This document shows, piece by piece, positions 1 through 64,000 of a stretch of 64,000 nt of DNA. The stretch comes from Acidimicrobiales bacterium (GTDB taxonomy: Bacteria > Actinomycetota > Acidimicrobiia > Acidimicrobiales > Aldehydirespiratoraceae). The stretch covers positions 5,214 to 69,213 of the forward strand of contig JAJCXZ010000106.1 in assembly GCA_029263175.1 (NCBI GenBank). Reading direction: 5' to 3'. Numbering within the stretch: position 1 is the stretch's first letter; each line of letters begins with the position of its first letter. The notes beneath the pieces are model-generated. The model made no database searches. It was not told the origin of the DNA and saw only the letters and a program-made list of their open reading frames with translations. The translations under genes and the position numbers were made by a program.

Positions 1-278
1 GTGCGCGATTCACCCGAGCGTCTATTGATGTGATTCAGGATGACATTCGAGAGGCACTTCAGAGCAATGGATAGGCCCCTCAACTTCATTCGCAGGTAGG
101 GCTGAGCGGAATGCCCGTTCCGTGTGCATCTGCTTCACGCTAGATCAGCGCCCCCGAGGCCAACTGGCTCTCGACCGGGGGACCCAGGCCAGCCGAACTC
201 GGGCGGTCGTGTTGCGATCGCCCGCGTAGGTCGTTCGGCTCTGGGCGGCAGTAGGTCCAGTCGGCTACCTTCGCCAGC

Positions 279-2435
279 ATGGCGGGTGGTGGTCCACAGG
301 TGGTTCTAGATCGGCGGTTCAACGACTCCTTGCTCGAACTGGAGCCGATCGAGGCACATCGTTCGCTGAAAGCTGTCGCTCAGTACCAGGACAATCCCGA
401 CCATCCCGGCCTGAACTTCGAGCGCCTTCAGCAGCTGGCTGGCCGCCAGCGGCTCTGCACGATCCGGGCATCTCGCGAACTTCGGATTCTGATGGCCGTC
501 GATGGCGACGTGGCGGTGATGCTGCGCGCCGGGCATCACGATGCGATCTATGACTTGGCCGGAACGAGCCGGTTTGTCGTCCCTCAGGCGGATGCTCCAG
601 GGCTCGTCCCAATCGTGGACGGCGCTGTCGATCTCGATGGCAAGCCGCTGAGGCCAGGTCGAGCGGTTCCCACCGAACCCGCTGATGTAGTTGGGGCGCT
701 TGACCACTGGTCGACGCCTGAGCTTCAGGCCGTTGGCTTGAGCGAGGAGGCGATCGGTCGCCTCCGGTCGGTCGCAGTGGATGACCTCCTTGACGGTTGG
801 CCCGACATTCCAGAGTCAACCCTTGATCTTGTGCTTCGGCTTTCCGAGCTAACGCCCGAGCAGTACGCGCACGAGCAGGAGACCGATGAGGAGACAGACG
901 TCGACCTCCGTGGCGCAATCCTTGAAAGGGGCGCGTTCGGCGGCCTGTCGGACTTCCTTTCTGCTGATGAGCTGGTCGCGCTTGCGGAGGCGCCGATCGA
1001 AGACTGGATGGTGTTCCTCCACCCATCCCAGCGTGAGCTGATCCAGCGTGAGTACACGGGCGTTGCACGAATCAGAGGCTCAGCCGGGACAGGCAAGACC
1101 GTCGTGGCGCTGCATCGGGCTGCGCGACTGGCACGACATCACCGAGACGGCGACCTTCCTGTTCTCTTCACGACATTCATCAACAATCTTCCGCCCGTCT
1201 TCGAAAACCTCTTTGGCCGGCTCCCGGGAACCTCGGCGGGCCGCGTCGTTTTCACAAACGTTGACAAGCTCGCTCATCAGGTCTGTCGTGAAGCCGGCGA
1301 ACGAGTGGTGCTTGATCCCCGGCTGGTTGACGATGCCTTCGAGGCAGCCTGCGCCGAGGTGGTGGTCGCAGGTTCTCCGTTGAAAGAGTCCGGTCTGTCT
1401 CGTCGCTACCTGCGCGAGGAGATCAACTCGGTTATCAAGGGACGAGGCTTAGCTTCGGTCGATGAGTATCTGCGCATCGAACGCAAGGGCCGGCGGACGC
1501 GCTTCTCGCCAGTAATGCGCGAGCAAGCCTGGCTTCTTCGCGAAGCACTGGACCGCCGACTTCGTGAGTCGGAGGTCATGGACTTCCCCGACGTCGTGCT
1601 CCGCGCCTTAGAAGTCTCCAACACGGAGCAGCCCCGATTCCGAGCGGCGATCGTCGATGAGTCGCAAGACCTCACCCTCGCCGCATTGAAGCTGGTAGCT
1701 GCTGTGCTCCCGAACGTTGCCGGCGAGGGTCAACTCCTCCTTGTCGGCGACGGTGCACAGCGCATCTACCCAGGGGGATTCGGGCTTCGGGCCGCCGGAA
1801 TGGATGTGCGTGGCCGATCCGCCGTGCTGAGACTGAACTACCGAAACACCGCGGCTATCGCTTCAACCGCAGCAGCGTGCGCCGGCGAGTCGGTGTTCGA
1901 CTTCGACGATGACCTCGATCGTGCAGCAGAGATGGCACCGACACTTCGGGACGGTCTTGCGCCACTGTTGGTCGATGGCGGCAGCGAGGCTGGACAGTGC
2001 ACATGGATTGCGCGCCATATCCGCCATCTTGTCGATATCGATGCCGTGCGTCCCGGTGATATTGGGGTTTCAGCCGCTAGTAACCGGCTGGCCAAGGACG
2101 TCAGGAGGGCTCTGGAGCAAGCGGGCTTCGCTACTGAGGGATTGGACAAGTTCGAGGGAGTACCCAACGACCGCGTCAAGGTCGGCACCTTCTTTCGTGC
2201 GAAGGGCCTCGAGTTCAAGATCATGTTTGCTGCAGGTGTGTCCGAATCCTCATTCCCGTCTCCCAGGCGGCCAGGTGAATCCGAAGAGGAGTACGCGGAT
2301 CGCCATGGGCTCGCAGTCAGCCAGCTGTTCGTGGCGATGACCCGCGCTCGCGATCGTTTGATTGTCCTTCACGATGGTGAACCTGCCGAGGTGTTGGCGA
2401 GTGCCTCAGGCTGCTTCGAAGAGGTGACGGCATAG
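279..2435 (+). CDS. SF1 (UvrD/Rep-like) helicase with N-terminal RelE/ParE-fold-like domain
   Basis: 718-aa ORF. Helicase motifs: Walker A GSAGTGKTVVAL, IVDESQDLT, VGDGAQRIY, LNYRNT, FRAKGLEFKIMF, VAMTRARDRLIV. The N-terminal ~95 aa (KAVAQYQDNPDHPGLNFERL...CTIRASRELRILMAVDGDVAVMLRAGHHDAIYD) follows the RelE/ParE toxin pattern. Confidence 0.8.
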   Translation: MAGGGPQVVLDRRFNDSLLELEPIEAHRSLKAVAQYQDNPDHPGLNFERLQQLAGRQRLCTIRASRELRILMAVDGDVAVMLRAGHHDAIYDLAGTSRFVVPQADAPGLVPIVDGAVDLDGKPLRPGRAVPTEPADVVGALDHWSTPELQAVGLSEEAIGRLRSVAVDDLLDGWPDIPESTLDLVLRLSELTPEQYAHEQETDEETDVDLRGAILERGAFGGLSDFLSADELVALAEAPIEDWMVFLHPSQRELIQREYTGVARIRGSAGTGKTVVALHRAARLARHHRDGDLPVLFTTFINNLPPVFENLFGRLPGTSAGRVVFTNVDKLAHQVCREAGERVVLDPRLVDDAFEAACAEVVVAGSPLKESGLSRRYLREEINSVIKGRGLASVDEYLRIERKGRRTRFSPVMREQAWLLREALDRRLRESEVMDFPDVVLRALEVSNTEQPRFRAAIVDESQDLTLAALKLVAAVLPNVAGEGQLLLVGDGAQRIYPGGFGLRAAGMDVRGRSAVLRLNYRNTAAIASTAAACAGESVFDFDDDLDRAAEMAPTLRDGLAPLLVDGGSEAGQCTWIARHIRHLVDIDAVRPGDIGVSAASNRLAKDVRRALEQAGFATEGLDKFEGVPNDRVKVGTFFRAKGLEFKIMFAAGVSESSFPSPRRPGESEEEYADRHGLAVSQLFVAMTRARDRLIVLHDGEPAEVLASASGCFEEVTA

Positions 2436-2469
2436 TGGAGTCACGGCGAGGCAGTACCCGAGGAGTGAC

Positions 2470-5400
2470 ATGGTGACCGCCGACTCAGAACTGGACTTTC
2501 AGGCCGAGCTGAACGATCGCGCCCGTCGGCTGATGCAGTACCTGAAGGAGTCGGATCAGGCGCTCCGACCGCTTCGCCGTGACATTGAGTCCGAGGGGCA
2601 CCTGCGTTTGTATCCCTCGTCGCTGCCAGAGCACGACGCTGTACGTGTCTTCGCCGGAGACGCATGGCTCACCGTGGACAGGGTCGATGAGCCCCCCGAC
2701 CCTCCCGCCGCCCCGCGAGAGTTCGAGCACTCGCTGGTCGGAGCAACAAACGACCCGTACCGCGAGCCAAGCCTGGGCTCGATGGCTCTCGACGAACTCG
2801 AAGAGGTGGAGCGATACCGCGTCGAGCAGAGCTTCAACGATTGGATGCTGGCGCAGTGGCGGCCATGGGCGAGGGTTGCTGGCCCTGCTCGCCGAGCGCG
2901 CGGCCTCTACCACGAGCTCTTCAACACGAGGATCGAGCTCGAAAAGGAACAAGACCGACTCGAGCTTGTGCTTGGCAACGGGCTCTTCACTTGGGCAGCC
3001 GATGGTGAGGCGATCCGACATCCGATTGCTGTGCGTGTTGGCGCCATCGAGTTCGACGACCACACTGGCCGGCTATCGGTAATCCCCACGCGCGATGCCG
3101 AGCTCGAGTTGCACTACTTGCATGGCCTTCGCGCCGGGGATGTGGATCTCCGCAGTCGCCTGGCGGAGGACTTCTCGGCTGCTCCGGTTGGCCCCCTCGA
3201 TGACGATCGGCTCGACCAGCTCTACCGCCCATTCATCAATTCCTTTGGCCTGGATGGCGAGATTCTTGATCGCTCAGCACCACCGGCTCCGACGTCGAAG
3301 CCTCAACTCAGCGACACGTGGGTTGTTGGCGTTCGTCGTCGGACCGCTCGATACCAACGGTTCTTTGAGCAGGTCATCGCTGCCATCGAGAGCGGCACCG
3401 TCTCGCCGGCTCTTGGCGCGCTCGTTGCTGAGGATGCGCATCAGCTCCCGGATCCCTGGGATGAGGAGGAGCGGACTCGACTCGACCAGGAGCTGCTCTT
3501 TCCCAAACCCAGCAATGAAGAGCAAAGGCAGATTGCGCGCAAGCTTGCGCTGAACCCGGGCGTCACCGTTCAAGGCCCGCCGGGGACAGGCAAGACGCAC
3601 ACGATCGCGAACCTCATCTGTCACCTCGTCGCTCATGGGAAACGGGTTCTCGTCACCAGCCAGAAGGCACAAGCCCTGTCGGTGTTGCGAAGCCAGCTCC
3701 CGGATGAGATTCAACCTCTTTGTGTTACCAACCTCTATGGCACCGGGAAGCGAACGGAGCTTCGAGATTCGATCGACGCGATCCAGCAGGGTCTGGGGCT
3801 GGACGAGGCTCGGCAAAGCCGCGATCTCGACGATGCGCGGCGCCGGCTCCGCGAGACCCGGGAGCGGGTGGCCGAACTCAGCAGCCGCCTCCGTGATGTG
3901 CACGAGGCAGATGCCCGGACCCACCCGATTGATGGCGAGCCGAGAGATCCGCGTTCGCTCGGGGACTGGCTGCGGTCGAACGAGGAGACCCTCGCCTTCA
4001 TCCCTGATCAGATCGGGGAGGTAGCACCACCGCTATCCGGTGAGGAGTTCCGGCAGCTTCATCAGGCGCTTCAACGGATCCGTGCCGAGGACAGATCGGC
4101 CGCCGTACTCACGCTGCCGGTTGAAGACAGAATCGGCGAAGAGCTTCAGGTCGATTGGGATCGACTCATCGAGCTACGCGAGATCCTGGCCGGTGTGGGA
4201 TCCGAACTTGGCGGCCTTGAGCTGCTTGAAGGTCGCTCACAAGAAGAGATTCGCGGCGACTGCGACCAGCTCGCGGAGTGTGCAGCCACGTTCGCCAAGC
4301 TCCAGGAGCCATGGCATCACGAGTTCCGCAAGGACTTTGGTGCAGGCCGGTCCTTTGCTGACACCTGGCAGGCTCGATCGGAGTCGCTCAAGGCCGAGGT
4401 GTCGGATATCCGACTGGCAGCCAACGACCTACTTGGTCGACGGGTACAGACCCCCGACGCGATGCCACAGCCGGAGCTGGTCGACGCCCTGGAGCAGGCA
4501 CTCGAGCGTCGTGAACTGGGGCGGACACTTGGCCCGCTTCAGCGCGGCTTGAGGAAGATCGTTGAGCAGTGTGTGGTTGATGGCAATCCGCTGAATGCGG
4601 CGGAACCGCGCGTCGCCGACCTCAAGCTGGTTCTCCGCTGGCTCGACGTGACGGAACGGCGGGCTCGACTGCTTCGAACCTGGAACGACATCGCCGGCCA
4701 GATCGGGGCACCAACCGTGCCCTTCGAAGCGGAGCCGGTGGAGTCAGCGGTGCAGCATGAGCTGGCAAGCCTGGCGGCGTTGATCGATTGGGAGATGAGC
4801 GGCCGGGCCAAGGCTCTAGAGATCTCGTCGTCATACGGCTTGCCAGTCGGCGCCGTTGCTGACCCTGAATCCCTCGCTCACTCAGTCGAGACTCTGACGC
4901 GATCGTTGCTTCGCTTTGAAGAGGCAGAACTGAGCGAGGGCCTAGATACGCGTCTGGGTGAACTGCTGGCCGGCAGCAGGGAGCCCAACGCAAGCCCGCT
5001 CTGGGGAGAACTGGCGCGGGCAATGGAGAGTCGTGATGCTGAGGCTTGGGATGCGGCTCGCATCGAGGCCGATCGGCTACGAACTCTGGCAACCGAGGCG
5101 AACGTGGCTAGCGAGCTACTCGACCGTCTCGGCCGGGCTGCTCCGCAATGGGCCAGCGAACTACGAGTTCACGATGGCGGCAGTCCATGGCCGATCGGCC
5201 TCGAGGCTGCGGCCTGGCAATGGCGGGCAGCAGAAACGTGGCATCAACAACTGCTGGCAATCGACGATCCCGCCCTCCTCCAGGGCGAGATTGAACAAGC
5301 CCAGGACGACGAGCATCGAGCTGTTGAATCTGTCGTTGCCTTGAGCGCTTGGCTGAAGCTGATCCAGCGCGTCACGCCTGCTCAGAAGTCAGCACTCGGC

Positions 5401-7362
5401 GAGTATGCGGTCGCAATGCGAAAGGTGGGGAAGGGCACGGGACAGTACGCCCCCGTCCGCCTGCGGGAGGCTCGCGGCGCGCTCGCTCGGGCACAGGGGG
5501 CCGTCCCTGTCTGGGTAATGCCTGTACCTACGGCTGTCGACTCGTTCGATCCGCTGATACATGAGCGATTCGATGTCGTGATCACGGATGAGAGCTCGCA
5601 AAGCGATCTCTCGGCGCTGGCTCTGGCGGCTCTCGCCGACAAGCTGGTTGTGGTCGGCGACGACAAGCAGATTTCCCCAGTCCTGATCACCAAGCTTCAG
5701 CCATTGCTGGATCTGAAAGCGAAGCACCTCGACGGGCACCTGGTCAATGCGTCGATCTTCTCCCCCGGCTCGAGCCTCTATGACGTGGCCAATGCCGTAT
5801 TCACCGGCAGCGTGATGCTCAAGGAGCACTTCCGCTGCTTGCCGGAGATCATCGGGTTCTCCAACCAGGAGTGCTACCGCGGGGAGATCCTTCCGCTTCG
5901 GGAGAACCGCGAGGACGCGGCGTGGCGCCCGGTTCGGTCGATCCTGCTGCGTGAAGGATTCCGCGACGGCAAGGTCAACCCGCCGGAGGTCGATCGCATC
6001 GTTGACCTCGTCAAGAGTCTGGTCGAGGACCCGGCGTATGCCGGTCGTTCGATGGGTGTCATCTCGCTGATTGGAGATGAGCAAGCCAAGGAGATCAGCG
6101 AACGTCTCCAGTCTGTGCTCGGCGAGATCGAGTTCGAACGACGGCGTATCCGGTGCGGAGACGCCTATCACTTCCAGGGTGATGAGCGAGACGTGATGAT
6201 CCTGTCGATGGTTGCGAGCGCCCAAGAGAAGGGCGGCTCGTTCACCAGGAACTCCGACATCCAGCGGATCAATGTTGCGGCGAGCCGCGCCCGCGACCAG
6301 GTCTGGCTCGTTCGCTCGATCGAAGCTGCCGACCTAGGGCAGCAAGACATCCGTCGGAAACTGATCGACTACTACGCAGACCCATCGCTCGGGAAGCCCG
6401 ATCCAACGCCAATCCTCGACCGGACCGAGTCGCCCTTTGAGCGAGTGGTGGCCGAACGGCTCCTGGCGGCGGGCTACGACGTTGAGCCGCAGTATCGGGT
6501 GGGGGCGTTGCGTATCGACTTCGTTGTGCGAACGAAGTCACGTCTGGCCCGGCTCGCCGTCGAATGCGATGGCGAACGCTGGCACGGACCCGAACGCTGG
6601 GCCGATGACATGGCTCGACAGCGGACGCTCGAACGACTCGGATGGCGCTTCCATCGGCTGCGCGGCGCAGCGTTCTACCGGGATCCCGATCGATCGATGG
6701 CCGCGCTGTTCGACGTGCTCGAGGCGATGGATCGAAACGCCGTGGAGGCGAAGCGGCGAGCTGACAGGGCCACCCCAAAGGAGGAGCCGACTCCCGAGCC
6801 GGAAACACCACCACCGGCGCGGGAGGCGGCCCCCGTTGTGGCGACACCGGTGGAACCGGAGCGTGACTCGAAACCACCGGTGACGAAGCGAAGCGCGCAG
6901 AAGCGAACGCGGCCCACCGCAAAGGCCCCGGCGGATCGCAAACGGCCAGATCGAAAGGTGGTCACGAGTAGTGGGCGCCGCAAGCCAAAGAAGACGGCAG
7001 ACACGTCGGCGGAACGTGTTGTACCTCAGCTCTGGCGACGCTTGCACCAGGGCATCCGGGGTTCGTTCGGCGACATCGCGGTCGGAGGCTCAGAAGAGGT
7101 GCTGGTCTTGGCCGGCACTCTCATCTACGTCGAGTGTCGATTGGCTGAGGACACAATCCTCCCGCGACACATCGTCGAGGCACACGAGACTGCGAAGGGA
7201 CGGCGGGCAGCAATCGTCGTCCGCCTTGGGGTTCCCTACGATCCCGAGTCCCTCGAGTGGGCTCAGCGTCGAAACGTTGCGCTACTCCGGCTCAACAATG
7301 TCGATCGCCCGGTGGCTGTCAACCCGCCAGCGGAGGCGCTACTGCGCGAGCTGCAGGGATGA
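2470..7362 (+). CDS. DUF4011-like / SF1B (Upf1-like, AAA_11+AAA_12) helicase / DUF559 (Vsr-like) endonuclease fusion with an extra C-terminal nuclease-like domain; Hhe-like defence protein
   Basis: 1630-aa ORF. Helicase motifs: Walker A GPPGTGKTHTI, DVVITDESSQ, VVVGDDKQISP, KEHFRCLPEII, YHFQGDERDVMILS, RINVAASRARDQVWLV. DUF559-like block RIDFVV..LAVECDGERWHGPERWADDMARQRTLERLGWRFHRL lies at approx 6436-6690. A K/R/P-rich linker follows, then the last ~115 aa (7012-7359) show GDIAV-x19-YVECR...AAIVVRLG...NVALLRL. Confidence 0.85.
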   Translation: MVTADSELDFQAELNDRARRLMQYLKESDQALRPLRRDIESEGHLRLYPSSLPEHDAVRVFAGDAWLTVDRVDEPPDPPAAPREFEHSLVGATNDPYREPSLGSMALDELEEVERYRVEQSFNDWMLAQWRPWARVAGPARRARGLYHELFNTRIELEKEQDRLELVLGNGLFTWAADGEAIRHPIAVRVGAIEFDDHTGRLSVIPTRDAELELHYLHGLRAGDVDLRSRLAEDFSAAPVGPLDDDRLDQLYRPFINSFGLDGEILDRSAPPAPTSKPQLSDTWVVGVRRRTARYQRFFEQVIAAIESGTVSPALGALVAEDAHQLPDPWDEEERTRLDQELLFPKPSNEEQRQIARKLALNPGVTVQGPPGTGKTHTIANLICHLVAHGKRVLVTSQKAQALSVLRSQLPDEIQPLCVTNLYGTGKRTELRDSIDAIQQGLGLDEARQSRDLDDARRRLRETRERVAELSSRLRDVHEADARTHPIDGEPRDPRSLGDWLRSNEETLAFIPDQIGEVAPPLSGEEFRQLHQALQRIRAEDRSAAVLTLPVEDRIGEELQVDWDRLIELREILAGVGSELGGLELLEGRSQEEIRGDCDQLAECAATFAKLQEPWHHEFRKDFGAGRSFADTWQARSESLKAEVSDIRLAANDLLGRRVQTPDAMPQPELVDALEQALERRELGRTLGPLQRGLRKIVEQCVVDGNPLNAAEPRVADLKLVLRWLDVTERRARLLRTWNDIAGQIGAPTVPFEAEPVESAVQHELASLAALIDWEMSGRAKALEISSSYGLPVGAVADPESLAHSVETLTRSLLRFEEAELSEGLDTRLGELLAGSREPNASPLWGELARAMESRDAEAWDAARIEADRLRTLATEANVASELLDRLGRAAPQWASELRVHDGGSPWPIGLEAAAWQWRAAETWHQQLLAIDDPALLQGEIEQAQDDEHRAVESVVALSAWLKLIQRVTPAQKSALGEYAVAMRKVGKGTGQYAPVRLREARGALARAQGAVPVWVMPVPTAVDSFDPLIHERFDVVITDESSQSDLSALALAALADKLVVVGDDKQISPVLITKLQPLLDLKAKHLDGHLVNASIFSPGSSLYDVANAVFTGSVMLKEHFRCLPEIIGFSNQECYRGEILPLRENREDAAWRPVRSILLREGFRDGKVNPPEVDRIVDLVKSLVEDPAYAGRSMGVISLIGDEQAKEISERLQSVLGEIEFERRRIRCGDAYHFQGDERDVMILSMVASAQEKGGSFTRNSDIQRINVAASRARDQVWLVRSIEAADLGQQDIRRKLIDYYADPSLGKPDPTPILDRTESPFERVVAERLLAAGYDVEPQYRVGALRIDFVVRTKSRLARLAVECDGERWHGPERWADDMARQRTLERLGWRFHRLRGAAFYRDPDRSMAALFDVLEAMDRNAVEAKRRADRATPKEEPTPEPETPPPAREAAPVVATPVEPERDSKPPVTKRSAQKRTRPTAKAPADRKRPDRKVVTSSGRRKPKKTADTSAERVVPQLWRRLHQGIRGSFGDIAVGGSEEVLVLAGTLIYVECRLAEDTILPRHIVEAHETAKGRRAAIVVRLGVPYDPESLEWAQRRNVALLRLNNVDRPVAVNPPAEALLRELQG

Positions 7363-7426
7363 GGCGCCTGGCATCACTCCTTCCGAGCCCGCCGGGCCGT
7401 CACAGCCGTGCTGTACTGACTGCACT

Positions 7427-9478
7427 ATGAGTGACGAGACGATCAAGAATCACGCGGCTTTCATCTGGTCGGTCGCCGATCTACTCCGGGGCGACTACAA
7501 GCAGTCGGAATACGGGCGGGTCATCCTGCCGTTCACGGTGCTACGACGTATCGACTGCGTGATCGATCCGGTCAAGGCCGACATGCTCGCCAAGTACGAG
7601 TCGACCAAGGCAGCCGGAATCGACAATCACGGCCCGGTCCTCGACCGGCTGACCGACACGCAGCATCTCTGGAACACGTCGAAGTACGACATCTCGAAGC
7701 TGCTGGATGACACCGATCACATCGCCGCAAACCTGCGGGCGTACATCGCTGCGTTCAGCCCACAGATTCGCGACATCCTCGAGCACTTCGATCTCGAAAC
7801 GCAGATCGCCCGGCTCGACAAGGCAAATCTCCTGTACCTCGTCGTCAGCAAGTTCGCCGACATCGACCTGCACCCCGACACGGTCTCCAACCTCGAGATG
7901 GGCTACCTGTACGAGGAGCTGATCCGCCGCTTCTCGGAACTGTCCAACGAGACGGCAGGTGAGCACTTCACACCTCGCGAGGTGATCCGGCTGATGGTGA
8001 ACCTGCTGTTCATCGATGACGACGAGCTGTTGGCCAAGCCGGGGATCGTGAAAACGATGTTCGACCCTGCGTGCGGCACCGGTGGCATGTTGAGCGTGGC
8101 GGAGGATCATCTGCGTCAGCTCAACCCGCAGGCGAAGCTCGAGGTGTTCGGCCAGGAGCTCAACCCCGAGACATACGCGACATGCCGGTCCGACATGATG
8201 CTGAAGGGCCAGAACGCCGAGAACATCGTGTTCGGCAACTCGTTCTCCGAGGACGGTCACGACGGCGCCTCGTTCGACTACCTGCTCGCCAACCCGCCGT
8301 TTGGGGTGGAGTGGAAGAAAGTGAAGGACGAGGTCACGACCGAGCACGAGACGAAGGGTTTCGCCGGTCGTTTCGGTGCGGGTCTGCCCCGTATCAACGA
8401 CGGCAGCTTCTTGTTCTTGCAGCACATGATCTCGAAGATGAAGCGCCCCGAGGACGGTGGCAGTCGTCTGGCGATTGTGTTCAACGGCAGCCCGCTGTTC
8501 ACCGGTGCGGCCGGTAGCGGCGAGTCGGAAATCCGGCGGTGGATCATCGAGAACGACTGGCTCGAAGCCGTCGTCGCCCTGCCCGATCAGCTCTTCTACA
8601 ACACCGGCATCTCGACGTACTTCTGGATCATCACCAACCGCAAGAGCCCGGAGCGCAAGGGCAAGGTGCAGCTCATCGACGCCCGCGACATGTTCGTGAA
8701 GATGCGCAAGAGCCTGGGCGAGAAGCGCAAAGAGATCGGTCGGTCCGACATCGACGAGATCGTCCGCACCTATGGCGACTTCGAGGAACGCATCGCCGAA
8801 CCTGCTGACGAGTCGAGACGGGTCGGCTGCAAGATCTTCCCCAACGAAGCGTTCGGCTTCCTTCGCATCACCATCGAACGACCCCTGCGTCTGCGCTGGG
8901 AGATCACCGCCGAAGGCATCGGAGCCCTCAAGGCCGACAAGAAGTTCGCCAATCTCGACGAGGCCGAGCAAGCTGCCTTGCTTGCCGACCTCGAGCCGGC
9001 GATCGGTGTTGCCTACCCGTCCGACGGCGACATCCGCTGCGAGGTCCAGGCGTCGATGAAGCGGGCCGGGGTGAAGGGCAAGCCGATCGAGAACACCATC
9101 GTAGATGTCTTCGCGTTCCGCGACCCAAAGGCCGACATCGTCACTGACAGGAAGGGTCACGCCGAGCCCGACAGCGACCTGCGCGACAACGAGAGCGTGC
9201 CGCTGCCGTCGGGGTCCGTCCGCTACGAACCCGACCCGACCGAGCGCCTGGCCACTGATACCTACGTCGACGCGGTCGAGGACTACGTCGAAGCCGAGGT
9301 CCACCCCTATGTCCCCGATGCCTGGGTCGCCCACGACAAGACCAAGATCGGCTACGAGATCCCCCTCACCCGCCACTTCTACGTCTACACGCCGCCTCGT
9401 CCCCTGGCTGAGATCGATGCCGAGATCCGCCAGCTGGAGTCGGAGATCCAGGGGCTGCTGGCCGAGGTGACCTCGTGA
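7427..9478 (+). CDS. hsdM: Type I restriction-modification DNA methyltransferase subunit M
   Basis: The conserved HsdM N-terminus starts at ATG 7427 (MSDETIKNHAAFIWSVADLLRGDYK). Motif I is FDPACGTGGML and motif IV is LANPPFG. The ORF-track start at 6971 adds 152 Arg/Ser-rich codons that overlap the previous gene. Confidence 0.93.
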   Translation: MSDETIKNHAAFIWSVADLLRGDYKQSEYGRVILPFTVLRRIDCVIDPVKADMLAKYESTKAAGIDNHGPVLDRLTDTQHLWNTSKYDISKLLDDTDHIAANLRAYIAAFSPQIRDILEHFDLETQIARLDKANLLYLVVSKFADIDLHPDTVSNLEMGYLYEELIRRFSELSNETAGEHFTPREVIRLMVNLLFIDDDELLAKPGIVKTMFDPACGTGGMLSVAEDHLRQLNPQAKLEVFGQELNPETYATCRSDMMLKGQNAENIVFGNSFSEDGHDGASFDYLLANPPFGVEWKKVKDEVTTEHETKGFAGRFGAGLPRINDGSFLFLQHMISKMKRPEDGGSRLAIVFNGSPLFTGAAGSGESEIRRWIIENDWLEAVVALPDQLFYNTGISTYFWIITNRKSPERKGKVQLIDARDMFVKMRKSLGEKRKEIGRSDIDEIVRTYGDFEERIAEPADESRRVGCKIFPNEAFGFLRITIERPLRLRWEITAEGIGALKADKKFANLDEAEQAALLADLEPAIGVAYPSDGDIRCEVQASMKRAGVKGKPIENTIVDVFAFRDPKADIVTDRKGHAEPDSDLRDNESVPLPSGSVRYEPDPTERLATDTYVDAVEDYVEAEVHPYVPDAWVAHDKTKIGYEIPLTRHFYVYTPPRPLAEIDAEIRQLESEIQGLLAEVTS

Positions 9479-10659
9479 ACATCGTCACTGTGCCACTACA
9501 ACGGGTGTTTCGGGTCGTCAACGGAGGCACACCGACAGCCGACGAGGCCAACTGGGCAGGCGATGTCCAATGGGCGACACCGGTCGACCTCGCGCGCAGT
9601 GACGGCGGGTTGATCGGGGCTACTGACAGGACCTTGACGCATGCCGGACTCGAGCAGGGCAGCCGTTCAGTGCCCTCGGGAAGTCTCGTCGTCTCGACGC
9701 GCGCTCCAATCGGCTACGTCGGTCAGACAACATGCGAAACTGCTTTCAACCAGGGTTGTCGGGGTTTGGTTCCGAGTTTCGAGTGCGATGTCCGCTTCTT
9801 TCGGTACCAGCTTTCGTCGATGACCGAACTCCTGAACTCGCTTGGGCAAGGTTCGACCTTCGTCGAGCTTTCATCGGGCGACCTTGAGTCTGCGCCGGTT
9901 GCAGTCCCTACAGTGGCGGAGCAGCGGGCGATTGCGGACTACCTAGACGCCGAGACCGCCCGCATCGACGCCCTCATCGCCAAGAAGCGACAACTCATCC
10001 ACCTCCTCGAAGAGCGCTGGCGGGCCCTTGTCGATCACGCAACGTCCACCGGTCACCGGGTCCGCGTTAGGCACTTAACGTCACTACGCACGAGCGGACC
10101 GAGGGGATGGGCAGAGCGGGTGGGTGACACCGGGCAGCCGTTCATAAGGTCAGGGAACCTGACCCGCGACTCGATCGAGATTGACCGCACAGAGTTGGCA
10201 AGAGTCGTACCCCCGAACGCCGCTGAGGCCAGACGCTCTGCGACCGCCTCGGGTGACTCTCTTATTGGGATTACTGGCGCCAACACCGGCTGGGTAGCAG
10301 CGGTCGACTCCGCGACGGACGCCGGGTTTGTCAGCCAGCACGTGGCGATTCTTCGCCCAGACCGAATCGAGCCTCGATGGCTTACCTACTCACTCTTTGC
10401 TCCGCGGTCTCAGGACCAGCTTCTCGGCGGTCAATACGGCGGCACGAAGACTCAGCTCGGGCTCCAAGACCTCGCGGAACTGGTCGTTCACGTGCCCACC
10501 AGCAGCGATCAACGGGTGATAGTCGAGCGCCTAGACGCGGAGCGGCTTCGACGCCGCCGGATGATCCAGGCACTCGAAATCCAGGTCGACCTACTGATTG
10601 AGCGTCGGCGCGCAGCTGTTACGGCAGCCGTGACCGGCACCCAAGAGGCCCCTAGATGA
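9475..10659 (+). CDS. hsdS: Type I R-M specificity subunit S (copy 1)
   Basis: 394 aa. The GTG start overlaps the hsdM stop (GTGA). Two variable halves are separated by the conserved central helix EQRAIADYLDAETARIDALIAKKRQLIHLLEE. The C-terminal conserved helix is LLIERRRAAVTAAVTG. Confidence 0.9.
   Translation: MNIVTVPLQRVFRVVNGGTPTADEANWAGDVQWATPVDLARSDGGLIGATDRTLTHAGLEQGSRSVPSGSLVVSTRAPIGYVGQTTCETAFNQGCRGLVPSFECDVRFFRYQLSSMTELLNSLGQGSTFVELSSGDLESAPVAVPTVAEQRAIADYLDAETARIDALIAKKRQLIHLLEERWRALVDHATSTGHRVRVRHLTSLRTSGPRGWAERVGDTGQPFIRSGNLTRDSIEIDRTELARVVPPNAAEARRSATASGDSLIGITGANTGWVAAVDSATDAGFVSQHVAILRPDRIEPRWLTYSLFAPRSQDQLLGGQYGGTKTQLGLQDLAELVVHVPTSSDQRVIVERLDAERLRRRRMIQALEIQVDLLIERRRAAVTAAVTGTQEAPR
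9925..10014 (+). repeat. 90-bp direct repeat, copy 1 (hsdS1 central conserved region)
   Basis: Hand alignment with 11106-11195 gives 88/90 identical (differences cctAgac/cctGgac and aagcGaca/aagcAaca). Confidence 0.85.
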
Positions 10660-11867
10660 CACGGCTCCGCTATCTGCTATCGCCAACGGACAGAAGGTGC
10701 GGCGACCATGGATCCCCCGAGGATCTGCTGTCAGTCTCCATTCACCGGGGGGTAGTACCTCGCCTGCACGAGACCCAGGACCTACCGCGTGCCGTTGACC
10801 TGGCCGGGTACAAGTTGGTCCGTCGCGGAGACATCGTGCTCAACCGGATGCGCGCATTTCAGGGTGCAGTGGGCAAGGCCCCCTGCGATGGGATTGTCAG
10901 TCCTGACTACATCGTCCTGATGCCGGGGTCCGAGGTCGAGGCTGCGTACCTGCATCACCTGTTCAGGTCACCATGGTTCGTCGCCGAGATGGTTGCGCGC
11001 CTCCGGGGCATCGGTTCGACCGACACGGGTTCCGTTCGGACGCCGCGAATCAACTGGGATGACCTTGGCGACATTGAGGTCTCAGTGCCGGATCGCCACG
11101 AACAACGGGCGATTGCGGACTACCTGGACGCCGAGACCGCCCGCATCGACGCCCTCATCGCCAAGAAGCAACAACTCATCCACCTCCTCGAAGAGAGGCT
11201 GTGGGCTGACGTTGTTCGCGAGGTTGCCGGCTGCAGGCGATTCGTGCCCCTGCGCAGAGCATTGGCGTCGATCGTCGACGGTCCGTTTGGTAGCGCGTTG
11301 ACGTCAGCTCACTACGTCACCGAGCCCGAGACTCGGGTTGTTCGTTTGGGCAACATCGGGTTTGCAGAGTTCCGCGGTCACGACGAGGCATACGTATCGC
11401 ACTCATACGGGACCGAGCTTCGCAGGCACCGGGTCACCAGGGGTGACCTATTGATCGCAGGACTTGGCGACAGCCGCAACCACGTCGGGCGCGCAGTTGT
11501 TGCCCCCGACCTGGGAAAGGCGATTGTGAAGGCTGACTGCTACTGCGCTGCGGTCGACCAGCGCGTAGCCATCCCGGAGTTCCTTGCAGTTGTTCTCTCG
11601 TCACCCCTTGGCCGTGATGCAGTTGGAAAGGCAGGTCGCGGCACTACCCGGTCGCGAATCAACCTTGAGATAGCGAAAGAGGTCGTTCTGCCGCTGCCGG
11701 AACTCTTTGTCCAACGGTCGATCGCCGCTCGGTTCGAGGAGCGCCGTGTTGCGTCGAATCGGTCGAAAGAAGCAGTGAGCACGCAGGTAGCTCTGCTCGC
11801 GGAGAAACGTCAGGCCCTTATCACCGCCGCTGTCACTGGCGAGTTCAGTGTTCCAGGAGCTGCATGA
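10656..11867 (+). CDS. hsdS: Type I R-M specificity subunit S (copy 2)
   Basis: 403 aa. The ATG overlaps the previous stop (ATGA). Central helix EQRAIADYLDAETARIDALIAKKQQLIHLLEE is nearly identical to copy 1. The C-terminal helix is LLAEKRQALITAAVTGEF. The flanking target-recognition regions differ from copy 1. Confidence 0.9.
   Translation: MTRLRYLLSPTDRRCGDHGSPEDLLSVSIHRGVVPRLHETQDLPRAVDLAGYKLVRRGDIVLNRMRAFQGAVGKAPCDGIVSPDYIVLMPGSEVEAAYLHHLFRSPWFVAEMVARLRGIGSTDTGSVRTPRINWDDLGDIEVSVPDRHEQRAIADYLDAETARIDALIAKKQQLIHLLEERLWADVVREVAGCRRFVPLRRALASIVDGPFGSALTSAHYVTEPETRVVRLGNIGFAEFRGHDEAYVSHSYGTELRRHRVTRGDLLIAGLGDSRNHVGRAVVAPDLGKAIVKADCYCAAVDQRVAIPEFLAVVLSSPLGRDAVGKAGRGTTRSRINLEIAKEVVLPLPELFVQRSIAARFEERRVASNRSKEAVSTQVALLAEKRQALITAAVTGEFSVPGAA
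11106..11195 (+). repeat. 90-bp direct repeat, copy 2 (hsdS2 central conserved region)
   Basis: See copy 1. The flanking DNA is not alignable by eye. Confidence 0.85.
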
Positions 11868-14800
11868 TGGCTGGACCGAAGGAGTTCGACTTCGAGACGC
11901 AGATCTGCGACGCGCTGGCCGCCGGCAGCGGCTACGTCGCTGCAAAGGTTGGCACCGCGCAGGAAGGCCCTCCTGACTTCGACCCTGCCCGTGGCCTCGA
12001 CACAGCCGAGCTGTTCACGTTCATCGGTGCGACTCAGGCCGATGAATGGGCGGAGCTGATCAGCCGGTACGGCGGTGACCCGAACGAGGCGCAGCGGCAG
12101 TTCGCCAATCGCGTGGCGAAGGTGATCGACGATCGGGGCACGATCGAAGTCCTTCGCCAGGGCGTCGATGACCTCGGCGTCAACATCCGGCTCGCCTACT
12201 TCAAGCCGTCGACCTCGCTCAACGATGAGACGCTGGAGCGCTACGAAGCCAACCGGCTTACCGTCACCCGTCAGCTCCCGTACGAGACCGCGGGCAACAA
12301 GACGCTCGACCTGTGCCTGCTCGCCAACGGCATTCCCGTCGTCACCGCCGAGCTCAAGACCCACCTCACCGGCCAGACTGCTGAGCACGCCAAGACCCAG
12401 TACGAAACCGACCGCGACTCGGCCAACACCACCCTCGGCAAACGAGCCGTCGCTCACTTCGCGGTCGACACCGAGGTCGCCTGGATGACCACTCGGCTCA
12501 CCGGCAAGAAGACCCGCTGGTTCCACTACAACCTCGGCCGCGACAACGGCGCCGGCAACCCCGACAACCCCACCGGCCACCGCACCTCGTACCTGTGGGA
12601 ACAGCTCTGGGAACGCAATGCCCTGCTCGACATCCTCAGCCGCTTTGTCCACGTGGAACCCACCCCCAAGGGCAAGAAGAGCGAAGGCGCCGTCATCTTC
12701 CCCCGCTTCCACCAGTGGGACGCCGTGCTCCAGATCGCCGACCACGCCCGCACCAACGGCGCCGGCCACAACTATCTCGTCCAACACTCCGCGGGCTCGG
12801 GTAAGTCGAACACCATCGCCTGGCTCGCTCACAGGCTCTCCACTCTCCACGACACCGCCGACACCAAGGTCTTCGACAAGGTCATCGTGATCACCGACCG
12901 TCAAGTGCTCGATCGGCAGATGCAAGAAACCGTTGGCCAGTTCGAGAAGGTCGCCGGCGTTGTCCAGAAGATCGACGAGAACTCCGCCCAGCTCGCCGAA
13001 GCCCTCGAAGGCGAGCAGGCTCGGATCATCATCACCACGATCCAGAAGTTTCCGTTCGCACTCGAGAAGATCTCGTCGTTGCCCGACCGGCGCTACGCCG
13101 TGATCGCCGACGAAGCCCACTCGTCACAGTCAGGGGAGACGGCCAAGGACGTACGGATCGTGCTGCGAGCCCAGTCGGACGAAGAGACGCTCGCGGCCGA
13201 GGAGCTCGAGGATCTCGGGTCGGCCGACGAGGTGGCGGACCCAGTACAGGATGAGCTGGAGAAGCAGGTCAATGCTCGCGGGCCACAGAAGAACATCAGT
13301 TTCTTTGCCTTCACAGCGACGCCAAAGGCACGCACGCTCGAGATGTTCGGCACCAAGGTCGCCGGCGACGATGACAAGCCCACCTACGTACCCTTCCACC
13401 TGTACTCGATGCGGCAGGCCATTCAGGAGGGGTACATCCACGACGTCCTCGCCAACTACACAACCTACGAGACGTACTGGAACATCGAGAAGGCCGTCGA
13501 AGACGACCCCGAGTACGACCCTGGTCGGGCCAAGGCGGCGATCGCCAAGTTCGTCAGCCTCCATGAACACAACCTGGCGCAGAAGGCCGACATCATCGTC
13601 AACCACTTCCGGGACAAGGTCTCGAACTTGGTGGGGGGCGAGGCCAAGGCGATGGTGGTCACGGCCTCGCGGCTACACGCGCTGCGGTACGGATTGGCGC
13701 TGCGGCACTACTGCGCAGAGAACGGCATCAACGACGTTGGCGTGCTCGTCGCCTTCTCCGGCACGCTCACCGACAACGGCATCGACTACACCGAGACGTC
13801 GATCAACGGCTTCCCTGAATCACAGACGCCGTCCAAGTTCGACACCGACGAGTTCCAGATCCTTGTCGTCGCTGAGAAGTACCAGACCGGCTTCGACCAG
13901 CCGAAGCTCCACACGATGTACGTCGACAAGCCGCTCTCGGGCCTCGCCGCCGTCCAGACACTCTCGCGCCTGAACCGCTCGCACCCGAAGAAGGACTCGA
14001 CGTTCGTGTTCGACTTCCGGAACAGCGCCGAGGACATCCGCAACGCATTCGCCCCGTGGTACGTCCGCACCGAGGCACCGCCCACCGACCCCAATCTGAT
14101 GTACGACGCCTATCACCGGATGATGGAGTACGACGTCCTCCGGATCGAGGAGACCGAGGCGTTCGTCTCCGTGCTGCTTGAAGATCCGACCGCGTCGGAT
14201 CGGATCTACGGACTACTCGAGGGTGCGAAGGCCCGATTCTGGGAGGCCCTCGATGAGGAGGAGCAAGGTCGATTCCGTGATGCGCTGAAGGACTTCGTGA
14301 GTGCCTACAGCTACCTCTCGCAGATCGTGCCGTTCGGCGACGCCAAGCTCGAACGCGACTACGTGTTCTGCCGGGCGCTCGCTCGGTTCATCCGTGCGCC
14401 TGGTGAGGAGTTGCCGCCGATCGGCGACGAAGTTGAGCTGACGCACCTCGCCACCCGACTCACTGGCGAGGGATCCATTTCGCTTCCCGAAGACGAGGGC
14501 GAGCTCTCCGGGCGGGGGGAGGTGCTTGGGCGGCCTGGCGTCCCCGACGCCGAGCTTCTGTCTGAGATCATCAAGCGTCTCAACGAACGGTACGGGACCA
14601 GCTTCGACCCAGCCGATCGAGTGTTCTTCGATGCGCTCGTCGAGAAGATGGCGGATCGTCCCGAGGTGCAACAGGCCGCGATGGCCAATAGTCCGGAGAA
14701 CTTCCGGATCGCCATGGCCGATGGGTTCCAGGATGCGGTGATTGACCAGATGGGCGTGGCCACCGACATCACCAAGAACTTCCTGGACAACCAAGACTTT

Positions 14801-15397
14801 GCAGGCGACGTCCTTGGTGCGTACATGCCGCTGCTGCAGACGAAAGCAAAGGTTGCCCACCAGCAGCATTGTCCGCTGGGCGAACTGCTCGGCGGCGAGA
14901 CGTCATGGCTCGAATACAAAGCGTCGCTGCGGACGAATGCCGATGGCAAGAAGTTCCGGTTGATGGAGGCGATGACACTCAAGACCGTGGCGGCGTTCCT
15001 CAATTCCTACGACGGTGGGACGCTGCTGATCGGTGTGACTGACGATGGTGGCGTTGTCGGTCTTGAGAACGACTTCGCCACTCTCCGCAAGGATGGCAAG
15101 GACGACGCTGACCTGTTCCTTCTGCACGTGAACAACCTGATGCGCTCGTCGATGGGGCCCGCGGCGATCACCAACGTCTACACGGAGATCGTTGAGTGGG
15201 GCGGCGAGGCTGTGTGTCGGATGCACGTCAAGCCGAGCGGCTTCCCCGTCGAGGCAACGGTGAAGGTGCAGGAGAACGGCCCGAACGTAACGAAGACCGT
15301 CACCTACGTGCGGATCAACAACGCCACGCACGAGTTCAAGGATGAAGACGAGAAGCAGAAGTTCATCGCCCAGCGATGGCCTGGAGGTGGGGCATGA
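11864..15397 (+). CDS. hsdR: Type I restriction enzyme R subunit fused to a C-terminal Schlafen/AlbA_2-like domain
   Basis: 1177 aa, with an ATGA overlap with hsdS2. Nuclease motif DLCLLANGIPVVTAELK. Motor motifs QHSAGSGKSNTIAW and the DEAH box VIADEAHSSQ. The C-terminal ~175 aa (approx 14870-15394) read ETSWLEYKASL..VAAFLNSYDGGTLLIGVTDDGGVVGL, which fits the AlbA_2 (AAA_4) pattern. Confidence 0.9.
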   Translation: MMAGPKEFDFETQICDALAAGSGYVAAKVGTAQEGPPDFDPARGLDTAELFTFIGATQADEWAELISRYGGDPNEAQRQFANRVAKVIDDRGTIEVLRQGVDDLGVNIRLAYFKPSTSLNDETLERYEANRLTVTRQLPYETAGNKTLDLCLLANGIPVVTAELKTHLTGQTAEHAKTQYETDRDSANTTLGKRAVAHFAVDTEVAWMTTRLTGKKTRWFHYNLGRDNGAGNPDNPTGHRTSYLWEQLWERNALLDILSRFVHVEPTPKGKKSEGAVIFPRFHQWDAVLQIADHARTNGAGHNYLVQHSAGSGKSNTIAWLAHRLSTLHDTADTKVFDKVIVITDRQVLDRQMQETVGQFEKVAGVVQKIDENSAQLAEALEGEQARIIITTIQKFPFALEKISSLPDRRYAVIADEAHSSQSGETAKDVRIVLRAQSDEETLAAEELEDLGSADEVADPVQDELEKQVNARGPQKNISFFAFTATPKARTLEMFGTKVAGDDDKPTYVPFHLYSMRQAIQEGYIHDVLANYTTYETYWNIEKAVEDDPEYDPGRAKAAIAKFVSLHEHNLAQKADIIVNHFRDKVSNLVGGEAKAMVVTASRLHALRYGLALRHYCAENGINDVGVLVAFSGTLTDNGIDYTETSINGFPESQTPSKFDTDEFQILVVAEKYQTGFDQPKLHTMYVDKPLSGLAAVQTLSRLNRSHPKKDSTFVFDFRNSAEDIRNAFAPWYVRTEAPPTDPNLMYDAYHRMMEYDVLRIEETEAFVSVLLEDPTASDRIYGLLEGAKARFWEALDEEEQGRFRDALKDFVSAYSYLSQIVPFGDAKLERDYVFCRALARFIRAPGEELPPIGDEVELTHLATRLTGEGSISLPEDEGELSGRGEVLGRPGVPDAELLSEIIKRLNERYGTSFDPADRVFFDALVEKMADRPEVQQAAMANSPENFRIAMADGFQDAVIDQMGVATDITKNFLDNQDFAGDVLGAYMPLLQTKAKVAHQQHCPLGELLGGETSWLEYKASLRTNADGKKFRLMEAMTLKTVAAFLNSYDGGTLLIGVTDDGGVVGLENDFATLRKDGKDDADLFLLHVNNLMRSSMGPAAITNVYTEIVEWGGEAVCRMHVKPSGFPVEATVKVQENGPNVTKTVTYVRINNATHEFKDEDEKQKFIAQRWPGGGA

Positions 15398-16017
15398 GTG
15401 AGCTCAGCTACGTCTACGTGCTCACGAATCCGGCCATGCCGGGCCTGGTGAAGATCGGGCTGACTGACGCCGACGATCCGACGACCCGGGCCGCACAGCT
15501 CTACACGACGGGTGTGCCGTTGCCCTTCGAACTCGAATACGCAGGACAGGTCGTTGATGGGTCGCTGGTGGAACGGGAGCTCCACAACGCCTTCCGCGAC
15601 CGTCGGGTCAACCCGAAACGCGAGTTCTTCCAGATCGAACCGGACCAGGTCATTGGGCTCCTGCGGCTCCTCAAAGCTGAAGATGCGACGACCTACGTCC
15701 GCAACGAACTCGCTACCGCGATCGAGCCGGAGGAACGTAGTGCGAGCGAGCGCTTCCGTAGCCGGCGACCCCCACTCAACTTCACAGAGATGGGCATCGA
15801 GACTGGCGAGGAACTCGTCTACAAACGAGACGAGACGAAAACGGTTGTTGTCGTCGACGCTCGAACCGTCCGACACGCCGACACCGAAGGTGGGCTCTCA
15901 AGAATCACTCGTGATTTGCTCGGCGTCGACTATTACGTCGCGCCAACCAGCCACTGGACATACCGCGGGCGAAGCCTGCAGGAGATCTACGACGAGACAT
16001 ACGGCGACCCGCTGTAG
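15394..16017 (+). CDS. T5orf172/MUG113 (GIY-YIG superfamily) domain protein
   Basis: ATG 15394 overlaps the hsdR stop (ATGA), with RBS GGAGGTGGGG. Signature: YVYVLTNPAMPGLVKIGLT..RAAQLYTTGVPLPFELEY..ERELHNAF..REFFQI. Confidence 0.8.
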   Translation: MSELSYVYVLTNPAMPGLVKIGLTDADDPTTRAAQLYTTGVPLPFELEYAGQVVDGSLVERELHNAFRDRRVNPKREFFQIEPDQVIGLLRLLKAEDATTYVRNELATAIEPEERSASERFRSRRPPLNFTEMGIETGEELVYKRDETKTVVVVDARTVRHADTEGGLSRITRDLLGVDYYVAPTSHWTYRGRSLQEIYDETYGDPL

Positions 16018-16049
16018 CCGAAGTACCGGGCAAAGGGCAACGGAGCACA

Positions 16050-17738
16050 ATGGAAGCAAGAAACCGACCAGTCGCAGACTGGTTCAACGCAATCAGGACG
16101 GGGCAGATCCTGCTTCCCCGCTTCCAACGCCATGAGGCCTGGGGCCACGCCCAGATCACGGCCTTGCTCGAAAGCGTGCTTCGGGGGCTTCCAACCGGAG
16201 CAGCGCTGATCCTCGAGATTGGCGATGAGCAACCGTTCCTTGCACGGGCCCTGGTCGGCGCCCCCGAGCCGACTGAGCGGGTGACCGAGCACTTGCTCGA
16301 CGGGCAGCAGCGGTTGACTGCCCTCTGGCGGGCATGCCATGACAACTACCCAGATCGGGTCTACCTCATCGGCGAAGAGTTGGACGAAGAGGCCGGCACG
16401 AGTCGCCCGATCGTGCGCGCCGAGCCGACGCGCTGGAAGAACGGAACCAGGTACCCCCTCTGGCTCGACCAGCCGGCCGAGTGTTGGGCGCGGAACCTGA
16501 TCCCACTGCGGTTGTGCTCACCTGATGCCCCGCAGGACGAAGCCAATGCCTGGGTGGATGAAGCAGCCAACGGTGGGCCAACCCGGGAGATAGACCAGGC
16601 GATTCTCGGCTACCGGTCGACCGTCGCCGCATTCAACATCCCGTTCCTGAGTCTTCCGACCGGCACTCCTCGAGAAACTGCCCTTGACGTCTTCATCAAC
16701 ATGAACACAAGTTCGGTTCGGTTGACCTCATACGACATCGTCGTAGCTCAGTACGAGGCAGCTACCGGGGAGTCGCTCCATGACCAGGTAGAGGAGCTTC
16801 AGGCCGCCGTCCCACGCCTCAACGACTACCGCAGCGCCGAGAACCTCCTCCTCGACATGGCGGCACTTCGAGAGGACAGGCCGCCTAACCAGGCGTCGTA
16901 CCACAGGCTCGACCTCGCCCATCTCAACGACTCGTTCGACGAACTCGTCAGCGGCGCGGCGTTCGCAATCGAGATTCTCGAAGGCGAAGGAGTGTTTGAC
17001 GGCGACCGTCTGCCCACCGTCGCCGTACTCCCAATACTTGGCGCGTTGGTAGGCCACGTCCCACCCGGCGGCGATGAGCGCGGCAACGCAATCGGCTTGC
17101 TTCGCTCGTATCTGTGGAGAGCCTTCAGCACAAACCGCTACGAGGCAGCGGCAGCCAACCGAGCGCTCCAGGACTACCGAGGGCTTCGAGGGGAGCTGAC
17201 AGCGAGCGCCAGGACCGCACCGATCTTCGACGAGCAATTCCACGCGCTTCCAGGCCCGGACGAGCTGAAACAGGCGCAATGGCCAAAGAACCGCGAGACG
17301 CTCGCGCGAGCGATTCTCTGCGCCTCCCTTCGACGGGGTGCCTTCGATCTTGCCGACGGGGCCAAGGCGACGGCTGCAAACATGGGAAGTCGTGAGTATC
17401 ACCACCTGTTCCCTGACGCGTACCTTCAACAGAACACAGAGGCTTCTCGCCAGCAGATATACCGCGCACTCAACTGTTCGCTGATCACCTGGCGAACAAA
17501 CCGTCGGATCAGTGCGAAGGCCCCACTCGTCTATCTGCGCGAGCGCGTAGAGGCCTCGTCGCTTGGGGAAGACGAGATCCGACGACGGCTGGAGTCTCAC
17601 CTGATCCCATGGGACGAGTTCGCCAAGGCGTCAGATGCGGATGTGCACGGGTCCTACGAGCGTTTTCTCGATGCTCGTGCGGAAGTCGTGGCCGGCTATC
17701 TCCAGGAGCTGTGTGCCGGCCGGGAGCCGAACGGCTAG
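16050..17738 (+). CDS. GmrSD-family DUF262/DUF1524 protein (putative modification-dependent type IV restriction enzyme)
   Basis: 562 aa. DUF262 motifs: LLPRFQRHEAW and LLDGQQRLTALW. C-terminal His-Me finger: REYHHLFPDAYL..ALNCSLITWRTNRRISAK. Confidence 0.82.
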   Translation: MEARNRPVADWFNAIRTGQILLPRFQRHEAWGHAQITALLESVLRGLPTGAALILEIGDEQPFLARALVGAPEPTERVTEHLLDGQQRLTALWRACHDNYPDRVYLIGEELDEEAGTSRPIVRAEPTRWKNGTRYPLWLDQPAECWARNLIPLRLCSPDAPQDEANAWVDEAANGGPTREIDQAILGYRSTVAAFNIPFLSLPTGTPRETALDVFINMNTSSVRLTSYDIVVAQYEAATGESLHDQVEELQAAVPRLNDYRSAENLLLDMAALREDRPPNQASYHRLDLAHLNDSFDELVSGAAFAIEILEGEGVFDGDRLPTVAVLPILGALVGHVPPGGDERGNAIGLLRSYLWRAFSTNRYEAAAANRALQDYRGLRGELTASARTAPIFDEQFHALPGPDELKQAQWPKNRETLARAILCASLRRGAFDLADGAKATAANMGSREYHHLFPDAYLQQNTEASRQQIYRALNCSLITWRTNRRISAKAPLVYLRERVEASSLGEDEIRRRLESHLIPWDEFAKASDADVHGSYERFLDARAEVVAGYLQELCAGREPNG

Positions 17739-17740
17739 CT

Positions 17741-18601
17741 GTGGCCGAGGATCAGCTCGACCTTTTCGCCTCGAGCGATCCGCCACCGGACTACCCCCTG
17801 ACGCTCGGACACGCCACACTCACGGCTGTCCCAACACGCTCGATCCTCACTCGGGCATCGGGCTTCATGTCGGACTACGACTACACACTGAATCCGTATT
17901 CCGGGTGTAGCTACGGCTGCACCTACTGCTATGCCGCATTCTTCGCCCGATCCGAGGAGCGGCGCGACACCTGGGGCCGATGGGTCGAGGTAAAGGAGAA
18001 CGCCCTCGACGTTCTTCGACGGATGCGGAGCGATCTACGCGGCAAGACCGTCTACATGAGCAGCGTTACCGATCCATACCAGCCGATCGAGCGGCGTCTC
18101 GGGCTGGTGCGCTCGCTGCTGGAGGAGCTTGCGCCACGAGGAGTCCGCCTAGTGGTCCAGACGAGAAGCCCGATCGTTGCGCGCGACATCGACGTGTTGG
18201 GTCGATTCGGTGCAGCACGAGTGAACATGACCGTCACCACCGACAGCGACAGGGTCCAGAGGGCGTTCGAACCGCATTGCCCGACCAACCAGAAGCGGCT
18301 TGCCGCGATCACCGAGGTTGCCGCCGCCGGGCTTCCCACTGCGATCACCATGACGCCGCTGCTTCCCCTGGAAGATCCAGAGTCATTCGCCACCGAGCTG
18401 CATTCCACCGGCGTCCGCGACTTCGTAGTCCAGCCCTTCCACGCAGACCGGGGCAAGTTCATCGCTGGTACCCGCGACGCGGCGCTTCAGCTAGAGCGGG
18501 AGATGGACTGGACGGCGGAGCGCTATCGAGCAGCGGTGGCGGTCCTTCGAAGCCAGCTCCCGGGCCTGAAAGAAGGACGGGAGGGCTTCGCTCCCGAATG
18601 A
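17741..18601 (+). CDS. Radical SAM protein, SplB/COG1533-like
   Basis: GTG 17741 lies 2 nt after the previous stop. CxxxCxxC cluster: NPYSGCSYGCTYCYAAFF. TIM-barrel-like remainder (VYMSSVTDPYQP, LVVQTRSP). The ORF-track start at 17609 lies inside the upstream gene. Confidence 0.78.
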   Translation: MAEDQLDLFASSDPPPDYPLTLGHATLTAVPTRSILTRASGFMSDYDYTLNPYSGCSYGCTYCYAAFFARSEERRDTWGRWVEVKENALDVLRRMRSDLRGKTVYMSSVTDPYQPIERRLGLVRSLLEELAPRGVRLVVQTRSPIVARDIDVLGRFGAARVNMTVTTDSDRVQRAFEPHCPTNQKRLAAITEVAAAGLPTAITMTPLLPLEDPESFATELHSTGVRDFVVQPFHADRGKFIAGTRDAALQLEREMDWTAERYRAAVAVLRSQLPGLKEGREGFAPE

Positions 18602-21357
18602 CCTACCCGAACCGATCCGCGATCCTCGAACGAGTAGGCGAATGGGCTGAGCCCGTCGACCGCGCCATCGCTTCCGGTGTGCACCAAAGAGTCGCTGACC
18701 TCGGTGAGTGGTCCTCGTATGAGTGGCAAGCAAGCCTCCAGGAGCTGCTCAAGCTGAGTCAGGGCGAAGACGCCAACTACGACAGGCCCACGATCGGTCC
18801 CTCGTATGCGCTGTGGTACCACGCACGTCGAGTCAACCCGCTGGTATCGCAGCTGGAACGGATCTTTCGCCTCGTCCGCGACCGGGGAATCGCCGAGTTC
18901 GACATCGTCGATCTTGGTGCTGGAACGGGAGCCGTGGCATGGGCAGCGGCGCTCGTTGCTGCCGCCGTTTCCGAGCAGGATGAGCCGCCCCACGCAACGG
19001 TCCACGAGGTCGAGAGCAGTCCGTTCATGTCGGAGACCGCCGACTGCCTATGGGCTGCCCTCCATGAGGAGATCGATTCCTTCGGGACGGTCACGCGGGA
19101 AGTGGTCTCTCACTCGTGGCCAAATGCGACCCTCGATCGAGGCAACCCGACGTGGCTCCTGGCGAGCTTTCTGCTCGATCACACCGACAAGCAACGAGAG
19201 GAGGAGATGGCCAAAGCCCTCCATCGCGTAGTGGACAACTGCCAGGCAGAAGGTGTGGTCTTCACCGTCGTCAGTAACAAGAAGAAGGTCGCAGTCTCAG
19301 CGATCGATTCGCTGGAAGCGACCCACGCGTGGGAAGGCCTCACCCGCCGGGCGACACCCCTTTGGACGGGCAAGATGCCCCACGCGACTGAGGTCCGCCG
19401 GGAGCTGTACCGATCGTTCGGTGTCAGCAGCAACCTGGTGAAGAAGGCGGTGGAATTCAGCGGCGACAAGCCACACGTTCGAGAAGCTCGTCGACCGATC
19501 GGCCAGCAAGGCACGCTGGTCGATGAGCGGCCGTGGGTTCACCTCACCGATGAACAACAACTCGCGGTCGACGCGCCCCTCGATCGTCATTTGTTCGTCG
19601 CCGGTGCGGCCGGAAGCGGGAAGAGCATCGTGCTCATCGAGCGCCTCATGCGCCTCATCAAACGCCCGAGGCCCGGGGCTTCTCGTTCGATCCTTGTCAC
19701 GAGTTTCAACAAGGGCATGATCACTCAGCTCGACCGCTGGTTGACAGATCGTCTCGCAAATGACGGCATAGCCAACTACACGCGGACCGGTGGCGATGCC
19801 GACATCACCTACAAGGACGTCGGCACCGGACGGGACACGGTTCGGTTCCTCAACTGGGACAAGGCCCCGACCAAACTGTTCGGCTACAAGGAATCGGCGA
19901 AGAGCGACTCTGCCTGGCTCAAGGAGGCCGCCACCGTCCTGGAGGAGCTGCGGCGCTCATCTGAGGTCTCGATTCTCGATCGGATGACGCCAGCGTTCCT
20001 CCTCGCCGAGTATCGACGTGTCATCTACGGACTTGGCGCGATCCGTTGGGAGGACTACCGCACCGTCGTTCGGGAGGGGCGTGGCCTGCCGCTTCAGGAA
20101 CCGCATCGCCGAGCGGTTTGGCTCGCATACGAGAAGCTCGGACCGACGAACTTCACCGGCCGTCGGGTCGAGATGCTCCGTGCGGGTCGCAGCGACAAGC
20201 TCGACGCCGATTTCACCGACGTCTTTATCGACGAGGTGCAGGACTTCGCGCCGGCCGATGTCGAGAGTGCCCTCGCATTCTGGGATCGATCCGGGACTGT
20301 CTTCTATACCGGCGACGAGGCACAGGCGCTGTTCGTCGGGATGTCGTATCGTCGCCCATCGCACCCGACTGGGCGGTGGGGAAGTGCTTCAGTCGTACGC
20401 CTGAACGGCTCCCACCGTTTGCCCGTGCCGATCGCTCGAGCGGTCGGAAACCTCGCCGAGGCAGCGATCGCCGAGCGGGAAGCCAACAACCTGTCGGCTG
20501 AAGACGTCTCCGTTCCGTCATCACGAAAGGCGGCAGTAATCGGGACACGGCCGATCGTGGTTCTCGGCAGCACCAATGAGCTCGCCGTCCAGATCGAGGA
20601 CATCCGCGCGGCATACAGCGGATTCCTCGACGCGGAAGCTGGCTCGCGCTACATCACGATTGCCGAACCCGATCCCTTGTTGGCGAAGCTGCTCGATGAC
20701 GCCGTCAGCACAACGGTGAAGAAGATCAAGGGGCTCGAACGCGGGATGGTCGTCTGGTCCGGTGCCGGCCGACTTGATCACGAAACCGAGCGGCTCGAAA
20801 CGGCCTACACCGTCATGACCCGGACGTCATGTCTGCTCGTGCTTGCCATCGACTCGGACCGCCTGCTTGCCCCGAACCTCGACGTGTTGTCCAAGCTCGA
20901 CGGCACTGACCTTCTCTTCTGGACAGAGAAGGCGGAGGCGTGGTGGTGGGACCATTTCCGGCCATCGACTCCTCCAAGACCAGCTGATGACGGGGGCCCC
21001 GCAAAGCCGGACAAGCCAAAGCCAGTCGGGGCGATTGGGACACCAAGGAAGCAACCAGCTCCCGCTCACCTAGTCGATACGAGCTGGGGGGAGGGCGCTC
21101 CTTGCGAACTCCACGAACTGGGCTGGTGCACACTCTGCAAGCCTCGACAGCTTCCCAGGACCGTCGTGATGACCAAGGGAAGCGGTGCTGCCTTCCATGC
21201 GCGAGCCGACTGTCCGGCTCTCCAGTCGGGTCAGCGACTCGTCGCTAGCCGAGGCGGCGATCCAGCGGAAGTCGTGAAGGTTGCGCTCGCATCCGCGATC
21301 AACAACGGGAACTTCCCGTGCATGGTCTGTCTGCCGCACGCAGAAGGGCGGCTCTAG
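18598..21357 (+). CDS. Fusion protein: class I SAM-methyltransferase-like N-domain + SF1 UvrD-like helicase + C-terminal Cys/His zinc-binding tail
   Basis: ATG 18598 overlaps the radical SAM stop (ATGA). MTase motif I is FDIVDLGAGTGAVAW, followed by VHEVESS. Helicase motifs: FVAGAAGSGKSIVLIE, VFIDEVQDFAP, YTGDEAQALF, LNGSHRLP, KIKGLERGMVVW, YTVMTRTSCLLVLA. Tail: CELHELGWCTLC...AFHARADCPAL...FPCMVCLPH. The ORF-track start at 17980 is an Arg-rich extension over the previous gene. Confidence 0.8.
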   Translation: MTYPNRSAILERVGEWAEPVDRAIASGVHQRVADLGEWSSYEWQASLQELLKLSQGEDANYDRPTIGPSYALWYHARRVNPLVSQLERIFRLVRDRGIAEFDIVDLGAGTGAVAWAAALVAAAVSEQDEPPHATVHEVESSPFMSETADCLWAALHEEIDSFGTVTREVVSHSWPNATLDRGNPTWLLASFLLDHTDKQREEEMAKALHRVVDNCQAEGVVFTVVSNKKKVAVSAIDSLEATHAWEGLTRRATPLWTGKMPHATEVRRELYRSFGVSSNLVKKAVEFSGDKPHVREARRPIGQQGTLVDERPWVHLTDEQQLAVDAPLDRHLFVAGAAGSGKSIVLIERLMRLIKRPRPGASRSILVTSFNKGMITQLDRWLTDRLANDGIANYTRTGGDADITYKDVGTGRDTVRFLNWDKAPTKLFGYKESAKSDSAWLKEAATVLEELRRSSEVSILDRMTPAFLLAEYRRVIYGLGAIRWEDYRTVVREGRGLPLQEPHRRAVWLAYEKLGPTNFTGRRVEMLRAGRSDKLDADFTDVFIDEVQDFAPADVESALAFWDRSGTVFYTGDEAQALFVGMSYRRPSHPTGRWGSASVVRLNGSHRLPVPIARAVGNLAEAAIAEREANNLSAEDVSVPSSRKAAVIGTRPIVVLGSTNELAVQIEDIRAAYSGFLDAEAGSRYITIAEPDPLLAKLLDDAVSTTVKKIKGLERGMVVWSGAGRLDHETERLETAYTVMTRTSCLLVLAIDSDRLLAPNLDVLSKLDGTDLLFWTEKAEAWWWDHFRPSTPPRPADDGGPAKPDKPKPVGAIGTPRKQPAPAHLVDTSWGEGAPCELHELGWCTLCKPRQLPRTVVMTKGSGAAFHARADCPALQSGQRLVASRGGDPAEVVKVALASAINNGNFPCMVCLPHAEGRL

Positions 21358-21476
21358 CGGGCTCGACTCGCAGCCACGCTCCCCCAAGTATCGCGCCAGG
21401 TTCTGCGACGGTTGATCACGCCCGGTGAGCACCCAGGATGGTCTGTAAGGTCGGGCGCAGATCGAGAGGCGACCTC

Positions 21477-22346
21477 ATGAACGACCAACCCGAACTCGGT
21501 GCTCTCAGCCCCGTGAATCTGCGGACGATCTGGGCCAACGAGGCGACGGACTTCACACCCTGGTTGGCAGGGAACCTCGAACTCCTGGCGGAAGCTCTCG
21601 GGATCGGAGGTCTCACGCTTCTGGAACAGGAGCATCGCGTCGGATCATTCTGCCTCGATCTGCTCGCGCAACTCGACGACGGTCGGATCGTCGCGATCGA
21701 GAACCAACTCGAGCGCTCCGATCACACCCATCTTGGCCAGTGCTTGACGTACGCGGCCGGTGTCGGCGCCTATGCGATCGTGTGGGTTCTGCCGGCTCTG
21801 GCGAGCGAGCATCGCGCCGCGCTGGACTGGCTCAACGAACACACTGACGGCGAGGTTCACTTCTTCGGAGTCGAGATAGCCGTCGTGCAGATCGGCGCTT
21901 CGCTGCCTGCGCCGGTCTTCAACATCGTCTCGCGGCCAAACGACTGGCAGAAGTCCGTGCGCACGCGGAACTCCACGGCATTCCGAGACTGGTCACGTGG
22001 CTACAAGGCGCTCGGCTCACTCCGCGATGCCGAATGGACGAGCATTCACGCCCTCGCAGAGCTACTCGGTACCTCGCCCGGTTGGGTGGGCCGCCACTTC
22101 TACAACCGCCGCCACGACCCAGAGACCATCCGGATGTTCATGGATGACGGGTCGATCTGGAAATGGATGCGGCACGACGCGGACTCGCCACCGAGCGCGG
22201 GGCAACTTCGCGACGAACTCGCCAACCTTGGCATCGTGCTCGATGACAACGACCGCGCCGATCCTTCTGACTTCATGGACTCCAGCGCGCTGGCGGCCCG
22301 GCTCGCCTCCGAGGAGTTGCCTCCCGCCCAGACAGGGGTTGAGTAG
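21477..22346 (+). CDS. PD-(D/E)XK nuclease-fold protein (DUF4268-type)
   Basis: Starts MNDQPEL, preceded by GAGAGG. Core: HRVGSFCLDLLAQLDDGRIVAIENQLERSDHTHLGQCLTYAAG (D...E-x-Q). Confidence 0.6.
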   Translation: MNDQPELGALSPVNLRTIWANEATDFTPWLAGNLELLAEALGIGGLTLLEQEHRVGSFCLDLLAQLDDGRIVAIENQLERSDHTHLGQCLTYAAGVGAYAIVWVLPALASEHRAALDWLNEHTDGEVHFFGVEIAVVQIGASLPAPVFNIVSRPNDWQKSVRTRNSTAFRDWSRGYKALGSLRDAEWTSIHALAELLGTSPGWVGRHFYNRRHDPETIRMFMDDGSIWKWMRHDADSPPSAGQLRDELANLGIVLDDNDRADPSDFMDSSALAARLASEELPPAQTGVE

Positions 22347-22485
22347 GCCTCGTTCGCCCTGCCGAGGGTGAGCCGCGACTATCGACGAGAAGCGGGTCAA
22401 CGCGGACGAGATCGCGACGATTCGCTGATCTCCGCTCGAACGTATGATGAACCGCTCCGGGGAGTGGTCCACGATCGAGATCGCC

Positions 22486-22815
22486 TCAGCGGATGTGGGC
22501 CGGTTGCTGCTGGCGGACGACCGGGGCGGTCGTCGGAATGATGTTGTCGGCCGGCGTTTCGGTGCGCAGACCGGCGGAACCGGTGACCAGCGCCTGGTCC
22601 CGCTGACGTCGCGCCTCAGCGATCAGCATCCCGATCCGTTTCGTGCCGGTGGCGGGGAACTCCGGCGTCGGCAGCTCCGCGATCTGGCGGGCGTTTCGCT
22701 GCCGGGTGATCTCATGGGTCTCCCAGTCATAGCGGCCTCGGCTGAACAAGGCCTTGCGCATCTGACGGTCCATCCCGAGAGTCCTTTCGTCACCCTGCCA
22801 TGGGGTACAACGCAC
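22486..22815 (-). CDS. Hypothetical protein (possible start at 22773, MDRQMRK)
   Basis: ORF with mixed composition (MRKALFSRGRYDWETHEITRQRNARQIAELP). No recognisable domain. Confidence 0.25.
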   Translation of the reverse strand: MRCTPWQGDERTLGMDRQMRKALFSRGRYDWETHEITRQRNARQIAELPTPEFPATGTKRIGMLIAEARRQRDQALVTGSAGLRTETPADNIIPTTAPVVRQQQPAHIR

Positions 22816-22854
22816 CAGGTCGCCCAGAGTCGCGCCGAAGACTGAATCGGTTTG

Positions 22855-23046
22855 CTACTCGGGGATCTCGACGATGCCACCGCGCCGTTTGATGTCGGCG
22901 ATCTCCGATGTGAGCCGGTCCCAGACTTCTTGGTGATCGGGCGTCATCTCGATGCGCGAGTTCTCGGGCTTGACCCCGAGTGTGATCTCCCGGGCCATCG
23001 TCGCCACATCGTCAGCGGGCACCTTCTGCTTTGGCATCTCGTTCAT
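22855..23046 (-). CDS. Hypothetical small protein (63 aa)
   Basis: MNEMPKQKVPADDVATMAREITLGVKPENSRIEMTPDHQEVWDRLTSEIADIKRRGGIVEIPE, with GAAGG upstream. The longer ORF-track version (to 23373) is Ser/Arg-rich and runs antisense to the sigma-like gene. Confidence 0.35.
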   Translation of the reverse strand: MNEMPKQKVPADDVATMAREITLGVKPENSRIEMTPDHQEVWDRLTSEIADIKRRGGIVEIPE

Positions 23047-23173
23047 CCTTCGTCGCCCGTGGCTGAGTACAGCCTCGTCGTGACGGCCACTCCCGAGACT
23101 GTCACACCCCCTTGTCATAGTGGTCGTGCGGACATCGGCGGATGTCACGCACTTCCCCGACAAAGGAGATGAG

Positions 23174-23869
23174 ATGACCACTGACGACCCTCTTGAACAG
23201 CTGATGGCTGGCATGGCTGCCGGCGACCTCGCGTGCCTGTGGGCGTTCGTTGACGAATACGGCCCCATTGTGCGCACCGTCGTGCGGCGGATCGTCGAGC
23301 GGACCGGGCGTCTCGACATCGCCCGCAACCCCGACGAGCTCGAGGCACTGATGCTCGACGCATGCGACGTCATCTACGGGCGTGCCTCCGGTTGGAAGCC
23401 GGGCGGAGCGAAGCCGTGGAACTGGGCGTTCGCCGCGATCAACGCTCGCGTCGGCCTGGCGATCGGCCACCGCACAGTCGAGTTCGACGATCTCAGCAGC
23501 GATGAGGACCTCGAATGCGAGGCCGGCCCCTACGGCGGTGCCGTGGTGGCCGACCTGGCAGGCGACGACTTGTCCGTGCTCATCAGCCGCCACGACCGAG
23601 TGAGGTTGCTCGACGAGGCGATCCGCTCCGTTGGCACCGAAGAGCAACAGGACATCTACTGGGAGTATCGGCTACAGCAGGGGTTCGGCGACCCATCACC
23701 GGCCGACACCGTCGGTCTGCGATTCGGCCGCAAGCCGGCCACGGTCCGCCAGATCTGCAAGCGCCACGGAGCCAAGGTCTGGCAGCTGGTCCAGACCGAT
23801 GATCGGTTCATCGAACTACGTGACCACGGCTGGTTCCAGCCAAACGGCGACGACAGGAGGGTCGCATGA
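23174..23869 (+). CDS. Sigma-70/ECF-like RNA polymerase sigma factor
   Basis: RBS AAGGAGA sits before ATG 23174. Region-2-like segment: FVDEYGPIVRTVVRRIV..DELEALMLDACDVIY..WNWAFAAINARV. Region-4-like HTH: EEQQDIYWEYRLQQG..ADTVGLRFGRKPATVRQICKRHG. Confidence 0.55.
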   Translation: MTTDDPLEQLMAGMAAGDLACLWAFVDEYGPIVRTVVRRIVERTGRLDIARNPDELEALMLDACDVIYGRASGWKPGGAKPWNWAFAAINARVGLAIGHRTVEFDDLSSDEDLECEAGPYGGAVVADLAGDDLSVLISRHDRVRLLDEAIRSVGTEEQQDIYWEYRLQQGFGDPSPADTVGLRFGRKPATVRQICKRHGAKVWQLVQTDDRFIELRDHGWFQPNGDDRRVA

Positions 23870-24180
23870 CGGCCGTCGACCGCACCGCTCTGACCGAGCA
23901 CCTCGCTCGTCGTCTCAGAGCCGATGGTGCACTGCACCCAGTCGCCGGCGCAGTGGCAATCGCGGCCCGGGGGTCGAGACGGCTCGCAATCGCAGACTTC
24001 GCTGCCAACCTCGATCTGCCAGTCGAGCAGGTCACCGCAGCAGAAGCCGGTCAGACCAAGTTCGCTGCGATCCCCGCCCCCGTTGGGGCCATAGCCGCAT
24101 CCACAGGAATCGACCTGCTGTCGCTGGCCGACCTAGAACGGCGCTGGCGAGCGGCTGGCGAATCCGCCGCTGCGAACTAA
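23866..24180 (+). CDS. Hypothetical protein coupled to the sigma-like gene
   Basis: ATGA overlap with the previous gene, with AGGAGG RBS. 104 aa, Ala-rich, no recognised domain. Confidence 0.4.
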   Translation: MTAVDRTALTEHLARRLRADGALHPVAGAVAIAARGSRRLAIADFAANLDLPVEQVTAAEAGQTKFAAIPAPVGAIAASTGIDLLSLADLERRWRAAGESAAAN

Positions 24181-24241
24181 AACCCGCACCACATACGAGG
24201 TGAGCTTGCCTCGATTGCGGTTGCCTCTCGCAGCTCTGCTG

Positions 24242-24928
24242 TCAGGTCATCTGTTGAGCCACGACTGCTCTGCGAAGCAGTCGGTCAGCGCGCAATCCGC
24301 GGACCGCATTCAGGTAGCTCATCAGAGACCACAGCATGGGAGCGAGCGAGAGTGCAACCCACCACCCATGGGCCGAAGTGGCGGCCATAAATACGGCGGC
24401 AGTTAGCAAGCCAAAGGCAGTCATCCGTGCCTCTCGTTCGTAGGAGAGACGGCTAGCGGCCAATTGGTCTCGGACCATGGGATCAGTAGCGGCGACCGTC
24501 TCCGGCAGGAGCTTGTCTTCCTTGATCATTGCGAGCAGATCGACCTTCGCGCCGCGCACCTCCCTACCCAGAGGCCCGACATTGATCCGCTCCGTGAAAG
24601 GAAGGACTGAGAAGTTGCCTGTCGTTATCGAGAACATGATCGCCGTGATGCGGCGAAGCAGTACAGCTGCGATCACCAGTGAAACAAACCAGATGATCAT
24701 GCTTCCGGTAGTGGCCGCCTGAGCAGTCTCAAGAAGCCTGGCGGCCGAGGGAACCTCCGAAGGCGCTCCGCTCATCAGGAGAAGCGTAGAGGCGAAGGTG
24801 GCGATGCCCAAAGGGAGGAGTTCGAGATGGACAAAATCGTCTGAGAACTCGAGGAGGTAGTCCGTTGCTGGGCGAATCGCCCCTTGTGGCGAACTTGGAG
24901 TCGCCCCTTCTGAGGGGGTTGATGACAT
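24242..24928 (-). CDS. Integral membrane protein, unknown function
   Basis: ATG at 24928 preceded by GGAGGA. Several hydrophobic helices (LLPLGIATFASTLLLM, MIIWFVSLVIAAVLL, FGLLTAAVFMAATSA, WWVALSLAPMLW). The ORF-track N-terminal extension is Gly/Arg-rich. Confidence 0.5.
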   Translation of the reverse strand: MSSTPSEGATPSSPQGAIRPATDYLLEFSDDFVHLELLPLGIATFASTLLLMSGAPSEVPSAARLLETAQAATTGSMIIWFVSLVIAAVLLRRITAIMFSITTGNFSVLPFTERINVGPLGREVRGAKVDLLAMIKEDKLLPETVAATDPMVRDQLAASRLSYEREARMTAFGLLTAAVFMAATSAHGWWVALSLAPMLWSLMSYLNAVRGLRADRLLRRAVVAQQMT

Positions 24929-24993
24929 GCGGGTCCTCCGGCGACGAGTGGGCCTTTTGGCCCAATCGGCACGGAACGGACCGCCATGAGGTA

Positions 24994-25242
24994 CTACAGG
25001 TAGCCACCACCGTCCGTGGCCTCGACTGCCGCAGCTGTCTCGGACTCCGCCGCCACCTTCCGCTTTGCCGCCTCTGCTTTGGCCTCCTCCACTTCCTTGA
25101 GTTCGGCCTTCGAGAGGGGGAGCCCATCTGGCTCTGACTCGCTGCCGTAGCCCGTATGCGATCGGATCTCCCCACCCATGGCTGCGAGCCATGCGAGAGG
25201 GAGGAAAAGGACGCCAAAGCTGCGCCTCTCATGCTCCTTCAT
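24994..25242 (-). CDS. Small membrane-anchored protein (82 aa)
   Basis: ATG 25242 preceded by GGAGGTG. N-terminal TM FGVLFLPLAWLAAMGG, then an acidic/Ala-rich tail. Confidence 0.4.
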   Translation of the reverse strand: MKEHERRSFGVLFLPLAWLAAMGGEIRSHTGYGSESEPDGLPLSKAELKEVEEAKAEAAKRKVAAESETAAAVEATDGGGYL

Positions 25243-25488
25243 TGTCACCTCCGGTTGGAACCTAGAGATCATTGCATGGCATGGCCGCGGTTCACCAGAT
25301 TGTCGCGAGGAGTGAGCTGCCATCCAACAAGGTGGGACTTCGGCCGAGTTGACAGCTGACGATTCAGCATCGATGGCATTCTTCCGCCACCCAATAGTCG
25401 CACTCTCGACCCGATCTGTCGGCAGCCGTGAGCTGAATATCCAGGGGATGTCCTGGCCCCGGAGCGGGTTCGCAGCCACTGCTCAACC

Positions 25489-25515
25489 GACTCGTTCTTC
25501 GTCGGAGAAGAAGTC
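25489..25515 (+). repeat. Intergenic core repeat, copy a
   Basis: gaCTCGTTCTTcgtcgGAGAAgaaGTCg, between the vapC 3' end and the 24994-25242 gene. Confidence 0.7.
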
Positions 25516-25593
25516 GCATCGCCCGAGGGGCTCGTGAGGTCGATCTATCTTCGGCGCCCCTTGGCGGCGTGTGCCGTGTGAGTACGTTCGCTG

Positions 25594-26019
25594 TCAGTAG
25601 ATGAGCAGCTCGGTGGGGCATACAACAGCTGAGCTGTTGGCCAGCCTTGCGTCGGCGGTCGCGAGGACGCACTGACCGCCGTATTCGGCTTGCAGGCGTT
25701 CTGTTAGGGCAACGTATGCCGCGTCGTAGGGCGTGAGGTTGTTGTGGAGCTCCCAGATCCTGACGAGCATCGGATGTGTGACGGACTCGCGAACGACCGG
25801 AAGAGCTGAAAGTGATCTGTGCATGTGTTCGGCCCAGTCAGCGGACGCCTCGTTCCTCAGAACCAGGCCGCGGATCGCTGAGCTCACCTCAAGCACAGTG
25901 AGCCCGTGGACAATGTGAGCGTCGTCGCCGTCAAGAAGATCCAGGAGCCATCGTCGTGCCGCTGTCCCTTCTGGCCTGACGCACTCCGCAAGGACTGAGG
26001 CGTCTAGAACGACCCGCAC
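25594..26019 (-). CDS. vapC: PIN-domain toxin (VapC family)
   Basis: GTG start. VVLDASVL.., LTVLEVSSAI, LTPYDAAYVALTERL and VLATADARL supply the conserved acidic PIN residues. Confidence 0.85.
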   Translation of the reverse strand: MRVVLDASVLAECVRPEGTAARRWLLDLLDGDDAHIVHGLTVLEVSSAIRGLVLRNEASADWAEHMHRSLSALPVVRESVTHPMLVRIWELHNNLTPYDAAYVALTERLQAEYGGQCVLATADARLANSSAVVCPTELLIY

Positions 26020-26022
26020 GAA

Positions 26023-26175
26023 CTAATGATTCGCTTCGCGGTCCGCGCGAATCAGCTCTACGATGCGCTCGAGCGTGACGTCCGCGTCCGAGACTTCATT
26101 CGCATCCTGATCCAACTTCGCGAAGGCAAGCTCAAGATCAGATGGCTCACGCTTCGCAGTTGACGCATCTGTCAT
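26023..26175 (-). CDS. Putative VapB-type antitoxin (50 aa, below the ORF-track cutoff)
   Basis: My translation: MTDASTAKREPSDLELAFAKLDQDANEVSDADVTLERIVELIRADREANH. The stop lies 3 nt before the vapC GTG. Confidence 0.6.
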   Translation of the reverse strand: MTDASTAKREPSDLELAFAKLDQDANEVSDADVTLERIVELIRADREANH

Positions 26176-26305
26176 CGAGAGGCTCCCAGACCTTCAGCCG
26201 CACCGTCGGAATTCCAACGATGTAATTCAACAGCACCTGACGGCCGAGCGCAACAGCTGCGTAAAGCGGGCGCAGGGTGATCGAGGTCGATCGCGACGGC
26301 CTATG

Positions 26306-26395
26306 GACTCGTTCTTAGGTCGAGAACCGGTCCCGGGCCGCGAGGCTAGATCGACTGGCACCCTGGGTGTCATAGGTGACTGTTACGGTGGCGCA
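26306..26395 (+). repeat. Intergenic core repeat, copy b (extends to the start codon of the 26396 gene)
   Basis: gaCTCGTTCTTaggtcGAGAAccgGTCc ... gtgtcataggtgactgttacggtggcgcaATG. Confidence 0.7.
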
Positions 26396-26584
26396 ATGGA
26401 GCAGTTGCCGAAGCTCAGCGCCGCCGAGTTGGAGCGGATGACCCCCGACGAACGCGCTCGAGCTATCCGTGAACGACAGCTCCAATCGCTGGATCAGCTC
26501 GCCCCGGAGTTTCGGGCTCGGGTTGAGAAGACCGCCCGCAAACTACTGGAGGAGCGGGGACTGCTCGATGTCGAGCAGACGTAG
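26396..26584 (+). CDS. Small helical protein, putative antitoxin-like partner
   Basis: MEQLPKLSAAELERMTPDERARAIRERQL.. The gene is followed 3 nt later by the next gene. Confidence 0.4.
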   Translation: MEQLPKLSAAELERMTPDERARAIRERQLQSLDQLAPEFRARVEKTARKLLEERGLLDVEQT

Positions 26585-26587
26585 CTG

Positions 26588-26896
26588 GTGAGCCCGGCGG
26601 GGCGACGCAGAGCGATCCGCGTGTCGCAGACGTTCTTCGAGATGCTCGATCTCCAGTTCGGGCCGGATCGGGGGCCCAACGGCGAACCCTCTGCGACGGA
26701 TTTCCTGGTCATCGACCTTCCCGAGATCGTCGACGCATTCGCGCTCGGGTTCGACGAGTTACCCGAAGTCATCGAAGGCCTCAGATCGGCGCGGGTCTAC
26801 ATCGGCGCAGGCGCCCTCGTCTCGGGCGTAGCCGTCTATGGCGTGGAAGTAGCCGACGGTGTGGTCGAACTGATCGGCGTCGAGATCGACCCGTAG
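26588..26896 (+). CDS. Hypothetical protein, possibly RelE/ParE-like
   Basis: GTG start 3 nt after the previous stop. IRVSQTFFEMLDLQF ... RVYIGAGALVSGVAVYGVEVADGVVELIGVEID loosely fits a ParE-type beta-sheet tail. Confidence 0.35.
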   Translation: MSPAGRRRAIRVSQTFFEMLDLQFGPDRGPNGEPSATDFLVIDLPEIVDAFALGFDELPEVIEGLRSARVYIGAGALVSGVAVYGVEVADGVVELIGVEIDP

Positions 26897-26902
26897 TCAC
26901 CT

Positions 26903-26976
26903 ACTCGGTCCTTCGCAGGGAAGCAGTCCGGCCTTGGTTGTGTCCCCATGTTCTGGTGGTGCAAGGATGACCAGCG
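26903..26976 (+). repeat. Intergenic core repeat, copy c (long form)
   Basis: taCTCGGTCCTtcgcaGGGAAgcaGTCCggccttggttgtgtccccatgttctggtggtgcaaggatgaccagcg. About 80 percent identical by eye to copy f over about 75 nt. Confidence 0.75.
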
Positions 26977-26999
26977 TTGTCGCTCAGTTGCGAGCGAGC

Positions 27000-27524
27000 T
27001 CAGGTGTCGTTCTTCCGTTCGAAGTAGAGGTCGAGGTGCGCGAGGTCCTTCGCTCGACCCGACGCCTGTTTGAGGGCCTCCCAGGTGGCCGTTGAGATAA
27101 CGAGCACCGGTTGTCCGTCAATCGAGAGTTCGACGGAGTTGTCGACGAGATCGTCGTAGCCGCCGCTAGCACCGTCGGGAGCGAAGACGAGGTCGAGTGG
27201 GCCGTGGATCGTCATGAGATGGAGCGTGTCGTACTGCGCCCAGTTCTCGATCGGGTGACGAGAGAAGAACGTGCCACCCTCGTCGGCGGTGTACAGGCCG
27301 GCCTCCAGTTCGTCGAACGCGGCGGCGAGTCGCTCAAGGTTCTCGTGATCTCGCGCCGGCGTCAGGTCGATGCCGACAGTTGCCGGGATCGGCAGGTCGT
27401 GGATCTGAGCGGCGATTCCACCGATGACGACATATCGAACGGCGTGTCGGTTGAGGACCGCGACGATCGCTCCCGGATCGAGTTCAGCCACGTTCGGAGT
27501 GGCCTGCCACTCGCCGTCGTTCAT
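27000..27524 (-). CDS. Nucleotidyltransferase-fold protein (TA-like partner of the XRE regulator)
   Basis: ATG 27524 with AAGGAAA RBS. Motif: RYVVIGGIAAQIHDLPIPATVGIDLTP. Confidence 0.55.
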   Translation of the reverse strand: MNDGEWQATPNVAELDPGAIVAVLNRHAVRYVVIGGIAAQIHDLPIPATVGIDLTPARDHENLERLAAAFDELEAGLYTADEGGTFFSRHPIENWAQYDTLHLMTIHGPLDLVFAPDGASGGYDDLVDNSVELSIDGQPVLVISTATWEALKQASGRAKDLAHLDLYFERKNDT

Positions 27525-27804
27525 TTTCCTTGTGGGCGTCGACCTGTTCGGACGGCAACAGAGATTCCGCGAGGACCCGGGAGGCTTCGTGTGTATCGGG
27601 TTCGGCAAGGCGCATACGCACCTCGAACCCGGCGGCGGAGAGGATCCGGCTGAGGGTGTCCACAGACGGGGAGCGCCGGCCGGACTCGTAGGCGGAGATG
27701 GCCGCCTGGCTGGTAGCGGCGCGTCTGGCGAGTTCCTGTTGGGTGAGCGAGGCGCGGCGACGTGCCATGCGAATCAGGTGACGAGAGTACGTTTCGGACG
27801 CCAT
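27484..27804 (-). CDS. XRE-family helix-turn-helix transcriptional regulator/antitoxin
   Basis: IRMARRRASLTQQELARRAATSQAAISAYESGRRSPSVDTLSRIL is a classic HTH_3 pattern. Its 3' end overlaps the NTase gene by about 40 nt. Confidence 0.8.
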   Translation of the reverse strand: MASETYSRHLIRMARRRASLTQQELARRAATSQAAISAYESGRRSPSVDTLSRILSAAGFEVRMRLAEPDTHEASRVLAESLLPSEQVDAHKENERRRVAGHSERG

Positions 27805-27813
27805 GGACTCAGT

Positions 27814-27829
27814 ATACCGGTACCGGTAT
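27814..27829. promoter_or_regulatory. Perfect 16-bp palindrome ATACCGGTACCGGTAT, candidate operator of the XRE regulator
   Basis: Read directly from the sequence. It lies 10 nt upstream of the XRE start codon (27804, minus strand), in the divergent intergenic region. Confidence 0.5.
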
Positions 27830-27858
27830 GCCTGGCGCGGCGGCTCGCTTAGAAGGCC

Positions 27859-27940
27859 GACTCGTTCTTACGCAGGGAATCAATCGCTCACCTCGTCCGG
27901 CACAGCACCGAGTGTCATAGCCGCCGTCTACAGTTGACCA
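27859..27940 (+). repeat. Intergenic core repeat, copy d (extends to the start codon of the 27941 gene)
   Basis: gaCTCGTTCTTacgcaGGGAAtcaatc ... gtgtcatagccgccgtctacagttgaccaATG. Confidence 0.7.
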
Positions 27941-28186
27941 ATGGCCGTCACCGACACCCCGCCTCATGTTCAGCGTCGGCTGGCGGCCGTCTTTGCGACC
28001 ATGACCGGGGCCGAACGAGTGACGCTCGCTGCGGAGATGGCCGAGGAAGCGAAACTCATCGCGATCGCTGGGATTCGAGCGCGCAAGCCTGAGCTGACCG
28101 ACTCACAGATCGCGGAAGAGTGGATCCGCCTACTTCATGGCGATCAGGTGGCAGATCGAGTGGCTCGGTGCAGCTCGAGTTCCTAG
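27941..28186 (+). CDS. Small helical protein, putative partner of the downstream nucleotidyltransferase
   Basis: 81-aa ORF whose 3' end overlaps the start of the NTase gene. Confidence 0.45.
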   Translation: MAVTDTPPHVQRRLAAVFATMTGAERVTLAAEMAEEAKLIAIAGIRARKPELTDSQIAEEWIRLLHGDQVADRVARCSSSS

Positions 28187-28719
28187 GCACGATCGTTGCC
28201 TGGCTGGACGAGGCCGAGATCCCTCACATGTTGGCTGGCTCGATGGCCAGCACATACCACGGCGAGCCCAGGATGACTCGCGACATCGACATGGTCATCG
28301 ACCCGACCCCAGAAGCGATGAACCGATTCATCGCCAGCCTTGTTCGCCCTCGGTTCTACGTCGACGACGCGGAGGGCGCCGTTCGCCGCCGCGGCATGTG
28401 CAATGTGATCGACACCGACACCGGCTGGAAGGTCGATCTCATTGTCCGCAAGGACCGTCCTTTCAGCCTGGAGGAGTTCCAACGCCGGGAGCGTGCGCTG
28501 ATCGGTGACATCCCGCTCTTTGTGGCAACCGCTGAGGACACTGTTCTTGCGAAACTCGAGTGGCGGTCACGGTCGGGCTCTGATCGTCAGTTTGATGATG
28601 TGGTTTCGGTGCTCGCCGCCCAAGACGTCGATCTCGACTACCTGCGGCACTGGTCACGTGAGCTCGATGTCGCCGAGTCGCTCGAGCGTGCACTCGAAGC
28701 TGCTGTCGAGCGGAGCTGA
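28168..28719 (+). CDS. Nucleotidyltransferase (pol-beta superfamily) protein
   Basis: HMLAGSMASTYHGEPRMTRDIDMVIDP (G-S...D-x-D motif). The GTG 28168 start is chosen by position and the true start is uncertain. Confidence 0.65.
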   Translation: MQLEFLGTIVAWLDEAEIPHMLAGSMASTYHGEPRMTRDIDMVIDPTPEAMNRFIASLVRPRFYVDDAEGAVRRRGMCNVIDTDTGWKVDLIVRKDRPFSLEEFQRRERALIGDIPLFVATAEDTVLAKLEWRSRSGSDRQFDDVVSVLAAQDVDLDYLRHWSRELDVAESLERALEAAVERS

Positions 28720-28750
28720 ACTGAGGATGGCCCTCAGCGGATAGGGCCGG

Positions 28751-28790
28751 CGCCTTCTCACGTTGAGAAGCCGTCCTCTTGTCATCCGCA
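28751..28790 (+). repeat. Intergenic core repeat, copy g (diverged)
   Basis: cgCCTTCTCacgttGAGAAgccGTCCtcttgtcatccg. Stem CTTCTC/GAGAAG. Confidence 0.55.
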
Positions 28791-28994
28791 CTCGTCGTAC
28801 TCGCGGGTCGCGACGCCCGGGCAGTCGGCCAGAACGTTGGCGGCGAACGCCACCATGCACACGTGCCGGAGTCGTGAACGTCTCGTGGGCCGAGAGTGGC
28901 TCGGCAGGCTTCGCCGCGTCGAGTGCCACGTTCGCCCACGGCACTTCGAGCGGCGCGTCTCATGGCTGGCTGGTAGCGTCATTTTGCTCTCAGT

Positions 28995-31778
28995 TTGGAT
29001 GTTATGAGACCACGCACCCAATTCGCAGCAGGCCGTGGACGCAAACGGTCGGCTCTCGCGGCCACGGTGCTGGTGCTCTCGATGGTGGGCGCGTCGTCAC
29101 CGGCGGCGGCTCAGGACGTCGAGGTCGATCTCGGCATCGTGTTCTCAGCGGACCAGAGCTGTGACACGGGTTCCGACCGGCTGGTCTCCTCCGCAACCCC
29201 ATTCGAGGTGGCTGCCTGCTTCACCGAAAGCGGTTCACCGGTATCGGGTCGGGAGGTCTATCTCGAAGTTACCCATGGTGATGGCGAACTTGAGGTGCTC
29301 GACGCAGTCACCGATGGGTCAGGCGAGGCCCGATTCACGGTTATCCCCACATCGGCCGGCGTCACCACTGCCACAATCTGCGACGCCAACGGTTGCTACC
29401 AGTCCGTAGAACAAGAGTCCGATAGCCCGCCCCCACCACCAGTCATCCCGTACACCGCGGGCGGCGGCGACATCGGGTCGAGCGATGAAATCACTGACAA
29501 CCCACTCGACCTGATCGACGCCTACACGGGCGGCGAGGCGGGATCGGCTGAATCATCCGCTCACGGCGGGGTCGACATCCATCGGTTCAGCTACGCCGGG
29601 GTCGGTGACGACGGCCGATCGACGTTCAAGATCGAGATGGTTGGCGACGGCCGAGATCTCTTCGATCGAGCGGTCTCCCGGTGGGACATCAGCATTCAGG
29701 TCGGCACACCGGACGACACGTCGTACTCGTTGCGGGTGGCCAAGAACGAGGACGGCGGGCTCAATACGGGCAGCTGGGACGGCACCGGCCAGATTGCCGA
29801 CGCCGACGTCCAGCTCGAGTGGTCCGAAGATGGCGGCACGGCGTGTATCTCCGCGGCGGGGATCGATGTCCCCGAGGGTTCCAGCGTCACGGTCTTCGCC
29901 GCCGCCGCGCTCGACGACGAGGGCTCGGGCCTTTACGACGAATTGAGCGGCGAACTCGTCCCGGGCGACGGCCCGCCCGACGACGGCGACGATGACAGCT
30001 CCGGTGGCCTCGGGACCTCCAACGACGATTCGAGCGACTCCGACGACACAGATGGTTCGTCGACCGGCGACGACGGCGAATCCGGCGGCTCAGGTGGTTC
30101 GTCGACCGGCGACGGCGGCGACTCCGGCGGTCTACCGATCCTGCCGATCGTGATCGGCACCGCCGCGGCCGGCGGGGCCGGGCTCTGGCTGCGCTCCAAG
30201 AACAAGGAGGAGGACGAGAAGCCAAAGCCGAAGGTCAGGATTATCTCCAACGGCGGCACCGACTCGGTGAACCAGTATCAGACGTTCCGCGTCGTGGTCG
30301 AGATCCCGCGCGATGGCGATGAGCGGCCCGACGACGAGATCGACATCGAACTCTCGGCGGAATCCTGGGACAACGAAACGCTGACCCTGGCCTGGGACGA
30401 TCGTCAGCACGCGAAAGCGCCCGATGGACCGGCCGTCTACGTGAGCCAACCAATCACGCTCGCCAAGGGCGCCGAGGGCGAGGGCACGGTCACCGTGTTC
30501 GGGCACGAGTGGTCAGTCGGCGGATTCGAAGGCTTGTGGTTTACGAACGGTGAGACCGTCACCATTTCGTTTGGCGGCAGCTCGACGGAATTCATCGCCT
30601 ACGACTCGTGGATCGAACAAGGCATCGGCCGCTGCATGCTGGTCATCGCCCATTGGAAGAACGTCTGGACCAAGGTCCTGGCCGACACCGAAGGCCAGGA
30701 AGGGCCGGAGGCGGAGCTTGCTCGCGCCAACGCCAAGCGAGGGCTCGAATGGGCGGCCAAAGCGGAGAAGTGGAACGAACGAGACGATGCCCTCCAGGGC
30801 ACGAAGCTGGCCTATATCGAGGGATACGCGTCCAACATCGGCGACTTCTACGTCGACCTTCGAGAGGCGTTTACGACCGAACAAGGCATTTCCCACCGAG
30901 GCCAGGAAAACGCCCACAACTACAAGGCCAAGGGCATCTCCGACAACGCCTACCAGGTCGGTTCGGCGCTGTACCAGACCGTGGTCGGCGCAACCATCGC
31001 TGGCTCTGCGTACACGCTTGGCTCGGGCGACACGATCATGGGCCAGGAAGCCACATGGGATCAGCAGGTGCTGGCTGGCGTGGAGTTCGCCGGCTGGCTC
31101 ACCGTGGCCTCGGGCTTCGATGCTCGCGGACTCGGCGACGTGGTCGGCGGATCGGGAGCCAAACGGGCCGCGACCGATTCCCTCGGGGATCTCGCCGACG
31201 AGGTACCCACCGGCCCATCCACGCGGCCGCCCGACACCTTCAGTTCGGGGTGGAACCAGCCCACGGGCAGCGGACCCGGTTACTTCAATCCCGCGGGCAC
31301 GCTCGACACCATCGGGAGTCCAGCGACGGGCCGCCAAGTCGATGCCACCAAGCTGGTGCCGAACACCAGCCGCAAGGACGTCTACATCCACGGCACCCGA
31401 CCCGGTGCCGACACGCCGTTTGTCTCCGACGCGGGCACGCCGATATCCGTCAATCGGGTCGCCACCATTGTTGAGGCCAGTGATTGGAAACCGGGGATCG
31501 CGGTTCGGCTGATCTCGTGCTTCTCCGCGTCATCGGGGGCCGCGGCCGACCTGGCTCGCCGACTCAAGACTCGCGTGCTGGCACCCACCCACGCGGTCTC
31601 CATCAATCCCGATGGCAGCTTCCGGTTCCACGGCAATCGCAAGCCGCCGGATCCAAACGCCCCCAACGCGCCGCGTGGCTATGCTCCGCCGCCACCGGAG
31701 GCGGGCTGGCTCGAATTCGATGAGACCGGCACGCTTGTCGGCAAGATCGATCAACAAGGCAACTGGTCCGCACCATGA
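28995..31778 (+). CDS. Large secreted/single-pass membrane protein with polymorphic-toxin-like layout
   Basis: 927 aa. Signal-like RKRSALAATVLVLSMVGASSPAAAQD. Ig-like N-region. D/G/S-rich low-complexity stretch. TM LPILPIVIGTAAAGGAGLWL followed by RSKNKEEDEKPKPK. C-terminal segment VYIHGTRPG-x37-RLISCFSASSG. Confidence 0.7.
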   Translation: MDVMRPRTQFAAGRGRKRSALAATVLVLSMVGASSPAAAQDVEVDLGIVFSADQSCDTGSDRLVSSATPFEVAACFTESGSPVSGREVYLEVTHGDGELEVLDAVTDGSGEARFTVIPTSAGVTTATICDANGCYQSVEQESDSPPPPPVIPYTAGGGDIGSSDEITDNPLDLIDAYTGGEAGSAESSAHGGVDIHRFSYAGVGDDGRSTFKIEMVGDGRDLFDRAVSRWDISIQVGTPDDTSYSLRVAKNEDGGLNTGSWDGTGQIADADVQLEWSEDGGTACISAAGIDVPEGSSVTVFAAAALDDEGSGLYDELSGELVPGDGPPDDGDDDSSGGLGTSNDDSSDSDDTDGSSTGDDGESGGSGGSSTGDGGDSGGLPILPIVIGTAAAGGAGLWLRSKNKEEDEKPKPKVRIISNGGTDSVNQYQTFRVVVEIPRDGDERPDDEIDIELSAESWDNETLTLAWDDRQHAKAPDGPAVYVSQPITLAKGAEGEGTVTVFGHEWSVGGFEGLWFTNGETVTISFGGSSTEFIAYDSWIEQGIGRCMLVIAHWKNVWTKVLADTEGQEGPEAELARANAKRGLEWAAKAEKWNERDDALQGTKLAYIEGYASNIGDFYVDLREAFTTEQGISHRGQENAHNYKAKGISDNAYQVGSALYQTVVGATIAGSAYTLGSGDTIMGQEATWDQQVLAGVEFAGWLTVASGFDARGLGDVVGGSGAKRAATDSLGDLADEVPTGPSTRPPDTFSSGWNQPTGSGPGYFNPAGTLDTIGSPATGRQVDATKLVPNTSRKDVYIHGTRPGADTPFVSDAGTPISVNRVATIVEASDWKPGIAVRLISCFSASSGAAADLARRLKTRVLAPTHAVSINPDGSFRFHGNRKPPDPNAPNAPRGYAPPPPEAGWLEFDETGTLVGKIDQQGNWSAP

Positions 31779-31785
31779 GGTCACG

Positions 31786-32142
31786 ATGAAGAAATTCGGT
31801 TTCTTCGAAGAGTTCCGCGGCGAGGGTCCTGAGTTGGCGCCGCTCATGAACCCGCCGTACCGCTGGCAATCTGAGGTCTCGGCGTACCTCGAGAGCGGGC
31901 GAGTCGTGTCATGGTCACCCCAGCTCATCGAGGACCCGTTCGCGCTGGGCGAGTCGGTCGGCACCGACGCCATCCAAACCGACGGCGAGTGGGTGTGGCC
32001 GGCCGAGCTCGCCCACATCGTGCGTCGCCACGGGATCATGGTGCCCGATGCGTTCTTGTCGCGAATGAAGAGCAGAAACTGGAAGGCTTCCGCAGTCTCC
32101 GACGCGGTTGCGATGGAAGCGGCCGACACCGCCCTGAGCTAG
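31786..32142 (+). CDS. Small cytoplasmic protein, candidate cognate/immunity partner
   Basis: ATG 31786 lies 8 nt after the upstream stop, with GAGG RBS. MKKFGFFEEF...TDGEWVWPAELAHIVRRHGIMVPDAFL. Confidence 0.55.
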   Translation: MKKFGFFEEFRGEGPELAPLMNPPYRWQSEVSAYLESGRVVSWSPQLIEDPFALGESVGTDAIQTDGEWVWPAELAHIVRRHGIMVPDAFLSRMKSRNWKASAVSDAVAMEAADTALS

Positions 32143-32267
32143 GCGCGTACCGTGCGGACAGCGACGACATTGTCGCCTACCGCACTCCGCCCCAAAGAAC
32201 CTGGCAACGGCGCGAGCCGGAGGGGCAGAGGTTCAGCATGAGCTGATGGCTCTGCTTTCCAGCTGCC

Positions 32268-32300
32268 GTCTCGTTCTTTCGCAGAGAACAGCTCATCCAG
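32268..32300 (+). repeat. Intergenic core repeat, copy e
   Basis: gtCTCGTTCTTtcgcaGAGAAcagctcatccagtc. Stem GTTCT/AGAAC. Confidence 0.65.
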
Positions 32301-32312
32301 TCTCGGGCGGGC

Positions 32313-32711
32313 TCAATCGAAGGCGACCCGCTGCCGTAGCCAGCCGGCGAGCGCAGTCTCGTCGATTTCGCCTGCAGCAACCGCGAGCATGGTCTGCTCG
32401 GCGTCGTCGACGTCTGGGGGATCGGGGTCCCAGTGGCCGTCGTTGAGGTCGATGAACATCACGAGCGCGGCCCAGGCAGCGCGCTTGTTGCCGTCGGGCA
32501 GCGGATGGTTGCGGGCCAGCCGCCAGCAGAGCACGGCAGCCTTGTCGGCGATGTCAGGATAGAAATCCTCGTCGCCGAAGCCGGCCATGGGCGCGTGCAG
32601 CGCGGAGTCAGCAAGGTCGATCCGGCCAGACTTCGCGAGCACCTCGGCGGATACACCGGTGACCTGTTCGGAGAGCCACAGATACTCCGCGAGGTCGATG
32701 TACCGGGTCAC
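32313..32711 (-). CDS. doc: Fic/Doc-family toxin
   Basis: Doc-type Fic motif HPLPDGNKRAAWAA. 132 aa. The 4-nt overlap with the upstream antitoxin is inferred from the ORF coordinates. Confidence 0.88.
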   Translation of the reverse strand: MTRYIDLAEYLWLSEQVTGVSAEVLAKSGRIDLADSALHAPMAGFGDEDFYPDIADKAAVLCWRLARNHPLPDGNKRAAWAALVMFIDLNDGHWDPDPPDVDDAEQTMLAVAAGEIDETALAGWLRQRVAFD

Positions 32712-32917
32712 TTGGCCAGGCGTTCGAGGAGCTCCTTGTCGCGTTCGATGAGTCGCTTGGCCCGCGACGTGAACTCGTCGTCGGCTCGAACTCGTTCGAT
32801 CTCCGCGCTCAGGGAATCGATGATGAGTTGGTTCACGCTCGTGCCCTTCACCCGGGCAACGGCTTCGGCTTCGTCGGCGAGTTCATCGGGGAGTCGGACG
32901 GTGGTCTGCTTGGGCAT
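32708..32917 (-). CDS. Ribbon-helix-helix (CopG/Phd-like) antitoxin
   Basis: MPKQTTVRLPDELADEAEAVARVKGTSVNQLIIDSL is an RHH N-terminal pattern. Confidence 0.8.
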   Translation of the reverse strand: MPKQTTVRLPDELADEAEAVARVKGTSVNQLIIDSLSAEIERVRADDEFTSRAKRLIERDKELLERLAK

Positions 32918-32988
32918 GACATCACGATATCACGACATCGTGAATATGGCGAGCGTGCACCTGCGGCGGCCGGACGCCCAGGGGACTC

Positions 32989-33068
32989 TGGCTCGTTCTT
33001 TGGTTGAGAAGAAGTCCGGTCTTGGTTGTGCCCCCATGTTCTGGCGGTGCGGGGAAGGTTGACCAGCG
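32989..33068 (+). repeat. Intergenic core repeat, copy f (long form)
   Basis: ggCTCGTTCTTtggttGAGAAgaaGTCCggtcttggttgtgcccccatgttctggcggtgcggggaaggttgaccagcg. Confidence 0.75.
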
Positions 33069-33187
33069 CATGCAGGAGGTTTGCGCGGCGCTCGCGGCTG
33101 ACTGTCTCACCCCTTCCGTAGGGTGAATTCACTTCCTCTCATCGCAGCTCGCGCTGCCTTTCGCAACGACGAACGAGAGGAAGTGCC

Positions 33188-33646
33188 ATGTGCATGGTGT
33201 GCGATGGCTTCAGTTTCGAAGAGATCGAGCGGCAGCTCGATCTCAGCATCCAGGTCAACGGATTCTTCATCCAGCAGGTGGGCGACAGCTTCGACGACCC
33301 GACCCTGTGGAGCTACACGATCGGTGTCAACGAGAGCTGGGGACACGCCGACTTCGTTGTCGTCGACATGCCTGCGGATCTCCAACGTCACGTGATCGCG
33401 GCGCTCATCGACGACGTTGTCGACTTCGGCGAGGTTCGGGCTGAGACTCGTCGGCTCCTCGACCTCGAGTTGGTTCCGGTACATCGCTCGCACCTCGCGG
33501 CGGGGATGGTCGGTATGTGGGAGGTTCGCAACGGGCGCGATGCCGAACCGGGCGACTTCTTTCAGATTGTTCCCGGTCTGAAGTGGTACTGCACCGGACA
33601 CGCATCGATCGGCCGGCGACTCGATCGCTCCAACGGTGAGGTTTGA
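33188..33646 (+). CDS. DUF4262 domain protein
   Basis: GFFIQQVGD..LWSYTIGVNESWGHADFVVVDMP fits the DUF4262 pattern. Confidence 0.65.
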   Translation: MCMVCDGFSFEEIERQLDLSIQVNGFFIQQVGDSFDDPTLWSYTIGVNESWGHADFVVVDMPADLQRHVIAALIDDVVDFGEVRAETRRLLDLELVPVHRSHLAAGMVGMWEVRNGRDAEPGDFFQIVPGLKWYCTGHASIGRRLDRSNGEV

Positions 33647-33651
33647 GAGTG

Positions 33652-33680
33652 ATCCGTGTTACACGGAATCCGTGTTACAC
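33652..33680 (+). promoter_or_regulatory. Two direct copies of ATCCGTGTTACAC (16-nt period), candidate VapB operator
   Basis: Read directly: gATCCGTGTTACACggaATCCGTGTTACACtgatcaaATG. Each copy contains GTGT-N-ACAC. The second copy ends 7 nt before the antitoxin start. Confidence 0.5.
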
Positions 33681-33687
33681 TGATCAA

Positions 33688-33918
33688 ATGGCCAATCTGA
33701 CGGTCACCATCGACGACGACCTGCTTCGTCGGGCCCGGAGCCGGGCGATCGGCAATGACACCTCGGTCAACGCCCTGATCCGCGAGTTCCTGGAGACCTA
33801 CGTGGGGTCCGAGCTCGACGACATCCGGTCCGACTTCCTGGATCACGCCGCCGAGCACGCCGGCACGAGTGGTGCGGGCGGGCGATCGTGGACTCGAGAC
33901 GAACTCCATGACCGATAG
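33688..33918 (+). CDS. vapB: RHH-type antitoxin (VapB-like)
   Basis: MANLTVTIDDDLLRRARSRAIGNDTSVNALIREFL. Overlaps the vapC start by 11 nt. Confidence 0.8.
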   Translation: MANLTVTIDDDLLRRARSRAIGNDTSVNALIREFLETYVGSELDDIRSDFLDHAAEHAGTSGAGGRSWTRDELHDR

Positions 33919-34321
33919 GGCCTTCATCGACACCAACATCGTCGTCTACGCCTACGACGGCCGCGATCCCGTCAAGCAGGAGCAGGCGCGAGCGGTGATC
34001 GCCGACACCAAGCGCCGGCCGGTGGTCAGTACCCAGGTGCTCGGCGAGTTCTACGTCACGATCACCCGCAAGCTCGAGACCCCCGTTGCGATGCCCGTCG
34101 CTCGCGAAGCGGTCGAGCGACTGTCGAGATTCCCGGTCATCCCCCTCGACCGCGACCTCGCGCTCGCCGCGATCGACACCACGCAATCCCACCAGCTCAG
34201 CTACTGGGACGCCCTCATCGTCGAAGCTGCGCGGGTGGGAGGGTGCCGCACCCTTCTCACCGAAGACTTCACTGCCGGTTCCGAGATCCGAGGCGTCGAC
34301 ATCGTGAACCCCTTCGTCTGA
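33908..34321 (+). CDS. vapC: PIN-domain toxin (VapC family)
   Basis: MTDRAFIDTNIVVYAYD.., VLGEFYV, LSYWDALIVEAA, LLTEDF. Confidence 0.88.
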   Translation: MTDRAFIDTNIVVYAYDGRDPVKQEQARAVIADTKRRPVVSTQVLGEFYVTITRKLETPVAMPVAREAVERLSRFPVIPLDRDLALAAIDTTQSHQLSYWDALIVEAARVGGCRTLLTEDFTAGSEIRGVDIVNPFV

Positions 34322-34451
34322 TCGAGGTCCCCTCGAATTGCTGCGCCACTGGATCGTTCACCAGTTGACCCGACGGCTGACCTCGGCGGTGGCTCTTCCG
34401 GCACCCGTGTAGCCGTTCTTCTACCATGGTGGCAGCGATCGGAGGATCGAC

Positions 34452-34859
34452 ATGTCCATGTACGAGGCACTCGGCGGCGAGTCGGTCGTCGGCGAGGCGG
34501 TCGCAGTCTTCTACGCAAAGCTCCAGGCCGATCCCGTGATCGCAGGCTTCTTCGAGCAGCGCAACCTTGACAGGCTCGAGATGCATCAGCGGATGTTCCT
34601 GACGGCAGCGCTCGGAGGACCCGACGCCTACGAGGGGCGTGACATGCGGGCCGCCCACGCCCACCTCCCGATCACCGACACCGACTTCGACCGATTTATC
34701 GGGCACCTCGACGAGATCCTCACGGACCTCGGGGTTGAGCCCGAGCGGGCAGCCGAGGTACTCGCGGCGCTGGATCCGCTGCGGCACGAGATCGTCAGCG
34801 CCGCGAGCGAGGGCGGCGGTGAGTTCGGAGGGCAGGACCCGGCCGGCGGCAGCGGCTGA
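34452..34859 (+). CDS. glbN: Group I truncated haemoglobin
   Basis: MYEALGGESVVGEAVAVFYAKLQADPVIAGFF..HQRMFLTAALGGPDAYEGRDMRAAHAHLPITDTDFD. Confidence 0.85.
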   Translation: MSMYEALGGESVVGEAVAVFYAKLQADPVIAGFFEQRNLDRLEMHQRMFLTAALGGPDAYEGRDMRAAHAHLPITDTDFDRFIGHLDEILTDLGVEPERAAEVLAALDPLRHEIVSAASEGGGEFGGQDPAGGSG

Positions 34860-34894
34860 AGGAGCCAACCCGATCGGCGTGCTACACAGGCACG

Positions 34895-35692
34895 ATGCGT
34901 GTCTTTCTCAGCGTCGACATTGAAGGTGTGGCCGGTATCAGCCATTGGGATGAGGCCAACCACTCCCATCCTGACTATGCCCGCTTTCAGCAACAGATGA
35001 TCGCCGAAGCGGCCGCTGCCTGCCAGGGCGCGCTCGATGCCGGCGCGACGGCCATCACCGTCAAGGACGCCCACGGGACCGGCCGAAATCTCATCGCCGC
35101 CTCATTGCCTCGCCCCGCGGAGTTGATCTCGGGCTGGAGCGGTCACCCATTTTCAATGGTTCAAGGTCTTGACGAGAGCTACGACGCAGCTGCGTTCATC
35201 GGGTATCACGCGAAAGCCGGCGATGGCGGCAACCCGTTGTCACACACGTTGTCGGGCCGGGTCCACACCATGTCGATCAATGGACGGCTCGTGAGCGAGT
35301 TTCATCTGCATGCCTTTGCTGCGGCGCTGGTTGGTGTGCCGGTGGTGTTCGTGTCGGGTGACCAGACCTTGTGCGATGACATCGCTTCGTCGCATCCGGC
35401 GACCGCCACCTTCGCCACGAAGAGGGGAGAGGGTCCGTCTCAGCATTCGGTTCACCCCGACCTGGCCATCGAGTCCGTCCGATCGGGCATGCAGGCGGCG
35501 CTCGAACGAGACAACGCTCCCGCGGTCATCGATCTCCCCGACCGGTTCGAGTTCGAACTGCAGTACAAGCACCATCCCGTGGCCTACGAGAAGTCGTTTT
35601 ACCCCGGGGTCGCCCTCGTTGATGCTCACACGGTGCGGCTGGAGACGAGCGACTATTTCGAGATTCTCCGGGCCATCCAGTTCCTGCTCTAG
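34895..35692 (+). CDS. M55-family D-aminopeptidase (DppA-like)
   Basis: MRVFLSVDIEGVAGISHW.., ITVKDAHGTGRN, GYHAKAG. Confidence 0.8.
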   Translation: MRVFLSVDIEGVAGISHWDEANHSHPDYARFQQQMIAEAAAACQGALDAGATAITVKDAHGTGRNLIAASLPRPAELISGWSGHPFSMVQGLDESYDAAAFIGYHAKAGDGGNPLSHTLSGRVHTMSINGRLVSEFHLHAFAAALVGVPVVFVSGDQTLCDDIASSHPATATFATKRGEGPSQHSVHPDLAIESVRSGMQAALERDNAPAVIDLPDRFEFELQYKHHPVAYEKSFYPGVALVDAHTVRLETSDYFEILRAIQFLL

Positions 35693-35725
35693 GAGGTCGC
35701 GAGACGACCTCCGCGATGCGTCGAA

Positions 35726-36043
35726 TTGGTAGAGCTCATGTGCCTACCGCATAAGATCCATGAGTTGATCGCAACGCTCGACGACAACTTGTTCCTTGTC
35801 AGGCTCGATCGCCTCACGCCAAAAGAGAAGGACTACCTCCGAGCGATGGCAGAGCTGGGCCCGGGACCGCACCGATCAGGTGACATTGCCACGGAGCTCG
35901 GCGTCAGAGTCGAGTCCGTCGCGCCCCGACGCTCGGGCCTGATCGCCAAGGGAGTGATCTACAGCCCTGCCCACGGGGACACCGCATTCACCGTGCCACT
36001 CTTCGACGAGTTCCTACGACGCACCCTGAGCTGGAAGGCTTGA
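35726..36043 (+). CDS. Small winged-helix protein resembling the C-terminal tail of Arch_ATPase-type ATP-binding proteins; possible gene remnant
   Basis: LTPKEKDYLRAMAELGPGPHRSGDIATELGVRVESVAPRRSGLIAKGVIY..FTVPLFDEFLRR. No ATPase part lies upstream. Confidence 0.35.
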   Translation: MVELMCLPHKIHELIATLDDNLFLVRLDRLTPKEKDYLRAMAELGPGPHRSGDIATELGVRVESVAPRRSGLIAKGVIYSPAHGDTAFTVPLFDEFLRRTLSWKA

Positions 36044-37384
36044 GCGTGCCGTCTTGTAGGCGGCCAACGTGTGCAGTCGAGCGGCGGCGTGGTCGACGAT
36101 CGGCGCTGGGTACTTCACCCCATGCGCTGGGCCGCCGCCTTTCCACGGGTCGTGGATGACAGGTGCCGCAAGACTGGCGAGTTCGGGCACCCAAAGACGG
36201 ATGTAGTCGCCGTGCGGGTCGAACTTCATGCTCTGCGTGGTTGGGTTGAAGATTCGAAAGTAGGGAGCCGCGTCGGGGCCCGTCCCTGCCACCCATTGCC
36301 AGTTTCCCGCGTTCTGGGCGAGATCAGCATCGATCAGGTGGTGACGAAAGAACTGTTCTCCCTTTCGCCAATCGATGAGCAAGTCCTTGACGAGGAAGCT
36401 GGCGCAGAGCATCCGCACCCGGCCATGGATCCAGCCTTCAGCCACGAGCTGACGCATGCCGGCATCCACGATCGGGTAGCCCGTCTGCCCGCGGCACCAC
36501 GCGTCGAAACCCTGGCGATCGTCGATCCACGTCATGGCCGAATACTCCGGGCGTACCGGAGAGGGGGCGAGATCCGGCCGTTCGGCGAGCATGTGGGCCC
36601 ACCAGTCGCGCCAGGCGACCTGACGGACGAACGCGGTGCGGCCCGTGGACGACTCGCCGACCACGTCGATGAGTGTCCGCGGCGAGATCGTGCCGAACTT
36701 GAGGTCCGCGGACAGGTGCGAAGTGCCGTGAAGGTCGGGACGGTCTCGGTCATCGGCGTAGCGATCGACGTCTTCGAGCCATCGCCGCGCCCGCTCCCAT
36801 GCCGCCTTCTCGCCGCCCGCCTGGCGCGGGGGTTCGCTGGGCTTTGGGATGTCGTCCGTCGAAAGCTCGACGGGCCGGCCGTTCCCGCCATCTGGCCATG
36901 GGGTTCGAGGGGTGGTTTGCCATCCCCGAAAGAACGGCGTGAAGACCTGTGACAACGTGCCCCGCTGGGTGAGTACCGCGCCGGGCTCGTGCGCCACGGT
37001 GCCCCAGAAGCGGTGCATGGGCACCTCAGTGGCCGCATGGACGGCGATGTCTCGCGCCCGGCTGAAGGGCGACGCATCGGTATTGAGGTAGACGGCGCTC
37101 GCACCACACGACTCGACGAGCGCCGGAATCGCCGCGGCCGCGGGCCCGTTGCGGACGACGAGCGCGCCACCCAACGAACGCAACGTCGAGTCGAGCGCCC
37201 GAAGGTGAGCGAAGAGTTGGTTGCGCCGGTGAGCAGAGGCGGCATCGAGCAGCGCCGGCTCCCACACGAAGCAGGCGACGACTGAGCGGTGCGCGGCTGT
37301 GGCTGCGTCCCACGCCGGGTTGTCGGCCAGGCGCAGATCTCGTCGAAACCACACGACGCCGGGGGCATCCTGCATTGTCGCCAT
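36014..37384 (-). CDS. phr: Deoxyribodipyrimidine photolyase / cryptochrome family
   Basis: VVWFRRDLRLADNPAW.., WREWWAH-like WRDWWAH, GWIHGRVRMLCASFLVKDLLIDWRKGEQFF..DADLAQNAGNWQWVAGTG.DAAPYFRIFNP. Confidence 0.93.
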   Translation of the reverse strand: MATMQDAPGVVWFRRDLRLADNPAWDAATAAHRSVVACFVWEPALLDAASAHRRNQLFAHLRALDSTLRSLGGALVVRNGPAAAAIPALVESCGASAVYLNTDASPFSRARDIAVHAATEVPMHRFWGTVAHEPGAVLTQRGTLSQVFTPFFRGWQTTPRTPWPDGGNGRPVELSTDDIPKPSEPPRQAGGEKAAWERARRWLEDVDRYADDRDRPDLHGTSHLSADLKFGTISPRTLIDVVGESSTGRTAFVRQVAWRDWWAHMLAERPDLAPSPVRPEYSAMTWIDDRQGFDAWCRGQTGYPIVDAGMRQLVAEGWIHGRVRMLCASFLVKDLLIDWRKGEQFFRHHLIDADLAQNAGNWQWVAGTGPDAAPYFRIFNPTTQSMKFDPHGDYIRLWVPELASLAAPVIHDPWKGGGPAHGVKYPAPIVDHAAARLHTLAAYKTARSSLPAQGAS

Positions 37385-37499
37385 TCCTTCCCGCGTCGTC
37401 GCTCAGTCGTTCTACGGCCAGCATCGTGGAATGGATGCGCTTCTCAGTCTCGTGGCGACCCGCATGCATCTGAACGACGCTGGCGAACGTAGATAGGTC

Positions 37500-39005
37500 G
37501 TGAAGCACCGTTTGGAAAATCGTGGCCACGTTCTCGTGGCCGGCGCCTCCGGCTACGTCGGCGGTCGACTCGTCGGACAACTCTTGGATGCCGGCTATCA
37601 GGTCCGTTGCCTGGCCCGCACTCCCCAGAAGCTCGATCGGTCGCCGTGGCGGTCCCGGGTCGAGGTCGTCGAGGGTGACGTCGAGGGAGATCTCGCTCAT
37701 GCTGTGGATGGCATCGATGTCGTCTACTACCTCGTCCACAGCATTGGCGAGGGCGAGCAGTGGGCCGAGCGTGAGGCGCTGGGCGCGGCCAACATGCGCG
37801 ACGCAGCCGCGACCGCCGGGGTAAACCGGATCGTGTATCTCGGCGGCCTGGGAGACGGCGGCGGCGATGAACTCTCGCCGCACCTGGAGAGTCGCCACAA
37901 TGTCGGCCGTGTACTTGCCAGCGGACCAGTTCCGGTCACGGAGCTGCGGGCTGCGGTGATAATCGGCGCAGGGAGTGCCAGCTTCGAAATGCTGCGGTAT
38001 CTCGTCGAGGTGCTGCCGATGATGGTGACCCCTCGGTGGGTCGACACCCGCTGCCAGCCCATCGGGATTCGTGACGTGATTCGGTACCTCGTTGAGGTGC
38101 TGGACGTGGATGAGACGGCTGACCGAGTGCTCGAGATCGGCGGGCCCGAGGTGCTTTCGTATCGCGAGATGATGGCGATCTACGCAGAAGAGGCAGGGCT
38201 GCGAAAGCGGGTCATCATCCCGGTTCCCGTTCTCACCCCGCGGTTGTCGTCGCACTGGGTTGGGTTGGTCACTCCGTTGCCGCGATCGCTGGCTCGACCC
38301 TTGGTCAGCAGTCTCGTGAACGAGGTGATCGTGAACGACTCGGCGATCGTCGACCTGTGCCCGTTTGAACGGGTTCCGTATGCGGTCGCGGTCCGACGGG
38401 CGTTGGACCGGACTCTGGACCACGAGGTGTCCACCCGCTGGACCGGTGCGCAGAGCGTTGCGCTGGCCGGGACTCTCCCCACCGACCCCGATTGGTCTGG
38501 AGGAGCCGTGCTTCGCGACGAACGCGAGCGCTTCGTCAACGCGTCGGAAAGCGATGCGCACGAGACGCTGTGTCGGATCGGTGGCGAACAGGGTTGGTAT
38601 GGCAGCGATCTGCTTTGGTCGATCCGCGGATCCGTGGACAAAATCATCGGTGGTCCGGGCATGCGCCGTGGTCGCCGCAGCCCGACCGAACTGAACGTCG
38701 GCGATCCGGTCGATTTCTGGCGGGTCGAGGCGATCGAACCGAGCAAACTGCTTCGTCTGCGTGCGGAGATGCGGCTCCCCGGTGTGGCCTCGCTCGAGTG
38801 GCACGTCGAGCCGGCGCCACAATCCGAAGCCGGGCCGCGGTGCCGGATTCGACAGACGGCGACATTTGTCCCTCGTGGTCTTTGGGGGCGGCTGTACTGG
38901 TATGCGGTAGCGCCGTTTCACCATTTCGTCTTCCCGCGCCTTTTGGACGGCATCGTCGACGCCGCCGAGTCGCTCCGATCGCCGTCAGAAGAGGTGGCCC
39001 GGTGA
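37500..39005 (+). CDS. NAD(P)-binding SDR-family protein with C-terminal DUF2867-like domain
   Basis: Rossmann motif VLVAGASGYVGGRLVGQLL. 501 aa. Divergent from the photolyase gene. Confidence 0.75.
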   Translation: MKHRLENRGHVLVAGASGYVGGRLVGQLLDAGYQVRCLARTPQKLDRSPWRSRVEVVEGDVEGDLAHAVDGIDVVYYLVHSIGEGEQWAEREALGAANMRDAAATAGVNRIVYLGGLGDGGGDELSPHLESRHNVGRVLASGPVPVTELRAAVIIGAGSASFEMLRYLVEVLPMMVTPRWVDTRCQPIGIRDVIRYLVEVLDVDETADRVLEIGGPEVLSYREMMAIYAEEAGLRKRVIIPVPVLTPRLSSHWVGLVTPLPRSLARPLVSSLVNEVIVNDSAIVDLCPFERVPYAVAVRRALDRTLDHEVSTRWTGAQSVALAGTLPTDPDWSGGAVLRDERERFVNASESDAHETLCRIGGEQGWYGSDLLWSIRGSVDKIIGGPGMRRGRRSPTELNVGDPVDFWRVEAIEPSKLLRLRAEMRLPGVASLEWHVEPAPQSEAGPRCRIRQTATFVPRGLWGRLYWYAVAPFHHFVFPRLLDGIVDAAESLRSPSEEVAR

Positions 39006-39053
39006 TCTCGTGCGGCGACTTCGACCGTGGCCGCGGCCGCCTACGGTGCAGCC

Positions 39054-39932
39054 ATGGCTGACAAGAACCCACAGCGCACGTCGGCAATTGGCATCGTCGC
39101 GGCATTGGCTATCGGCGTCGCGGTCGCGTTCGCGGGCAGCCAGGGAAGCACACAGGTTGGTGCGATCTCCGTGTTTGCCCTCGCTGGGGTCATTGCCTAT
39201 GCGATCAACATCGTTGCGTTCGTTCCTGCGATCCTCCGTCAGACCGAGCGGTTCTTCGACGCGACAGGCAGCGCGACGTATCTCACCGTGATCATCGCCG
39301 CGCTCCTGCTCAGCGATGACGTCGATGCGCGAGCGCTGATCGTGGGCGGACTCGTCGTCGTGTGGGCTGTGCGTCTCGGGACGTTCCTGTTCGCCCGCAT
39401 CAGACGCGACGGTCGTGATGGGCGGTTCGACGCTATCAAGACCGATGCGCCGCGCTTTCTCATGACCTGGGTGCTGCAGGGCCTTTGGGTCTTCTTGACG
39501 CTGGCGTGTGCGCTTGCCGTCATCACCAGCGAAAGGCGCGAGTCGTTCGATGGGTTCGCTGCCGTCGGCATCATCGTCTGGCTGATCGGATTCTCGATCG
39601 AGGTCATGGCCGATCGACAGAAGTCGATATTCCGTGCCGACCCGACCAACCGCGATCGCTTCATCACCACGGGCCTGTGGGCATGGTCGCGTCACCCGAA
39701 CTATTTCGGTGAGATCACCCTCTGGGTCGGCATTCTCATCACCGCACTGCCCATTCTCGACGGGTGGCGGTGGGTCGTGCTGGTGTCGCCGCTGTTCGTG
39801 TACCTGCTGCTGACACGCATCAGCGGCATCCCGATGCTGGAGCGTCGAGCCCAGAAGAAGTGGGGCGACGATGACGAATTTCAACGGTATGTCGCCACCA
39901 CGCCCGCATTGATGCTGCGCCCACCACGCTGA
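39054..39932 (+). CDS. DUF1295 (steroid 5-alpha-reductase/ICMT-like) membrane protein
   Basis: Multi-TM protein. GLWAWSRHPNYFGEITLWVG signature. The alternative start at 39027 is possible. Confidence 0.75.
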   Translation: MADKNPQRTSAIGIVAALAIGVAVAFAGSQGSTQVGAISVFALAGVIAYAINIVAFVPAILRQTERFFDATGSATYLTVIIAALLLSDDVDARALIVGGLVVVWAVRLGTFLFARIRRDGRDGRFDAIKTDAPRFLMTWVLQGLWVFLTLACALAVITSERRESFDGFAAVGIIVWLIGFSIEVMADRQKSIFRADPTNRDRFITTGLWAWSRHPNYFGEITLWVGILITALPILDGWRWVVLVSPLFVYLLLTRISGIPMLERRAQKKWGDDDEFQRYVATTPALMLRPPR

Positions 39933-40209
39933 TCCGGGCCCGCGCTTCGCTGCCGGTGATCCCGGCGGGGTACCAGCACATCTGCCTCAGGTATCTGCGT
40001 CCTGCTCGGCGCGGGCACGTTCCTCGGCGAGGTACCTCTGGTAGCGCGGACTGTCCGTTCCGTCGTCGCCGATGAAATAGGCAGCCTCCACTCGTTTCGC
40101 GGCACGCTCCTCAGGTGTGCTGTGCGGTTTGATTCCCATACGTCCAGGCTCTGGGCGTGTTCTCCCCGGCGGTAGGGACCTACGGCCCGGCACGCGCGCC
40201 GGCGTCAGG

Positions 40210-40638
40210 TCAGCTCGGTCGAGCTTCGCAGAGCGTCTTGAAGTTGACGTGCTGCTTCGCAACATCCCGCTTGATGAACGGGATGAGCAACGGGAGGAGA
40301 GCCTTCATGAAGCCCTTGGGTCGGGCGTCGAAGTGTCCAACCGCTGTCGTCGTTCCGTCCGACTCGGTGAAGCTGAACCTGATGGCGACGTCCATCTGCT
40401 TGCTCGTCAGGACGAACTCGAGGCGTTCGGGTCGGTCGAACACCGTGATCTCGACCTCGTGCTCGCCGCGTTTGTCCGTAACGACGAACTGCGTGCCTTC
40501 GCCGATCGGCTCATCGGTCACCAACTCCGCCTGTGAGACACCTTCGTTCCACTGCACCTCGTTGCGGGCGTCCGCGAGCAGGTCAAAGACCGTCGTGGAC
40601 GGGCTGTCGATGAGCAACTCTTCTCTGAAACCTGGCAT
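40210..40638 (-). CDS. SRPBCC (START/polyketide-cyclase-like) family protein
   Basis: 142 aa. EELLIDSPSTTVFDLLADARNEVQWNEGV..FVVTDKRGEHEVEITVFDRPERLEF. Confidence 0.7.
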   Translation of the reverse strand: MPGFREELLIDSPSTTVFDLLADARNEVQWNEGVSQAELVTDEPIGEGTQFVVTDKRGEHEVEITVFDRPERLEFVLTSKQMDVAIRFSFTESDGTTTAVGHFDARPKGFMKALLPLLIPFIKRDVAKQHVNFKTLCEARPS

Positions 40639-40713
40639 GGCCGAAACCTACCTTGGACAGCGATGAGATGACGATCATTCAGTCGCGAGCGCGAGTTCTG
40701 TCAAGCAGCCGCT

Positions 40714-40929
40714 TCAGACCTGGTACAAGGTTTCCCCTGACCGGACGATCTCTTCGGCGTTCCAGTCCGATTCCAGCGCCGCCAAAACGGCGGCGACGTC
40801 GTCCGTTGTGGCCATCAACTCATGGGTCGCCACGTCGAGGGCGTGGGCGGATCCAAGGTCGGGATAACGGGTGTCGATGGGCAAGATGCGACAGTTGCGA
40901 TGCTGCAGCAGGGCGAGTGCGCTCACCAT
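40714..40929 (-). CDS. Hypothetical small protein or gene fragment
   Basis: 71-aa ORF bounded by an in-frame stop 15 codons upstream. No motif recognised. Confidence 0.2.
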   Translation of the reverse strand: MVSALALLQHRNCRILPIDTRYPDLGSAHALDVATHELMATTDDVAAVLAALESDWNAEEIVRSGETLYQV

Positions 40930-41112
40930 CTCGGCGCCGTTCGAAAGAGTTGGCTGGGATAGCCACTCTGTCGGTCACGGGGCCAACACCAATGCGAGTG
41001 GCCATCACCACTGCGTGGCGTGCGGTGAGACTGCCACCCGCAGCGTCGCCGCTGGCCTCCTCTGCGCCCGGCCCCTAACCTGACCGGCGACACGACGCGG
41101 AGGGAAGCAACC

Positions 41113-41550
41113 ATGCGAGTCAAAGACGTGGCGGGTTCGAGCGGTCGCACCGTCGTGACGGTCGAGCCCAGCGAGACCATCGCCGACGTGGTCGACCTCC
41201 TCAAGGAGCACTCCATCGGTGCGATCGTTGTCTCGCACGACAACAAGAGCATCCTCGGGATCATCTCCGAACGAGATGTCGTCCGCCACCTCGCTCGTGA
41301 ACAGGAGGGAACGTTGCGGGTCAAGGTCGAGGACCTGATGACGAGGAACGTCCTGACCTGTCAGCTCGACGACGACCTGGAAGCGACGATGCGCATCATG
41401 ACCGACGGTCGCTTCCGCCACATTCCGATCGTGGATTCGAACAGCGAGCTGTGCGGCATCGTCAGCCTCGGAGACCTGGTCAGCGCACGCCTCCAAGCTC
41501 TTGAAGCGCAGAACACCGAGCTCACGGCAAAGGGTCGCCACAATCGGTGA
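41113..41550 (+). CDS. CBS-domain pair protein
   Basis: TVEPSETIADVVDLLKEHSIGAIVV..GIISERDVV and MTRNVLTC..TMRIMTDGRFRHIPIVD..GIVSLGDLV. Confidence 0.88.
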   Translation: MRVKDVAGSSGRTVVTVEPSETIADVVDLLKEHSIGAIVVSHDNKSILGIISERDVVRHLAREQEGTLRVKVEDLMTRNVLTCQLDDDLEATMRIMTDGRFRHIPIVDSNSELCGIVSLGDLVSARLQALEAQNTELTAKGRHNR

Positions 41551-43228
41551 ACCATCGCTGCAGCCCGTCGATTTGCTCCAAGTGGGTCTGGCGCTCGGAA
41601 GGCTCGCCGCCCACCGTGATCGTCACGTCGACGTCGAAGGTCCGTCGAATCTCATGGACTTGCCCATCGCGCTCGAACAGCCATGGCATCGGGCCATCCA
41701 CGCCCCTGACCTCGGCCCGCAGCGTCGGCTCGAGGAGGCTCTCCACGCGGCTCTGACAGGCCGGAGCCCCGTACATGTCGAGTACCACCGGATGCAGTCG
41801 GTCGAGAAGGAACCCGGGATCAGCTGTCTGCATCGCGTGTGAATACTGGTCGAAGAAGTCCTGAGGGGTCTCGTCCACGATCTCCGGCGGCGGGGCCGCA
41901 ATGGCCGCCCCCTCGACCGTGAACGTGATCGCCTCCCCACCCGGGAGCCCTCCATCGCCGCCCAGGCTGTACACGCCAGCCAGGCTGCCGTCCACGAGCG
42001 TGCCCTCGAAACGCGCTCGAATGTCCGGGAATCCGGCGACCGTTCCCATCCCATCGGCGGAGATGTTGCCATCGGGGAGCTGGACGCCTTGGACGTCCAC
42101 CCACGGTTGGGGCCCCGTGAGTATGAAGGTGCCGCCGGCATTGACCCGCAACGGCACCGTCATCGGCATTCGAATGAACGGGGCGTGCCCGCCGGGGTCG
42201 TCGAGCGGCTCGACGTCCGCGTCGACGGTCTGCTCGCCGGTGGTGGCGGGTTCGGGGGGACGATCACACCAGATCAGGGTCACCGAGGACAGGCTGATCG
42301 AGTACCTGTCCCAGGTCTTCTTGAGGTCTTCGTAGTCTTCGAAAAAGGTCTCCGCCTCGAAGAAGGCTTCGCCGCTGTAGCGAATGTAGGCCCGGTCCGA
42401 TTCGCACGTGAACTCACGTGTGAAAGAGATGCTGTCGCCGTTGATGGCCGTCAGTTCATCGGGCGCTCTGACTTCCGCCGGTGTGGCACCGACTCCCCAT
42501 CCTGGCGGGTTCTTGCCGTAGAGCGTTCCTTGCAGATCCCAGTCTTCGCCCACGAATCGAATGCGAGACCTGACCGGGGGGTGGTTGTCTTCGAGCAGGT
42601 CTTTCGTGCGGGTGACGGTGAGTTTCAGATCGAACGGCACACCCCTGATGATCTTGTCCGGCACCTCGATACGGGTTTCCCAGAAGCCCGACTGGTCGAT
42701 GTCGACCCTGCTGAAGTGCGGGATGGGAACCACGGCGGTGAGGGATTCTCCGGTCTCATCGACATTCAATTCTGAAGGCTCGAGGAACTCGAACTCGCCA
42801 TCCTCGGAGGTCAAGCGGACGGTGAGCGCGTGATCCGCGGCCGGCATCGGGAAGTTGATGGAGAGATCGACGGGCTCGAGAAAGATCAGCCCGGCCGGTT
42901 CGAGCGCATAGGAGGCCAGCGTCTCCGCGCCGATTGTTTCGAGGGGAACCACGCTCAGGTCATCCAGGTCTCTGCCCTCTGGCAGCGCACCCTCCGGGAT
43001 CCGCAGGGTGGCGTACCCATCTGAGGAGTGCACATCCCCCGCTGTCGGGGCGACTTCCCGCTCCGCCGGTGCAACGTCACTCTCCGGGAGAGCGACATCC
43101 GCCTGCGGCGAGACGACAGCCCCCTCTGATGGTTGGTCGTTGGCAGGAGAGGCGGCGCAAGCCGATGACAGACCGAACGCCAGGGACAGAATCACGATCC
43201 CGCCGCGTCCTAGAATTGTCTCCGTCAT
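41522..43228 (-). CDS. Secreted/lipoprotein-like protein of unknown function
   Basis: 568 aa. N-terminus MTETILGRGGIVILSLAFGLSSACAASP (signal plus Cys). Its 3' end overlaps the CBS gene by 29 nt. Confidence 0.6.
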   Translation of the reverse strand: MTETILGRGGIVILSLAFGLSSACAASPANDQPSEGAVVSPQADVALPESDVAPAEREVAPTAGDVHSSDGYATLRIPEGALPEGRDLDDLSVVPLETIGAETLASYALEPAGLIFLEPVDLSINFPMPAADHALTVRLTSEDGEFEFLEPSELNVDETGESLTAVVPIPHFSRVDIDQSGFWETRIEVPDKIIRGVPFDLKLTVTRTKDLLEDNHPPVRSRIRFVGEDWDLQGTLYGKNPPGWGVGATPAEVRAPDELTAINGDSISFTREFTCESDRAYIRYSGEAFFEAETFFEDYEDLKKTWDRYSISLSSVTLIWCDRPPEPATTGEQTVDADVEPLDDPGGHAPFIRMPMTVPLRVNAGGTFILTGPQPWVDVQGVQLPDGNISADGMGTVAGFPDIRARFEGTLVDGSLAGVYSLGGDGGLPGGEAITFTVEGAAIAAPPPEIVDETPQDFFDQYSHAMQTADPGFLLDRLHPVVLDMYGAPACQSRVESLLEPTLRAEVRGVDGPMPWLFERDGQVHEIRRTFDVDVTITVGGEPSERQTHLEQIDGLQRWFTDCGDPLP

Positions 43229-43607
43229 GGCTTCCTCCCAGAAGTTGGGGTTCCTCGCCCGAGACCAGATGGTGCTGCATTTCGCCTATCGGTCTGACGG
43301 AGACGTTCTTGACCCGAGCGCCAGTTCGAGGGCCCTCAGCCTCGGCTGGCCGACACCCGACTCCCGCCGGTCGGGCAGGACCCGCCCGGATCGGTTCTTG
43401 TACCACCGAATACGGCGCGCTCACCGTCAAAGGTCCCCGTGTAGTCACCGATCGACCCGCTGCTGCACGAACAGGCCGAAGACGAGGTCGGTGTTGAAGT
43501 CGGCGATGGAGCCGTAGATGACTCCGCTGAGGATGTGAGCCCTGCAGAGCCCGAGCAGCCCAACTCCACCCCGATCTACGATGCATCCACCCGGCGGGGA
43601 GGACGAC

Positions 43608-44915
43608 ATGCAGAACGGTTATGAACCGGAGTTCATCGGCGACGGGATCAGGATTCCGCTGCCGACGTTCAACCGCAGCCTCGGCCAATCAGTGCTGCGA
43701 AAGCCAGGACTGCGGGACGGTAGGTTTTCGGATCACACCCACTTCACCCTCGTCATGAACGAGCACACCCGGCAGCTGATCTACTCCGCCTACAACATCG
43801 ACCAGTCCAAGTTCCGGCCCAAGCCGCCCGATGAGGGCAAGCGCTCGTGGAAGAAGGACAAGGTAATCGGTGAGGAGCATCAGCTCGGCAACGAGTACTA
43901 CAAGGATCGCAAGAACTCGATCGGTGAGACGGTCCCCAATCCCTACGACCGCGGCCACATGGTCATGCGCTTCAACAACATGTGGGGCGACACCAACGCC
44001 GAGTCCGACAAGGCCGGCAAGGAGACGTTCGTCTACGCCAACTCCTCTCTGCAGCACGAGAACCTGAACCGCGACGAGTGGAAGGAACTCGAGCTGAACA
44101 TCGTGCGTGACTTCCAGCACGCCGCGAACGGTCGCCTCGCCGTCTTCACCGGGCCGATCTTCGGCGATCTCGACCGCCACGTCATCCTCTCCGACCAGAA
44201 CAGTGCTCGGGTGCCGTCCGGGTTCTTCAAGGTGATCTGTTTCCGCAACACGCACGCCGTCGACGACGAACCGCTCGGTGTCCTCACCTTCGCCATCTTC
44301 CAGGACGATCAGGTGCTGCGCGACAAGTTGGGGGCGGCGACCGTCAAGACGCACCGTCCCTACCAGATCACCATCACCGAGCTCCAGAACCTGACCGGCA
44401 TCCACTTCGGGGAGGAGCTCTTCGAACGCAATCCTCTCTTCTTCTTCGACAACGAGCTGCGCAACGAAGCCGTCAACGTGCACACGGTTCCCGAGCGCAT
44501 TCCCGTCAACACCGGCGAAGATCTCATCGGCGATGCCGGCGATCGGCGCTGCGAAGTCGAGCCGCTGGCCCAGCGCCGCATCATCATCAACTCGGCAATG
44601 ATCAACCCTGAGGGGAACGAGCACCGAGGCGAATGGATCTCCCTGCACAACCGGGGCAACCGCAAGACGAGCCTGCGCAAGTGGCGGCTCGTGGACGGCC
44701 AAGGCCGGGAAGTGGTGTTGCAGCACAGCATCAACGCCGGGGAATCGCTACGCCTCAAGGGGCCCGACCGAGGCAAGATCAGACTGAGCAACGCCGGTGG
44801 CAGCCTGGTCCTCTTCGACCAGCATGACTGCATCATCGACCACGTGACCTGGTCTCGCCCCGAGGTGCGGCGCCTCGGTGATGGGGTGGCGTTCATGTTC
44901 GACCACGGCCAGTAG
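43608..44915 (+). CDS. DNA/RNA non-specific endonuclease (Endonuclease_NS) fused to a C-terminal lamin-tail domain (LTD)
   Basis: GGGGAGGA RBS before ATG 43608. Active-site block NPYDRGHMVMRFN and SSLQHENLNRDEW. LTD-like INPEGNEHRGEWISLHNRGNRKTSLRKWRLVD..GESLRL. Confidence 0.8.
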   Translation: MQNGYEPEFIGDGIRIPLPTFNRSLGQSVLRKPGLRDGRFSDHTHFTLVMNEHTRQLIYSAYNIDQSKFRPKPPDEGKRSWKKDKVIGEEHQLGNEYYKDRKNSIGETVPNPYDRGHMVMRFNNMWGDTNAESDKAGKETFVYANSSLQHENLNRDEWKELELNIVRDFQHAANGRLAVFTGPIFGDLDRHVILSDQNSARVPSGFFKVICFRNTHAVDDEPLGVLTFAIFQDDQVLRDKLGAATVKTHRPYQITITELQNLTGIHFGEELFERNPLFFFDNELRNEAVNVHTVPERIPVNTGEDLIGDAGDRRCEVEPLAQRRIIINSAMINPEGNEHRGEWISLHNRGNRKTSLRKWRLVDGQGREVVLQHSINAGESLRLKGPDRGKIRLSNAGGSLVLFDQHDCIIDHVTWSRPEVRRLGDGVAFMFDHGQ

Positions 44916-44925
44916 CGCAACACAG

Positions 44926-44946
44926 GCAGGCCATTCACCTGCTTTT
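44926..44946 (+). terminator. Weak intrinsic-terminator-like hairpin GCAGG-N7-CCTGC followed by TTTT
   Basis: Read directly, 11 nt after the nuclease stop codon. The stem is short. Confidence 0.3.
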
Positions 44947-44976
44947 CGTGGTTCACACACCATATAGGTGTTAGAA

Positions 44977-44994
44977 GTGTACGGAAGGTGTACG
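44977..44994 (+). promoter_or_regulatory. Direct repeat GTGTACG-N4-GTGTACG (plus upstream ACACC-ATATA-GGTGT inverted repeat at about 44957-44971), candidate VapB operator
   Basis: Read directly from the AT-richer stretch immediately upstream of vapB (45003). Confidence 0.35.
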
Positions 44995-45002
44995 ATCATG
45001 CT

Positions 45003-45197
45003 ATGGCCCGGACGAACATCGACATTGACGATCAGGTGCTCGACATCGTGATGCGGCGATACGGCGTGCGTACGAAGACCGAAGCGGTCGCTCTCGCTCT
45101 TCGGCACTTGGCCGGCCGCCCATTGACGATCGAGGAGGCACTCTCGCTCCAAGGGGCCCGTCTGGTCGATGAGATCCCGGCCGACCCATCGCCGTGA
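45003..45197 (+). CDS. vapB: VapB-family antitoxin
   Basis: MARTNIDIDDQVLDIVMRRYGVRTKTEAVALALRHL is the typical VapB (Rv0623-like) N-terminus. Confidence 0.82.
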   Translation: MARTNIDIDDQVLDIVMRRYGVRTKTEAVALALRHLAGRPLTIEEALSLQGARLVDEIPADPSP

Positions 45198-45589
45198 TCC
45201 TCGTCGACACCTCAGCGTGGGTCGAGTTCGACCGCGGCACCGGGTCGAGTGCGGACCGGCGCATCGCCGACCTGATCAGCGAGGGTGGCGGCGAGCTCGC
45301 GACAACCGAACCGGTGCTGATGGAAGTGCTTGCGGGCGCGCGCCGCGAGTCAGATGCGGCGCAGCTCCGGCAACTGCTCACCTCATACGCATGGGTGTCG
45401 GCCGATCCGGTGGCCGACTTTGAGGGCGCGGCGCGGATCTACCGGGCATGCCGTTCCAAGGGCATCACACCGAGGGGGCTGCTCGACTGCATGATCACGG
45501 CGATCGCCATTCGATCCGGATGTCAGCTGCTCGCCCACGACCGCGACTTCGCAGCAATGGCCACCGTCGTCCCGCTCACTCTGGCCTGA
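45194..45589 (+). CDS. vapC: PIN-domain toxin (VapC family)
   Basis: GTGA overlap with vapB. ILVDTSAWVEF, VLMEVLAG, DCMITAIAIRSG, LLAHDRDF. Confidence 0.88.
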   Translation: MILVDTSAWVEFDRGTGSSADRRIADLISEGGGELATTEPVLMEVLAGARRESDAAQLRQLLTSYAWVSADPVADFEGAARIYRACRSKGITPRGLLDCMITAIAIRSGCQLLAHDRDFAAMATVVPLTLA

Positions 45590-45618
45590 CGTTCAGTCAG
45601 TCGCCGGCGCGACCTGTC

Positions 45619-46272
45619 CTACGAGACAGGCACCCGCAGCTGGATCTCGTGGCGGCCCGGGGTTGAGGGGCACTCGGTGAATCCCATGCGGGTCAGGTAC
45701 TTCGCGTGGTCCTGGTTGGACGCCTCGGCCCACACCGTCGAGGGATCGATCCCTGACAACAGCTCCGAGTCGTGCGAGTAGACGAACCTGCCGATCTTGA
45801 AATCTCGGTACTGAGGGATGACGAAGTCGAGGTGGACCTGGAACGTGCCGTCGGCGCATTGCCGGCCGATGAACAGACCGGCGGGGACCATGTCGCGCAG
45901 GACGAAGGCCGTGACCTGGGTGGCGTCGGGTTCGTAGACGAAGTCGGGTTGGAAGTGGCCCTGGATCTCGTGGCGATGGAAGTCGAGAAAATCAAGGAGG
46001 TAGCGCGAGTCGGGGAACACATGAAGAATCCGGAACACCTCATCCTGGCGCGTGATCAGCTTGCGCAGATACAACATGTGGATACCGGCTGCGATGACAT
46101 TCAGGACGGCGATCGGGTAGGCCCCGATGCTGATCGAATAGACGAGGAAGACGCCCGCACCGGCGAGCCCGACCACCCGGAGCCGAAGGATCGACTTCTG
46201 GAGGATCGAGAAGATGATGAGGCCGGAGGCGACGTAGCCGACGATCTCGACGGCGAAGTTCGAGTCCATCAC
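45619..46272 (-). CDS. Membrane protein: YgjV-like 3-TM N-domain plus soluble C-domain of unknown function
   Basis: FAVEIVGYVASGLIIFSILQKS..VVGLAGAGVFLVYSI..IAVLNVIAAGIHMLYL. Confidence 0.45.
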   Translation of the reverse strand: MMDSNFAVEIVGYVASGLIIFSILQKSILRLRVVGLAGAGVFLVYSISIGAYPIAVLNVIAAGIHMLYLRKLITRQDEVFRILHVFPDSRYLLDFLDFHRHEIQGHFQPDFVYEPDATQVTAFVLRDMVPAGLFIGRQCADGTFQVHLDFVIPQYRDFKIGRFVYSHDSELLSGIDPSTVWAEASNQDHAKYLTRMGFTECPSTPGRHEIQLRVPVS

Positions 46273-46341
46273 TGCACCGTAGGTGACGCCGGGTCAGCGG
46301 GAGTGCCCCGTCGCCGGGAGAGGGTTCAGGTTTGTCGCTGC

Positions 46342-47358
46342 CTACCCGTCCTTCTCGTTTTGGTCTTCGTCTTTGTCGTCTTTGTCGTCCCCCGACGTGT
46401 CCTCGCCGTCCCACACTCGACCTACCCAGGCTTTCATGCGATCCGCCTGAAACGCCGCGACTCCTGCCACGAGGGCTCCGAGGAGCCAACCCACGACTTC
46501 GTTGAATGACAGCCCAACGATGAATCCGATCGCCTTGTAGCGCAGGACGGGGTGAGCAACGCGTCCCCGAACGGAGACCCGCTCGATGGATCCGCCTTGG
46601 TCGAGAGAAACCTCGCGTACTTCCACGCCGTCCACGCAGCTGCTCTTTCCCTCGGGGCTGACATCGACGAACGCATTGCAGTCGGTGGTGATCCTGATGA
46701 AGGACTTGGAGTTGGGCTCGACGAGCAGGCTGCCTATGAATGGCTGCTCGACTGCGAGTACCGATACTGCGGAAAGGCGGTCGTCAGGCGGGTATCCCAA
46801 CGGGTCGACGGCCTGCGATTCAGAGTGCTCCGCTACCACCGACGACCCTCGATCGCGGGACAAGGTGAAGCCTTCACTCTCGAGGACCCGACCCAGAGTC
46901 GCCATTGCGTCTGCCCGCGCCTCGCCGCCGAGTTCCTTGAATTGCCCGGTCGGGCCGTCTTCGGCCTGAGCGAGGACGCGATCGATGCTTGAGGTCTCGA
47001 GTGTCACAACAGTCTTCAGCTCCCAGTGGCGCGTCTCGCCACGCTCAATGAGGGTCGCTTCCAGCACGAACTCGGCCGGCTCGGACTCCATTGGGGCAAA
47101 GTCATCGCTGATTGAGACTCCGAGGAACGAGACCAGGGCGACCAGAAGGACGACCCCTCCGAAGCCCAGAGCGACCTTGACCCAGCCGAACGAGAACAAG
47201 AGGATCAAGACGCCGCCAACGACGATTCCACCCGCGACGCCCCAAAGATTCGTGGGATTGATGACGACGACAAAGGCACCCGCGAGGAGCAAGACCGCGA
47301 GGACCAATCGGGCAGTCGGCCATATCCACCGCATCTGTGCTCCTCCGTCAGCCATCAC
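46342..47358 (-). CDS. Membrane protein of unknown function with acidic KD-rich tail
   Basis: Three N-terminal TM helices, one C-terminal TM, tail DDKDDKDEDQNEKDG. The start could instead be 47334 (MRWIWP). Confidence 0.5.
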   Translation of the reverse strand: MMADGGAQMRWIWPTARLVLAVLLLAGAFVVVINPTNLWGVAGGIVVGGVLILLFSFGWVKVALGFGGVVLLVALVSFLGVSISDDFAPMESEPAEFVLEATLIERGETRHWELKTVVTLETSSIDRVLAQAEDGPTGQFKELGGEARADAMATLGRVLESEGFTLSRDRGSSVVAEHSESQAVDPLGYPPDDRLSAVSVLAVEQPFIGSLLVEPNSKSFIRITTDCNAFVDVSPEGKSSCVDGVEVREVSLDQGGSIERVSVRGRVAHPVLRYKAIGFIVGLSFNEVVGWLLGALVAGVAAFQADRMKAWVGRVWDGEDTSGDDKDDKDEDQNEKDG

Positions 47359-47426
47359 CGGACTCTAGGACGCGAATCTGAGGGGCGCAGTGGCCGCCAC
47401 CGACCGCAACCCCGACCGTTGCGCGG

Positions 47427-48293
47427 TCAGGGAAGCGTGAATCCCTTGCGCAGTGGGAGCAGGTGGAGTTCCTCGACGAACCCGAGGCGGGCGTACAGCG
47501 CGCGGGCCGGCGCATTGTCCTCGCGCACCGTGAGATGGATGCGCCCACAGCCGCGCTCGCGGAGCAGTGACGCTCCGGCGGCGACCAGGCCGCCGCCGAT
47601 CCCCGCACCGCGATGCGCTTCGTCGACCCCGAGGAAGTCGACGTAGCCCGAGTCGTCGGCGTGATGTTCGAGCGCCACGTAGCCCACGACGGCCCCGTCG
47701 ATCTCAGCCGCCAAGCGAATGTGGCGGGGATCGGTGCTCTCGACGATCTGGCGACCGGTGTAGTGGGTGTCGGGGAACAGTCGGTCGTGCAGCGCGCCGA
47801 CCGTTTCGCCGTCGCTGGGGCCGACCGGGCGGGTGGCGACGGGAGATCCCCCGACAGCGCCCTCCAGAGCGACCGCCACCGAACCGGGGTCGGCATGGAA
47901 TCCGTATCGCTCGCTCCACGTCGACAGGTCCACGAACGCGGCTTCGACGGCCATCTCCTGCTGGTTGATCTCGGCCGGAAGCCTCGCCTCGGCGTGGAGG
48001 AGCAAAGCGTCGGCCACCACCTCCCAGTTCGGTGCCGAAACGTATGGGCCCAGCCACCAGACCCGTCCGATCTCGAGGTCGAGCTCTCCGACAAGCCAGC
48101 CGACCATTTCCTCGCCAACCATCGCCACCGCCGACACCGCCTCCCAGTCTTCGATCTCGGCGATCTCGGTGGCGATACTCGGCGCCTCGAAGGACAGGTA
48201 CGCGATGTAGCGCTCCGGTCGCCCTTGGAGACCAGCGGCCAGATCGGCCATCGCGGGCACATCGTCGGCTGTAGCGAGGCGGATATCCATCAC
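47427..48293 (-). CDS. Two-domain GNAT N-acetyltransferase (MshD-like architecture)
   Basis: 288 aa. C-terminal acetyl-CoA motif VDEAHRGAGIGGGLVAA..ARALYARLGF. The N-terminal half is also GNAT-like. Confidence 0.7.
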   Translation of the reverse strand: MMDIRLATADDVPAMADLAAGLQGRPERYIAYLSFEAPSIATEIAEIEDWEAVSAVAMVGEEMVGWLVGELDLEIGRVWWLGPYVSAPNWEVVADALLLHAEARLPAEINQQEMAVEAAFVDLSTWSERYGFHADPGSVAVALEGAVGGSPVATRPVGPSDGETVGALHDRLFPDTHYTGRQIVESTDPRHIRLAAEIDGAVVGYVALEHHADDSGYVDFLGVDEAHRGAGIGGGLVAAGASLLRERGCGRIHLTVREDNAPARALYARLGFVEELHLLPLRKGFTLP

Positions 48294-48345
48294 CGGAAAC
48301 TACCCGCTCGACCTTCAACGGTTGACGAGGTCGGCCAACGTCGTG

Positions 48346-48987
48346 TCAGTCGAGCCAGGGTTCGTCGAGTTCCCACGGTTGCACGTTGTCGAACGACGTC
48401 TCTTTCGGCCGGCGAGGTTCGGCCATCCAGCGGGCCGCCGCGACACCGGCGATCAGGCCGAACAGATGGCCCTCCCACGAGATGAACTCCTGCGGGACGA
48501 GGCCCGCGATCATTCCGCTGTAGAAGCCGAGGGCGAGAAACGCCGGTGCGAGGGCGCGGGGCCGGCGTTCGAAAGCTGCCGCACCGAGAATGGCGCCGAG
48601 ATAGCCGAAGACGACCCCGCTCGCCCCTATGTGGTTGCTGCCACCGGCCGTCAGCCAGGTGAGGCCCCCGCCCACCACGACGGTGACCACGGTGACACGG
48701 GCCCAGTACCGCATGCCGCGGATGCTGACGAGGCCGCCGAGAGCGAGGAGAGGCACCGAGTTGGATGCCACGTGACCGAAATCGGAATGTAGGAACGGCG
48801 CCCACAGGATCCCGTCGAGTCCGTCGGCCTCGCGGGGGTGGATGCCGTTGCGCTGAAGCCGGTCGCCGAGCGCGACCGTGTCGACGATCTCGACGGCCCA
48901 GATCAGCACCAGGCCGACAACGAGCAGACCGATCGGTGTCCCCAGCAGACGCCGGTGCCACGGCACCGGCTCCTCATCCGGGGTCAT
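48346..48987 (-). CDS. Rhomboid-family intramembrane serine protease
   Basis: ATG 48987 with GAGGTGAGG RBS. WAPFLHSDFGHVASN, catalytic GASGVVFG and EGHLFGLIAG. The ORF-track extension to 49512 is Pro/Ser-rich. Confidence 0.85.
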   Translation of the reverse strand: MTPDEEPVPWHRRLLGTPIGLLVVGLVLIWAVEIVDTVALGDRLQRNGIHPREADGLDGILWAPFLHSDFGHVASNSVPLLALGGLVSIRGMRYWARVTVVTVVVGGGLTWLTAGGSNHIGASGVVFGYLGAILGAAAFERRPRALAPAFLALGFYSGMIAGLVPQEFISWEGHLFGLIAGVAAARWMAEPRRPKETSFDNVQPWELDEPWLD

Positions 48988-49144
48988 GGCCTCACCTCGT
49001 CTCCACGTCTCTCGGCTACGCGACCTTACGGGTCGCGTCGACACTGATCCGATCGGCCCGAAGTCGCAGGTTCCCAGGGCGTGGCAAGGACGCGACGGGT
49101 ACTGTCGTGATGCTGGGGGACAGCACCACCGATGGGGGGACGAA

Positions 49145-49321
49145 ATGGCCGAGAAAGGCAATGGTGAAGGCGCCGTGGATTCAGGCGGCACCGGGATGGA
49201 CAATCTCGATGAGGGGACGGGCGGTGGCACAGCCATAGCTCCCGACGAACCATGCATCATCTGTGGCGAGGCCCGCGGCGCAGCATCGCCCTGCCCGCGC
49301 TGTGGCACCACAGTCACGTGA
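49145..49321 (+). CDS. Small acidic Gly-rich zinc-ribbon peptide, paralog 1 (58 aa)
   Basis: MAEKGNGEGAVDSGGTGMDNLDEGTGGGTAIAPDEPCIICGEARGAASPCPRCGTTVT, with a CxxC-x9-CxxC motif. Confidence 0.55.
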   Translation: MAEKGNGEGAVDSGGTGMDNLDEGTGGGTAIAPDEPCIICGEARGAASPCPRCGTTVT

Positions 49322-49357
49322 TGAGGACACCGCCTAGCGGCGTACAAGGAGAGAACA

Positions 49358-49519
49358 ATGGCTGAAAAGGGAAACGGAAGCGGCTCAGGGACCGACGAAG
49401 AGGTCTGGGATCCCGGTGAAGAGGGTGGTGGTGGCCCCGCCCCGGACGCAGATCCTTGCGGTATCTGTGGTGAGCCACGAGGCGACGCGAACCCGTGCCC
49501 GCACTGCGGCATGGAGTAG
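49358..49519 (+). CDS. Small acidic Gly-rich zinc-ribbon peptide, paralog 2 (53 aa, below the ORF-track cutoff)
   Basis: My translation: MAEKGNGSGSGTDEEVWDPGEEGGGGPAPDADPCGICGEPRGDANPCPHCGME. RBS AAGGAGA. Shares MAEKGNG and PC.ICGE.RG.A.PCP.CG with paralog 1. Confidence 0.55.
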   Translation: MAEKGNGSGSGTDEEVWDPGEEGGGGPAPDADPCGICGEPRGDANPCPHCGME

Positions 49520-49528
49520 ACGAGACCG

Positions 49529-51709
49529 GTGGCCCATCCGGGCGCGCCTCTTGTCGGCGTCGAGCACGAGTTCTACCTGCGGTATCGCCAACACCGGGTT
49601 GACTTTCGACGACTGATCGATCACATCGAACTGCCGGGACGGCGGATCGATCCGTACGACCCGTTGGCGCACCGGTTGACAAACGGTCACATGATCACCG
49701 CCGATGACGCAGAAGCCGAATACGCGACTGCCCCGATCCCGATCGAGCCGGGCTTTCTCGACGAGGTCGTGCATGCGTGCGGCGTGGCCGGCTCCGCGCT
49801 GCGCAAGTCGATGCCGCGCCATATCGGGCTTGTGGGCGCCTCGACCCATGTCTCGGTGTCGTGCCCCGATCTTTACGCGAAGCGCATCTGCGAGATGATC
49901 ACCGCCCACTTCGCACCGGCCGTGATGCTGCTCGCCGAGGACGAGCGTTCGTTCGGCCTGCTCATTCGACCGCGCTATGGGCGAATCGAGTTCGGTCTCG
50001 ACTATGTGTCGGGCAAGGAGCTTCGTTCGCTCGTCGCCATGTGTGTGGCGATCGTGCTGTTCTGCGTCGAGATCCTCGATGGGGACGCCGAGGAGACCCT
50101 GCTGCCGAGCCGTCTCGAGCCCCGGTGGGAGACGGCGAATCGGCGGCCCGGCTACTACGTCCAACGGAACTCGATGGGTGGTGACCTCTACCGCGGTGGC
50201 CGTGCCACGTTGCTTCGTCGCCCCTCGGATGGCCCAGTGGAGGCGGGCGAACATCTGCAGCATGTCTGGAAAGCCGTCCGGCCCTCGCTTGCCCGCACCA
50301 CCGAGCCGTTCGAGTTCGACGCCGTCGACGATGTGGTCGCCGGGAGTCGACCCCTTCCCATGGAACGAGGCAAGAAGCTCGCCATCGTTCGCTCGCACCG
50401 CAAGCCGGCACCGAATCCGTATGCGGCGGCGATGCAGACCGTCACCCGCCCGTCGTTCACCGCCGAAGTCGTGACCCTTTCGTGGGACCTCGCCGTCTTT
50501 GCCATCGCCGGCCGGCGTCGTGTGTACGCCGTCGTCCCACGCGACGATCTCTCACGGTTCTGTGGCGATCTCGCAGACGGCGACCTGGACCAATGGGTCG
50601 AGGCCTATATCGCTCAGGATCCCTCGGGTCGCAAGGTCCCCAGCTACCCCGAAGCGGTCGCGGCGACCGCACTGTACGACACACCCAGCGCGCCGCTTCG
50701 CCTCGCCACCCCGGACCGCACCCTGGACGACCGCCTTTGGCTCGAGGACGGGTCACCACTCGATTCACCGCGGCTGTTGCCGAGGCATCCGACCGTCTGG
50801 GCCTCTGACGTCGACCCGGCGAGCGCAGGTGAACTCAAGTCTGTCACCCGTCCTCCCGACGTGACATCAGTCAGTGAGGTCGACACGGTCGACTCGTTCG
50901 ATCAGACCGAGACCAAGCCTCCGAAGCCACCCGACCCGGACGAGGGCCCGTTCGTCACGCCGCCCACCAGCCGGCCGCCGTGGATCTGGATCGCCACGAT
51001 CATCGCCCTCATCATTCTCATACTGGTTGTGGCTACCCGCGGAGGCGATTCCGGCGAGCCGCCCACGAGCACAGATCCCACAGGCACCGAGCCAACCGAC
51101 AGCACTTCGGCCGAAGAAGCTGGCTCGACCGACACGACACCAACCGTGACCGCTCCACCGGCCACTGGGCCCACGTCCACGACCGTTCAGCAGGCCGCCT
51201 GCAATGTCGCTGGAGATTCTCCGCCCAGTCCCGATACCGAGGCCATTGCGGCGGCCGCGGGCGACGTCGTGGCTCAGGCTCGCCTTGCCGGTGAGATCAC
51301 CTACACCGGCTACGCCCTCGGCTCCCACATCTTCACCATGGGTGTGGCGGGCGACGGCGAGACCGTATCGACGCTTCCCTCCACCCGCTGGTACAACCCG
51401 CGCTTCGTGGTGAACCACGACGAGTTCAATGTCCCGCTCAACGAGGAAGCGTTCACTGTGGATGTAGGTTTCAGCAACGAGGGCATCCTTGCCGCCACGA
51501 TCCTCGATGCGAACTTCGGACAGGTGCCCGATGTCGAAGCCACGGGTGCGTGGCTCGACGCGTCGACTCTCCAGGTGACGGTGAGCGGCGCGGCCATAGA
51601 TGGCGTCGAAGTCACACAACTCCGCATCGAGCTCGTTGCCCGTATCGGCGAACCAGATGGACCCACGTTGGCTGACGTCGAAGGAAACGGGTGCTGGTCG
51701 CCGGGCTAG
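49529..51709 (+). CDS. Single-pass membrane protein: N-terminal GS-like carboxylate-amine ligase (Amidoligase_2/GCS2-like) domain, TM, Thr/Pro-rich linker, extracytoplasmic C-domain
   Basis: GTG start 9 nt after peptide 2. LVGVEHEFYL, ITADDAEAEYATAPIP, GASTHVSVS and IRPRYGRIEFG occur in the order and spacing typical of GS-like amidoligases. TM: WIWIATIIALIILILVVA. Confidence 0.45.
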   Translation: MAHPGAPLVGVEHEFYLRYRQHRVDFRRLIDHIELPGRRIDPYDPLAHRLTNGHMITADDAEAEYATAPIPIEPGFLDEVVHACGVAGSALRKSMPRHIGLVGASTHVSVSCPDLYAKRICEMITAHFAPAVMLLAEDERSFGLLIRPRYGRIEFGLDYVSGKELRSLVAMCVAIVLFCVEILDGDAEETLLPSRLEPRWETANRRPGYYVQRNSMGGDLYRGGRATLLRRPSDGPVEAGEHLQHVWKAVRPSLARTTEPFEFDAVDDVVAGSRPLPMERGKKLAIVRSHRKPAPNPYAAAMQTVTRPSFTAEVVTLSWDLAVFAIAGRRRVYAVVPRDDLSRFCGDLADGDLDQWVEAYIAQDPSGRKVPSYPEAVAATALYDTPSAPLRLATPDRTLDDRLWLEDGSPLDSPRLLPRHPTVWASDVDPASAGELKSVTRPPDVTSVSEVDTVDSFDQTETKPPKPPDPDEGPFVTPPTSRPPWIWIATIIALIILILVVATRGGDSGEPPTSTDPTGTEPTDSTSAEEAGSTDTTPTVTAPPATGPTSTTVQQAACNVAGDSPPSPDTEAIAAAAGDVVAQARLAGEITYTGYALGSHIFTMGVAGDGETVSTLPSTRWYNPRFVVNHDEFNVPLNEEAFTVDVGFSNEGILAATILDANFGQVPDVEATGAWLDASTLQVTVSGAAIDGVEVTQLRIELVARIGEPDGPTLADVEGNGCWSPG

Positions 51710-51792
51710 GCGCAAACGAAGCCCGTCGTATCCGCGCTGTGGAACACTGTTTTGGTGAGGCGACTTGAATTGGTAATGCGTGCGGGCGTTCG

Positions 51793-52269
51793 GTGCTGAG
51801 GTACCTCACCATCGCGATGCTCGTGGTGTCGGTATTGGGCATCATTTTGAGCATCGTCCTGGTCGGCCGCGAGAGCCGCCTCAAGCCCAGGTTCGACGTC
51901 GCCCGCATCGTCATCATGGGCGCGGTCGCGGCAGTGATGACCTTCGCCATAGACATCACCACCCCGACCTGGGCCCTCGGGGCTGCACTCGGCGGCGGCA
52001 TCGTGATCGGCACACTCCAAGGCCGGAACCTCACCGTTCGTTCGACCGACAAGGGGTTGTACGCCCGACGGACCACCGTCGCCGTATTCGCGTTCATCGC
52101 CGGTCTTGCGGTCACGCAGGTCGCCGGCTACCTCAAGCGCACCGGGGCGATCCAGGTCGGCGTTGCCATGACCGTGCTGTCGGTTGCGGTCGCGGTCGGT
52201 CTCCTGGTCGGCCGCCAACCGAGGGTGCGAGCCGCCAAGGCTGAGGCCCAAGCTGAGGCCGTTCAGTGA
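51793..52269 (+). CDS. Four-TM membrane protein, stand-alone version of the TM module embedded in the 59037-64000 giant protein
   Basis: 158 aa. About 50 percent identity by eye: LQGRNLTVRSTDKGLYARRTTVAVFAFIAGLAVTQVAGYLKRTGAI..VGLLVGRQP versus SQGRNLVLRMGEKGPMGKRSTLAVLAFGVGLIVTQIAGLLNRSGAI..IGLIVGRRP. Confidence 0.7.
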   Translation: MLRYLTIAMLVVSVLGIILSIVLVGRESRLKPRFDVARIVIMGAVAAVMTFAIDITTPTWALGAALGGGIVIGTLQGRNLTVRSTDKGLYARRTTVAVFAFIAGLAVTQVAGYLKRTGAIQVGVAMTVLSVAVAVGLLVGRQPRVRAAKAEAQAEAVQ

Positions 52270-55200
52270 AGCGCCTCCTCAAGGTGGCCGTTGTGCTGGG
52301 CGTCCTCCTCCTGCTGTCCGGTTGCAAAGTCGAGATCGACCATTTCTTCGAAGAGGACGGGTCGTCCATCTTCCAGTTCGCGCTGGGAGCGGAGATCGAC
52401 CCGGACGAGGGCGAGTCGATCGACTGCGAGACCGAGGCCGGCGGCGAGTTCAGTGCGTCCTACGCCAACCTGAGTCAGCGCGGCAGCGAAACGTGGTGCA
52501 CCACCGGGATTCCCGTCGACTCGCCGGTCGAGCTCGCGTATCTCTACGCCTCATTCAACGAAGAAGCCGAGTTCCTACGGGTCAACTGCCTCAGCGTGGA
52601 AGACGGCCACCTGATCTACGACATCGAGGTTCTGCTCGACAGCTCCGGGGTCGAGGAGGGTGACTCGCTCGTCTGGCGGGTGACCGCTCCGGGCGCGATC
52701 ACCTCGACCAACGCCGACAGCCAATCCGGCGACACCGTGACGTGGAACCTCACCCGGCGCGACGGCTGGGTGTCTCTCGAGGTGAATGCCGACGATGGCA
52801 ACTGCCCGGCTGCGGGCTTCGCCCTCGATCTCGTCGCCGAGACCCCAACCACTGGCACGGCATTCATATCGGTGGCGAAGCCGACCACAAGCAGCGCCGA
52901 TGCCGACGCTCTCGTCGCTGCTCTCAGCCGCGCCGGCTGGCAGGTCACCGACCAGGGCAGCGAGATCGATGCCAGCCAGACATGGGCCGACGAAGCCGGA
53001 CTCCAGACCATCGCCGATGGTCTTGCCCCGATCACCGGCAGCGATCTCACCGTCGCCGACCTCAGCGAAACCGACGGCGACGGCAACAGCGAGTTCGAAG
53101 CCCGACTCGATCTCTCGTTCTACGAAGCCTTCTGGCAGGGCATCAACCCTGCCATCGACGATCCGCCGTTCCGGTTCTCGTGGACACCGCCCCCCGGCGA
53201 CGCCGAGTCAACCGGCGACTGGACGGTGCCGGACGCCCGCACGTTCAGCTGGGCTGTCTCTGATGCGGGCCGCATCTTCAACATGGCGACCAGGGTCACC
53301 CCCACCGAAGCCGAGGACGAGGGCGAGATCATTGTCGGCGACGAATCCGAGGGTGACGGATCAGACGACGGCGGCGACGACCCGGACGACGCCGGTGATG
53401 GCACCTCCGATGCTCCCGGTGACGCCGATGACACGGCGGCCGAACAAGCTGCGACCGACGTATTGGTTGATCAAGTCGCCGGCGACGACGCCGACGATGC
53501 AACCCGGGCCGCGACAGCTGCAGCCATAGCAGCACTGCTGGGTGCGGCGGGCCTGACCGCGGTTTCCATGGCGGAGGCGGGCCTGTCGTTGGCCGACGTA
53601 GCCGACGCAGTCCGGCATGGTGATCTCGACCGCCTCTCGAGCTCGCCCCCCGAAGATGAGCCGGTGCCCGACGGCGGTATTCGTATCTGGGACCAGGCCG
53701 CGGGGCGGGCCCAGGTGTTCGACAGTTGGGCCGACGCCGACCGATTCACGGCAGAGCTGCGCGCCCGCGAGCAAGGAGGGTTCCTCCGCGACACCGCCGA
53801 TGCCATGGACCGGAGTCGGGCTCAAGGGGCGGCCGCCGACGCCGCCGAACTGGCAGACATTCGAGCCGACCGAGCAGCCATCGACTACTGGACCCAGCTC
53901 GTTCAGGCCCGAGAAGAAGCCCTGGAGCGTTTGGAGGCAGCCGAAGCGCAACAGGCTGCGATAGCCGACGAAGGCTGGCAGGAAGTCATCGACGACGCGT
54001 TCGACGGAATCGTCCGTGAAGTCGATGCGCTCCCCGGCGAGATCCGCGACGCGGCATGGGCCACCCGCCAAGCACTCGATGCGGTGGCGGCGGCCATCGC
54101 CGATCCCGACAACTACGACCTCCAGGTCCTCGCCGAAACCGGACTCGAGACCATCTACGACGTGCTCGGCATGATGTCCGGCGGCGCCTACGGCGACGGA
54201 TTCGAGAGTGCGCTGGCACCGGTCAAGACCGTGGCCCGCGTCGGCGGTGCCCTCGGCCAGATGGCCTGGAACGACAAGGGCGCGTTCTTCGAGATGATCA
54301 CGCCGATTGGTGACCTCAAGGACTCGATGGACCCCGACAAGACGCTGGGTCAGCGCCTCGGGCACATGGGCTTCGCTCTCGCCGACATCTTCGGCACCGT
54401 TGCCGGCTTTGGGCTCGCCGACGAAGCCATGGAGCTGGGCCGACTCGCCGGGGCCACCGACGATGCGCGCCACGCCGTCGACGCGCTCGACGCGGCTCGC
54501 AAAACCGAACGGGCAACCGACGCCGTCCAGGCCGCTCGCAATGTCGAACGCACCACCGATTTGCTCGATACATCACGCGACATGGACCGGGCGTCCGACG
54601 CAGTCCAGGCGGCCCGCGATGCCGAGAAGGCCACCGAGGCAGCGGAGGCGTCTCTCTTGGCGAGCAGGGCCGACGAGCTCGTCGAGTCGCAGCGGGTGGC
54701 CGAGACGCTCAACCCGAGCAAATACAACGAGGCCACTGTCGCGGCTCGGCGTGAGGCATGGGACCAGGTTCAGAAGGAAGGCGCGGAGGCGGTCGCCGAT
54801 TTCAAGAAGCTGCCCGCCGACGATCTCGCCCGTCGTGAAGCGGCCCTGCGAGTGCAAGGCAACAAGCAGGCGCTGATGGAAATGAAGGACAACGGCCGCG
54901 TCAGCGAAGAACTCCAGGTCGCGTTCAACAACGAGATGCGCGGGATCTACAACGAGACCGACGACAAGGTCATCGATTGGCTGCTCGACCCCAAGACCCG
55001 CCCCGACGGTGTTCCCGAGCTCACGCCGCCCTTGAACGAGGTGCTCGACCCCAACGGTCGGATCACCCACGTCATCGACGCGGACGGAAACTCGATACGA
55101 CTCTTCGAGCCCACGAACGCCAACCCCGACATCGTGTCGGTCGGGGCCGACCGTGACTTCACGGTCTATGTAACGGGCGCGGATGGAGTCGAGAGGGCCG

Positions 55201-55886
55201 TGCCCAGCGGCCAGGTCGAATCCGTCTACAACCAGGCCTTCTACGAAGCGTCCGGCGGCGACGACATGGCTCGTTCGCTGGGCATCGAGCCCGACGCCGA
55301 CGCGTTCGCGACCCGGATGGACCAGGCGATCACCGACGACGTCCATCCCGAGTCGTACAAGAACGTCGAGACGGTCATTGGTGCACCCGGCAAGGAGATC
55401 GGTGACGTTCAACAGGTCGGTCAAGCGTCCGCATACAAGCACGATCACTGGCAGGCACGGGCGGCGGAGTCCAGCGAGAAGGCGGCGGCCGCAGCCGAAG
55501 CGGGCGACGACGCAGCTGCCGCGGCATGGGCGGCAAGGGCTGAGGACGAACACTTCGAGGCAACTCGCCAGCTGGTGAAACAGAACGGCAATCAGGTGGT
55601 GAACCGGCATGCGGCGCTCGCCGCCCAGGTCGAGGAAGCAAAACAGCTGGGCACGCTGGCACCCGACTTCGAACTCAACGCGCTTCCCGACGACCTGCAG
55701 CGGGCGATGGCCTTCATGAACGACTCCAAGACGGTGGGCATGGCGCCCGTCGATGTCGAGATGCAGATGCTGGCCGAGCTGGGGATGACGCCCACCGATG
55801 CGGCACAACGCATGGGCGGCTACCTCGAGTCGATGGAGAAGTTGCGACCGCAGGCCATCATCGATCTACAGCGAGGCCTGCCGTGA
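52266..55886 (+). CDS. Large lipoprotein, polymorphic-toxin-like (locus A), with variable C-terminal domain of unknown function
   Basis: GTGA overlap with the 4-TM gene. Lipobox MKRLLKVAVVLGVLLLLSGC. D/G-rich linker. Hydrophobic AAIAALLGAAGLTAVSMA. The central region is collinear with the locus B protein, including ITPIGDLKDSMDPDKTLGQRL (pre-toxin-TG-like). DA.R helical repeats. Unique last ~390 aa. Confidence 0.75.
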   Translation: MKRLLKVAVVLGVLLLLSGCKVEIDHFFEEDGSSIFQFALGAEIDPDEGESIDCETEAGGEFSASYANLSQRGSETWCTTGIPVDSPVELAYLYASFNEEAEFLRVNCLSVEDGHLIYDIEVLLDSSGVEEGDSLVWRVTAPGAITSTNADSQSGDTVTWNLTRRDGWVSLEVNADDGNCPAAGFALDLVAETPTTGTAFISVAKPTTSSADADALVAALSRAGWQVTDQGSEIDASQTWADEAGLQTIADGLAPITGSDLTVADLSETDGDGNSEFEARLDLSFYEAFWQGINPAIDDPPFRFSWTPPPGDAESTGDWTVPDARTFSWAVSDAGRIFNMATRVTPTEAEDEGEIIVGDESEGDGSDDGGDDPDDAGDGTSDAPGDADDTAAEQAATDVLVDQVAGDDADDATRAATAAAIAALLGAAGLTAVSMAEAGLSLADVADAVRHGDLDRLSSSPPEDEPVPDGGIRIWDQAAGRAQVFDSWADADRFTAELRAREQGGFLRDTADAMDRSRAQGAAADAAELADIRADRAAIDYWTQLVQAREEALERLEAAEAQQAAIADEGWQEVIDDAFDGIVREVDALPGEIRDAAWATRQALDAVAAAIADPDNYDLQVLAETGLETIYDVLGMMSGGAYGDGFESALAPVKTVARVGGALGQMAWNDKGAFFEMITPIGDLKDSMDPDKTLGQRLGHMGFALADIFGTVAGFGLADEAMELGRLAGATDDARHAVDALDAARKTERATDAVQAARNVERTTDLLDTSRDMDRASDAVQAARDAEKATEAAEASLLASRADELVESQRVAETLNPSKYNEATVAARREAWDQVQKEGAEAVADFKKLPADDLARREAALRVQGNKQALMEMKDNGRVSEELQVAFNNEMRGIYNETDDKVIDWLLDPKTRPDGVPELTPPLNEVLDPNGRITHVIDADGNSIRLFEPTNANPDIVSVGADRDFTVYVTGADGVERAVPSGQVESVYNQAFYEASGGDDMARSLGIEPDADAFATRMDQAITDDVHPESYKNVETVIGAPGKEIGDVQQVGQASAYKHDHWQARAAESSEKAAAAAEAGDDAAAAAWAARAEDEHFEATRQLVKQNGNQVVNRHAALAAQVEEAKQLGTLAPDFELNALPDDLQRAMAFMNDSKTVGMAPVDVEMQMLAELGMTPTDAAQRMGGYLESMEKLRPQAIIDLQRGLP

Positions 55887-57514
55887 GCTGGGTCGTGCTC
55901 GACCCATCACCGCAGGTGGCGGCCGCGCTTGCGTTGCCGGACTCGGTTCCCGTGCGCCAGGAACAGCTTGCCGCGATCACGGGCGACGGTCGGATGGACC
56001 TCGGCGCCCTCGCCGACGAACTCCATTACGTCTGCGGCGAGGCGCCGGAGATGGTGCCCGTCCTCGGGGCCGGTATCGCCAAAACCTCGTTCTTCGCCGC
56101 GGGAGACGCCCTCGCCGCTCATGACTTCGCGCGGGCCGAGCTCCACGCCACCACCGGACTGTCGTATCGGCCCGACGACGAACCACTTCGAATGCTGCTC
56201 TCCCACGCCCTGCACGGCCAGGGTCGCCACGATGCCGCCATCGTCCACGGCGACATGGTGGTCGCGAAGGCGCGAGGCGAGGGGCGGATGTCGCCGGCGT
56301 TCTGGCTGACCCATGCTCGAGCGCTGGACGAAGCGGGCCGGTCCGCTGATGCCCTGCCCTTGCTCGAAGATCTCACACCGATGTGGTCCGGACGTGAAGA
56401 CTTCCTCGCCCTGGCCGCTCACATCCGCCGGCGGGCCGCGGAAACACCACCGGCGGAGCCGGCCTCCACACCGGAGACGGCGTCCACACCGGAGACAGGG
56501 TCACGTCGTAGGCGAGCCCCGATGCTCCTGGTGCTCCTGCTGCTGGTCGCGGGTGGCGCTGCAGCCGGCTACTTCCTCTTCGTGACCGATGACGAGGCGC
56601 CCACCGACACGGCTCTACCCTCCGATTCGACCACCGTCGTCCCGACAACAACCTCGCCACCGACCACCGCGGCACCAACCACTACGCCACCGACCACGGG
56701 TGCACCAACAACCGCCGCCCCGACCACAATTCCGACCGTCGTCGTGCCGCCTGTCGCAGGCACGTCGCAGGCAGACGCGACGGCAGCACTCGAAGCCCTT
56801 GGGCTCTCGGTCGAAGCTGTGACAGTCGAGGCCTACGATGCCGGCGTCGGGCAGGTCATCTCGATCGAACCGGCCGCGGGAGCGGAACTCCGCGCTGGTG
56901 ATGTTGTTGTCTTGACCGTGGCGGCGAGGCCGACGGAATGCAACGACGCCCCGGCCGAGATCCCCGCTACTCCATTCGAAGATCTCGCCGGACTCAACGA
57001 CGTGACCCGGGCTGCGATCGATTGGGCCACCGCCGTCGGCCTCGTCAGTCCCGGCACCGCGTTCAACCCGACGCAGCCCATGACCCGCGGTGCGGCCGTG
57101 ACTGTGCTGTGGCGCTACATGTGCGAGCCCGCCGCTACCGACACCCCCGTCGTCTTTGACGACGTGGACCCCGGTGCGTTCTATGCCAAGCCGGTCGCTT
57201 GGGCCACAACTGAAGGTGTCATGGGAGGCACCACGCCGAGCACCATGAGCCCCGACGACTCGATCACTCGTGCGGCGTTCGTCACCATCCTGTGGCGAGC
57301 CCTGGGCGAGCCGACGAGCGACGCCGAGTTGCCATTCGAGGATGTTGATCCGGGTGCTTTCTACGCCGCTTCGTTGCGCTGGGCCTTCGGCGAAGGCCTC
57401 GTTTCAGGAACGACGGCGACCACCTTTGCGCCGAACGAACCGATCGATCGGATCACCACCATCCTCTTGTTCGACCGCACCGAACGGGGCATCGATCCCC
57501 TCGTCGGCGGCTGA
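55883..57514 (+). CDS. Cognate partner (locus A): N-terminal helical-repeat domain + TM + Pro/Thr linker + PASTA + three SLH domains
   Basis: GTGA overlap with the toxin-like gene. The N-domain (DLGALADELHYV...HDFARAELHATTGL..HGQGRHDAAIV) resembles the 58459-59040 protein. TM LLVLLLLVAGGAAAGYFLFV. PASTA VVVPPVAGTSQADATAALEALGLSVE..GDVVVLTV. SLH x3 (FEDLAGLN.., FDDVDPGAFYAKPVAWA.., FEDVDPGAFYAASLRWA..). Confidence 0.7.
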   Translation: MSWVVLDPSPQVAAALALPDSVPVRQEQLAAITGDGRMDLGALADELHYVCGEAPEMVPVLGAGIAKTSFFAAGDALAAHDFARAELHATTGLSYRPDDEPLRMLLSHALHGQGRHDAAIVHGDMVVAKARGEGRMSPAFWLTHARALDEAGRSADALPLLEDLTPMWSGREDFLALAAHIRRRAAETPPAEPASTPETASTPETGSRRRRAPMLLVLLLLVAGGAAAGYFLFVTDDEAPTDTALPSDSTTVVPTTTSPPTTAAPTTTPPTTGAPTTAAPTTIPTVVVPPVAGTSQADATAALEALGLSVEAVTVEAYDAGVGQVISIEPAAGAELRAGDVVVLTVAARPTECNDAPAEIPATPFEDLAGLNDVTRAAIDWATAVGLVSPGTAFNPTQPMTRGAAVTVLWRYMCEPAATDTPVVFDDVDPGAFYAKPVAWATTEGVMGGTTPSTMSPDDSITRAAFVTILWRALGEPTSDAELPFEDVDPGAFYAASLRWAFGEGLVSGTTATTFAPNEPIDRITTILLFDRTERGIDPLVGG

Positions 57515-57553
57515 ACGGGAGCGTTGGCGCAGCGCGGCAGAAGGCGGTCGGGT

Positions 57554-57724
57554 TCAGGTTGCGCTGGCGTCGCTCGCTCCGAACGCCGCCCACCAGCGAC
57601 GGCCGGCTTCCTCCGGTCCGTAGTCGACCCGCAGACGCTCGAAGATGGCGGCCAGAGCTTCCGAGCCCTTGGCTGCGTTGATCGTCTCGATCAACGGGTC
57701 GAGCCACTCGGGAACCGAGCCCAT
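57554..57724 (-). CDS. Possible small protein (56 aa, below the ORF-track cutoff)
   Basis: My translation: MGSVPEWLDPLIETINAAKGSEALAAIFERLRVDYGPEEAGRRWWAAFGASDASAT. Third codon positions are GC-rich. Starts 9 nt after the upstream stop. Confidence 0.35.
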   Translation of the reverse strand: MGSVPEWLDPLIETINAAKGSEALAAIFERLRVDYGPEEAGRRWWAAFGASDASAT

Positions 57725-57733
57725 GACTATGGC

Positions 57734-58114
57734 TCAGCCGTCGATCCGCGAGTTGACCGCCTCGACCAGTCCGTCGAGATCATCGACGGTCACGGTGAGG
57801 GCCGAATGATCGCGGAAACCGATCACTTTCGGTACCCGCTCGGCGAAATGCACGCACACGCCACCGTGGGTGGCCGTGCCGAACGTGAGCCCGTCATCCA
57901 CGAACGACAATCGCATTCCGACGGCCTTGAACCACTGATAGTCGCGCGTCGCGTGACACTCGGTGACGTTGGCGAGCGGCGTCTCCAACTTCTTGCGTCC
58001 GAATGTGGCGGTGAACGTGTCGGCGGTGACGGTCACCCCGTCGTCGTTTCCCACGCCGAACGGCGCCAGCAGCATCCGGTAGCGGCGGTCCAGGCGGTAA
58101 GGGAAGAAAGCCAA
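57734..58114 (-). CDS. Hypothetical protein (126 aa)
   Basis: ORF in an operon-like series with its neighbours. Beta-rich composition, no motif recognised. Confidence 0.45.
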   Translation of the reverse strand: MAFFPYRLDRRYRMLLAPFGVGNDDGVTVTADTFTATFGRKKLETPLANVTECHATRDYQWFKAVGMRLSFVDDGLTFGTATHGGVCVHFAERVPKVIGFRDHSALTVTVDDLDGLVEAVNSRIDG

Positions 58115-58120
58115 GGGGAC

Positions 58121-58438
58121 TCAGATCCCGCCGGCGCTGAGAGCGTTGGCGATGCGGTTGATGGTGGCGACGAGATCGACGTGCTCGGTTTCGAAGCGGC
58201 CGATGGCGTCGGAGACGTGGTCGAGCAGGTTGGGGTCGTCGTCCTCGTCCTCATCGACCTCGGATTCGATGCGGCCGATCAGTGTGGCCAGGCGGTCGCG
58301 GTCGTCGTCGCCCAACCCCTCGCTCTGGGCGATCGTGGCCCGCAATTCGTCGAGCAGCTCTGTCACGTCTTCGTCGTTCACGGCGAATCCTTCATCATCG
58401 GTTTCGCCCAAACGTACAGGCAAGCGCCGTCGGGTCAT
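58121..58438 (-). CDS. DUF4404-like small acidic helical protein
   Basis: ELLDELRATIAQSEGL..LATLIGRIESEV..LLDHVSDAIGRFETEHVDLVATINRIANALSAGGI fits the DUF4404 pattern, including the terminal GI. Confidence 0.5.
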   Translation of the reverse strand: MTRRRLPVRLGETDDEGFAVNDEDVTELLDELRATIAQSEGLGDDDRDRLATLIGRIESEVDEDEDDDPNLLDHVSDAIGRFETEHVDLVATINRIANALSAGGI

Positions 58439-58458
58439 CTGCCCACGGCGGGGCTGAC

Positions 58459-59040
58459 CTACTCGGCCGAGTCAACTCTCGCCAGGAGGCGGGTCAGTGC
58501 TTCTGGCTCGCGCTCCCACGTGCCACGCAGCGGCTCGGCGAGTCGGCGCGCCAGAAGCGGTCGTTCTGCCTCTATCGCGCTCCGCACGGCGAGCACTCGC
58601 AGGCCGGTGGCAACGCCGTGGCTGTCGCCTTCGAGCACTTCCATGTACCCGACCAGTGCATCATCGTGACGCTCGACGCGGGCCTGGGCGATCGAGCGGG
58701 CGGCCACACACTCGAGATCCTGAGGTGCCCACGCCGTGGCCATCGTGGCCAGCCGTAACGCCTCGTCGAATCGGCCCTCGCGATCAGCGATGCGCGACGC
58801 GAACAGCGCCACGCGGGCGAGCGTCGGCGCCTGGTGATACACGGCTTCGCGCCGCGTCTCGGCCGCAAGCACCGCATCGGCCTCATCGGCCAGCGCGGCC
58901 AGATCGACCTTGCCCTCGTCATCCACGACACGACCCGCAGCGGACGAGGAGACGACGAGACGGCGAGCCGGCAGACCCATGCCCTGGGCCAGGGTGCGGT
59001 CGATCTCGATTGCGACGAACCGATCGGCAGCAGCGTTCAT
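58459..59040 (-). CDS. Cognate partner (locus B): soluble helical-repeat (TPR-like) protein, putative immunity/chaperone
   Basis: ATGA overlap with the upstream giant gene. VDLAALADEADAVL...ARVALFASRIADREGRFDEALRLAT.. is similar in layout to the N-domain of the 55883 protein. Confidence 0.6.
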   Translation of the reverse strand: MNAAADRFVAIEIDRTLAQGMGLPARRLVVSSSAAGRVVDDEGKVDLAALADEADAVLAAETRREAVYHQAPTLARVALFASRIADREGRFDEALRLATMATAWAPQDLECVAARSIAQARVERHDDALVGYMEVLEGDSHGVATGLRVLAVRSAIEAERPLLARRLAEPLRGTWEREPEALTRLLARVDSAE

Positions 59041-62000
59041 GATTGGCTCAACCTCGGTAGCTCGTCGAGGCGAGGGCCTCGGCGCAGGACGCCATCGCTG
59101 CCGATCTGAAGGATCATCTCCGCCCCCGACAAATGGGCGTCCTCCAGCGACTCGTGGAGCTTGATCGCCTTCTGATATGCCTCATGCCATTCCGGCGAGC
59201 CGGGTGTGTGCCCCCTGGTGAGGTAGTTGATGACGTCGGTCTCGGGGCCATGCTCAATGCCGGCGCCGCTCTTCTTCAGGTCCTCCATCACCTCGAGGAA
59301 CTTCTCGCCGGAGAGATGGGTGCCATCGGGATTGCGGAGATACACGAGGTCGATATCACCTGCGTACGGGATCTCTCTGCCGCTTTCGCCGACCTGGAAC
59401 AGCATGCCGTTGCGTTCCACGACCTCGCCCCGTAGCACCATGCCGTCGACGTCGCCGCGCAGCTTGTAGTACTCCTCCAAGCGCTGGGCATAGCGTTGCT
59501 GCACCGCCGACTGCAGCTCGGTGGGTACGTTGCGCATGTTGGGCTCGGTCGGGCGGAAATAGCCCACCAGCCCCTCGTCGGCCCGGTTGGCACCGATGTA
59601 GGTGTCGAGGTTGTTGATGGTCTTCGACTTGATGTTCACCGGCTTCGGCACCGCCTTACCGTCGCGAATCCAGTGCATCGAATCCGGATTGGTCGACCGT
59701 GAACCGATCTGGATGTCGTACTTGTTGGCGATGGCGGCGAGTTCGTCGACCTGGGCCTGGCTGTAGCCGACCTCGTGCATGACGTTGCGTTCGATCGCCG
59801 CGCCTTCCGGCAGATTGTCCACCCAGCCGGGTGGCGGCGGCGCGAGATCGTCGGCCACGCGCCCTGCGTCCGCGGCGAGGTCGGCTACCCGGCGCGCTTC
59901 GGTCGCCTCGGCCAACCGACGAGCATTGGCGGCAGCATCCGTTGCCCGGCGCGCGTCCTCGGCGGCTTCGGCCGCCCGGCGGGTATCTCCGGCTGCATCT
60001 GCCGCTCGACGCGCATCTTCGGCGGCTTGGGCTACACGTTCGGCGTCGGCGGCCGCATCGGCAGCCCGCCGTGCGTCGGCCGCAGCATCGGCAGCCCGTC
60101 TTGCGTCGGCCGCGGCTTCGGTCGCTCGCCGTGCGTCCGCGGCTGCGTCGACGGCGCGTAGCGCGTCGACACCTTCGTCCACGTAGCCCGAGCCGAACAT
60201 GAGAGCCTCTGCCGCGAAGGCGGCAAAGTGCTGCATCCGATCATGCAGCGGCAGATCTGGATCCATCGACGCAATGAGCTGGTCGATCCCGGTGAGCGCC
60301 TGCACGATCGCGCCGGCGTTGTCTCGCGCCAACGCGCCGACCGTGGCGATCGTGTCGGCGGCCTGCACGAAATGGTCATACGTCTCCGGGTCTCCGGTTA
60401 CCGAACCGATGAACACGTCGTAGGCCGTGTCCCGCATCGTGTCCCACAGAATTGTGCCCGCGTCTGGATGACTCGCTGCCTCCGCCACGGCATCGAGGGC
60501 GCCGCGCAGCGCGATGCCGATGGTGCGGGTGGTCTCATAGATGCCCTCACCCATGAGGAGGACGGCGTTCTCGTCATCGAGCCGGGTCAGAGCGACGATG
60601 TCGTCCCAGATGCGATCGTTGAACGTGGACGCCACCTCCGCCACCCAGTTGACGGGGTTGTCCCAATAGGTCTGATCGCGGGCAGCTTGCCCGAGGTCCA
60701 AAGCGTCGATGCGCGCCGCGATCTCGTCGTAGCGGTCCTGGGCCCGGCCGAGATCCTCGACCCGTTGCCAGCCGTCACGGATCTCCTGCATCAGCGCGTC
60801 GTGCTCGACCTGGCTTCGGCCCGCGAGGCCGGCGAAGCGCTCAGCCGCGGCCTCGTCGCTCTTGCCCTCGTCGATGATCGATTGCGCCCGCCGATCGCGG
60901 TCCCTGTTCGCATCGCGCTGATCGGCGATGAGTTCTTCGAGTTCGGAGCGCGGCACGCGTCTTCCGCCCCAGTCGTAGAGCCCGTCCTCGCCGGGCAACA
61001 TCGGCTGACCGCGCTCGTCCATCACTGTCACTGCGGCCTCGGCATCGGCCTCTTCGCGCAGCGCGTCGGCCAGGCCGCGTAGTCCGCCGTTGCGGAACGC
61101 ATCGGCCAGTTCCTGGGCCGACATTCCCGCGTCAGCCAATCCGGCCGCCAGCAATCCCGCCGCACCCATGGCCCCGACGAGTGCGGCGATCGCCGCGGCT
61201 CGGGTCTCGTCATCGGCACCCTCGGGTACGAACAGATCGATGGTGTCGGCATCCACGCCGAGCGCTTCGGCCTGATCCTCCAACAGGTCGGCCTCGGTCG
61301 GTGCGGCCGCCGTGGTGGGGACCGGATCCGGCTCGGGCAGGCCAACCTCCCCGAGCAGTTCGGTGGGGCCTGACCAATTCGGGCCCTGCCGGCGCCACGA
61401 TTCGATCAGCGCCGGGATCCGCGGGTCGCTCGGATCGCAGTGATGGCACCGGGCCCTGATCGACCCCCAGCTGAACACGCCGCGGATCGACACGTTGGGT
61501 CCGTCCGCCGTCGCCGTGTCGGTGAAGATGAAGATCTGGCCATCGGCGAGGTCGTAGTTGCTGATCGAGGTGCACTGTTCCTGGTCGGCCCGGTTGACCG
61601 AGACACCGTTCGCATCAACGTCGCAGCGATCGGCCTCGGGAATCTCGTGGGGCTGGAACCGTGTTGTCATCCCGTCGCGTGCGTTCCACTGTTGGTTCAC
61701 ATACGTCGCCGCGTCAGACGACGCAAGGTCGTAGTTGACCTCCATCCGGGTGGCGCCGCGGGCATCGCTGCCGTAGACCATCCCCGATGTGCAGTTGGTG
61801 GAGTGGGGGTCGATGTAGAGCTTGGTGATCGTGTCGGCGTCTACGTCGCCGGGCTGCCAGCTGCCGTCGTCCATACCGGCGACCACGTTCTGATATGGCG
61901 CACATGACCCCGCCGGCGCCTCCGGCGGTGGGGGAGCGGCGGCGAGCGCCTCGTCGATCGTGAACCCGTCGATGTCGCAGTCGACCACCACGTCGGCGAG

Positions 62001-64000
62001 CGGCTGGCTCGGGGCGACATTGCTCTGCTCGCCGTCGATCAAGACCTTGGTCCACGCGCCGCTGCCCACCGACTCGGTCAGCGGTCGAATGCAGCCGTCG
62101 AGCCCGGCAAGCCGTGACTGACCGAACGGCGATGGTGTGGTGAGCAGCGAGATCGGTGCCAGCTCGCCGACCATGTCGACGGTCTGCACCGTGACCGTGC
62201 CCGCAATGTCTCGCTCGATGGTGCCGGTGACCGCATAGCCCACCGGGAATCCTTGACCCTCGATGAGGTCGCCGAAGGTGTAGCTCTCGGTCAGGTCGTA
62301 GGTGCTGGTCCGGTCGCCGACGATGGATGTCCACGACGTGGTCGTGTCGAGATCGATCGGCGCGGCGATGAAGCCCTCGGTCACATCGATGGGAACGAGT
62401 GGCTTGTTGTCGTTGATGCCGACACCGCCGACAATGCCCAGGTCCTCCCATACGATCAGGTCCCTGACCGGATCGGCGATCTGCTCCTCGTCTTGGGCGT
62501 ACGCCTGGGTCAGCGGTACGACGAGGGGACCGAGCAGGATGGCCCCGACGACCACGGCAAGCGTGCCGGCCCGGAGTTCGGCGAGCTGGGGCCGCCGTCC
62601 CACGATCAGGCCGATGGTGACCGCAGCAGACAGGGCGGTGAGCGCGATCCCGAAGGTGATGGCGCCGCTGCGGTTGAGTAGACCCGCGATCTGGGTGACG
62701 ATCAAGCCGACACCGAACGCCAGAACCGCCAGCGTCGAGCGCTTGCCCATCGGGCCCTTCTCACCCATGCGCAGAACCAGGTTGCGACCCTGCGACAGGC
62801 CGAGACCGGCACCGACCACCAGGGCGAGCGCGATTGCCCACAGGGGTGTCGCCGTGTTGAACACGACGACGGAAACGGCAGCGACGATCGCCATGATGGC
62901 GAGACGCAGGGCCTCCATCGTCGGCCGGATTCGGTTCTCTCGCCGCGCCAGCAACAAGGTGATGAGCAGCATCACCAGCGAAAACGCCAGTAGCACCGGT
63001 GTGATCAGCTTCGCCCACAACGGGCCATCGCTGGATGCGCCACTACCGGAGCCCGTGTCCTCGGCGACCGCATCGAGCGTGGGGGCCGCACTGCCAGCGG
63101 GCGCGGCCGCCGGCGCGATGCCGGAGCCGTCGACGTTGATGTCGATCACGCCGACCGACAGTGCCGGGTCGAGGGCGGCCGCGAGATACGGCGGCACGTC
63201 CTGAAAGTCGGTGCTGCGCGGGATGAACGGCACCCCCTCGCAGCTCTGCGCCTGGGGCGCCACCAGCGCCATCAGCCGGATCGCCTCGGCTCGAGCCACC
63301 TCCACGTCGAACTTACGGTCGGCCTGGCGGTAGTCGAAGCGAGCGCCGACGGCGAGATTGTCGGGGCCGTCGACGAATCCGATACCGAAATCGAAGCTGT
63401 CCTCGTAGCTGCAGACGGTGGTGAGGAGGGGGTCGCCCATGCCTTCGGCGGCCCACTGCACCGTCATGAGTAGCTCCGACCACAGATCGTCGCCGTCCAC
63501 AGCGCCGCCCCACCAGCATCGGGCCTCCCAGACGCCGGTGTAACTCTCGGGTCTGATGCTCGGGTCGTCGAACTGGATCTCGAGGTTCGGCAGCGGGTCG
63601 CTGCACGTCATGCCCGGAGGTGGACACCGGTCGACCGCCACCGGTGCGACCTGCATCGCGAGCGACTCGACTGCTGCCTGCCACTCGGTTCGGTGGTCGT
63701 CATAGGGGTCCGGCGCGTAGTCCGCTTCCGCGCGAATTGAGTAACCCTCGACACCGGCAAAAAGCACGATGCGGTCGTCCTGCTCGAACGTGGGAGCGGT
63801 TGTGCAATTGCTGGGCAACGCTGTATCGGGTTTGTTCCATGTGAGCGTGATGGTCACGCCACCGCTGTCATAGGTACAGCGAACCGTTGCGGTCTCGCCG
63901 CCGACAGACGGCTGCTGCTCGACGACTTCGTAGCCGCCGACTGCGGGGCACGTCACCAACCCGGCGTAGAAGTCGAGCTCCTCCTGGGAGGCCGGCTCAG
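59037..64000 (-). CDS. Giant multi-pass membrane polymorphic-toxin-like protein (locus B), 5'-partial, with C-terminal CyaA/EF/ExoY-like nucleotidyl cyclase domain
   Basis: The reading frame stays open from 63959 to the window edge (no stop in ..EPASQEELDFYAGL-VTCP), so the true start lies outside the window. Cys-rich N-region. Five TM helices including the 4-TM module. Signal-like LVVPLTQAYAQD. Central region collinear with locus A. ADARR repeats. Last 266 aa carry R-STNPDSMHWIRDGKAVPKPVNIKSKT, PYAGDIDLVYL and IEHGPET. Confidence 0.8.
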   Translation of the reverse strand, partial: EPASQEELDFYAGLVTCPAVGGYEVVEQQPSVGGETATVRCTYDSGGVTITLTWNKPDTALPSNCTTAPTFEQDDRIVLFAGVEGYSIRAEADYAPDPYDDHRTEWQAAVESLAMQVAPVAVDRCPPPGMTCSDPLPNLEIQFDDPSIRPESYTGVWEARCWWGGAVDGDDLWSELLMTVQWAAEGMGDPLLTTVCSYEDSFDFGIGFVDGPDNLAVGARFDYRQADRKFDVEVARAEAIRLMALVAPQAQSCEGVPFIPRSTDFQDVPPYLAAALDPALSVGVIDINVDGSGIAPAAAPAGSAAPTLDAVAEDTGSGSGASSDGPLWAKLITPVLLAFSLVMLLITLLLARRENRIRPTMEALRLAIMAIVAAVSVVVFNTATPLWAIALALVVGAGLGLSQGRNLVLRMGEKGPMGKRSTLAVLAFGVGLIVTQIAGLLNRSGAITFGIALTALSAAVTIGLIVGRRPQLAELRAGTLAVVVGAILLGPLVVPLTQAYAQDEEQIADPVRDLIVWEDLGIVGGVGINDNKPLVPIDVTEGFIAAPIDLDTTTSWTSIVGDRTSTYDLTESYTFGDLIEGQGFPVGYAVTGTIERDIAGTVTVQTVDMVGELAPISLLTTPSPFGQSRLAGLDGCIRPLTESVGSGAWTKVLIDGEQSNVAPSQPLADVVVDCDIDGFTIDEALAAAPPPPEAPAGSCAPYQNVVAGMDDGSWQPGDVDADTITKLYIDPHSTNCTSGMVYGSDARGATRMEVNYDLASSDAATYVNQQWNARDGMTTRFQPHEIPEADRCDVDANGVSVNRADQEQCTSISNYDLADGQIFIFTDTATADGPNVSIRGVFSWGSIRARCHHCDPSDPRIPALIESWRRQGPNWSGPTELLGEVGLPEPDPVPTTAAAPTEADLLEDQAEALGVDADTIDLFVPEGADDETRAAAIAALVGAMGAAGLLAAGLADAGMSAQELADAFRNGGLRGLADALREEADAEAAVTVMDERGQPMLPGEDGLYDWGGRRVPRSELEELIADQRDANRDRDRRAQSIIDEGKSDEAAAERFAGLAGRSQVEHDALMQEIRDGWQRVEDLGRAQDRYDEIAARIDALDLGQAARDQTYWDNPVNWVAEVASTFNDRIWDDIVALTRLDDENAVLLMGEGIYETTRTIGIALRGALDAVAEAASHPDAGTILWDTMRDTAYDVFIGSVTGDPETYDHFVQAADTIATVGALARDNAGAIVQALTGIDQLIASMDPDLPLHDRMQHFAAFAAEALMFGSGYVDEGVDALRAVDAAADARRATEAAADARRAADAAADARRAADAAADAERVAQAAEDARRAADAAGDTRRAAEAAEDARRATDAAANARRLAEATEARRVADLAADAGRVADDLAPPPPGWVDNLPEGAAIERNVMHEVGYSQAQVDELAAIANKYDIQIGSRSTNPDSMHWIRDGKAVPKPVNIKSKTINNLDTYIGANRADEGLVGYFRPTEPNMRNVPTELQSAVQQRYAQRLEEYYKLRGDVDGMVLRGEVVERNGMLFQVGESGREIPYAGDIDLVYLRNPDGTHLSGEKFLEVMEDLKKSGAGIEHGPETDVINYLTRGHTPGSPEWHEAYQKAIKLHESLEDAHLSGAEMILQIGSDGVLRRGPRLDELPRLSQS
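59850..60160 (-). repeat. In-frame tandem repeat, about 30-nt period (about 10 units), encoding AADARRAADA-type helical repeats
   Basis: For example gcatcggcagcccgccgtgcgtcggccgca / gcatcggcagcccgtcttgcgtcggccgcg at about 60055 and 60085. Protein: DAAADARRATEAAADARRAADAAADARRAADAAADAERVAQAAEDARRAADAAGDTRRAAEAAEDARRATDAAANARR. Confidence 0.8.

Follow-up and report, generated by a model that had tools for sequence, protein, structure and literature searches.

A radical SAM gene and the methyltransferase–helicase gene that follows it, found in a 64,000-nucleotide stretch of DNA from an Acidimicrobiales bacterium (the whole stretch analysed, hereafter the window), form an obligate pair, inherited together and coupled in translation, without a third partner. 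Our leading interpretation, to which we give somewhat less than an even chance, is that the pair is an undescribed, self-contained and horizontally mobile two-gene conflict module of the defence type that would act on DNA. The two genes are arranged as follows.

17741–18601, + strand: radical SAM gene with a GTG start and a TGA stop, encoding 286 aa of a spore photoproduct lyase (SPL)-like, COG1533-type subfamily
17906–17932, + strand: [4Fe-4S]/SAM motif C56-x3-C60-x-Y62-C63-Y64 (CSYGCTYCY)
18598–18601, + strand: ATGA stop/start overlap, the sequence signature of translational coupling between the radical SAM and 919-aa genes
18598–21357, + strand: methyltransferase–helicase fusion gene, encoding 919 aa (homologues, 787–937 aa)

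The ATGA overlap between a CSYGCTYC-bearing radical SAM gene and the 919-aa gene, noted in a preliminary description of this DNA, was recovered at these positions, and the co-occurrence in other genomes on which that description had made the pairing depend extends far beyond chance. Of 59 loci with a full-length relative of the 919-aa protein, 58 also encode a radical SAM protein of the same subfamily beside it, directly upstream on the same strand in 57 and divergently in one; loci that match only the helicase core lack this partner. The 4-nt stop/start overlap recurs in 21 of 56 related loci; the remaining intact same-strand pairs lie at most 27 nt apart or overlap in a way that is probably due to taking the longest ORF, and two loci with cut genes (L046 and L051) show larger gaps. 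Close radical SAM homologues picked blind had an approximately 800-aa partner and a 4-nt overlap in three cases out of three. Distances between the partners correlate (mirror-tree r = 0.82), with none of 2,000 permutations as high, and clustering of the flanking ORFs of 56 loci found no third conserved gene. Across one shared set of 47 loci, median pairwise identity is 61% for the radical SAM protein versus 38% for the methyltransferase–helicase. Carriers of the pair belong to the Bacteroidota, Actinomycetota, Planctomycetota, Cyanobacteria and Gammaproteobacteria.

Two further genes flank the pair in the window.

16050–17738: upstream neighbour, a GmrSD_N protein gene that ends 2 nt before the radical SAM start
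21438–22346: downstream neighbour, encoding a 302-aa protein that matches the PADLOC candidate PDC-S11 (5.5e-73)

The first is the GmrSD-like enzyme that had been reported there; the second contains a D...ExQ sequence pattern that could be a candidate PD-(D/E)XK variant. Positions 279–22346 of the window are tightly packed and co-directional throughout. Because this stretch is so dense, close spacing by itself is weak proof, and the 2-nt distance to the GmrSD-like gene would likewise suit the explanation that unrelated genes became neighbours by chance in a crowded island. We rejected this explanation, whose probability we consider practically nil: the pair is kept in 58 of 59 loci from at least five phyla while all other neighbours change and none is conserved, and the partners' distances correlate at r = 0.82. 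The pair is a rare cassette that moves as a unit across bacterial phyla.

The longest ORF in the radical SAM frame begins at ATG 17609; we preferred the start at 17741 because homologues are 281–286 aa long. The resulting protein matches Pfam Radical_SAM above the cut-off (5.4e-17) and carries CSYGCTYC at residues 56–63 (nt 17906–17929). Neither the three motif cysteines nor Y62 and Y64 vary in sets of 47 and 53 homologues, and the pattern is that of the SPL counterpart C90MGHC94HY96C97Y98 (PMC8989533, PMC3467042). In a Foldseek search of the PDB with the AF2 model (pLDDT 90.2), the top six matches were all SPL (E values of 5.6e-10 to 7.9e-9), ahead of the next enzyme by approximately 1,000-fold or more. 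As modelled, the closest solved structure is thus that of a direct DNA-acting enzyme, and by analogy with it and with a second SPL-like enzyme, phage M6 gp53 (described below), DNA-directed radical chemistry is plausible. SPL (SplB; PDB 4FHC and related entries) shares the radical SAM partial TIM barrel and a CxxxCxYCY motif with equivalents of Tyr96 and Tyr98. The radical SAM protein differs in being approximately 17% identical to SPL, approximately 55 aa shorter and distinct in its N-terminal region, and it is always paired, whereas SPL has no methyltransferase–helicase partner. By linear offset only, it has no cysteine at the position of the SPL hydrogen donor Cys140 or Clostridium Cys77; an invariant Cys180 is present, and the AF2 model lacks the SPL β-hairpin.

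This likeness to SPL raises the possibility of accessory DNA repair, in which the radical SAM enzyme would directly reverse a lesion located or laid bare by the UvrD-like helicase, for example one of the spore-photoproduct type or another thymine C5-linked or methylene-bridged product that UV generates in dry DNA. Helicases of the UvrD family are classical motors of repair, the hosts come mostly from soil, fresh water and surfaces, some contexts of the pair are housekeeping ones and the radical SAM enzyme is highly conserved. SPL as the nearest solved structure and the retained Tyr-Cys-Tyr signature point the same way, as does the membership of other COG1533 SplB-like proteins in SOS/repair networks (PMC3765255, PMC8565304). 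However, the protein scores far under the SPL cut-offs (24 versus 400 bits for TIGR04070 and 16.5 versus 27 for PF20903), the cysteine and hairpin of SPL are missing as described, and SOS/LexA boxes are not enriched upstream of the pair in 54 loci. Moreover, the distribution is sporadic, non-syntenic and tied to mobile elements and defence islands, the fused methyltransferase has no obvious part in lesion reversal, and the helicase partner evolves fast. Repair is, in our assessment, unlikely but still a serious alternative.

The separation of the radical SAM protein from housekeeping repair enzymes, on which the preliminary description had also relied, was upheld by these SPL scores and the lack of SOS-box enrichment. 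In addition, its homologues form their own tightly conserved clade (49–97% identical among themselves), and the protein falls far under the cut-offs of its best NCBIfam matches. These nearest sequence families, all uncharacterised SplB-like radical SAM proteins of the COG1533 type, are PA0069 (NF033668; 3.8e-34, 118 bits against a cut-off of 360), Rv2578c (NF038135; 4.1e-28, 98 against 430) and radical SAM mobile pair protein B (TIGR04470; 3e-28, 99 against 410). TIGR04470 is presumably also linked to mobile elements; what marks the present clade off from all three is the methyltransferase–helicase partner, which has the following parts.

18598–19533, + strand: N-terminal class I SAM methyltransferase-fold domain, aa 1–312, assigned from AF2, Foldseek and weak Pfam matches
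18778–18831, + strand: family-specific motif YDRP..Y..WYH.RR, aa 61–78, upstream of the Rossmann core
18907–18933, + strand: methyltransferase motif I VDLGAGTGA, the SAM-binding glycine loop, aa 104–112
19003–19029, + strand: methyltransferase motif II region HEVESSPFM, aa 136–144, with the acidic residue that ends strand β2
19534–20967, + strand: UvrD-type SF1 helicase core, aa 313–790
19603–19626, + strand: Walker A GAAGSGKS, aa 336–343
20227–20244, + strand: Walker B (helicase motif II) IDEVQD, with DEVQD at aa 545–549
20968–21357, + strand: clade-specific C-terminal tail, a Pro/Lys-rich linker followed by a Cys/His cluster at nt 21103–21330

Both the class I methyltransferase-like domain and the complete UvrD-like motif set proposed earlier are present, and the SAM-binding fold expected of the former appears in its AF2 model (aa 1–312; pLDDT 92.4, pTM 0.92). 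The top 50 Foldseek matches of this domain are class I methyltransferases nearly throughout, the exceptions being GRAS domains; they include histamine N-methyltransferase, PsiM, CmoA, NTMT1 and Dot1L. The best match, METTL17/Rsm22 (8css_7, 2.6e-7), shares the Rossmann fold, glycine-rich motif I and acidic motif II and differs in sequence (14% identity, TM-score of approximately 0.46), the YDRP..WYH.RR signature being the domain's own. Residues Y61, D62, R63, Y70, W73 and R78 of that signature are invariant in 28 N-domain sequences, with Y74 and H75 conserved in at least 90%. Motif I residues D105, G107, G109, T110, G111 and A112 are invariant across 50 homologues; in the motif II region, S141 and M144 do not vary, position 139 holds either E or D, and the modelled strand is E132–138. 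Weak matches to Methyltransf_31, Methyltransf_12 and Methyltransf_25 occur in 15, 8 and 5 of the 50, respectively.

The helicase region of the 919-aa protein matches Pfam UvrD-helicase above the cut-off (1.1e-9), and UvrD_C_2 and AAA_19 under it. Further motifs are GDEAQA (aa 572–577), GSHRLP (604–609), KGLERG (711–716) and YTVMTRT (737–743). Q320, GxAGxGK (336–342), N371, DExQD (545–549), D573, Q576, R607, G712 and E714 are invariant, and at least 90% of homologues retain T738, T741 and R742. Since motifs I and II and the helicase motifs remain invariant despite mean identities between homologues of only 32% (methyltransferase fold) and 35% (helicase core), selection acts on both catalytic centres of the fusion. 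Among the best 150 of 177 cluster representatives (E ≤ 1e-30), nearly all are approximately 790–930 aa long with the methyltransferase fold at the N terminus; this domain occurs essentially only in the present fusion. The reported C-terminal H/C cluster exists (six Cys and four His; CELHELGWCTLC at aa 836–847, FHARADCPAL at 866–875 and PCMVC at 907–911) and matches no Pfam family. Such a tail, with six Cys in each case, is found in only 5 of 50 homologues and is therefore a clade-specific add-on outside the core.

The (D/N/S)PP(Y/F/W) and PCQ catalytic motifs of DNA methyltransferases are absent from the methyltransferase domain in 50 of 50 homologues; self/non-self logic like that of restriction–modification (R-M) is therefore not supported. 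Type ISP and type I R-M systems resemble the pair in combining a SAM-dependent methyltransferase with a DNA translocase powered by ATP and an activity that damages DNA. In the pair, however, the motor is SF1 rather than SF2, N6A/N4C/C5 catalytic motifs are lacking, and there is no recognized target-recognition domain, specificity subunit or nuclease. Gabija GajA/GajB, Nhi, Hachiman and AbpAB are likewise compact helicase-plus-effector operons in defence islands, and GajB supplies the best PADLOC match of the helicase (partial, 1.5e-7); no PADLOC model matches the 919-aa protein over its full length. The pair differs from such operons in having a radical SAM partner instead of a nuclease, no OLD/Toprim GajA and a methyltransferase fold N-terminal to the helicase.

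Two SAM-using sites tied to a translocase could instead serve DNA modification rather than restriction. The helicase would then move along the DNA of the carrier itself, be it the chromosome or a conjugative plasmid, while the radical SAM and methyltransferase activities together introduce an unusual modification of its bases (C-alkylation and then methylation, for example) that shields the DNA from restriction or marks it epigenetically. Tandems of a radical SAM enzyme and a class I methyltransferase are well established in the modification of tRNA bases (TYW1/TYW3, Elp3/Trm9) and offer a precedent, and the pair is found on conjugative elements and beside the modification-dependent nucleases GmrSD, Mrr, McrBC and SRA-HNH. 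A second precedent is phage M6 gp53 (YuA gp12 type; phrog_9252), the radical SAM isomerase of thymidine hypermodification, an SPL-like enzyme that acts post-replicatively by editing the thymine C5 substituent in polymeric DNA (PMC8989533). The radical SAM protein shows weak homology to this family (phrog_9252, 1.2e-8; YuA gp12, 28.7% identity over 128 aa). In contrast to the pair, which is cellular or plasmid-borne, gp53 is phage-encoded, approximately 450–480 aa long and part of a kinase/transferase/PLP-enzyme cluster. No such partners, precursor-supplying kinases or transferases included, travel with the pair in 56 loci, and no cognate restriction partner is conserved there. Phages are the main users of hypermodification, yet a search of 50,697 phage records and of 2.9 million IMG/VR contigs found no relative of the methyltransferase–helicase, which argues for a host- or plasmid-side function. 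With DNA-methyltransferase motifs also missing, we consider modification rather unlikely, though still a serious alternative.

The fold matches of the N-terminal domain, best to rRNA-associated METTL17 and to small-molecule and protein methyltransferases rather than DNA methyltransferases, would also suit a non-DNA target. In that case the pair would modify RNA or synthesize a small nucleotide with an antiviral or signalling role; the helicase-like ATPase would remodel or sense RNA, and the methyltransferase would act on a small molecule. Viperin-type radical SAM enzymes, which produce antiviral nucleotides, provide a precedent. The radical SAM protein is SPL-like, however, with viperin coming only 37th and 47th among its fold matches; the ATPase is UvrD/GajB-like, of a DNA helicase lineage, and conserved nucleotide kinase or transferase partners are absent from 56 loci. 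Such a function is very unlikely. Prokaryotic viperins, Ophion and HXS do place radical SAM enzymes in anti-phage immunity (bioRxiv 10.1101/2025.09.30.679545; PMC13128918). They belong to unrelated radical SAM lineages with different chemistry or partners (nucleotide dehydration in viperins, PHP and PRTase in Ophion, peptide maturation in HXS), and none has a helicase–methyltransferase partner or an SPL-like enzyme.

For the conflict module that we favour, the argument for a defence role is one of guilt by association only. Among the 12 contexts annotated by Pfam or by the record, the window included, 6 are defence islands, 2 are conjugative elements and 4 are plain housekeeping neighbourhoods, so the defence association proposed in the preliminary description is real and at the same time partial, covering about half. 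Adjoining genes include those for type I, II, III and ISP R-M systems, GmrSD, Mrr, McrBC and SRA-HNH; BREX PglZ/BrxL, Mokosh MkoA, PARIS AriA, OLD/GajA, DRT and Schlafen; and a dCMP deaminase–AAA_18 fusion, toxin–antitoxin pairs and integrases. One conjugative plasmid and one further conjugative element carry the pair as cargo. Its distribution is patchy and non-syntenic, even from one to another of the several Flavobacterium loci. As had been supposed, it corresponds to no named system: neither the pair nor a matching system is described in PADLOC-DB 2.0.0, NCBIfam 20.0, Pfam or the literature searched. Several points count against a conflict module, beginning with the housekeeping neighbourhoods. 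The pair contains neither a nuclease nor a toxin nor any obvious means of self-protection, the closest characterized radical SAM relatives serve to repair or build DNA and not to destroy it, and the high conservation of the radical SAM protein could equally mean fixed, housekeeping-like chemistry. An oxygen-labile effector would also be odd in hosts that are mostly aerobes.

As a conflict module, the radical SAM protein and the methyltransferase–helicase would form a complex. The helicase would load on and unwind its target, probably foreign DNA as it invades or replicates, and hand exposed bases to the radical SAM subunit, whose [4Fe-4S]/SAM site would generate a 5′-deoxyadenosyl radical. This radical would abstract a DNA hydrogen, most likely on or adjacent to a pyrimidine C5/C6 substituent, as with SPL and phage M6 gp53. 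The resulting lesion, adduct or break would stop replication of the invader. The second SAM, in the methyltransferase fold, could serve to methylate the radical-generated intermediate or product, or to mark or license the substrate; alternatively, the domain could be a SAM-dependent switch. The fast-evolving methyltransferase–helicase would be the recognition subunit and the slow-evolving radical SAM enzyme the effector, and the difference in identity between the partners is in keeping with an effector that is conserved and a sensor that diversifies. We infer, as did the preliminary description, that the pair may carry out processive base modification or damage. It may represent a new means of chemical attack on, or marking of, DNA.

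The window carries, at 279-22346 on the forward strand, a single tightly packed, co-directional defence island of about 22 kb. Near its downstream end lie a radical SAM gene and a gene whose 919-aa product joins a methyltransferase (MTase)-like domain to a helicase, hereafter the pair. The genes of the island are as follows:

279-2435, +, UvrD-like helicase
2470-7362, +, 1630-aa SF1 helicase (AAA_11/AAA_12) with an MTES_1575 nuclease domain
to 9478 (start uncertain), +, hsdM of a type I restriction-modification (R-M) system
9475-10659 and 10656-11867, +, two full-length hsdS genes in tandem, overlapping by 4 nt
11864-15397, +, hsdR with a C-terminal Schlafen/AlbA_2 domain (aa 1012-1157, 1.4e-14)
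between hsdR and the GmrSD_N gene, +, T5orf172 protein (PDC-S57)
16050-17738, +, 562-aa GmrSD_N protein with a DUF262-type N-terminal domain only (1.4e-20)
17741-18601, +, radical SAM gene, GTG to TGA, 286 aa, CSYGCTYC at residues 56-63
18598-21357, +, MTase-helicase gene, 919-aa ORF with an ATG start
21438-22346, +, 302-aa PDC-S11 protein (PADLOC candidate PDC-S11, 5.5e-73; phrog_27742)

Both genes of the pair, the motifs quoted for them in the preliminary description and the ATGA tetranucleotide, in which the radical SAM stop codon overlaps the MTase-helicase ATG, were found in the window sequence at the positions first assigned to them. The longest ORF in the frame of the first gene starts upstream, at ATG 17609; because homologues are 281-286 aa long and begin at the equivalent position, GTG 17741 is the likely start. 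This codon is preceded, 2 nt ahead, by the stop codon of the GmrSD_N gene. The product of that gene had been called GmrSD-like, which holds for its GmrSD_N domain and fails for the GmrSD_C/HNH half, none being detected in the 562 residues; its top PADLOC match is the candidate PDC-M55C, and PDC-M55A-like genes precede the pair in two further loci. On the other side, the 302-aa protein has no meaningful Pfam domain, its sole match being CysS_C under the cut-off (E 0.014), and its sequence shows D..(15)..IENQLE, a pattern that may represent a variant of the PD-(D/E)XK motif supposed in the preliminary description. Elsewhere in the island, the tandem hsdS genes suggest alternative specificities of one type I system, and hsdR unusually joins an R-M motor to a domain that is now associated with Schlafen nucleases active against phages. 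In the conserved right flank of the Pseudomonas aeruginosa cDHS1 hotspot, a large DUF4011 SF1 helicase gene adjoins a radical SAM gene (PMC10250203); the AAA_11/AAA_12 helicase of the window (2470-7362) is similar in make-up to that DUF4011 helicase. Scans of the window for Rfam families, tRNAs, promoters and terminators returned nothing informative.

A word-indexed search of 5.8 billion sequences recovered 52 relatives of the 919-aa protein, an undercount given how fast this protein diverges. With a profile of its N-terminal domain, 177 cluster representatives were matched at E <= 1e-30 and 411 at E <= 1e-10 (1.84 billion searched), and the best 150 of the 177 are nearly all 790-930 aa long with the domain N-terminal. 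A one-genome-per-species scan gave 69 loci, to which three metagenomic contexts were added. The preliminary description had proposed that the two genes belong together, and they do so in other genomes: a radical SAM gene 45-75% identical to that of the window adjoins the relative in 58 of the 59 loci whose relative includes the N-terminal domain, the sole exception being a contig that begins inside the helicase gene. It lies immediately upstream on the same strand in 57 loci and is divergent in one cyanobacterial locus. None of the loci matching the generic helicase core only has this radical SAM gene. Seen from the other partner, identity to the window's radical SAM protein is 61% or more in all of its 120 best relatives, and the three of these inspected on long contigs are each followed by a 794-805-aa UvrD/MTase-type gene with a 4-nt overlap.

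The 4-nt stop/start overlap is present in 21 of 56 loci; the remaining intact same-strand pairs are separated by 27 nt or less, or overlap, probably as a result of choosing the longest ORF. When flanking ORFs from 56 loci were clustered all against all, the only two widely conserved families were the pair itself, and no third conserved gene was found. Pairwise distances of the two proteins correlate (r = 0.82, a value reached by 0 of 2000 permutations), which together with the co-occurrence indicates that the pair is inherited as a unit. Within the same loci the radical SAM enzyme has a median identity of 61% and the MTase-helicase one of 38%, a pattern suggestive of a conserved effector and a diversifying recognition subunit.

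Carriers are mostly Bacteroidota, with others in Actinomycetota, Planctomycetota, Balneolaceae, Gammaproteobacteria and one cyanobacterium. Cultured carriers include Runella slithyformis DSM 19594 (on plasmid pRUNSL02), Ferruginibacter albus, Flavobacterium flavipigmentatum F-70 and Algoriphagus marincola DSM 16067. Collectively, these results show the pair to be an obligate cassette of two genes, about 3.4-3.6 kb in total, that co-evolve, are translationally coupled and move horizontally. The cassette combines a radical SAM enzyme resembling spore photoproduct lyase (SPL), a SAM-binding MTase fold and an intact SF1 helicase. The genes are divergent and free of overlap in a Chroococcales cyanobacterium (locus L047, 5398-8895), whose radical SAM protein has diverged furthest (45% identity). 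Six loci (L044, L046, L051, L053, L057 and L058) show splits or truncations in the helicase gene, in the radical SAM gene or in both; long-read and MAG assemblies are among the six, and decay and assembly error look alike here.

The radical SAM protein had been labelled SplB/COG1533-like. It belongs to the radical SAM superfamily (PF04055, 62.9 bits against a cut-off of 29.5, E 5.4e-17), and its nearest NCBIfam models are of COG1533 type, all scoring below their curated cut-offs (PA0069, 118 bits against 360; Rv2578c, 98 against 430; mobile pair B, 99 against 410). Mean column identity across phyla is 58%, with C56, C60, C63, Y62, Y64, the stretch S108-V-T-D-P-Y-Q-P115, Q140-T-R142, C180 and H234 invariant; C180 is the only additional invariant cysteine of the family. 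PDB sequence searches with the protein or its family profile found no solved structure, SPL included. The AlphaFold2 model is a partial TIM barrel (pLDDT 90.2), for which Foldseek ranks SPL first to sixth (E 5.6e-10 to 7.9e-9, TM 0.54-0.58), followed by lipoyl synthase at 9e-6. Viperin comes only 37th, a poor fold match on which we rejected that identity. The best viral structural match of the model is BFVD entry A0A7S5RCB4, a 469-aa protein (E 3.5e-11, TM 0.64, rmsd 3.7), which scores a little better than SPL.

The cluster motif CSYGCTYCY reproduces CMGHCHYCY of SPL, making Y62 and Y64 the equivalents of Tyr96 and Tyr98 (C-H-Y96-C97-Y98); Tyr98 is a proposed participant in radical transfer (PMC3467042, PMC8989533). 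Scores for the SPL families fall far below their cut-offs (TIGR04070, 24 bits against 400; PF20903, 16.5 against 27). By linear offset, the positions of the hydrogen-donor Cys140 of SPL and of clostridial Cys77 correspond to M106/S107 and F42/M43, none of them a cysteine, and for the DNA-flipping beta-hairpin of SPL, DSSP finds no hairpin after strand 227-232 of the model. On these family scores, and with SPL hallmarks apparently missing by linear offset and in the model, we rejected SPL proper; sequence and model together make the protein SPL-like and not an SPL. To our knowledge, SPL and phage M6 gp53 are the only radical SAM enzymes known to act on DNA. The SPL-like gp53 isomerises glycine attached to thymine C5 in polymeric DNA (PMC8989533), and its family, phrog_9252, matches the window protein at 1.2e-8. 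A closer phage family is phrog_13321, uncharacterised COG1533-type radical SAM proteins of about 300 aa (3.2e-38 to the window protein). More distant relatives occur in archaeal bicaudaviruses and Pseudomonas phage YuA.

For the 919-aa protein, PDB sequence searches with the protein and its family profile gave no meaningful relative, and fold comparison alone was informative. Residues 1-312, modelled with 28 homologues (AF2 pLDDT 92.4, pTM 0.92), comprise a helical region at the N-terminus and, after it, a Rossmann fold; the MTase-like region of the preliminary description thus has a class I MTase fold in the predicted structure. The Foldseek top 50 are nearly all class I SAM MTases, the exceptions being GRAS domains; METTL17/Rsm22 leads (2.6e-7), followed by histamine N-methyltransferase, PsiM, CmoA, NTMT1 and Dot1L. 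Motif I, DLGAGTGA, is invariant in 50 homologues whose identity elsewhere in the domain is about 32%, position 139 in the motif II region, after beta2, is E or D in these 50, and a block specific to the family, YDRP..Y..WYH.RR, varies little or not at all. Such conservation despite low identity argues, at the level of sequence, for a functional SAM or substrate pocket. No Pfam MTase family matches the window protein, and homologues give weak matches only. A regular-expression search of the N-terminal 320 aa for (D/N/S)PP(Y/F/W/H) and PC(Q/K) found neither in any of 50 homologues. We therefore rejected an N6A/N4C or C5 DNA methyltransferase, and the absence of catalytic motif IV from all 50 makes classical DNA base methylation unlikely.

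Residues 313-790 contain every SF1 motif (Q motif, Walker A, Ia, DExQ, III, IV, V and VI), as Q320, GxAGxGK, TFN, DExQD, GDxxQ, R607, KGLE and YT..TR. These residues are invariant in 50 homologues except for T738, T741 and R742 of motif VI, which are at least 90% conserved. PF00580 (UvrD-helicase) scores 38.8 bits against a cut-off of 23, placing the motor among UvrD/Rep-type SF1 helicases, and UvrD_C_2 stays under its cut-off (21.4 against 27.4). The UvrD-like motif set first read from the sequence thus stands, whereas the C-terminal Cys/His cluster reported with it is real and not part of the core: this tail, with six cysteines and no match to any Pfam family, is confined to the window's subclade (5 of 50 homologues). 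In one homologue, P0014, a short helix-rich tail (…LAIGEIAALHQRTAGAIRSKMKKLGL; columns ~1100-1210 of the homologue alignment A1) that looks like a helix-turn-helix replaces it. Sequence varies most in the linker that joins the two domains (aa 241-330) and in an insertion lying between motif Ia and motif II (aa 391-450), both candidate substrate-recognition regions.

From the action on DNA of the characterised radical SAM relatives, and from the descent of the motor from a DNA-helicase lineage, we infer by analogy that the substrate of the pair would be DNA. A target other than DNA would sit easily with an MTase domain whose best fold matches are not DNA methyltransferases; given the relatives and the motor, we consider it very unlikely, and place it below the modification and repair readings discussed below.

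Neighbours differed each time in a qualitative census of 12 contexts with Pfam or record annotation. Half of these (6 of 12: the window, L001, L002, L003, L074 and L075) are defence islands, with neighbours such as type ISP and IIG R-M, PLD-SNF2, NERD-kinase, Mrr, DUF6361, a YprA-like helicase, Schlafen, PIN toxin-antitoxin pairs, SMC-like ATPases, a dCMP deaminase-AAA_18 fusion, SRA-HNH and GmrSD. Two of the 12 are conjugative elements: on Runella plasmid pRUNSL02 (L077) the pair lies between HipBA and IS21, and in L079 (4661-10559) between a relaxase and a type IV coupling protein. A three-gene block with a 'HisKin-conflict' domain protein adjoins the pair in L079. The remaining 4 of 12 (L073, L078, L080 and the locus of homologue P0031) are ordinary metabolic or envelope genes, with no defence-related neighbours. 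In the P0031 locus, a gene for a 452-aa PIF1/SLFN-g3-type helicase (5778-7136) overlaps the radical SAM start (7124-7999) by 13 nt and could be an added third component of this variant. A wider census of the two nearest ORFs on either side in 55 loci found many defence families, each in one to three loci and interspersed with housekeeping genes; among them are JukA, type II/III MTases, NsnB, AriA, OLD/GajA, AbiLi, type IV REases, MkoA, BrxL, PglZ, SoFic, DRT and Cas1.

Relatives of the MTase-helicase were found in none of 50,697 phage records (INPHARED) or 2.9 million IMG/VR contigs, where phages have distant COG1533 radical SAM proteins only, and a phage origin was rejected. Published LexA-box patterns (for Bacteroidota, CTAA-N5-TTAG or GGA-N5-TCC/TTC; for Actinobacteria, GAAC-N4-GTTC) occurred in 1, 3, 6 and 0 of 54 regions upstream of the pair, against about 0.3, 3.8, 7.5 and 0.2 expected from the flanks. 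At this background frequency, SOS regulation of the pair was rejected. Other splB genes of Bacteroidota are SOS-regulated (PMC8565304). An accessory module that reverses lesions, a reading to which the likeness to SPL lends itself, seems improbable to us beside these upstream regions and the defence-island contexts.

No system in PADLOC-DB v2.0.0 has a significant full-length match to both proteins. The radical SAM protein matches PDC-M41B only (0.0025, over the cluster motif), and the helicase gives partial matches only, to GajB, mad8 and DRT-helicase. Gabija was rejected: the GajB matches are partial (best 1.5e-7, under 100 residues), no GajA is conserved and the partner is a radical SAM protein. 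Type ISP and type I R-M would require an SF2 motor, a nuclease, a TRD and DNA-MTase motifs, of which none was found. Viperins, Ophion (radical SAM + PHP + PRTase) and HXS are radical SAM defence systems, but their lineages and partners are unrelated to those of the pair. RefSeq labels the Runella genes RUNSL_RS28185 and RUNSL_RS28180 only 'radical SAM protein' and 'UvrD-helicase domain-containing protein', and the literature searched contains no description of the pair, in keeping with the earlier statement that it is unnamed as a defence system. Since it matches none of the families and systems compared and lacks a description, we place the pair beyond the kinds of system known so far, as a candidate that comparative genomics delineates.

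The sporadic, non-syntenic distribution of the module, its frequency in defence islands and conjugative elements, its absence from phages and its lack of an SOS link lead us to infer a conflict function. In the mechanism we propose, the helicase would make bases of the invading DNA accessible to the radical SAM site, which would abstract a hydrogen atom to leave a lesion, adduct or break, and the MTase domain would methylate the product or gate the reaction. We put this forward as a real possibility just short of an even chance. Against a defence role stand the four housekeeping contexts of 12, the lack of an evident nuclease or immunity component and an MTase not recognisable as a DNA methyltransferase. 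If the defence reading is right, the pair could count among the helicase-plus-effector systems, with an effector that has no precedent. The bolder proposal, held more tentatively, is that this would be the first immune system whose radical SAM effector acts directly on nucleic acid: the MTase-helicase would carry the SPL-like enzyme along invading DNA, where radical hydrogen abstraction would disable the invader through a lesion, cross-link or strand break. The target may be hypermodified (thymine-C5-substituted) bases of restriction-escaping phages, which would be attacked or rewritten. If true, this would be restriction by radical chemistry instead of hydrolysis. A module that modifies the cell's own DNA would accommodate the place of the pair on conjugative elements and the kinship with gp53; with no restriction partner conserved, no DNA-MTase motifs and no MTase-helicase in the phage collections, we think it unlikely.

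With its presumed action on DNA, the pair adds a third, cellular lineage to SPL and phage M6 gp53. This lineage is always accompanied by a DNA motor driven by ATP and by another domain that uses SAM, and is spread horizontally through defence islands and conjugative elements across at least five phyla. Its cultured carriers and two-gene size make it directly testable, and a processive, ATP-driven radical DNA-editing enzyme could be of biotechnological interest. If the pair is an immune system, it would bring a new effector chemistry and a new SAM-dependent control logic to bacterial immunity; should it modify or repair DNA instead, a base modification or lesion of DNA that is not yet known would be indicated.

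Follow-up and report, generated by a model that had tools for sequence, protein, structure and literature searches.

The chromosome of an Acidimicrobiales-type actinobacterium carries, in the 64-kb stretch analysed here (the window), a series of small gene modules between which a 27-bp near-palindromic site recurs in seven copies (span 25489-33016). What are these repeats, and how did they come to lie between modules? In this study, we favour, with a probability of about 0.55, the reading that they serve as core-type sites on which a site-specific recombinase, with its gene elsewhere in the genome, would act, and that they delimit exchangeable gene modules.

Sites confined to module boundaries

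Seven same-orientation copies between modules had been proposed for this locus, and pattern searches, shuffled sequences and a sequence profile bear this out. All seven lie on the plus strand, whatever direction the neighbouring genes take, and each occupies a different inter-module gap. Seven successive gaps contain one site each and the eighth, at the right end of the array, contains none. The sites are 0.6-3.5 kb apart and are listed with their scores and associated features.

Site a, 25489..25515, plus strand: GACTCGTTCTT cgtcg GAGAAGAAGTC; 3' of vapC, leftmost array copy in the window; 26.9 bits
Site b, 26306..26332, plus strand: GACTCGTTCTT aggtc GAGAACCGGTC; between divergent modules 1 and 2; 27.9 bits
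Site c, 26902..26928, plus strand: TACTCGGTCCT tcgca GGGAAGCAGTC; between convergent modules 2 and 3, starting 6 nt past the module 2 stop codon; 19.3 bits
Right extension of site c, 26929..26967, plus strand: shared only with the extension of site g
Site d, 27859..27885, plus strand: GACTCGTTCTT acgca GGGAATCAATC; between divergent modules 3 and 4; 25.7 bits
Site e, 28749..28775, plus strand: GGCGCCTTCTC acgtt GAGAAGCCGTC; left arm the most degenerate; 18.0 bits
Site f, 32268..32294, plus strand: GTCTCGTTCTT tcgca GAGAACAGCTC; flanked by convergent modules 5 and 6, with the doc stop codon 18 nt away; 24.3 bits
Site g, 32990..33016, plus strand: GGCTCGTTCTT tggtt GAGAAGAAGTC; between divergent modules 6 and 7; 24.4 bits
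Right extension of site g, 33017..33055, plus strand: homologous to the extension of site c
Possible right boundary, 34411..34421, plus strand: TAGCCGTTCTT, a left-arm-like half-site (8/11), undetected by the profile

The array cargo here consists of toxin-antitoxin or accessory modules. Their contents are largely those originally described.

Module 1, 25594..26175, minus strand: PIN-domain toxin (25594-26019; Pfam PIN, E 2e-7) and an upstream 50-aa partner (26023-26175)
Module 2, 26396..26896, plus strand: 62-aa and 102-aa proteins, no family match
Module 3, 27000..27804, minus strand: 175-aa unknown protein and XRE-type HTH protein (Pfam HTH_3, E 2e-12); PADLOC gave HTH matches only
Module 4, 27941..28719, plus strand: 81-aa protein with a weak Rv0078B-antitoxin-like match and 183-aa protein with weak AbiEii/DUF6036 nucleotidyltransferase-like matches
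Module 5, 28995..32142, plus strand: 927-aa secreted or membrane protein with a weak Big_1 match and 118-aa protein (31786-32142), both otherwise without assignment
Module 6, 32313..32917, minus strand: Fic/Doc toxin (32313-32711) and 69-aa RHH antitoxin (32708-32917)
Module 7, 33188..34321, plus strand: DUF4262 protein, RHH antitoxin and PIN toxin

The pattern CTCGTTCTT-N5-GRGAA, with at most 2 mismatches, has 7 matches in the window compared with 0.76 +/- 0.85 in 100 shuffles, and none of the shuffles (0/100) reached 7. The degenerate copy c (26902) is among these matches, with 2 mismatches; copy e (28749), also degenerate, was missed, and the seventh match lies outside the array at 56086. 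Both degenerate copies were recovered by a repeat search, a position weight matrix and a sequence profile built from 23 sites. With this profile the seven array copies score 18-28 bits (E 1e-7 to 1.5e-4), and the next best match in the rest of the 64 kb reaches only 10.7 bits, so that the window has nothing comparable beyond the array. The exact 9-mer ascribed to five copies occurs 7 times in the window (0.38 expected), and 5 of the 7 occurrences are indeed array copies, all on the plus strand. Intergenic gaps make up ~18% of the region 25243-34451; seven random positions would therefore all be intergenic with a probability of ~6e-6. A further degenerate copy had been suspected at 34395-34440. 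It was not found by the profile at E <= 5, and the half-site at 34411-34421 is the only resemblance there.

Some copies resemble each other beyond the site. The right extensions of sites c and g (~38-45 nt) are 92% identical over 38 nt, and an Rfam search with the site c extension returned no match. The original prediction gave its copies c and f about 75 nt in common; its lettering evidently put the copy at 28751 last, and its pair corresponds to c and g here. The shared stretch is present, but measures 64 nt, with 81% of its positions identical between the copies at 26904 and 32992. Likewise, the GTGTCATAG box attributed to copies b and d is found at 26367-26375 and 27912-27920.

Anatomy of the site

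Each site is built as an inverted repeat of 11+5+11 bp, GACTCGTTCTT-N5-GRGAACnnGTC, which can also be parsed as 10+7+10 or, counting the next base, as 11+6+11. In an alignment of 23 sites from 7 assemblies, 17-22 of the 23 sites agree at each position of the left arm GACTCGTTCTT; the right arm GRGAACnnGTC is looser, the inner portions of both arms are the most conserved and the spacer is 5 nt long throughout. A better kept arm and most conserved inner arm parts are also features of dif sites (PMC2731167). Near-perfect palindromes occur among the related loci, namely in L134 at 9698-9724 (GACTCGTTCTC acgca AAGAACGAGTC; orthologous to site g), in L138 at 7732 and in L148 at 1598.

It was proposed that the core forms a hairpin whose stem changes with compensation. 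The larger alignment does not sustain this, since arm pairing amounts to 78.3% of cells compared with 76.7 +/- 1.0 with partners shuffled (50 of 500 shuffles reach the observed value) and covariation across the 23 sites is not significant. Folded as single-stranded DNA, the array copies reach -2.1 to -7.7 kcal/mol (z-scores -2.2 to +0.5), and six of the seven fold no better than shuffles. Conservation of sequence, with neither covariation nor hairpin stability, fits protein recognition of duplex DNA.

The same modules and sites in relatives

Related loci were reached via the site pattern or the doc gene; the sampling is therefore biased, and it consists of contigs, not whole genomes. In related metagenomic genomes the sites and some modules recur in reshuffled order. 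Module 2 (26366-26894) is 79% identical at the nucleotide level to 7797-7270 of L135 (array Ga0675949_002227), where it has other neighbours than in the window, and in both arrays a site directly follows it. Module 6 (32272-32939) matches 10441-9773 of the same array at 91% and is also matched in L134, L131, L137, L138 and L052; in total, at least 8 other contexts hold this phd-doc module, with nucleotide identities of 82-91%. Modules 2 and 6 are differently ordered in the window array and in Ga0675949_002227. For the larger protein of module 4, a 66%-identical homologue is found in L131, followed by a weak site.

Module homology between arrays stops ~10-50 nt from the sites or inside them. 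At site g, the left arm and the preceding DNA are common to L134 (16/17 nt) and the DNA past the spacer diverges; at site f, the right arm is common to L135 (12/14 nt). These junctions of module 6 are as predicted by a crossover in the spacer.

Module gain or loss at the repeats had been named as a way to judge the idea, and the comparison of orthologous loci came out in its favour. In L119, the orthologous globin-M55 locus (M55 peptidase 89% aa identity), the array is absent; upstream of globin-M55 it has other genes and no sites, and homology begins at window position 34412. Compared with L138 and L141, L144 has extra DNA that starts where the right arm of the doc-proximal site ends, a population polymorphism. 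This extra DNA includes a second site, and the L144 variant has a scaffold gap; among the related loci there is no pair of empty and occupied sites with both junctions resolved. Cargo between sites in relatives includes defence-type genes, e.g. TIR-WD40 and NB-ARC/TPR proteins in L134. An additional site is present 2.55 kb to the left of the window, and the 28-kb defence island is thus itself flanked by two sites.

Site orientation is uniform in L135 (3/3), L137 (3/3) and L052 (4/4) and mixed in L128 and L134. Relatives often have two sites in tandem, 31-36 nt apart (L052, L128, L134, L137 and L144), and doc modules with half-sites only or none occur in L131, in the second copy of L136, in L158-L167 and in L168. 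Controls (L119, L120, 143 kb of a sponge-type Acidimicrobiaceae locus and L168) had no sites. The sponge-type locus and L168 carry the same phd-doc operon, thus the site is not part of the operon itself.

Candidate mechanism, known systems and other explanations

Double-stranded DNA sites to which two recombinase subunits bind are built in this way, with two 11-bp inverted arms around a 5-bp spacer, and the candidate enzyme would most likely belong to the tyrosine family (Xer/dif-like). Recombination at the sites is inferred, as are the point of crossover, the type of recombinase and where it is encoded. Recombination between the two directly oriented sites on either side of a module would cut the module out as a circle with one hybrid site, and the circle could re-enter at any resident site. 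Repeated rounds would produce one site per boundary, modules in either gene orientation, shuffled order and a content that varies between relatives. The cargo moved would be toxin-antitoxin pairs here and defence genes too in relatives. In function such a system would resemble the dif modules of Acinetobacter or integron cassettes without belonging to either.

Several points speak against the recombinase reading. The array spacers are mostly unlike (CGTCG, AGGTC, TCGCA, ACGCA, ACGTT, TCGCA and TGGTT for a to g), whereas a classical tyrosine recombinase needs matching overlap regions. The tandem doublets in relatives are not predicted by simple excision and integration, and some doc modules have half-sites or no site. 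A search for a linked recombinase had been suggested; no gene of any known recombinase family was found in the window together with its upstream extension L148 (~68 kb) or in ~100 kb of related site-bearing loci, and no Phage_integrase or other recombinase domain in sizeable ORFs of these sequences. Only IS3-type rve transposases were seen in related loci (L131, L138). The site is also unlike canonical dif, whose inner sequence reads ...ATAA-N6-TTAT...; the array site has no such core, and a dif-like pattern for Actinobacteria had no match in the window.

The dif modules of Acinetobacter (pdif, XerC-XerD sites on plasmids, bordering resistance, toxin-antitoxin and other accessory modules) are alike in that their ~28-bp sites have two 11-bp inverted arms, a short spacer and one better kept arm, and in that no recombinase gene lies in or beside the modules and a host enzyme is presumed to act. 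These modules measure 0.5-4 kb, often hold toxin-antitoxin pairs and vary in order and context (e.g. PMC6449649, PMC13141974). In contrast, the present arrays are chromosomal and belong to Acidimicrobiales (Actinomycetota), whereas pdif sites reside on Rep_3 plasmids of a gammaproteobacterium; the window sites are all direct, whereas pdif sites alternate between C/D and D/C; and the spacer has 5 nt here and 6 there, with an arm sequence unrelated to canonical dif. More generally, Xer-dependent dif modules and IMEX sites have two 11-bp arms around a 6-bp (up to 8-bp) centre, compared with 11+5+11 here, with arms asymmetrically conserved as in dif. As in Xer-dependent dif modules, the same module is found, bounded by sites, in different arrays or contexts (modules 2 and 6), but their inversely oriented flanking sites (C/D then D/C) have no counterpart in the window. 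IMEX arrays at dif (CTX, TLC and RS1 in Vibrio, the gonococcal genetic island) similarly consist of successive elements placed by a host recombinase next to conserved chromosomal genes, with directly repeated, partly degenerate site copies. However, the elements described here are gene pairs of 0.6-3.5 kb instead of phages or islands, their site does not resemble dif, and sites and modules occur in several different genomic contexts.

It is conceivable, though we hold it to be somewhat short of probable, that an unrecognised cassette-exchange system of Acidimicrobiales is at work, in which chromosomal toxin-antitoxin and anti-phage defence arrays would be shuffled via the 27-bp duplex site by a dedicated or co-opted recombinase encoded elsewhere. 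If true, such a system would play the part of integrons or dif modules through a site unrelated to theirs, in a phylum that has essentially no integrons.

A promoter or operator and a MITE-like element had been named as alternatives, and both are disfavoured. The site might serve a DNA-binding regulator as operator or insulator, keeping the accessory modules under control or silent, with no recombination involved. A conserved-sequence inverted repeat is typical of dimeric DNA-binding proteins, and three sites (b, d and g) are placed 53-170 nt from start codons, in regions of divergent promoters. However, c and f have convergent stop codons on both sides, a and e follow the stop codons of genes to which they are 3', the flanking gene families are unrelated and no promoter-like hexamers were found. 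Furthermore, module homology between arrays breaks at the sites, a second vapBC pair (44988-45589) has no site alongside, and the phd-doc operon occurs without sites in other lineages, which makes a regulatory role unlikely as the explanation.

A short selfish palindrome (REP/BIME-, PATE- or MITE-like) could also have accumulated in accessory intergenic DNA through the action of an HUH or other transposase whose gene lies elsewhere, with the modules unmoved. Like REPs and BIMEs, the sites are imperfect palindromes in the 20-40 nt range, strictly intergenic and, in relatives, sometimes in tandem doublets, and their uniform strand in the window would suit single-strand recognition. We consider this reading improbable nonetheless: in the contigs covered, the sites are clustered at accessory-module borders instead of being dispersed, with uniform orientation in the window (7 copies in 7.6 kb, none by profile in the window's other 56 kb), with exactly one copy at each boundary; shared modules terminate at them; the housekeeping flanks of related loci (L131, L137, L119) have none; hairpins are weak; and no RAYT or IS200-type gene (Y1_Tnp-type match) was seen among the proteins scanned. 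Relics of local duplication, with an intergenic core that was carried along when adjacent DNA was copied and now serves no function, would explain the 64 nt common to copies c and g and the spacer CGTCG of site a, L052-956 and L128-1640; this is very improbable, as similarity is limited to 27 bp for most copies, and the same consensus and constant 5-nt spacer recur beside unrelated genes in at least 7 independent assemblies.

The notion of an integron-style cassette array stands in its general form, given one site per boundary, modules reordered in relatives and an orthologous locus that lacks the array. Uniform orientation (7/7 plus), cassette-sized spacing, varying array content between relatives and toxin-antitoxin-rich cargo in both gene orientations are shared with integrons and CALINs; such cargo is also known from sedentary chromosomal integrons (PMC13108822). 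In the strict sense, attC sites of a cassette array without integrase (CALIN), which an IntI from another locus would recombine in folded single-stranded form, are hardly credible here, since attC is a folded 57-141 nt structure with R''/L''/L'/R' boxes, whereas the 27-bp site is a duplex-type inverted repeat strongly conserved in sequence, not in structure alone, folds no better than shuffles (-2 to -8 kcal/mol), shows no covariation and reads GTT...AAC on either strand instead of RYYYAAC...GTTRRRY (R''/R'). Neither IntI nor this consensus was found in the window, L148 or related loci, in keeping with the original prediction; there is no attI/Pc platform beside the array (IntI, attI and Pc are absent by definition in CALIN), and the modules have their own regulatory regions. 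Complete integrons are absent from Actinobacteria according to IntegronFinder 2.0 (PMC9024848).

Repeat sites of the array and their cargo

The repeat array is real and non-random. The core given in the original prediction, CTCGTTCTT-N5-GRGAA, matched the window seven times at up to two mismatches, compared to 0.76 ± 0.85 matches in shuffled sequences (0 of 100 reached seven), and its bare 9-mer was observed 7 times against an expected 0.38, five of these seven being array copies. The region from 25.4 to 33.1 kb holds seven core copies, every one on the plus strand, and a repeat search of the window recovered the degenerate copies at 26902 and 28749 together with the rest of the family.

Site starts and the modules that follow them
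25489, plus strand, site a; module 1, PIN pair
26306, plus strand, site b; module 2, two proteins of unknown family
26902, plus strand, site c; module 3, HTH_3
27859, plus strand, site d; module 4, Rv0078B/AbiEii-like
28749, plus strand, site e; module 5, Big_1
32268, plus strand, site f; module 6, phd-doc
32990, plus strand, site g; module 7, DUF4262, RHH and PIN

Each site copy sits in its own inter-module gap; together these gaps account for about 18% of the array region. With a profile built from 23 sites, the array copies scored 18-28 bits and the next best position anywhere in the 64 kb scored 10.7 bits; a suspected degenerate eighth copy at about 34395-34440 was thus not supported.

Alignment of the seven window copies with 16 sites from six other assemblies gave the consensus GACTCGTTCTT-N5-GRGAACnnGTC, 27 bp overall, with two 11-bp inverted arms around a spacer of 5 nt in all aligned sites. 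The arms are unequally conserved: the left is nearly invariant, and the right keeps GAAC and GTC only. Near-perfect palindromes occur at 9698 in the related locus L134 (GACTCGTTCTC acgca AAGAACGAGTC), at 7732 in L138 and at 1598 in L148, the leftward extension of the window. The stem changes previously read as compensatory proved to reflect the same conserved letters paired in different registers. Covariation was not significant (78.3% pairing in the 23 sites versus 76.7 ± 1.0% with shuffled partners), and folding of the seven copies as ssDNA yielded -2.1 to -7.7 kcal/mol, for six of the seven no better than shuffles. Therefore, the site is an inverted repeat conserved in sequence, such as protein dimers bind on double-stranded DNA, and not a structure-defined hairpin.

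Most of the predicted gene labels were confirmed by Pfam (PIN, HTH_3, Fic/Doc with its RHH partner, DUF4262 with RHH and PIN), with weak matches for Big_1 and for the Rv0078B-like and AbiEii/DUF6036-like labels. Four cargo proteins have no family match in Pfam, NCBIfam or PADLOC. The 927-aa protein of module 5 harbors a 42-nt tandem repeat (86% identity, 30034-30117), which codes for an Asp/Ser/Gly-rich linker directly before a predicted membrane segment. At 26367-26375 and 27912-27920, modules 2 and 4 have in common a GCACC-N2-3-GTGTCATAG box, 20-25 nt upstream of their start codons. It is a possible promoter or operator element; in the related loci L128 and L138, the first genes of modules are preceded by similar GTGTCA boxes. 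A promoter and terminator scan gave nothing informative. To the right of sites c (26929-26967) and g (33017-33055) lies a common stretch of 38-45 nt, GTCCGGyCTTGGTTGTGyCCCCATGTTCTGGyGGTGC; the modules on that side are unrelated. This extension is absent from all the related loci compared and has no Rfam match.

Related loci and evidence for module movement

The source organism is rare in collections, with one identical 26-kb contig in Logan. Its Doc protein has thousands of close relatives, among them, at 95% identity, that of a MAG labelled 'Acidimicrobiales bacterium'; the host is therefore probably an Acidimicrobiales actinobacterium. The related loci listed below also carry sites, which here too mark the edges of small accessory modules. 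Unlike the window, these arrays often have double or triple sites in tandem, spaced 31-36 nt.

Site-bearing related loci, with tandem sites where recorded
L052; CAXMSE010000030; tandem sites at 920-985 and 4510-4580
L128; Ga0316204_10059623; tandem sites at 1609-1669
L129 / L134; Ga0315336_1002036; tandem sites at 3090-3150 (L134)
L131; GCA_033344915.1
L135 / L136; Ga0675949_002227
L137; SRR10853130; tandem sites at 10412-10503
L138-L147; CAOS20 time series; tandem sites at 1350-1420 (L144)

The cargo comprises a two-gene module of unannotated proteins of 196 aa and about 105 aa in L128, TIR-WD40 and NB-ARC/TPR proteins in L134, and numerous toxin-antitoxin pairs in L135/L136. A scan of genome contigs with a 17-base pattern was dominated by chance matches in coding regions, with L052 the sole true relative among the matches listed. 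The L052 contig (CAXMSE010000030.1) is filed under a Gammaproteobacteria MAG; however, it is probably mis-binned, because it has 64% GC and carries phd-doc genes and sites of the Acidimicrobiales type. Searches of viral contigs with the asymmetric pattern and the perfect palindrome returned single chance-level matches only (those of the palindrome all in contigs of low GC), and PLSDB plasmids searched with the array gave no match. Unannotated site-adjacent proteins of about 290 aa in L134, L137 and L052 were considered as a new recombinase and rejected, being mutually dissimilar and without a recombinase domain.

Two modules of the window recur in L135: module 2 (26366-26894 versus L135 7797-7270, 79% identity) and the phd-doc module (32272-32939 versus L135 10441-9773, 91% identity). 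Their neighbors and their relative order differ between the two arrays, and in both a site lies within a few bases of the module 2 stop codon. In a five-way phd-doc alignment, the conserved core starts at the doc stop codon, ends about 50 nt upstream of phd and is surrounded by unrelated DNA; of about ten distinct contexts, seven have a site or half-site no more than 120 nt away from the doc stop codon. L134 has the site g left arm and the preceding DNA in common with the window and diverges from the right arm onward, and L135 shares the site f right arm, as predicted for a crossover in the spacer, although the numbers are small.

At the orthologous locus L119, the globin-M55 pair is kept (M55 peptidase with 89% aa and 84% nucleotide identity), homology starts at window position 34412, and the genes upstream of the pair are unrelated and without sites. 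Within one population, the extra DNA of L144 relative to L138 and L141 begins where the right arm of the doc-proximal site ends, and it holds a second site; its far junction is hidden by a scaffold gap.

No site accompanies the phd-doc operon in L168 or, with 143 kb searched, in an Acidimicrobiaceae lineage of the sponge type, and a second VapB/PIN pair outside the array (window 44988-45589) likewise has none on either side. Thus, the site is not intrinsic to these operons. In L134, a vapC remnant flanked by two sites shows 71% similarity, over 94 nt, to the vapC gene of this second pair. An apparent inversion of phd-doc relative to its sites in L129 was dropped, since these sites are close to palindromic, which leaves their orientation ambiguous. 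Strains of the sponge-type lineage (L158-L167) differ at a fixed place, about 18.7-19.8 kb, in having or lacking a vapBC pair (about 1 kb compared to about 150 nt). The 27-bp site is absent there, and toxin-antitoxin turnover in these strains follows another route.

Candidate recombination sites and rival explanations

In the best-supported explanation, the repeats would serve as core sites for a site-specific recombinase whose gene lies elsewhere, and would delimit exchangeable modules. Two direct sites would recombine to release a circle with one hybrid site, which could then integrate at any resident site, leaving one site per boundary and genes in either orientation. Rounds of excision and integration would shuffle module order and let content vary between strains. 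In their 11-5-11 layout, unequal arm conservation and conserved inner positions, the sites are similar to tyrosine-recombinase sites, for example dif, for which the latter two features are described (PMC2731167). The comparative evidence supports, in spirit, the originally proposed cassette array. Several points count against recombination: no linked recombinase gene was found (0 ORFs with recombinase, integrase or HUH domains in the window plus the 4.1 kb upstream in L148), the spacers of neighboring sites differ, relatives carry tandem double sites that the model does not explain, no fully resolved pair of empty and occupied sites was obtained from the compared loci, and these loci were reached by pattern scans and Doc-guided look-ups, which biases the sampling.

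REP- or MITE-type elements, i.e., short palindromic repeats, are disfavored by the strict clustering of the sites, with 7 copies in the 7.6 kb of the array and 0 in the remaining 56 kb of the window, and by the presence of one copy per module boundary. A role as operator is hard to reconcile with sites c and f lying between convergent stop codons, with a and e lying 3' of genes, and with homology breakpoints that coincide with sites. Relics of duplication do not explain why the 27-bp consensus and the fixed spacer are kept across at least seven assemblies. None of the tests that define attC (length, box consensus, fold and covariation, besides the missing IntI) supports the label of integron or CALIN, and integrons are essentially absent from Actinobacteria, with no complete ones according to IntegronFinder 2.0 (PMC9024848).

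In function, the closest systems are integron cassette arrays and the dif modules of Acinetobacter, with IMEX arrays at dif as a further analog. The dif modules bounded by Xer sites have been described almost exclusively on plasmids of Acinetobacter, and the mechanism of their movement is unsettled. The array appears to belong to none of these systems: its site shows no sequence relationship to attC or canonical dif, its sites are in direct and not, as in Acinetobacter dif modules, alternating orientation, and it is chromosomal in an actinobacterial host. A dif-like pattern for Actinobacteria had no match in the window, and the literature searched contained no prior description of such arrays. 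We put the probability that the array is a distinct, active cassette-exchange system at roughly 40%.

If this is true, modular cassette exchange evolved, or was co-opted, more than once, here as a chromosomal, directly oriented array in uncultured Acidimicrobiales, and toxin-antitoxin and defense gene turnover in abundant marine and soil actinobacteria would have a concrete mechanism. The short defined site, GACTCGTTCTT-N5-GRGAACnnGTC, would offer a handle for finding accessory-gene arrays in metagenomes, and the recombinase could be searched for by phylogenetic co-occurrence with it. For high-GC Gram-positive bacteria, the site-recombinase pair could also serve as a genetic tool.

Genomic surroundings

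Directly upstream of the array, at 0.3-22 kb, lies a large defense island.

Features of the defense island (window 279-22346)
Within 279-22346, two UvrD-like helicases
Within 279-22346, 1630-aa AAA_11/AAA_12 helicase with MTES_1575 nuclease domain
Within 279-22346, type I restriction-modification genes hsdM, two hsdS, and hsdR fused to a Schlafen/AlbA_2 domain
Within 279-22346, T5orf172 and GmrSD genes
21438-22346, PDC-S11 candidate defense gene

An island integrase was sought by extending leftwards into L148; none was found, and one more site appeared instead. This near-palindromic site (L148 1598-1624, GAGCCGTTCTT ctcct CAGAACGAGTC) is 2.55 kb left of the window start and has a Fic/HTH_3 pair on one side and, on the other, an uncharacterized 769-aa gene and the defense island. 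Thus, the 28-kb defense island is itself bracketed by two sites. A tRNA scan and Rfam searches (gathering thresholds for the whole window, E-value mode for the array) found nothing. From 34.45 kb on, housekeeping-type genes follow, including globin, M55 peptidase and photolyase. The photolyase and 105-aa genes (35726-37384) are absent from the orthologous locus L119 of the close relative, where 6597-6814 holds in their place about 110 nt similar to window 40097-40203, another indel between relatives, without sites.

Follow-up and report, generated by a model that had tools for sequence, protein, structure and literature searches.

GS-fold ligases paired with small EK(G)N-motif proteins in Actinomycetota and Chloroflexota: a probable undescribed system of small-protein modification

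Introduction

To our knowledge, pupylation has so far been the only pairing of a ligase that has the fold of glutamine synthetase (GS) with a dedicated small protein. In that system the GS-fold ligase PafA activates the gamma-carboxylate of a Glu in Pup, a small disordered protein (PMC2588565). Membrane-anchored Pup ligases, which have a 4-TM insert, were noted in two lineages by Iyer et al. (PMC2588565). For other GS-fold families that were new in that work, among them Rv2566-type transglutaminase fusions and the ‘new CAL’ family, the same authors state explicitly that no small conserved ORF lies nearby; linkage in these families is instead to genes of amidotransferases or cyclotransferases (Iyer et al., 2008; PMC2588565). 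YbdK, a member of the GCS2 type (PF04107), is a soluble small-molecule ligase, likewise without a linked small ORF. The ligases of graspetide and microviridin biosynthesis also form amides or esters in an ATP-dependent manner on Glu, Asp and Lys side chains of ribosomal peptides, and their precursors can hold several core motifs, but they have an ATP-grasp fold that is unrelated to the GS fold.

Here we describe a cassette in an Acidimicrobiales bacterium that comprises two small-protein genes and the gene of a membrane-anchored GS-fold ligase, found in a window of 64,000 nucleotides (the whole stretch of DNA that was analysed). We take the cassette to be a probable, hitherto undescribed system for the chemical modification or conjugation of small proteins, because an enzyme with the fold of GS and Pup ligases, together with an unnamed small partner, recurs in both Actinomycetota and Chloroflexota.

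Organization of the cassette

The three genes are encoded on the forward strand in the order pep1 (49145..49321; 58 aa, MAEKGNGEGAVDSGGTGMDNLDEGTGGGTAIAPDEPCIICGEARGAASPCPRCGTTVT), pep2 (49358..49519; 53 aa, MAEKGNGSGSGTDEEVWDPGEEGGGGPAPDADPCGICGEPRGDANPCPHCGME) and a 726-aa ligase ORF (49529..51709), whose GTG start lies 9 nt past the pep2 stop. Both coordinates and sequences agree with the earlier note on this DNA, which had described two tandem paralogous peptides followed closely by a ligase. Pep1 starts with a MAEKGN motif, continues with a linker rich in Gly, Asp and Glu, and carries in its C-terminal part a zinc ribbon of the form CxxC-x9-CxxC. Its paralogue pep2 repeats this plan, with MAEKGN, an acidic, Gly-containing linker and the zinc ribbon PCGICGEPRGDANPCPHCGME. 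The E-K-G-N motif occupies residues 3-6 of both peptides (49151..49162 in pep1 and 49364..49375 in pep2). The zinc-ribbon cysteines, located by inspection, are C37, C40, C50 and C53 of pep1 (49253..49303) and C34, C37, C47 and C50 of pep2 (49457..49507). Purine-rich sites resembling Shine-Dalgarno sequences (GGGGGGA and AAGGAGA) are found 5′ of both peptides. Rfam, promoter and terminator scans of the region at 48-52.5 kb returned nothing above chance.

The ligase can be divided into five parts, all on the forward strand. Residues 1-295 (49529..50413) form the putative cytoplasmic GS-fold carboxylate-amine ligase core, as delimited by AlphaFold, Foldseek and conservation in 137 sequences. Next, at residues 296-400 (50414..50728), comes a beta3-alpha2 subdomain, modelled with AlphaFold, that is particular to this family and has a tail that is conserved; W319 is invariant. 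It is succeeded by a Pro/Asp/Ser-rich linker at residues 401-484 (50729..50980), which is unconserved in the homologue alignment. A single TM helix, WIWIATIIALIILILVVA, is predicted from hydrophobicity at residues 485-502 (50981..51034), and the 224 aa after it (51035..51706) form a variable, presumably extracytoplasmic region with a Thr/Pro-rich stalk and a domain of ~170 aa. A TM helix followed by a C-terminal part had also been proposed from the initial reading of the sequence.

The ligase domain

An AlphaFold model of ligase residues 1-356 had a pTM of 0.85 and a pLDDT of 80.3, and all 16 of its Foldseek matches in the PDB at E <= 0.001 were GS-fold ligases. The overall GS-type fold is that of a curved antiparallel sheet against which helices pack. 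The top matches were structures of YbdK (1tt4 and 1r8g) and Dop (5lrt, 7oxv and 7oyh), with E-values from 7e-8 to 4e-6 and TMq of 0.48-0.57. Next came gamma-glutamylmethylamide synthetase and then glutamine synthetases, including the GS-GlnR peptide complex 7tf6. On this modelled structure, the N-terminal domain is of the GS-fold carboxylate-amine ligase type, as had been suggested before, and the catalytic residues of the superfamily are conserved in it. Rv2566-type transglutaminase fusions and the ‘new CAL’ family belong to the same superfamily by fold and signature.

Conservation was compared against the superfamily signature of Iyer et al. (2008; PMC2588565). The GhExE motif of strand 1 falls within the predicted strand at residues 8-19, with G10 and E12 each conserved in 136/137 sequences and E14 in all 137. 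Acidic residues follow on strands 2 and 3 (predicted at 55-59 and 62-66), namely D59 in 136/137 and E64 in 137/137 sequences; the equivalence of these strands, and hence of D59 and E64 with Mg2+/ATP-contacting positions, was assigned by their order and without residue-level superposition. For the [HD]x[NH] motif of strand 4, H107 is found in 136/137 sequences; 115 sequences have Ser at the third position and 22 have Asn, so that the canonical form is in the minority. The signature next has an Arg on strand 5 and another Arg before it; here an Arg cluster comprises R147 (135/137), R149 and R152 (137/137 each), with E154 equally invariant (137/137). The strand-6 motif takes the form Ex3[ED] and not Ex[RK]x2D, with an acidic residue at +4 (E/D158, 134/137) and no R/K at +2. 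Key positions of the core are G10/E12/E14, G53, D59, E64, S105-T106-H107-x-S109, R147/R149/R152/E154/D158, R206, R213, D219 and R225. The stretches GVEHEF, DDAEAEYATAP, THVSVS and RIEF, first picked out from the sequence alone as ordered ligase motifs, were located at residues 10-15, 59-69, 106-111 and 152-155, respectively. Judged by model and alignment, the ligase domain looks catalytically intact and ATP-dependent.

At the level of sequence, the family stands apart from the characterised ligases. The 726-aa ORF had no Pfam match at E <= 10, with the PF12224, PF04107 and PafA/Dop models included, and none in NCBIfam; the membership in one of these Pfam families that had been put forward for checking did not materialise. 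Searches of PDB sequences with phmmer and hmmsearch recovered only noise or low-complexity TM matches, and neither PafA nor Dop. Family profiles built from 5 and from 137 sequences did not align significantly with E. coli YbdK in hhalign (probability 0.2), and only the GhExE and STH/GTH (G-x-(S/G)-T-H) motifs lined up. Alignment with M. tuberculosis PafA, which serves as a lead only, was also not significant (probability 0.9). Since there is no significant sequence similarity to characterised ligases, substrate chemistry is not transferable from a relative.

The comparison with the Pup ligases is one of shared fold (Dop, E ~1e-7) and shared residues, including GhExE, the acidic pair on the next strands, the strand-4 His and the Arg cluster. 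Both systems are present in Actinomycetota and have a linked partner that is small, acidic and of low complexity. The new family shows no Pfam- or HMM-level similarity to PafA and Dop and no linkage to the proteasome or Mpa, and it is also widespread in Chloroflexota. Its single C-terminal TM helix and ectodomain also differ from the membrane insert of the anchored Pup ligases. YbdK gave the best Foldseek E-values (1tt4, 6.7e-8; 1r8g, 4.3e-7; TM ~0.49 both ways) and has a domain of similar size, but the beta3-alpha2 subdomain, TM helix and ectodomain of the new family set the two apart.

Family size and spread

With a cut-off of E <= 1e-3, HMMER retrieved 870 family representatives (clusters at 50% identity), of which 519 also passed E <= 1e-30. 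The family is widespread in Actinomycetota and Chloroflexota. In its usual architecture the ligase domain is followed by a single TM helix and an ectodomain that varies. A Kyte-Doolittle window scan found a hydrophobic segment in 113 of the 151 representatives listed, and among 40 inspected it was usually placed at about residues 410-500. The C-terminal region after the TM helix is unconserved among homologues, and the ectodomain types recognised in the 46 members scanned (TIG, fn3, Big_9 and cadherin-like) each occurred in single members. One subfamily is permuted, with the beta3-alpha2 subdomain N-terminal to GhExE (L044, L055, P0056 and P0118).

All ten relatives looked up were annotated as ‘hypothetical protein’ or had no name. 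PADLOC at E <= 0.01 gave no match for the ligase, pep1, pep2 or two downstream proteins. No description of the family was found in the literature searched; the amidoligase survey that Iyer et al. published in 2009 may mention it. As far as its sequences tell, the ligase family is a separate and unnamed one.

Small partner proteins

Several observations bear on whether pep1 and pep2 are real. The blocks common to both comprise 26 codons, 9 of them identical, 12 with a synonymous difference and 5 with a non-synonymous one, and within AEKGNG all six codons differ synonymously. Peptides like pep1 and pep2 are present in no fewer than 31 further protein clusters; a profile of the zinc-ribbon class of pep2 matched 33 clusters at E <= 1, and P0163 is a close relative of pep1. 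Pep1 and pep2 are, on these coding patterns, genuine genes and not chance ORFs. The conservation that the earlier note anticipated for them is borne out by these clusters, by the excess of synonymous divergence and by their recurrence beside the ligase. Synonymous changes are free in the motif both between pep1 and pep2 and across loci, a pattern of purifying selection on the partner small ORFs at the protein level.

The feature shared across the family is the N-terminal motif, (M)[G/A]EK[G/A/E] or EK(G)N. In 45 partner peptides its Glu is invariant (45/45) and its Lys nearly so (43/45, with Arg in 2), followed by Gly in 29/45 and Asn in 25/45; Asn is the commonest residue at this +3 position, with T, I, S and others in the remaining 20. 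The motif normally stands at the extreme N terminus, as M-[G/A]-E-K-[G/A/E]-x, and it is repeatedly found in tandem or in duplicate (L004, L011, L015, L021, L031 and L034). Outside it, the partners are highly diverse and reach 208 aa in length. Of the other features noted earlier, the acidic Gly-rich stretch is not family-wide, and the zinc ribbon and the C-terminal Glu are confined to the subclass to which pep1 and pep2 belong.

In this subclass the cysteines of the two CxxC knuckles, which in zinc-ribbon small proteins are expected about 9-15 residues apart, are invariant in the alignment, and metal binding is predicted. Against Pfam, both peptides had only sub-threshold matches, with zf-FPG_IleRS as the sole match of pep1 (16.1 bits, cut-off 21.3) and Zn_ribbon_3 for pep2 (E 0.0042, 17 bits, cut-off 27). 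An MGEKGP sequence in a 1640-aa ORF on the minus strand was rejected as a further motif carrier. It belongs to a loop inside a TM module, and we regard the match as chance because a paralogue of this ORF shows TDKG there.

Gene linkage

Small ORFs starting with M[GA]?E[KR][GAET] were found within 2 kb upstream of the ligase in 47 of 60 loci, against a chance expectation of 0.07 per 2 kb derived from control sequence. In 39 of the 47 the small ORF is on the same strand, and in 8 there is a divergent one only. Three further loci have EKGN motifs at internal positions, together with a zinc ribbon, and in 8 of the 60 no recognisable partner peptide was found. Linkage also holds in the reverse direction, as each of the four EKGN peptides with a zinc ribbon that were followed on long contigs directly precedes a ligase ORF (E 1e-111 to 1e-137). 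The co-occurrence of peptides and ligase proposed earlier is thereby extended to other genomes.

When the ORFs of 61 loci and of the window were clustered all against all, no other conserved neighbour emerged: the recurrent clusters were the ligase, its antisense shadow ORFs and small-ORF subclasses only. The amidotransferase and cyclotransferase genes that accompany other GS-fold families are thus absent here. A rhomboid, a GNAT protein, a 158-aa TM protein and a 1206-aa lipoprotein of the window are not recurrent and were rejected as cassette members. The tie to a downstream ‘toxin locus’ that had been drawn for this window is likewise not upheld, the small ORF being the only neighbour that recurs across the 61 loci. 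Peptide genes and ligase gene form a self-contained cassette.

Proposed function and alternative explanations

Given a GS fold and conserved small ORFs that are linked in both directions, peptide modification or small-protein conjugation is the leading hypothesis. Fold, linkage and conserved motif favour the tagging or modification role first proposed for this locus, but not in the version that relied on a Pup-like C-terminal Glu. In our best overall explanation, on which our confidence is evenly poised, the ligase recognises the EKGN motif and probably activates its Glu for amide formation. The ligase would be a type-II membrane protein with an N-terminal catalytic region of ~360 aa in the cytoplasm, where the small proteins, acidic, of low complexity and defined by their E-K-G-N-type motif, would also reside. 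The motif would dock on the ligase, ATP would phosphorylate the gamma-carboxylate of the invariant Glu, and an amine would resolve the acyl-phosphate to an isopeptide or amide. Candidate amines are the epsilon-amine of a protein Lys, which might belong to a further copy of the motif, or else a small amine or a lipid amine at the membrane. The outcome would be a small protein that is post-translationally modified or conjugated and sits at the membrane's inner face, and the ectodomain, much as in receptor kinases, may position or regulate the enzyme. Against this explanation, the motif might serve in docking or regulation instead of being the modified site, and the diversity of the peptides beyond the motif is unlike a universal tag. 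The variant strand-4 (HxS) and strand-6 motifs and the loci without a recognisable partner also count against it.

The small protein could, though this seems unlikely, be a regulator or scaffold. Its EKGN motif would then plug or tune the active site of a ligase whose product is a small-molecule amide, for instance a gamma-glutamyl compound. Glutamine synthetase is acted on in such a manner by IF7/IF17, inactivating factors of cyanobacteria, and by the tail of GlnR. The GS-GlnR peptide complex 7tf6 is among the Foldseek matches. YbdK, a small-molecule ligase, is structurally as good a match as Dop, the peptide bodies are highly variable, and metabolites are, as Iyer et al. argue, the products of most GS-fold families (PMC2588565). 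A regulator is harder to reconcile with the tight 1:1 linkage, with duplication of the motif within peptides, with the lack of conserved metabolic neighbour genes, and with an invariant motif Glu that is the canonical carboxylate substrate of the superfamily.

We consider it improbable that the cassette performs Pup-like tagging, in which a C-terminal Glu or Asp (or Gln after deamidation) is activated and the whole zinc-ribbon peptide joined to target lysines. Structurally, Dop ranks with the closest matches, pep2 ends in Glu, and the C termini of the zinc-ribbon class, typically CGM[D/E/Q], are D/E in 21 and Q in 2 of 31 other peptides. The likeness to Pup goes no further than this: pep1 ends in TTVT, 8/31 zinc-ribbon peptides end otherwise, and the non-zinc-ribbon classes have no conserved acidic C terminus. 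The GG[QE] tail of Pup is absent, the conserved neighbourhood includes neither a proteasome nor an Mpa-type gene, and the putative tag has a body that is unconserved across taxa.

A RiPP-like biosynthesis is slightly less probable again. Here the GEK motif would be a leader, and downstream cores would be modified and released as a natural product; the NLNxSKSNI repeats of Chloroflexota peptides or the zinc-ribbon segment are candidate cores. Core-like repeats are found in Dehalococcoidia and Anaerolineae partners, tandem precursor genes in the window, L011 and L015, and the extra small subdomain of the ligase could bind a leader. This subdomain was modelled with a pLDDT of 90.6 but had no fold match in the PDB by Foldseek (best E 0.78), neither to RRE/PqqD nor to another fold, so that its identity as a leader-binding RRE is unsupported. 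Unlike graspetide and microviridin loci, the 61 loci show no conserved leader protease or transporter, nor a further tailoring gene, and the partners are up to 208 aa long, some classes with an apparently structured C-terminal module such as the zinc ribbon.

Least probable is a Dop-like amidase or deamidase that converts the motif Asn to Asp or removes a modification, for although Dop gave the highest TMq (0.57), shares a common active site with PafA (PMC7947786) and would suit the prevalence of Asn at +3, that Asn is variable, no second paralogue is linked to serve as ligase, and hydrolysis is exceptional in the superfamily.

Implications

The cassette would be a second pairing of a GS-fold ligase with a small protein, and a much more diverse one, with sequence clusters that number in the hundreds and come from two major phyla. 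We tentatively propose a Pup-independent pathway of GS-fold small-protein modification or conjugation, in which a receptor-like ligase that spans the membrane covalently modifies the motif Glu of EK(G)N proteins and may join them to lysines or membrane amines under the possible control of its ectodomain; in this full form the proposal is possible, with the balance of probability against it. The recognition motif has only four residues and is easily tested, and the TM architecture suggests a coupling to the cell surface. If modification of the Glu holds true, the compact pair of enzyme and tag could serve as a ligation tool, and the family would represent a new post-translational modification system.

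Organization of the locus

The 726-aa ligase ORF (49529–51709, +; GTG start) is directly preceded on the same strand by genes for two paralogous small proteins, pep1 (58 aa, 49145–49321) and pep2 (53 aa, 49358–49519), each with a purine-rich Shine-Dalgarno-like sequence in front, and it begins 9 nt past the pep2 stop. Both small proteins start with MAEKGNG, continue with a Gly/Asp/Glu-rich stretch and carry a C-terminal CxxC-x9-CxxC zinc ribbon. Their shared blocks comprise 26 codons (9 identical, 12 with synonymous and 5 with non-synonymous differences), and AEKGNG differs synonymously at all six codons; since the differences are mostly synonymous, the likeness has been kept at the protein level. 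The pair heads a divergent intergenic region, across from which lie rhomboid (48346–48990, −) and GNAT genes. Around the locus, an Rfam scan gave no match and a promoter/terminator scan no pattern above chance. Pep2 and the ligase share one reading frame, with TAG plus three codons between them (49517–49531), and read-through of the pep2 stop would yield a fusion. This layout is not conserved: the two genes are in different frames in L003, a ligase-family locus of another genome.

Downstream of the ligase, a 158-aa multi-TM protein (51793–52269, +) is followed by 1206-aa and 543-aa ORFs (52266–57514, +). The three probably form one operon, as they are joined by 4-nt overlaps (52266–52269 and 55883–55886). 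The 1206-aa protein, whose N terminus resembles that of a lipoprotein (…LLLLSGC), lacks Pfam domains, and the 543-aa protein has TPR, PASTA and SLH domains. The 158-aa protein has a paralogue in an internal TM module (~residues 370–470) of a 1640-aa ORF (59037–63959, −), with matching stretches ...QGRNLTVRSTDKGLYARRTTVAVFAF... and ...QGRNLVLRMGEKGPMGKRSTLAVLAF...; the window's two large-protein loci are thereby linked. Neighbour clustering found none of the three ORFs conserved beside the ligase in other loci. Further upstream, 43581–44915 (+) encodes a protein with Endonuclease_NS (non-specific DNA/RNA endonuclease) and lamin-tail domains.

Fold and active site of the ligase

No Pfam, NCBIfam or PADLOC model matched the ligase, and PDB sequences showed no meaningful match to it or to family profiles. 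The earlier note had proposed a glutamine synthetase (GS)-like fold for the N-domain, and structure prediction bore this out: an AlphaFold model of residues 1–356 from a five-sequence alignment reached pLDDT 80.3 and pTM 0.85, and all 16 of its Foldseek matches in the PDB at E ≤ 0.001 were GS-fold ligases. These comprised YbdK (1tt4, 6.7e-8; 1r8g, 4.3e-7) and Dop (5lrt, 7oxv, 7oxy, 7oyh, 7oy3 and 9cku; 1.3e-7 to 5e-5, TMq ≤ 0.57), followed by a gamma-glutamylmethylamide synthetase and then glutamine synthetases.

The superfamily's active-site signature (Iyer et al., 2008; PMC2588565) was scored over 137 family sequences. GhExE (G10 and E12 in 136/137, E14 in 137/137), the acidic pair (D59 in 136/137, E64 in 137/137) and the Arg cluster with its Glu (R147 in 135/137; R149, R152 and E154 in 137/137) are present. 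Two elements are variant, namely the strand-4 motif [HD]x[NH] (H107 in 136/137; Ser in 115 and Asn in 22 at the third position) and the strand-6 acidic pair Ex[RK]x2D, here Ex3[E/D] without R/K at +2. R206, G208, R213, D219, R225 and W319 are also invariant or nearly so. The N-domain looks like an active enzyme rather than a degenerate domain. The family profile gave no significant match to either E. coli YbdK or PafA; judged by sequence, the ligase is a family of its own, apart from both.

Residues 296–400 make up a beta3-alpha2 unit whose tail is conserved (AlphaFold pLDDT 90.6). Foldseek matched it to no fold in the PDB (best E 0.78); its identification as a RiPP recognition element was unsupported by Foldseek. 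One subfamily is circularly permuted, with this unit N-terminal to GhExE instead of after the catalytic core and with the pattern …TWD..VF.V…LD.G.LD…; examples are L044 (Knoellia; 3713–4060), L055 (3749–4060) and the cluster representatives P0056 and P0118. A partner gene starting MGEKGI is divergently transcribed in L040–L042 and L055.

Extent and topology of the ligase family

A word-indexed search recovered four relatives only (36–40% identity). An exhaustive HMMER search with the 362-position N-domain profile gave 870 representatives at E ≤ 1e-3, one per 50%-identity cluster, of which 519 reach E ≤ 1e-30, and most listed matches covered nearly the whole profile. Ten members looked up were named 'hypothetical protein' or not at all. 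A Kyte-Doolittle window scan found a hydrophobic segment in 113 of the 151 listed representatives, usually ~410–500 residues in among 40 of them; the window ligase has its TM helix at residues 485–502. The C-terminal part is not conserved across the family, with TIG, fn3, Big_9 or cadherin-like domains in single members each among 46 scanned. The conserved hydrophobic segment and a variable C-terminal part with such domains imply an N-in/C-out type-II topology, in which the enzyme domain would be cytoplasmic.

Small partner proteins

The association of small ORFs with the ligase, which the earlier note had drawn from one locus, recurs in other genomes. Each of the four homologues recovered first is directly preceded by a small ORF, which starts MGEKGN and lacks a zinc ribbon in three of them and has both a zinc ribbon and two EKGNA motifs in the fourth. 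Scanning GTDB species genomes added 57 loci (by record title, 35 Actinomycetota, 21 Chloroflexota and one labelled Myxococcales). Among 60 usable loci, 39 have, in the 2 kb upstream, a same-strand ORF of 25–260 aa that begins with M[GA]?E[KR][GAET], and 8 have only a divergently transcribed one; control sequence of the same loci contains 0.07 motif-start ORFs per 2 kb. In three others a zinc ribbon accompanies an internal EKGN motif, one has a MERGN ORF adjoining a masked stretch, one an upstream ORF ending in the EKGN motif, and 8 no recognisable partner. Tandem peptide genes also occur in L011 and L015. In all-against-all clustering of neighbours only the partner small ORF was conserved, so the cassette consists of small protein(s) and ligase alone.

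Across 45 partner peptides the motif reads E (45/45), K (43; R in 2), G (29; E 11, A 4) and N (25; T 7, I 6), its Glu being residue 3 in 36 and residue 2 in 5, and its codons differ freely between loci. Outside it, the peptides are acidic and of low complexity (16% D/E, 9% K/R, 49% G/A/S/T/P) and form unrelated classes, none with a Pfam match: zinc ribbon, helical-looking by sequence (e.g., ...ETLRGKLVEGAAEG... and ...DALPLDVLKGSPET...), Trp-rich, and, in Chloroflexota, a class containing NLNxSKSNI repeats. Dehalococcoidia and Anaerolineae partners start MGEKET and carry 2–7 repeats of ~11 aa, NLN(L/S)SKSNI(D/N)R or INNSHSNIKNL (L023, 3292–3918; L038, 3413–3877; L047, 3240–3812; L056, L058, L059 and L061), which may serve as multiple sites of modification or recognition.

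A zinc-ribbon profile search at E ≤ 1 gave 33 clusters, two of them pep1 and pep2; in 30 of the other 31, an E[KR] motif, in most cases E[KR]GN, precedes PCxxCGEPRGDxxPCPHCGM[D/E]. In the reverse direction, a ligase-family ORF (HMM E 1e-111 to 1e-137) directly follows the peptide in 4/4 cases traced on long contigs, one of them without a gene call. At L063, a 920-aa ligase ORF (4133–6892) straight after a zinc-ribbon peptide is missing from the public gene calls; the MAG carries a Xanthomonadales label, and the neighbouring DUF4235 gene and transposase, together with the cassette itself, suggest mis-binning or horizontal transfer. The ribbon loop is nearly always CGEPRGD (30 clusters; e.g., window 49472–49486) and thus contains an RGD tripeptide, which is probably structural though strikingly conserved.

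Interpretation and relation to known systems

It is firmly supported that the ligase is GS-fold and catalytically intact-looking, that it is membrane-anchored, and that it is in obligate genetic partnership with small proteins having in common only a short motif with an invariant Glu. Enzymes of the superfamily use ATP to activate a carboxylate, usually a Glu gamma-carboxylate, which an amine then attacks (PMC2588565). In the most economical model, the motif Glu would be the carboxylate activated by the ligase, and the small protein would then be amidated or isopeptide-linked at the membrane. A Pup-like C-terminal route is a rival for the zinc-ribbon class only, where the last residue of 31 peptides is D/E in 21, Q in 2 and another in 8; Pup, with PafA/Dop, is the closest analogue of the cassette in logic, but it has a GG[QE] tail and proteasome linkage, and the window cassette has neither. 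The peptide might instead regulate a metabolite ligase or be a RiPP precursor. A Dop-like amidase is a further rival. In structure, YbdK and Dop are closest to the ligase; profile-based tests place it in none of the named families.

GS-fold families other than the Pup ligases lack linked small ORFs (Iyer et al., 2008), which makes the pairing of ligase and small ORF unusual. Our literature search, with the 2009 amidoligase survey outside its scope, found no description of this ligase/peptide family. We classify the GS-fold ligase superfamily as the known part of the system, and the family and its type of partner as the new part.
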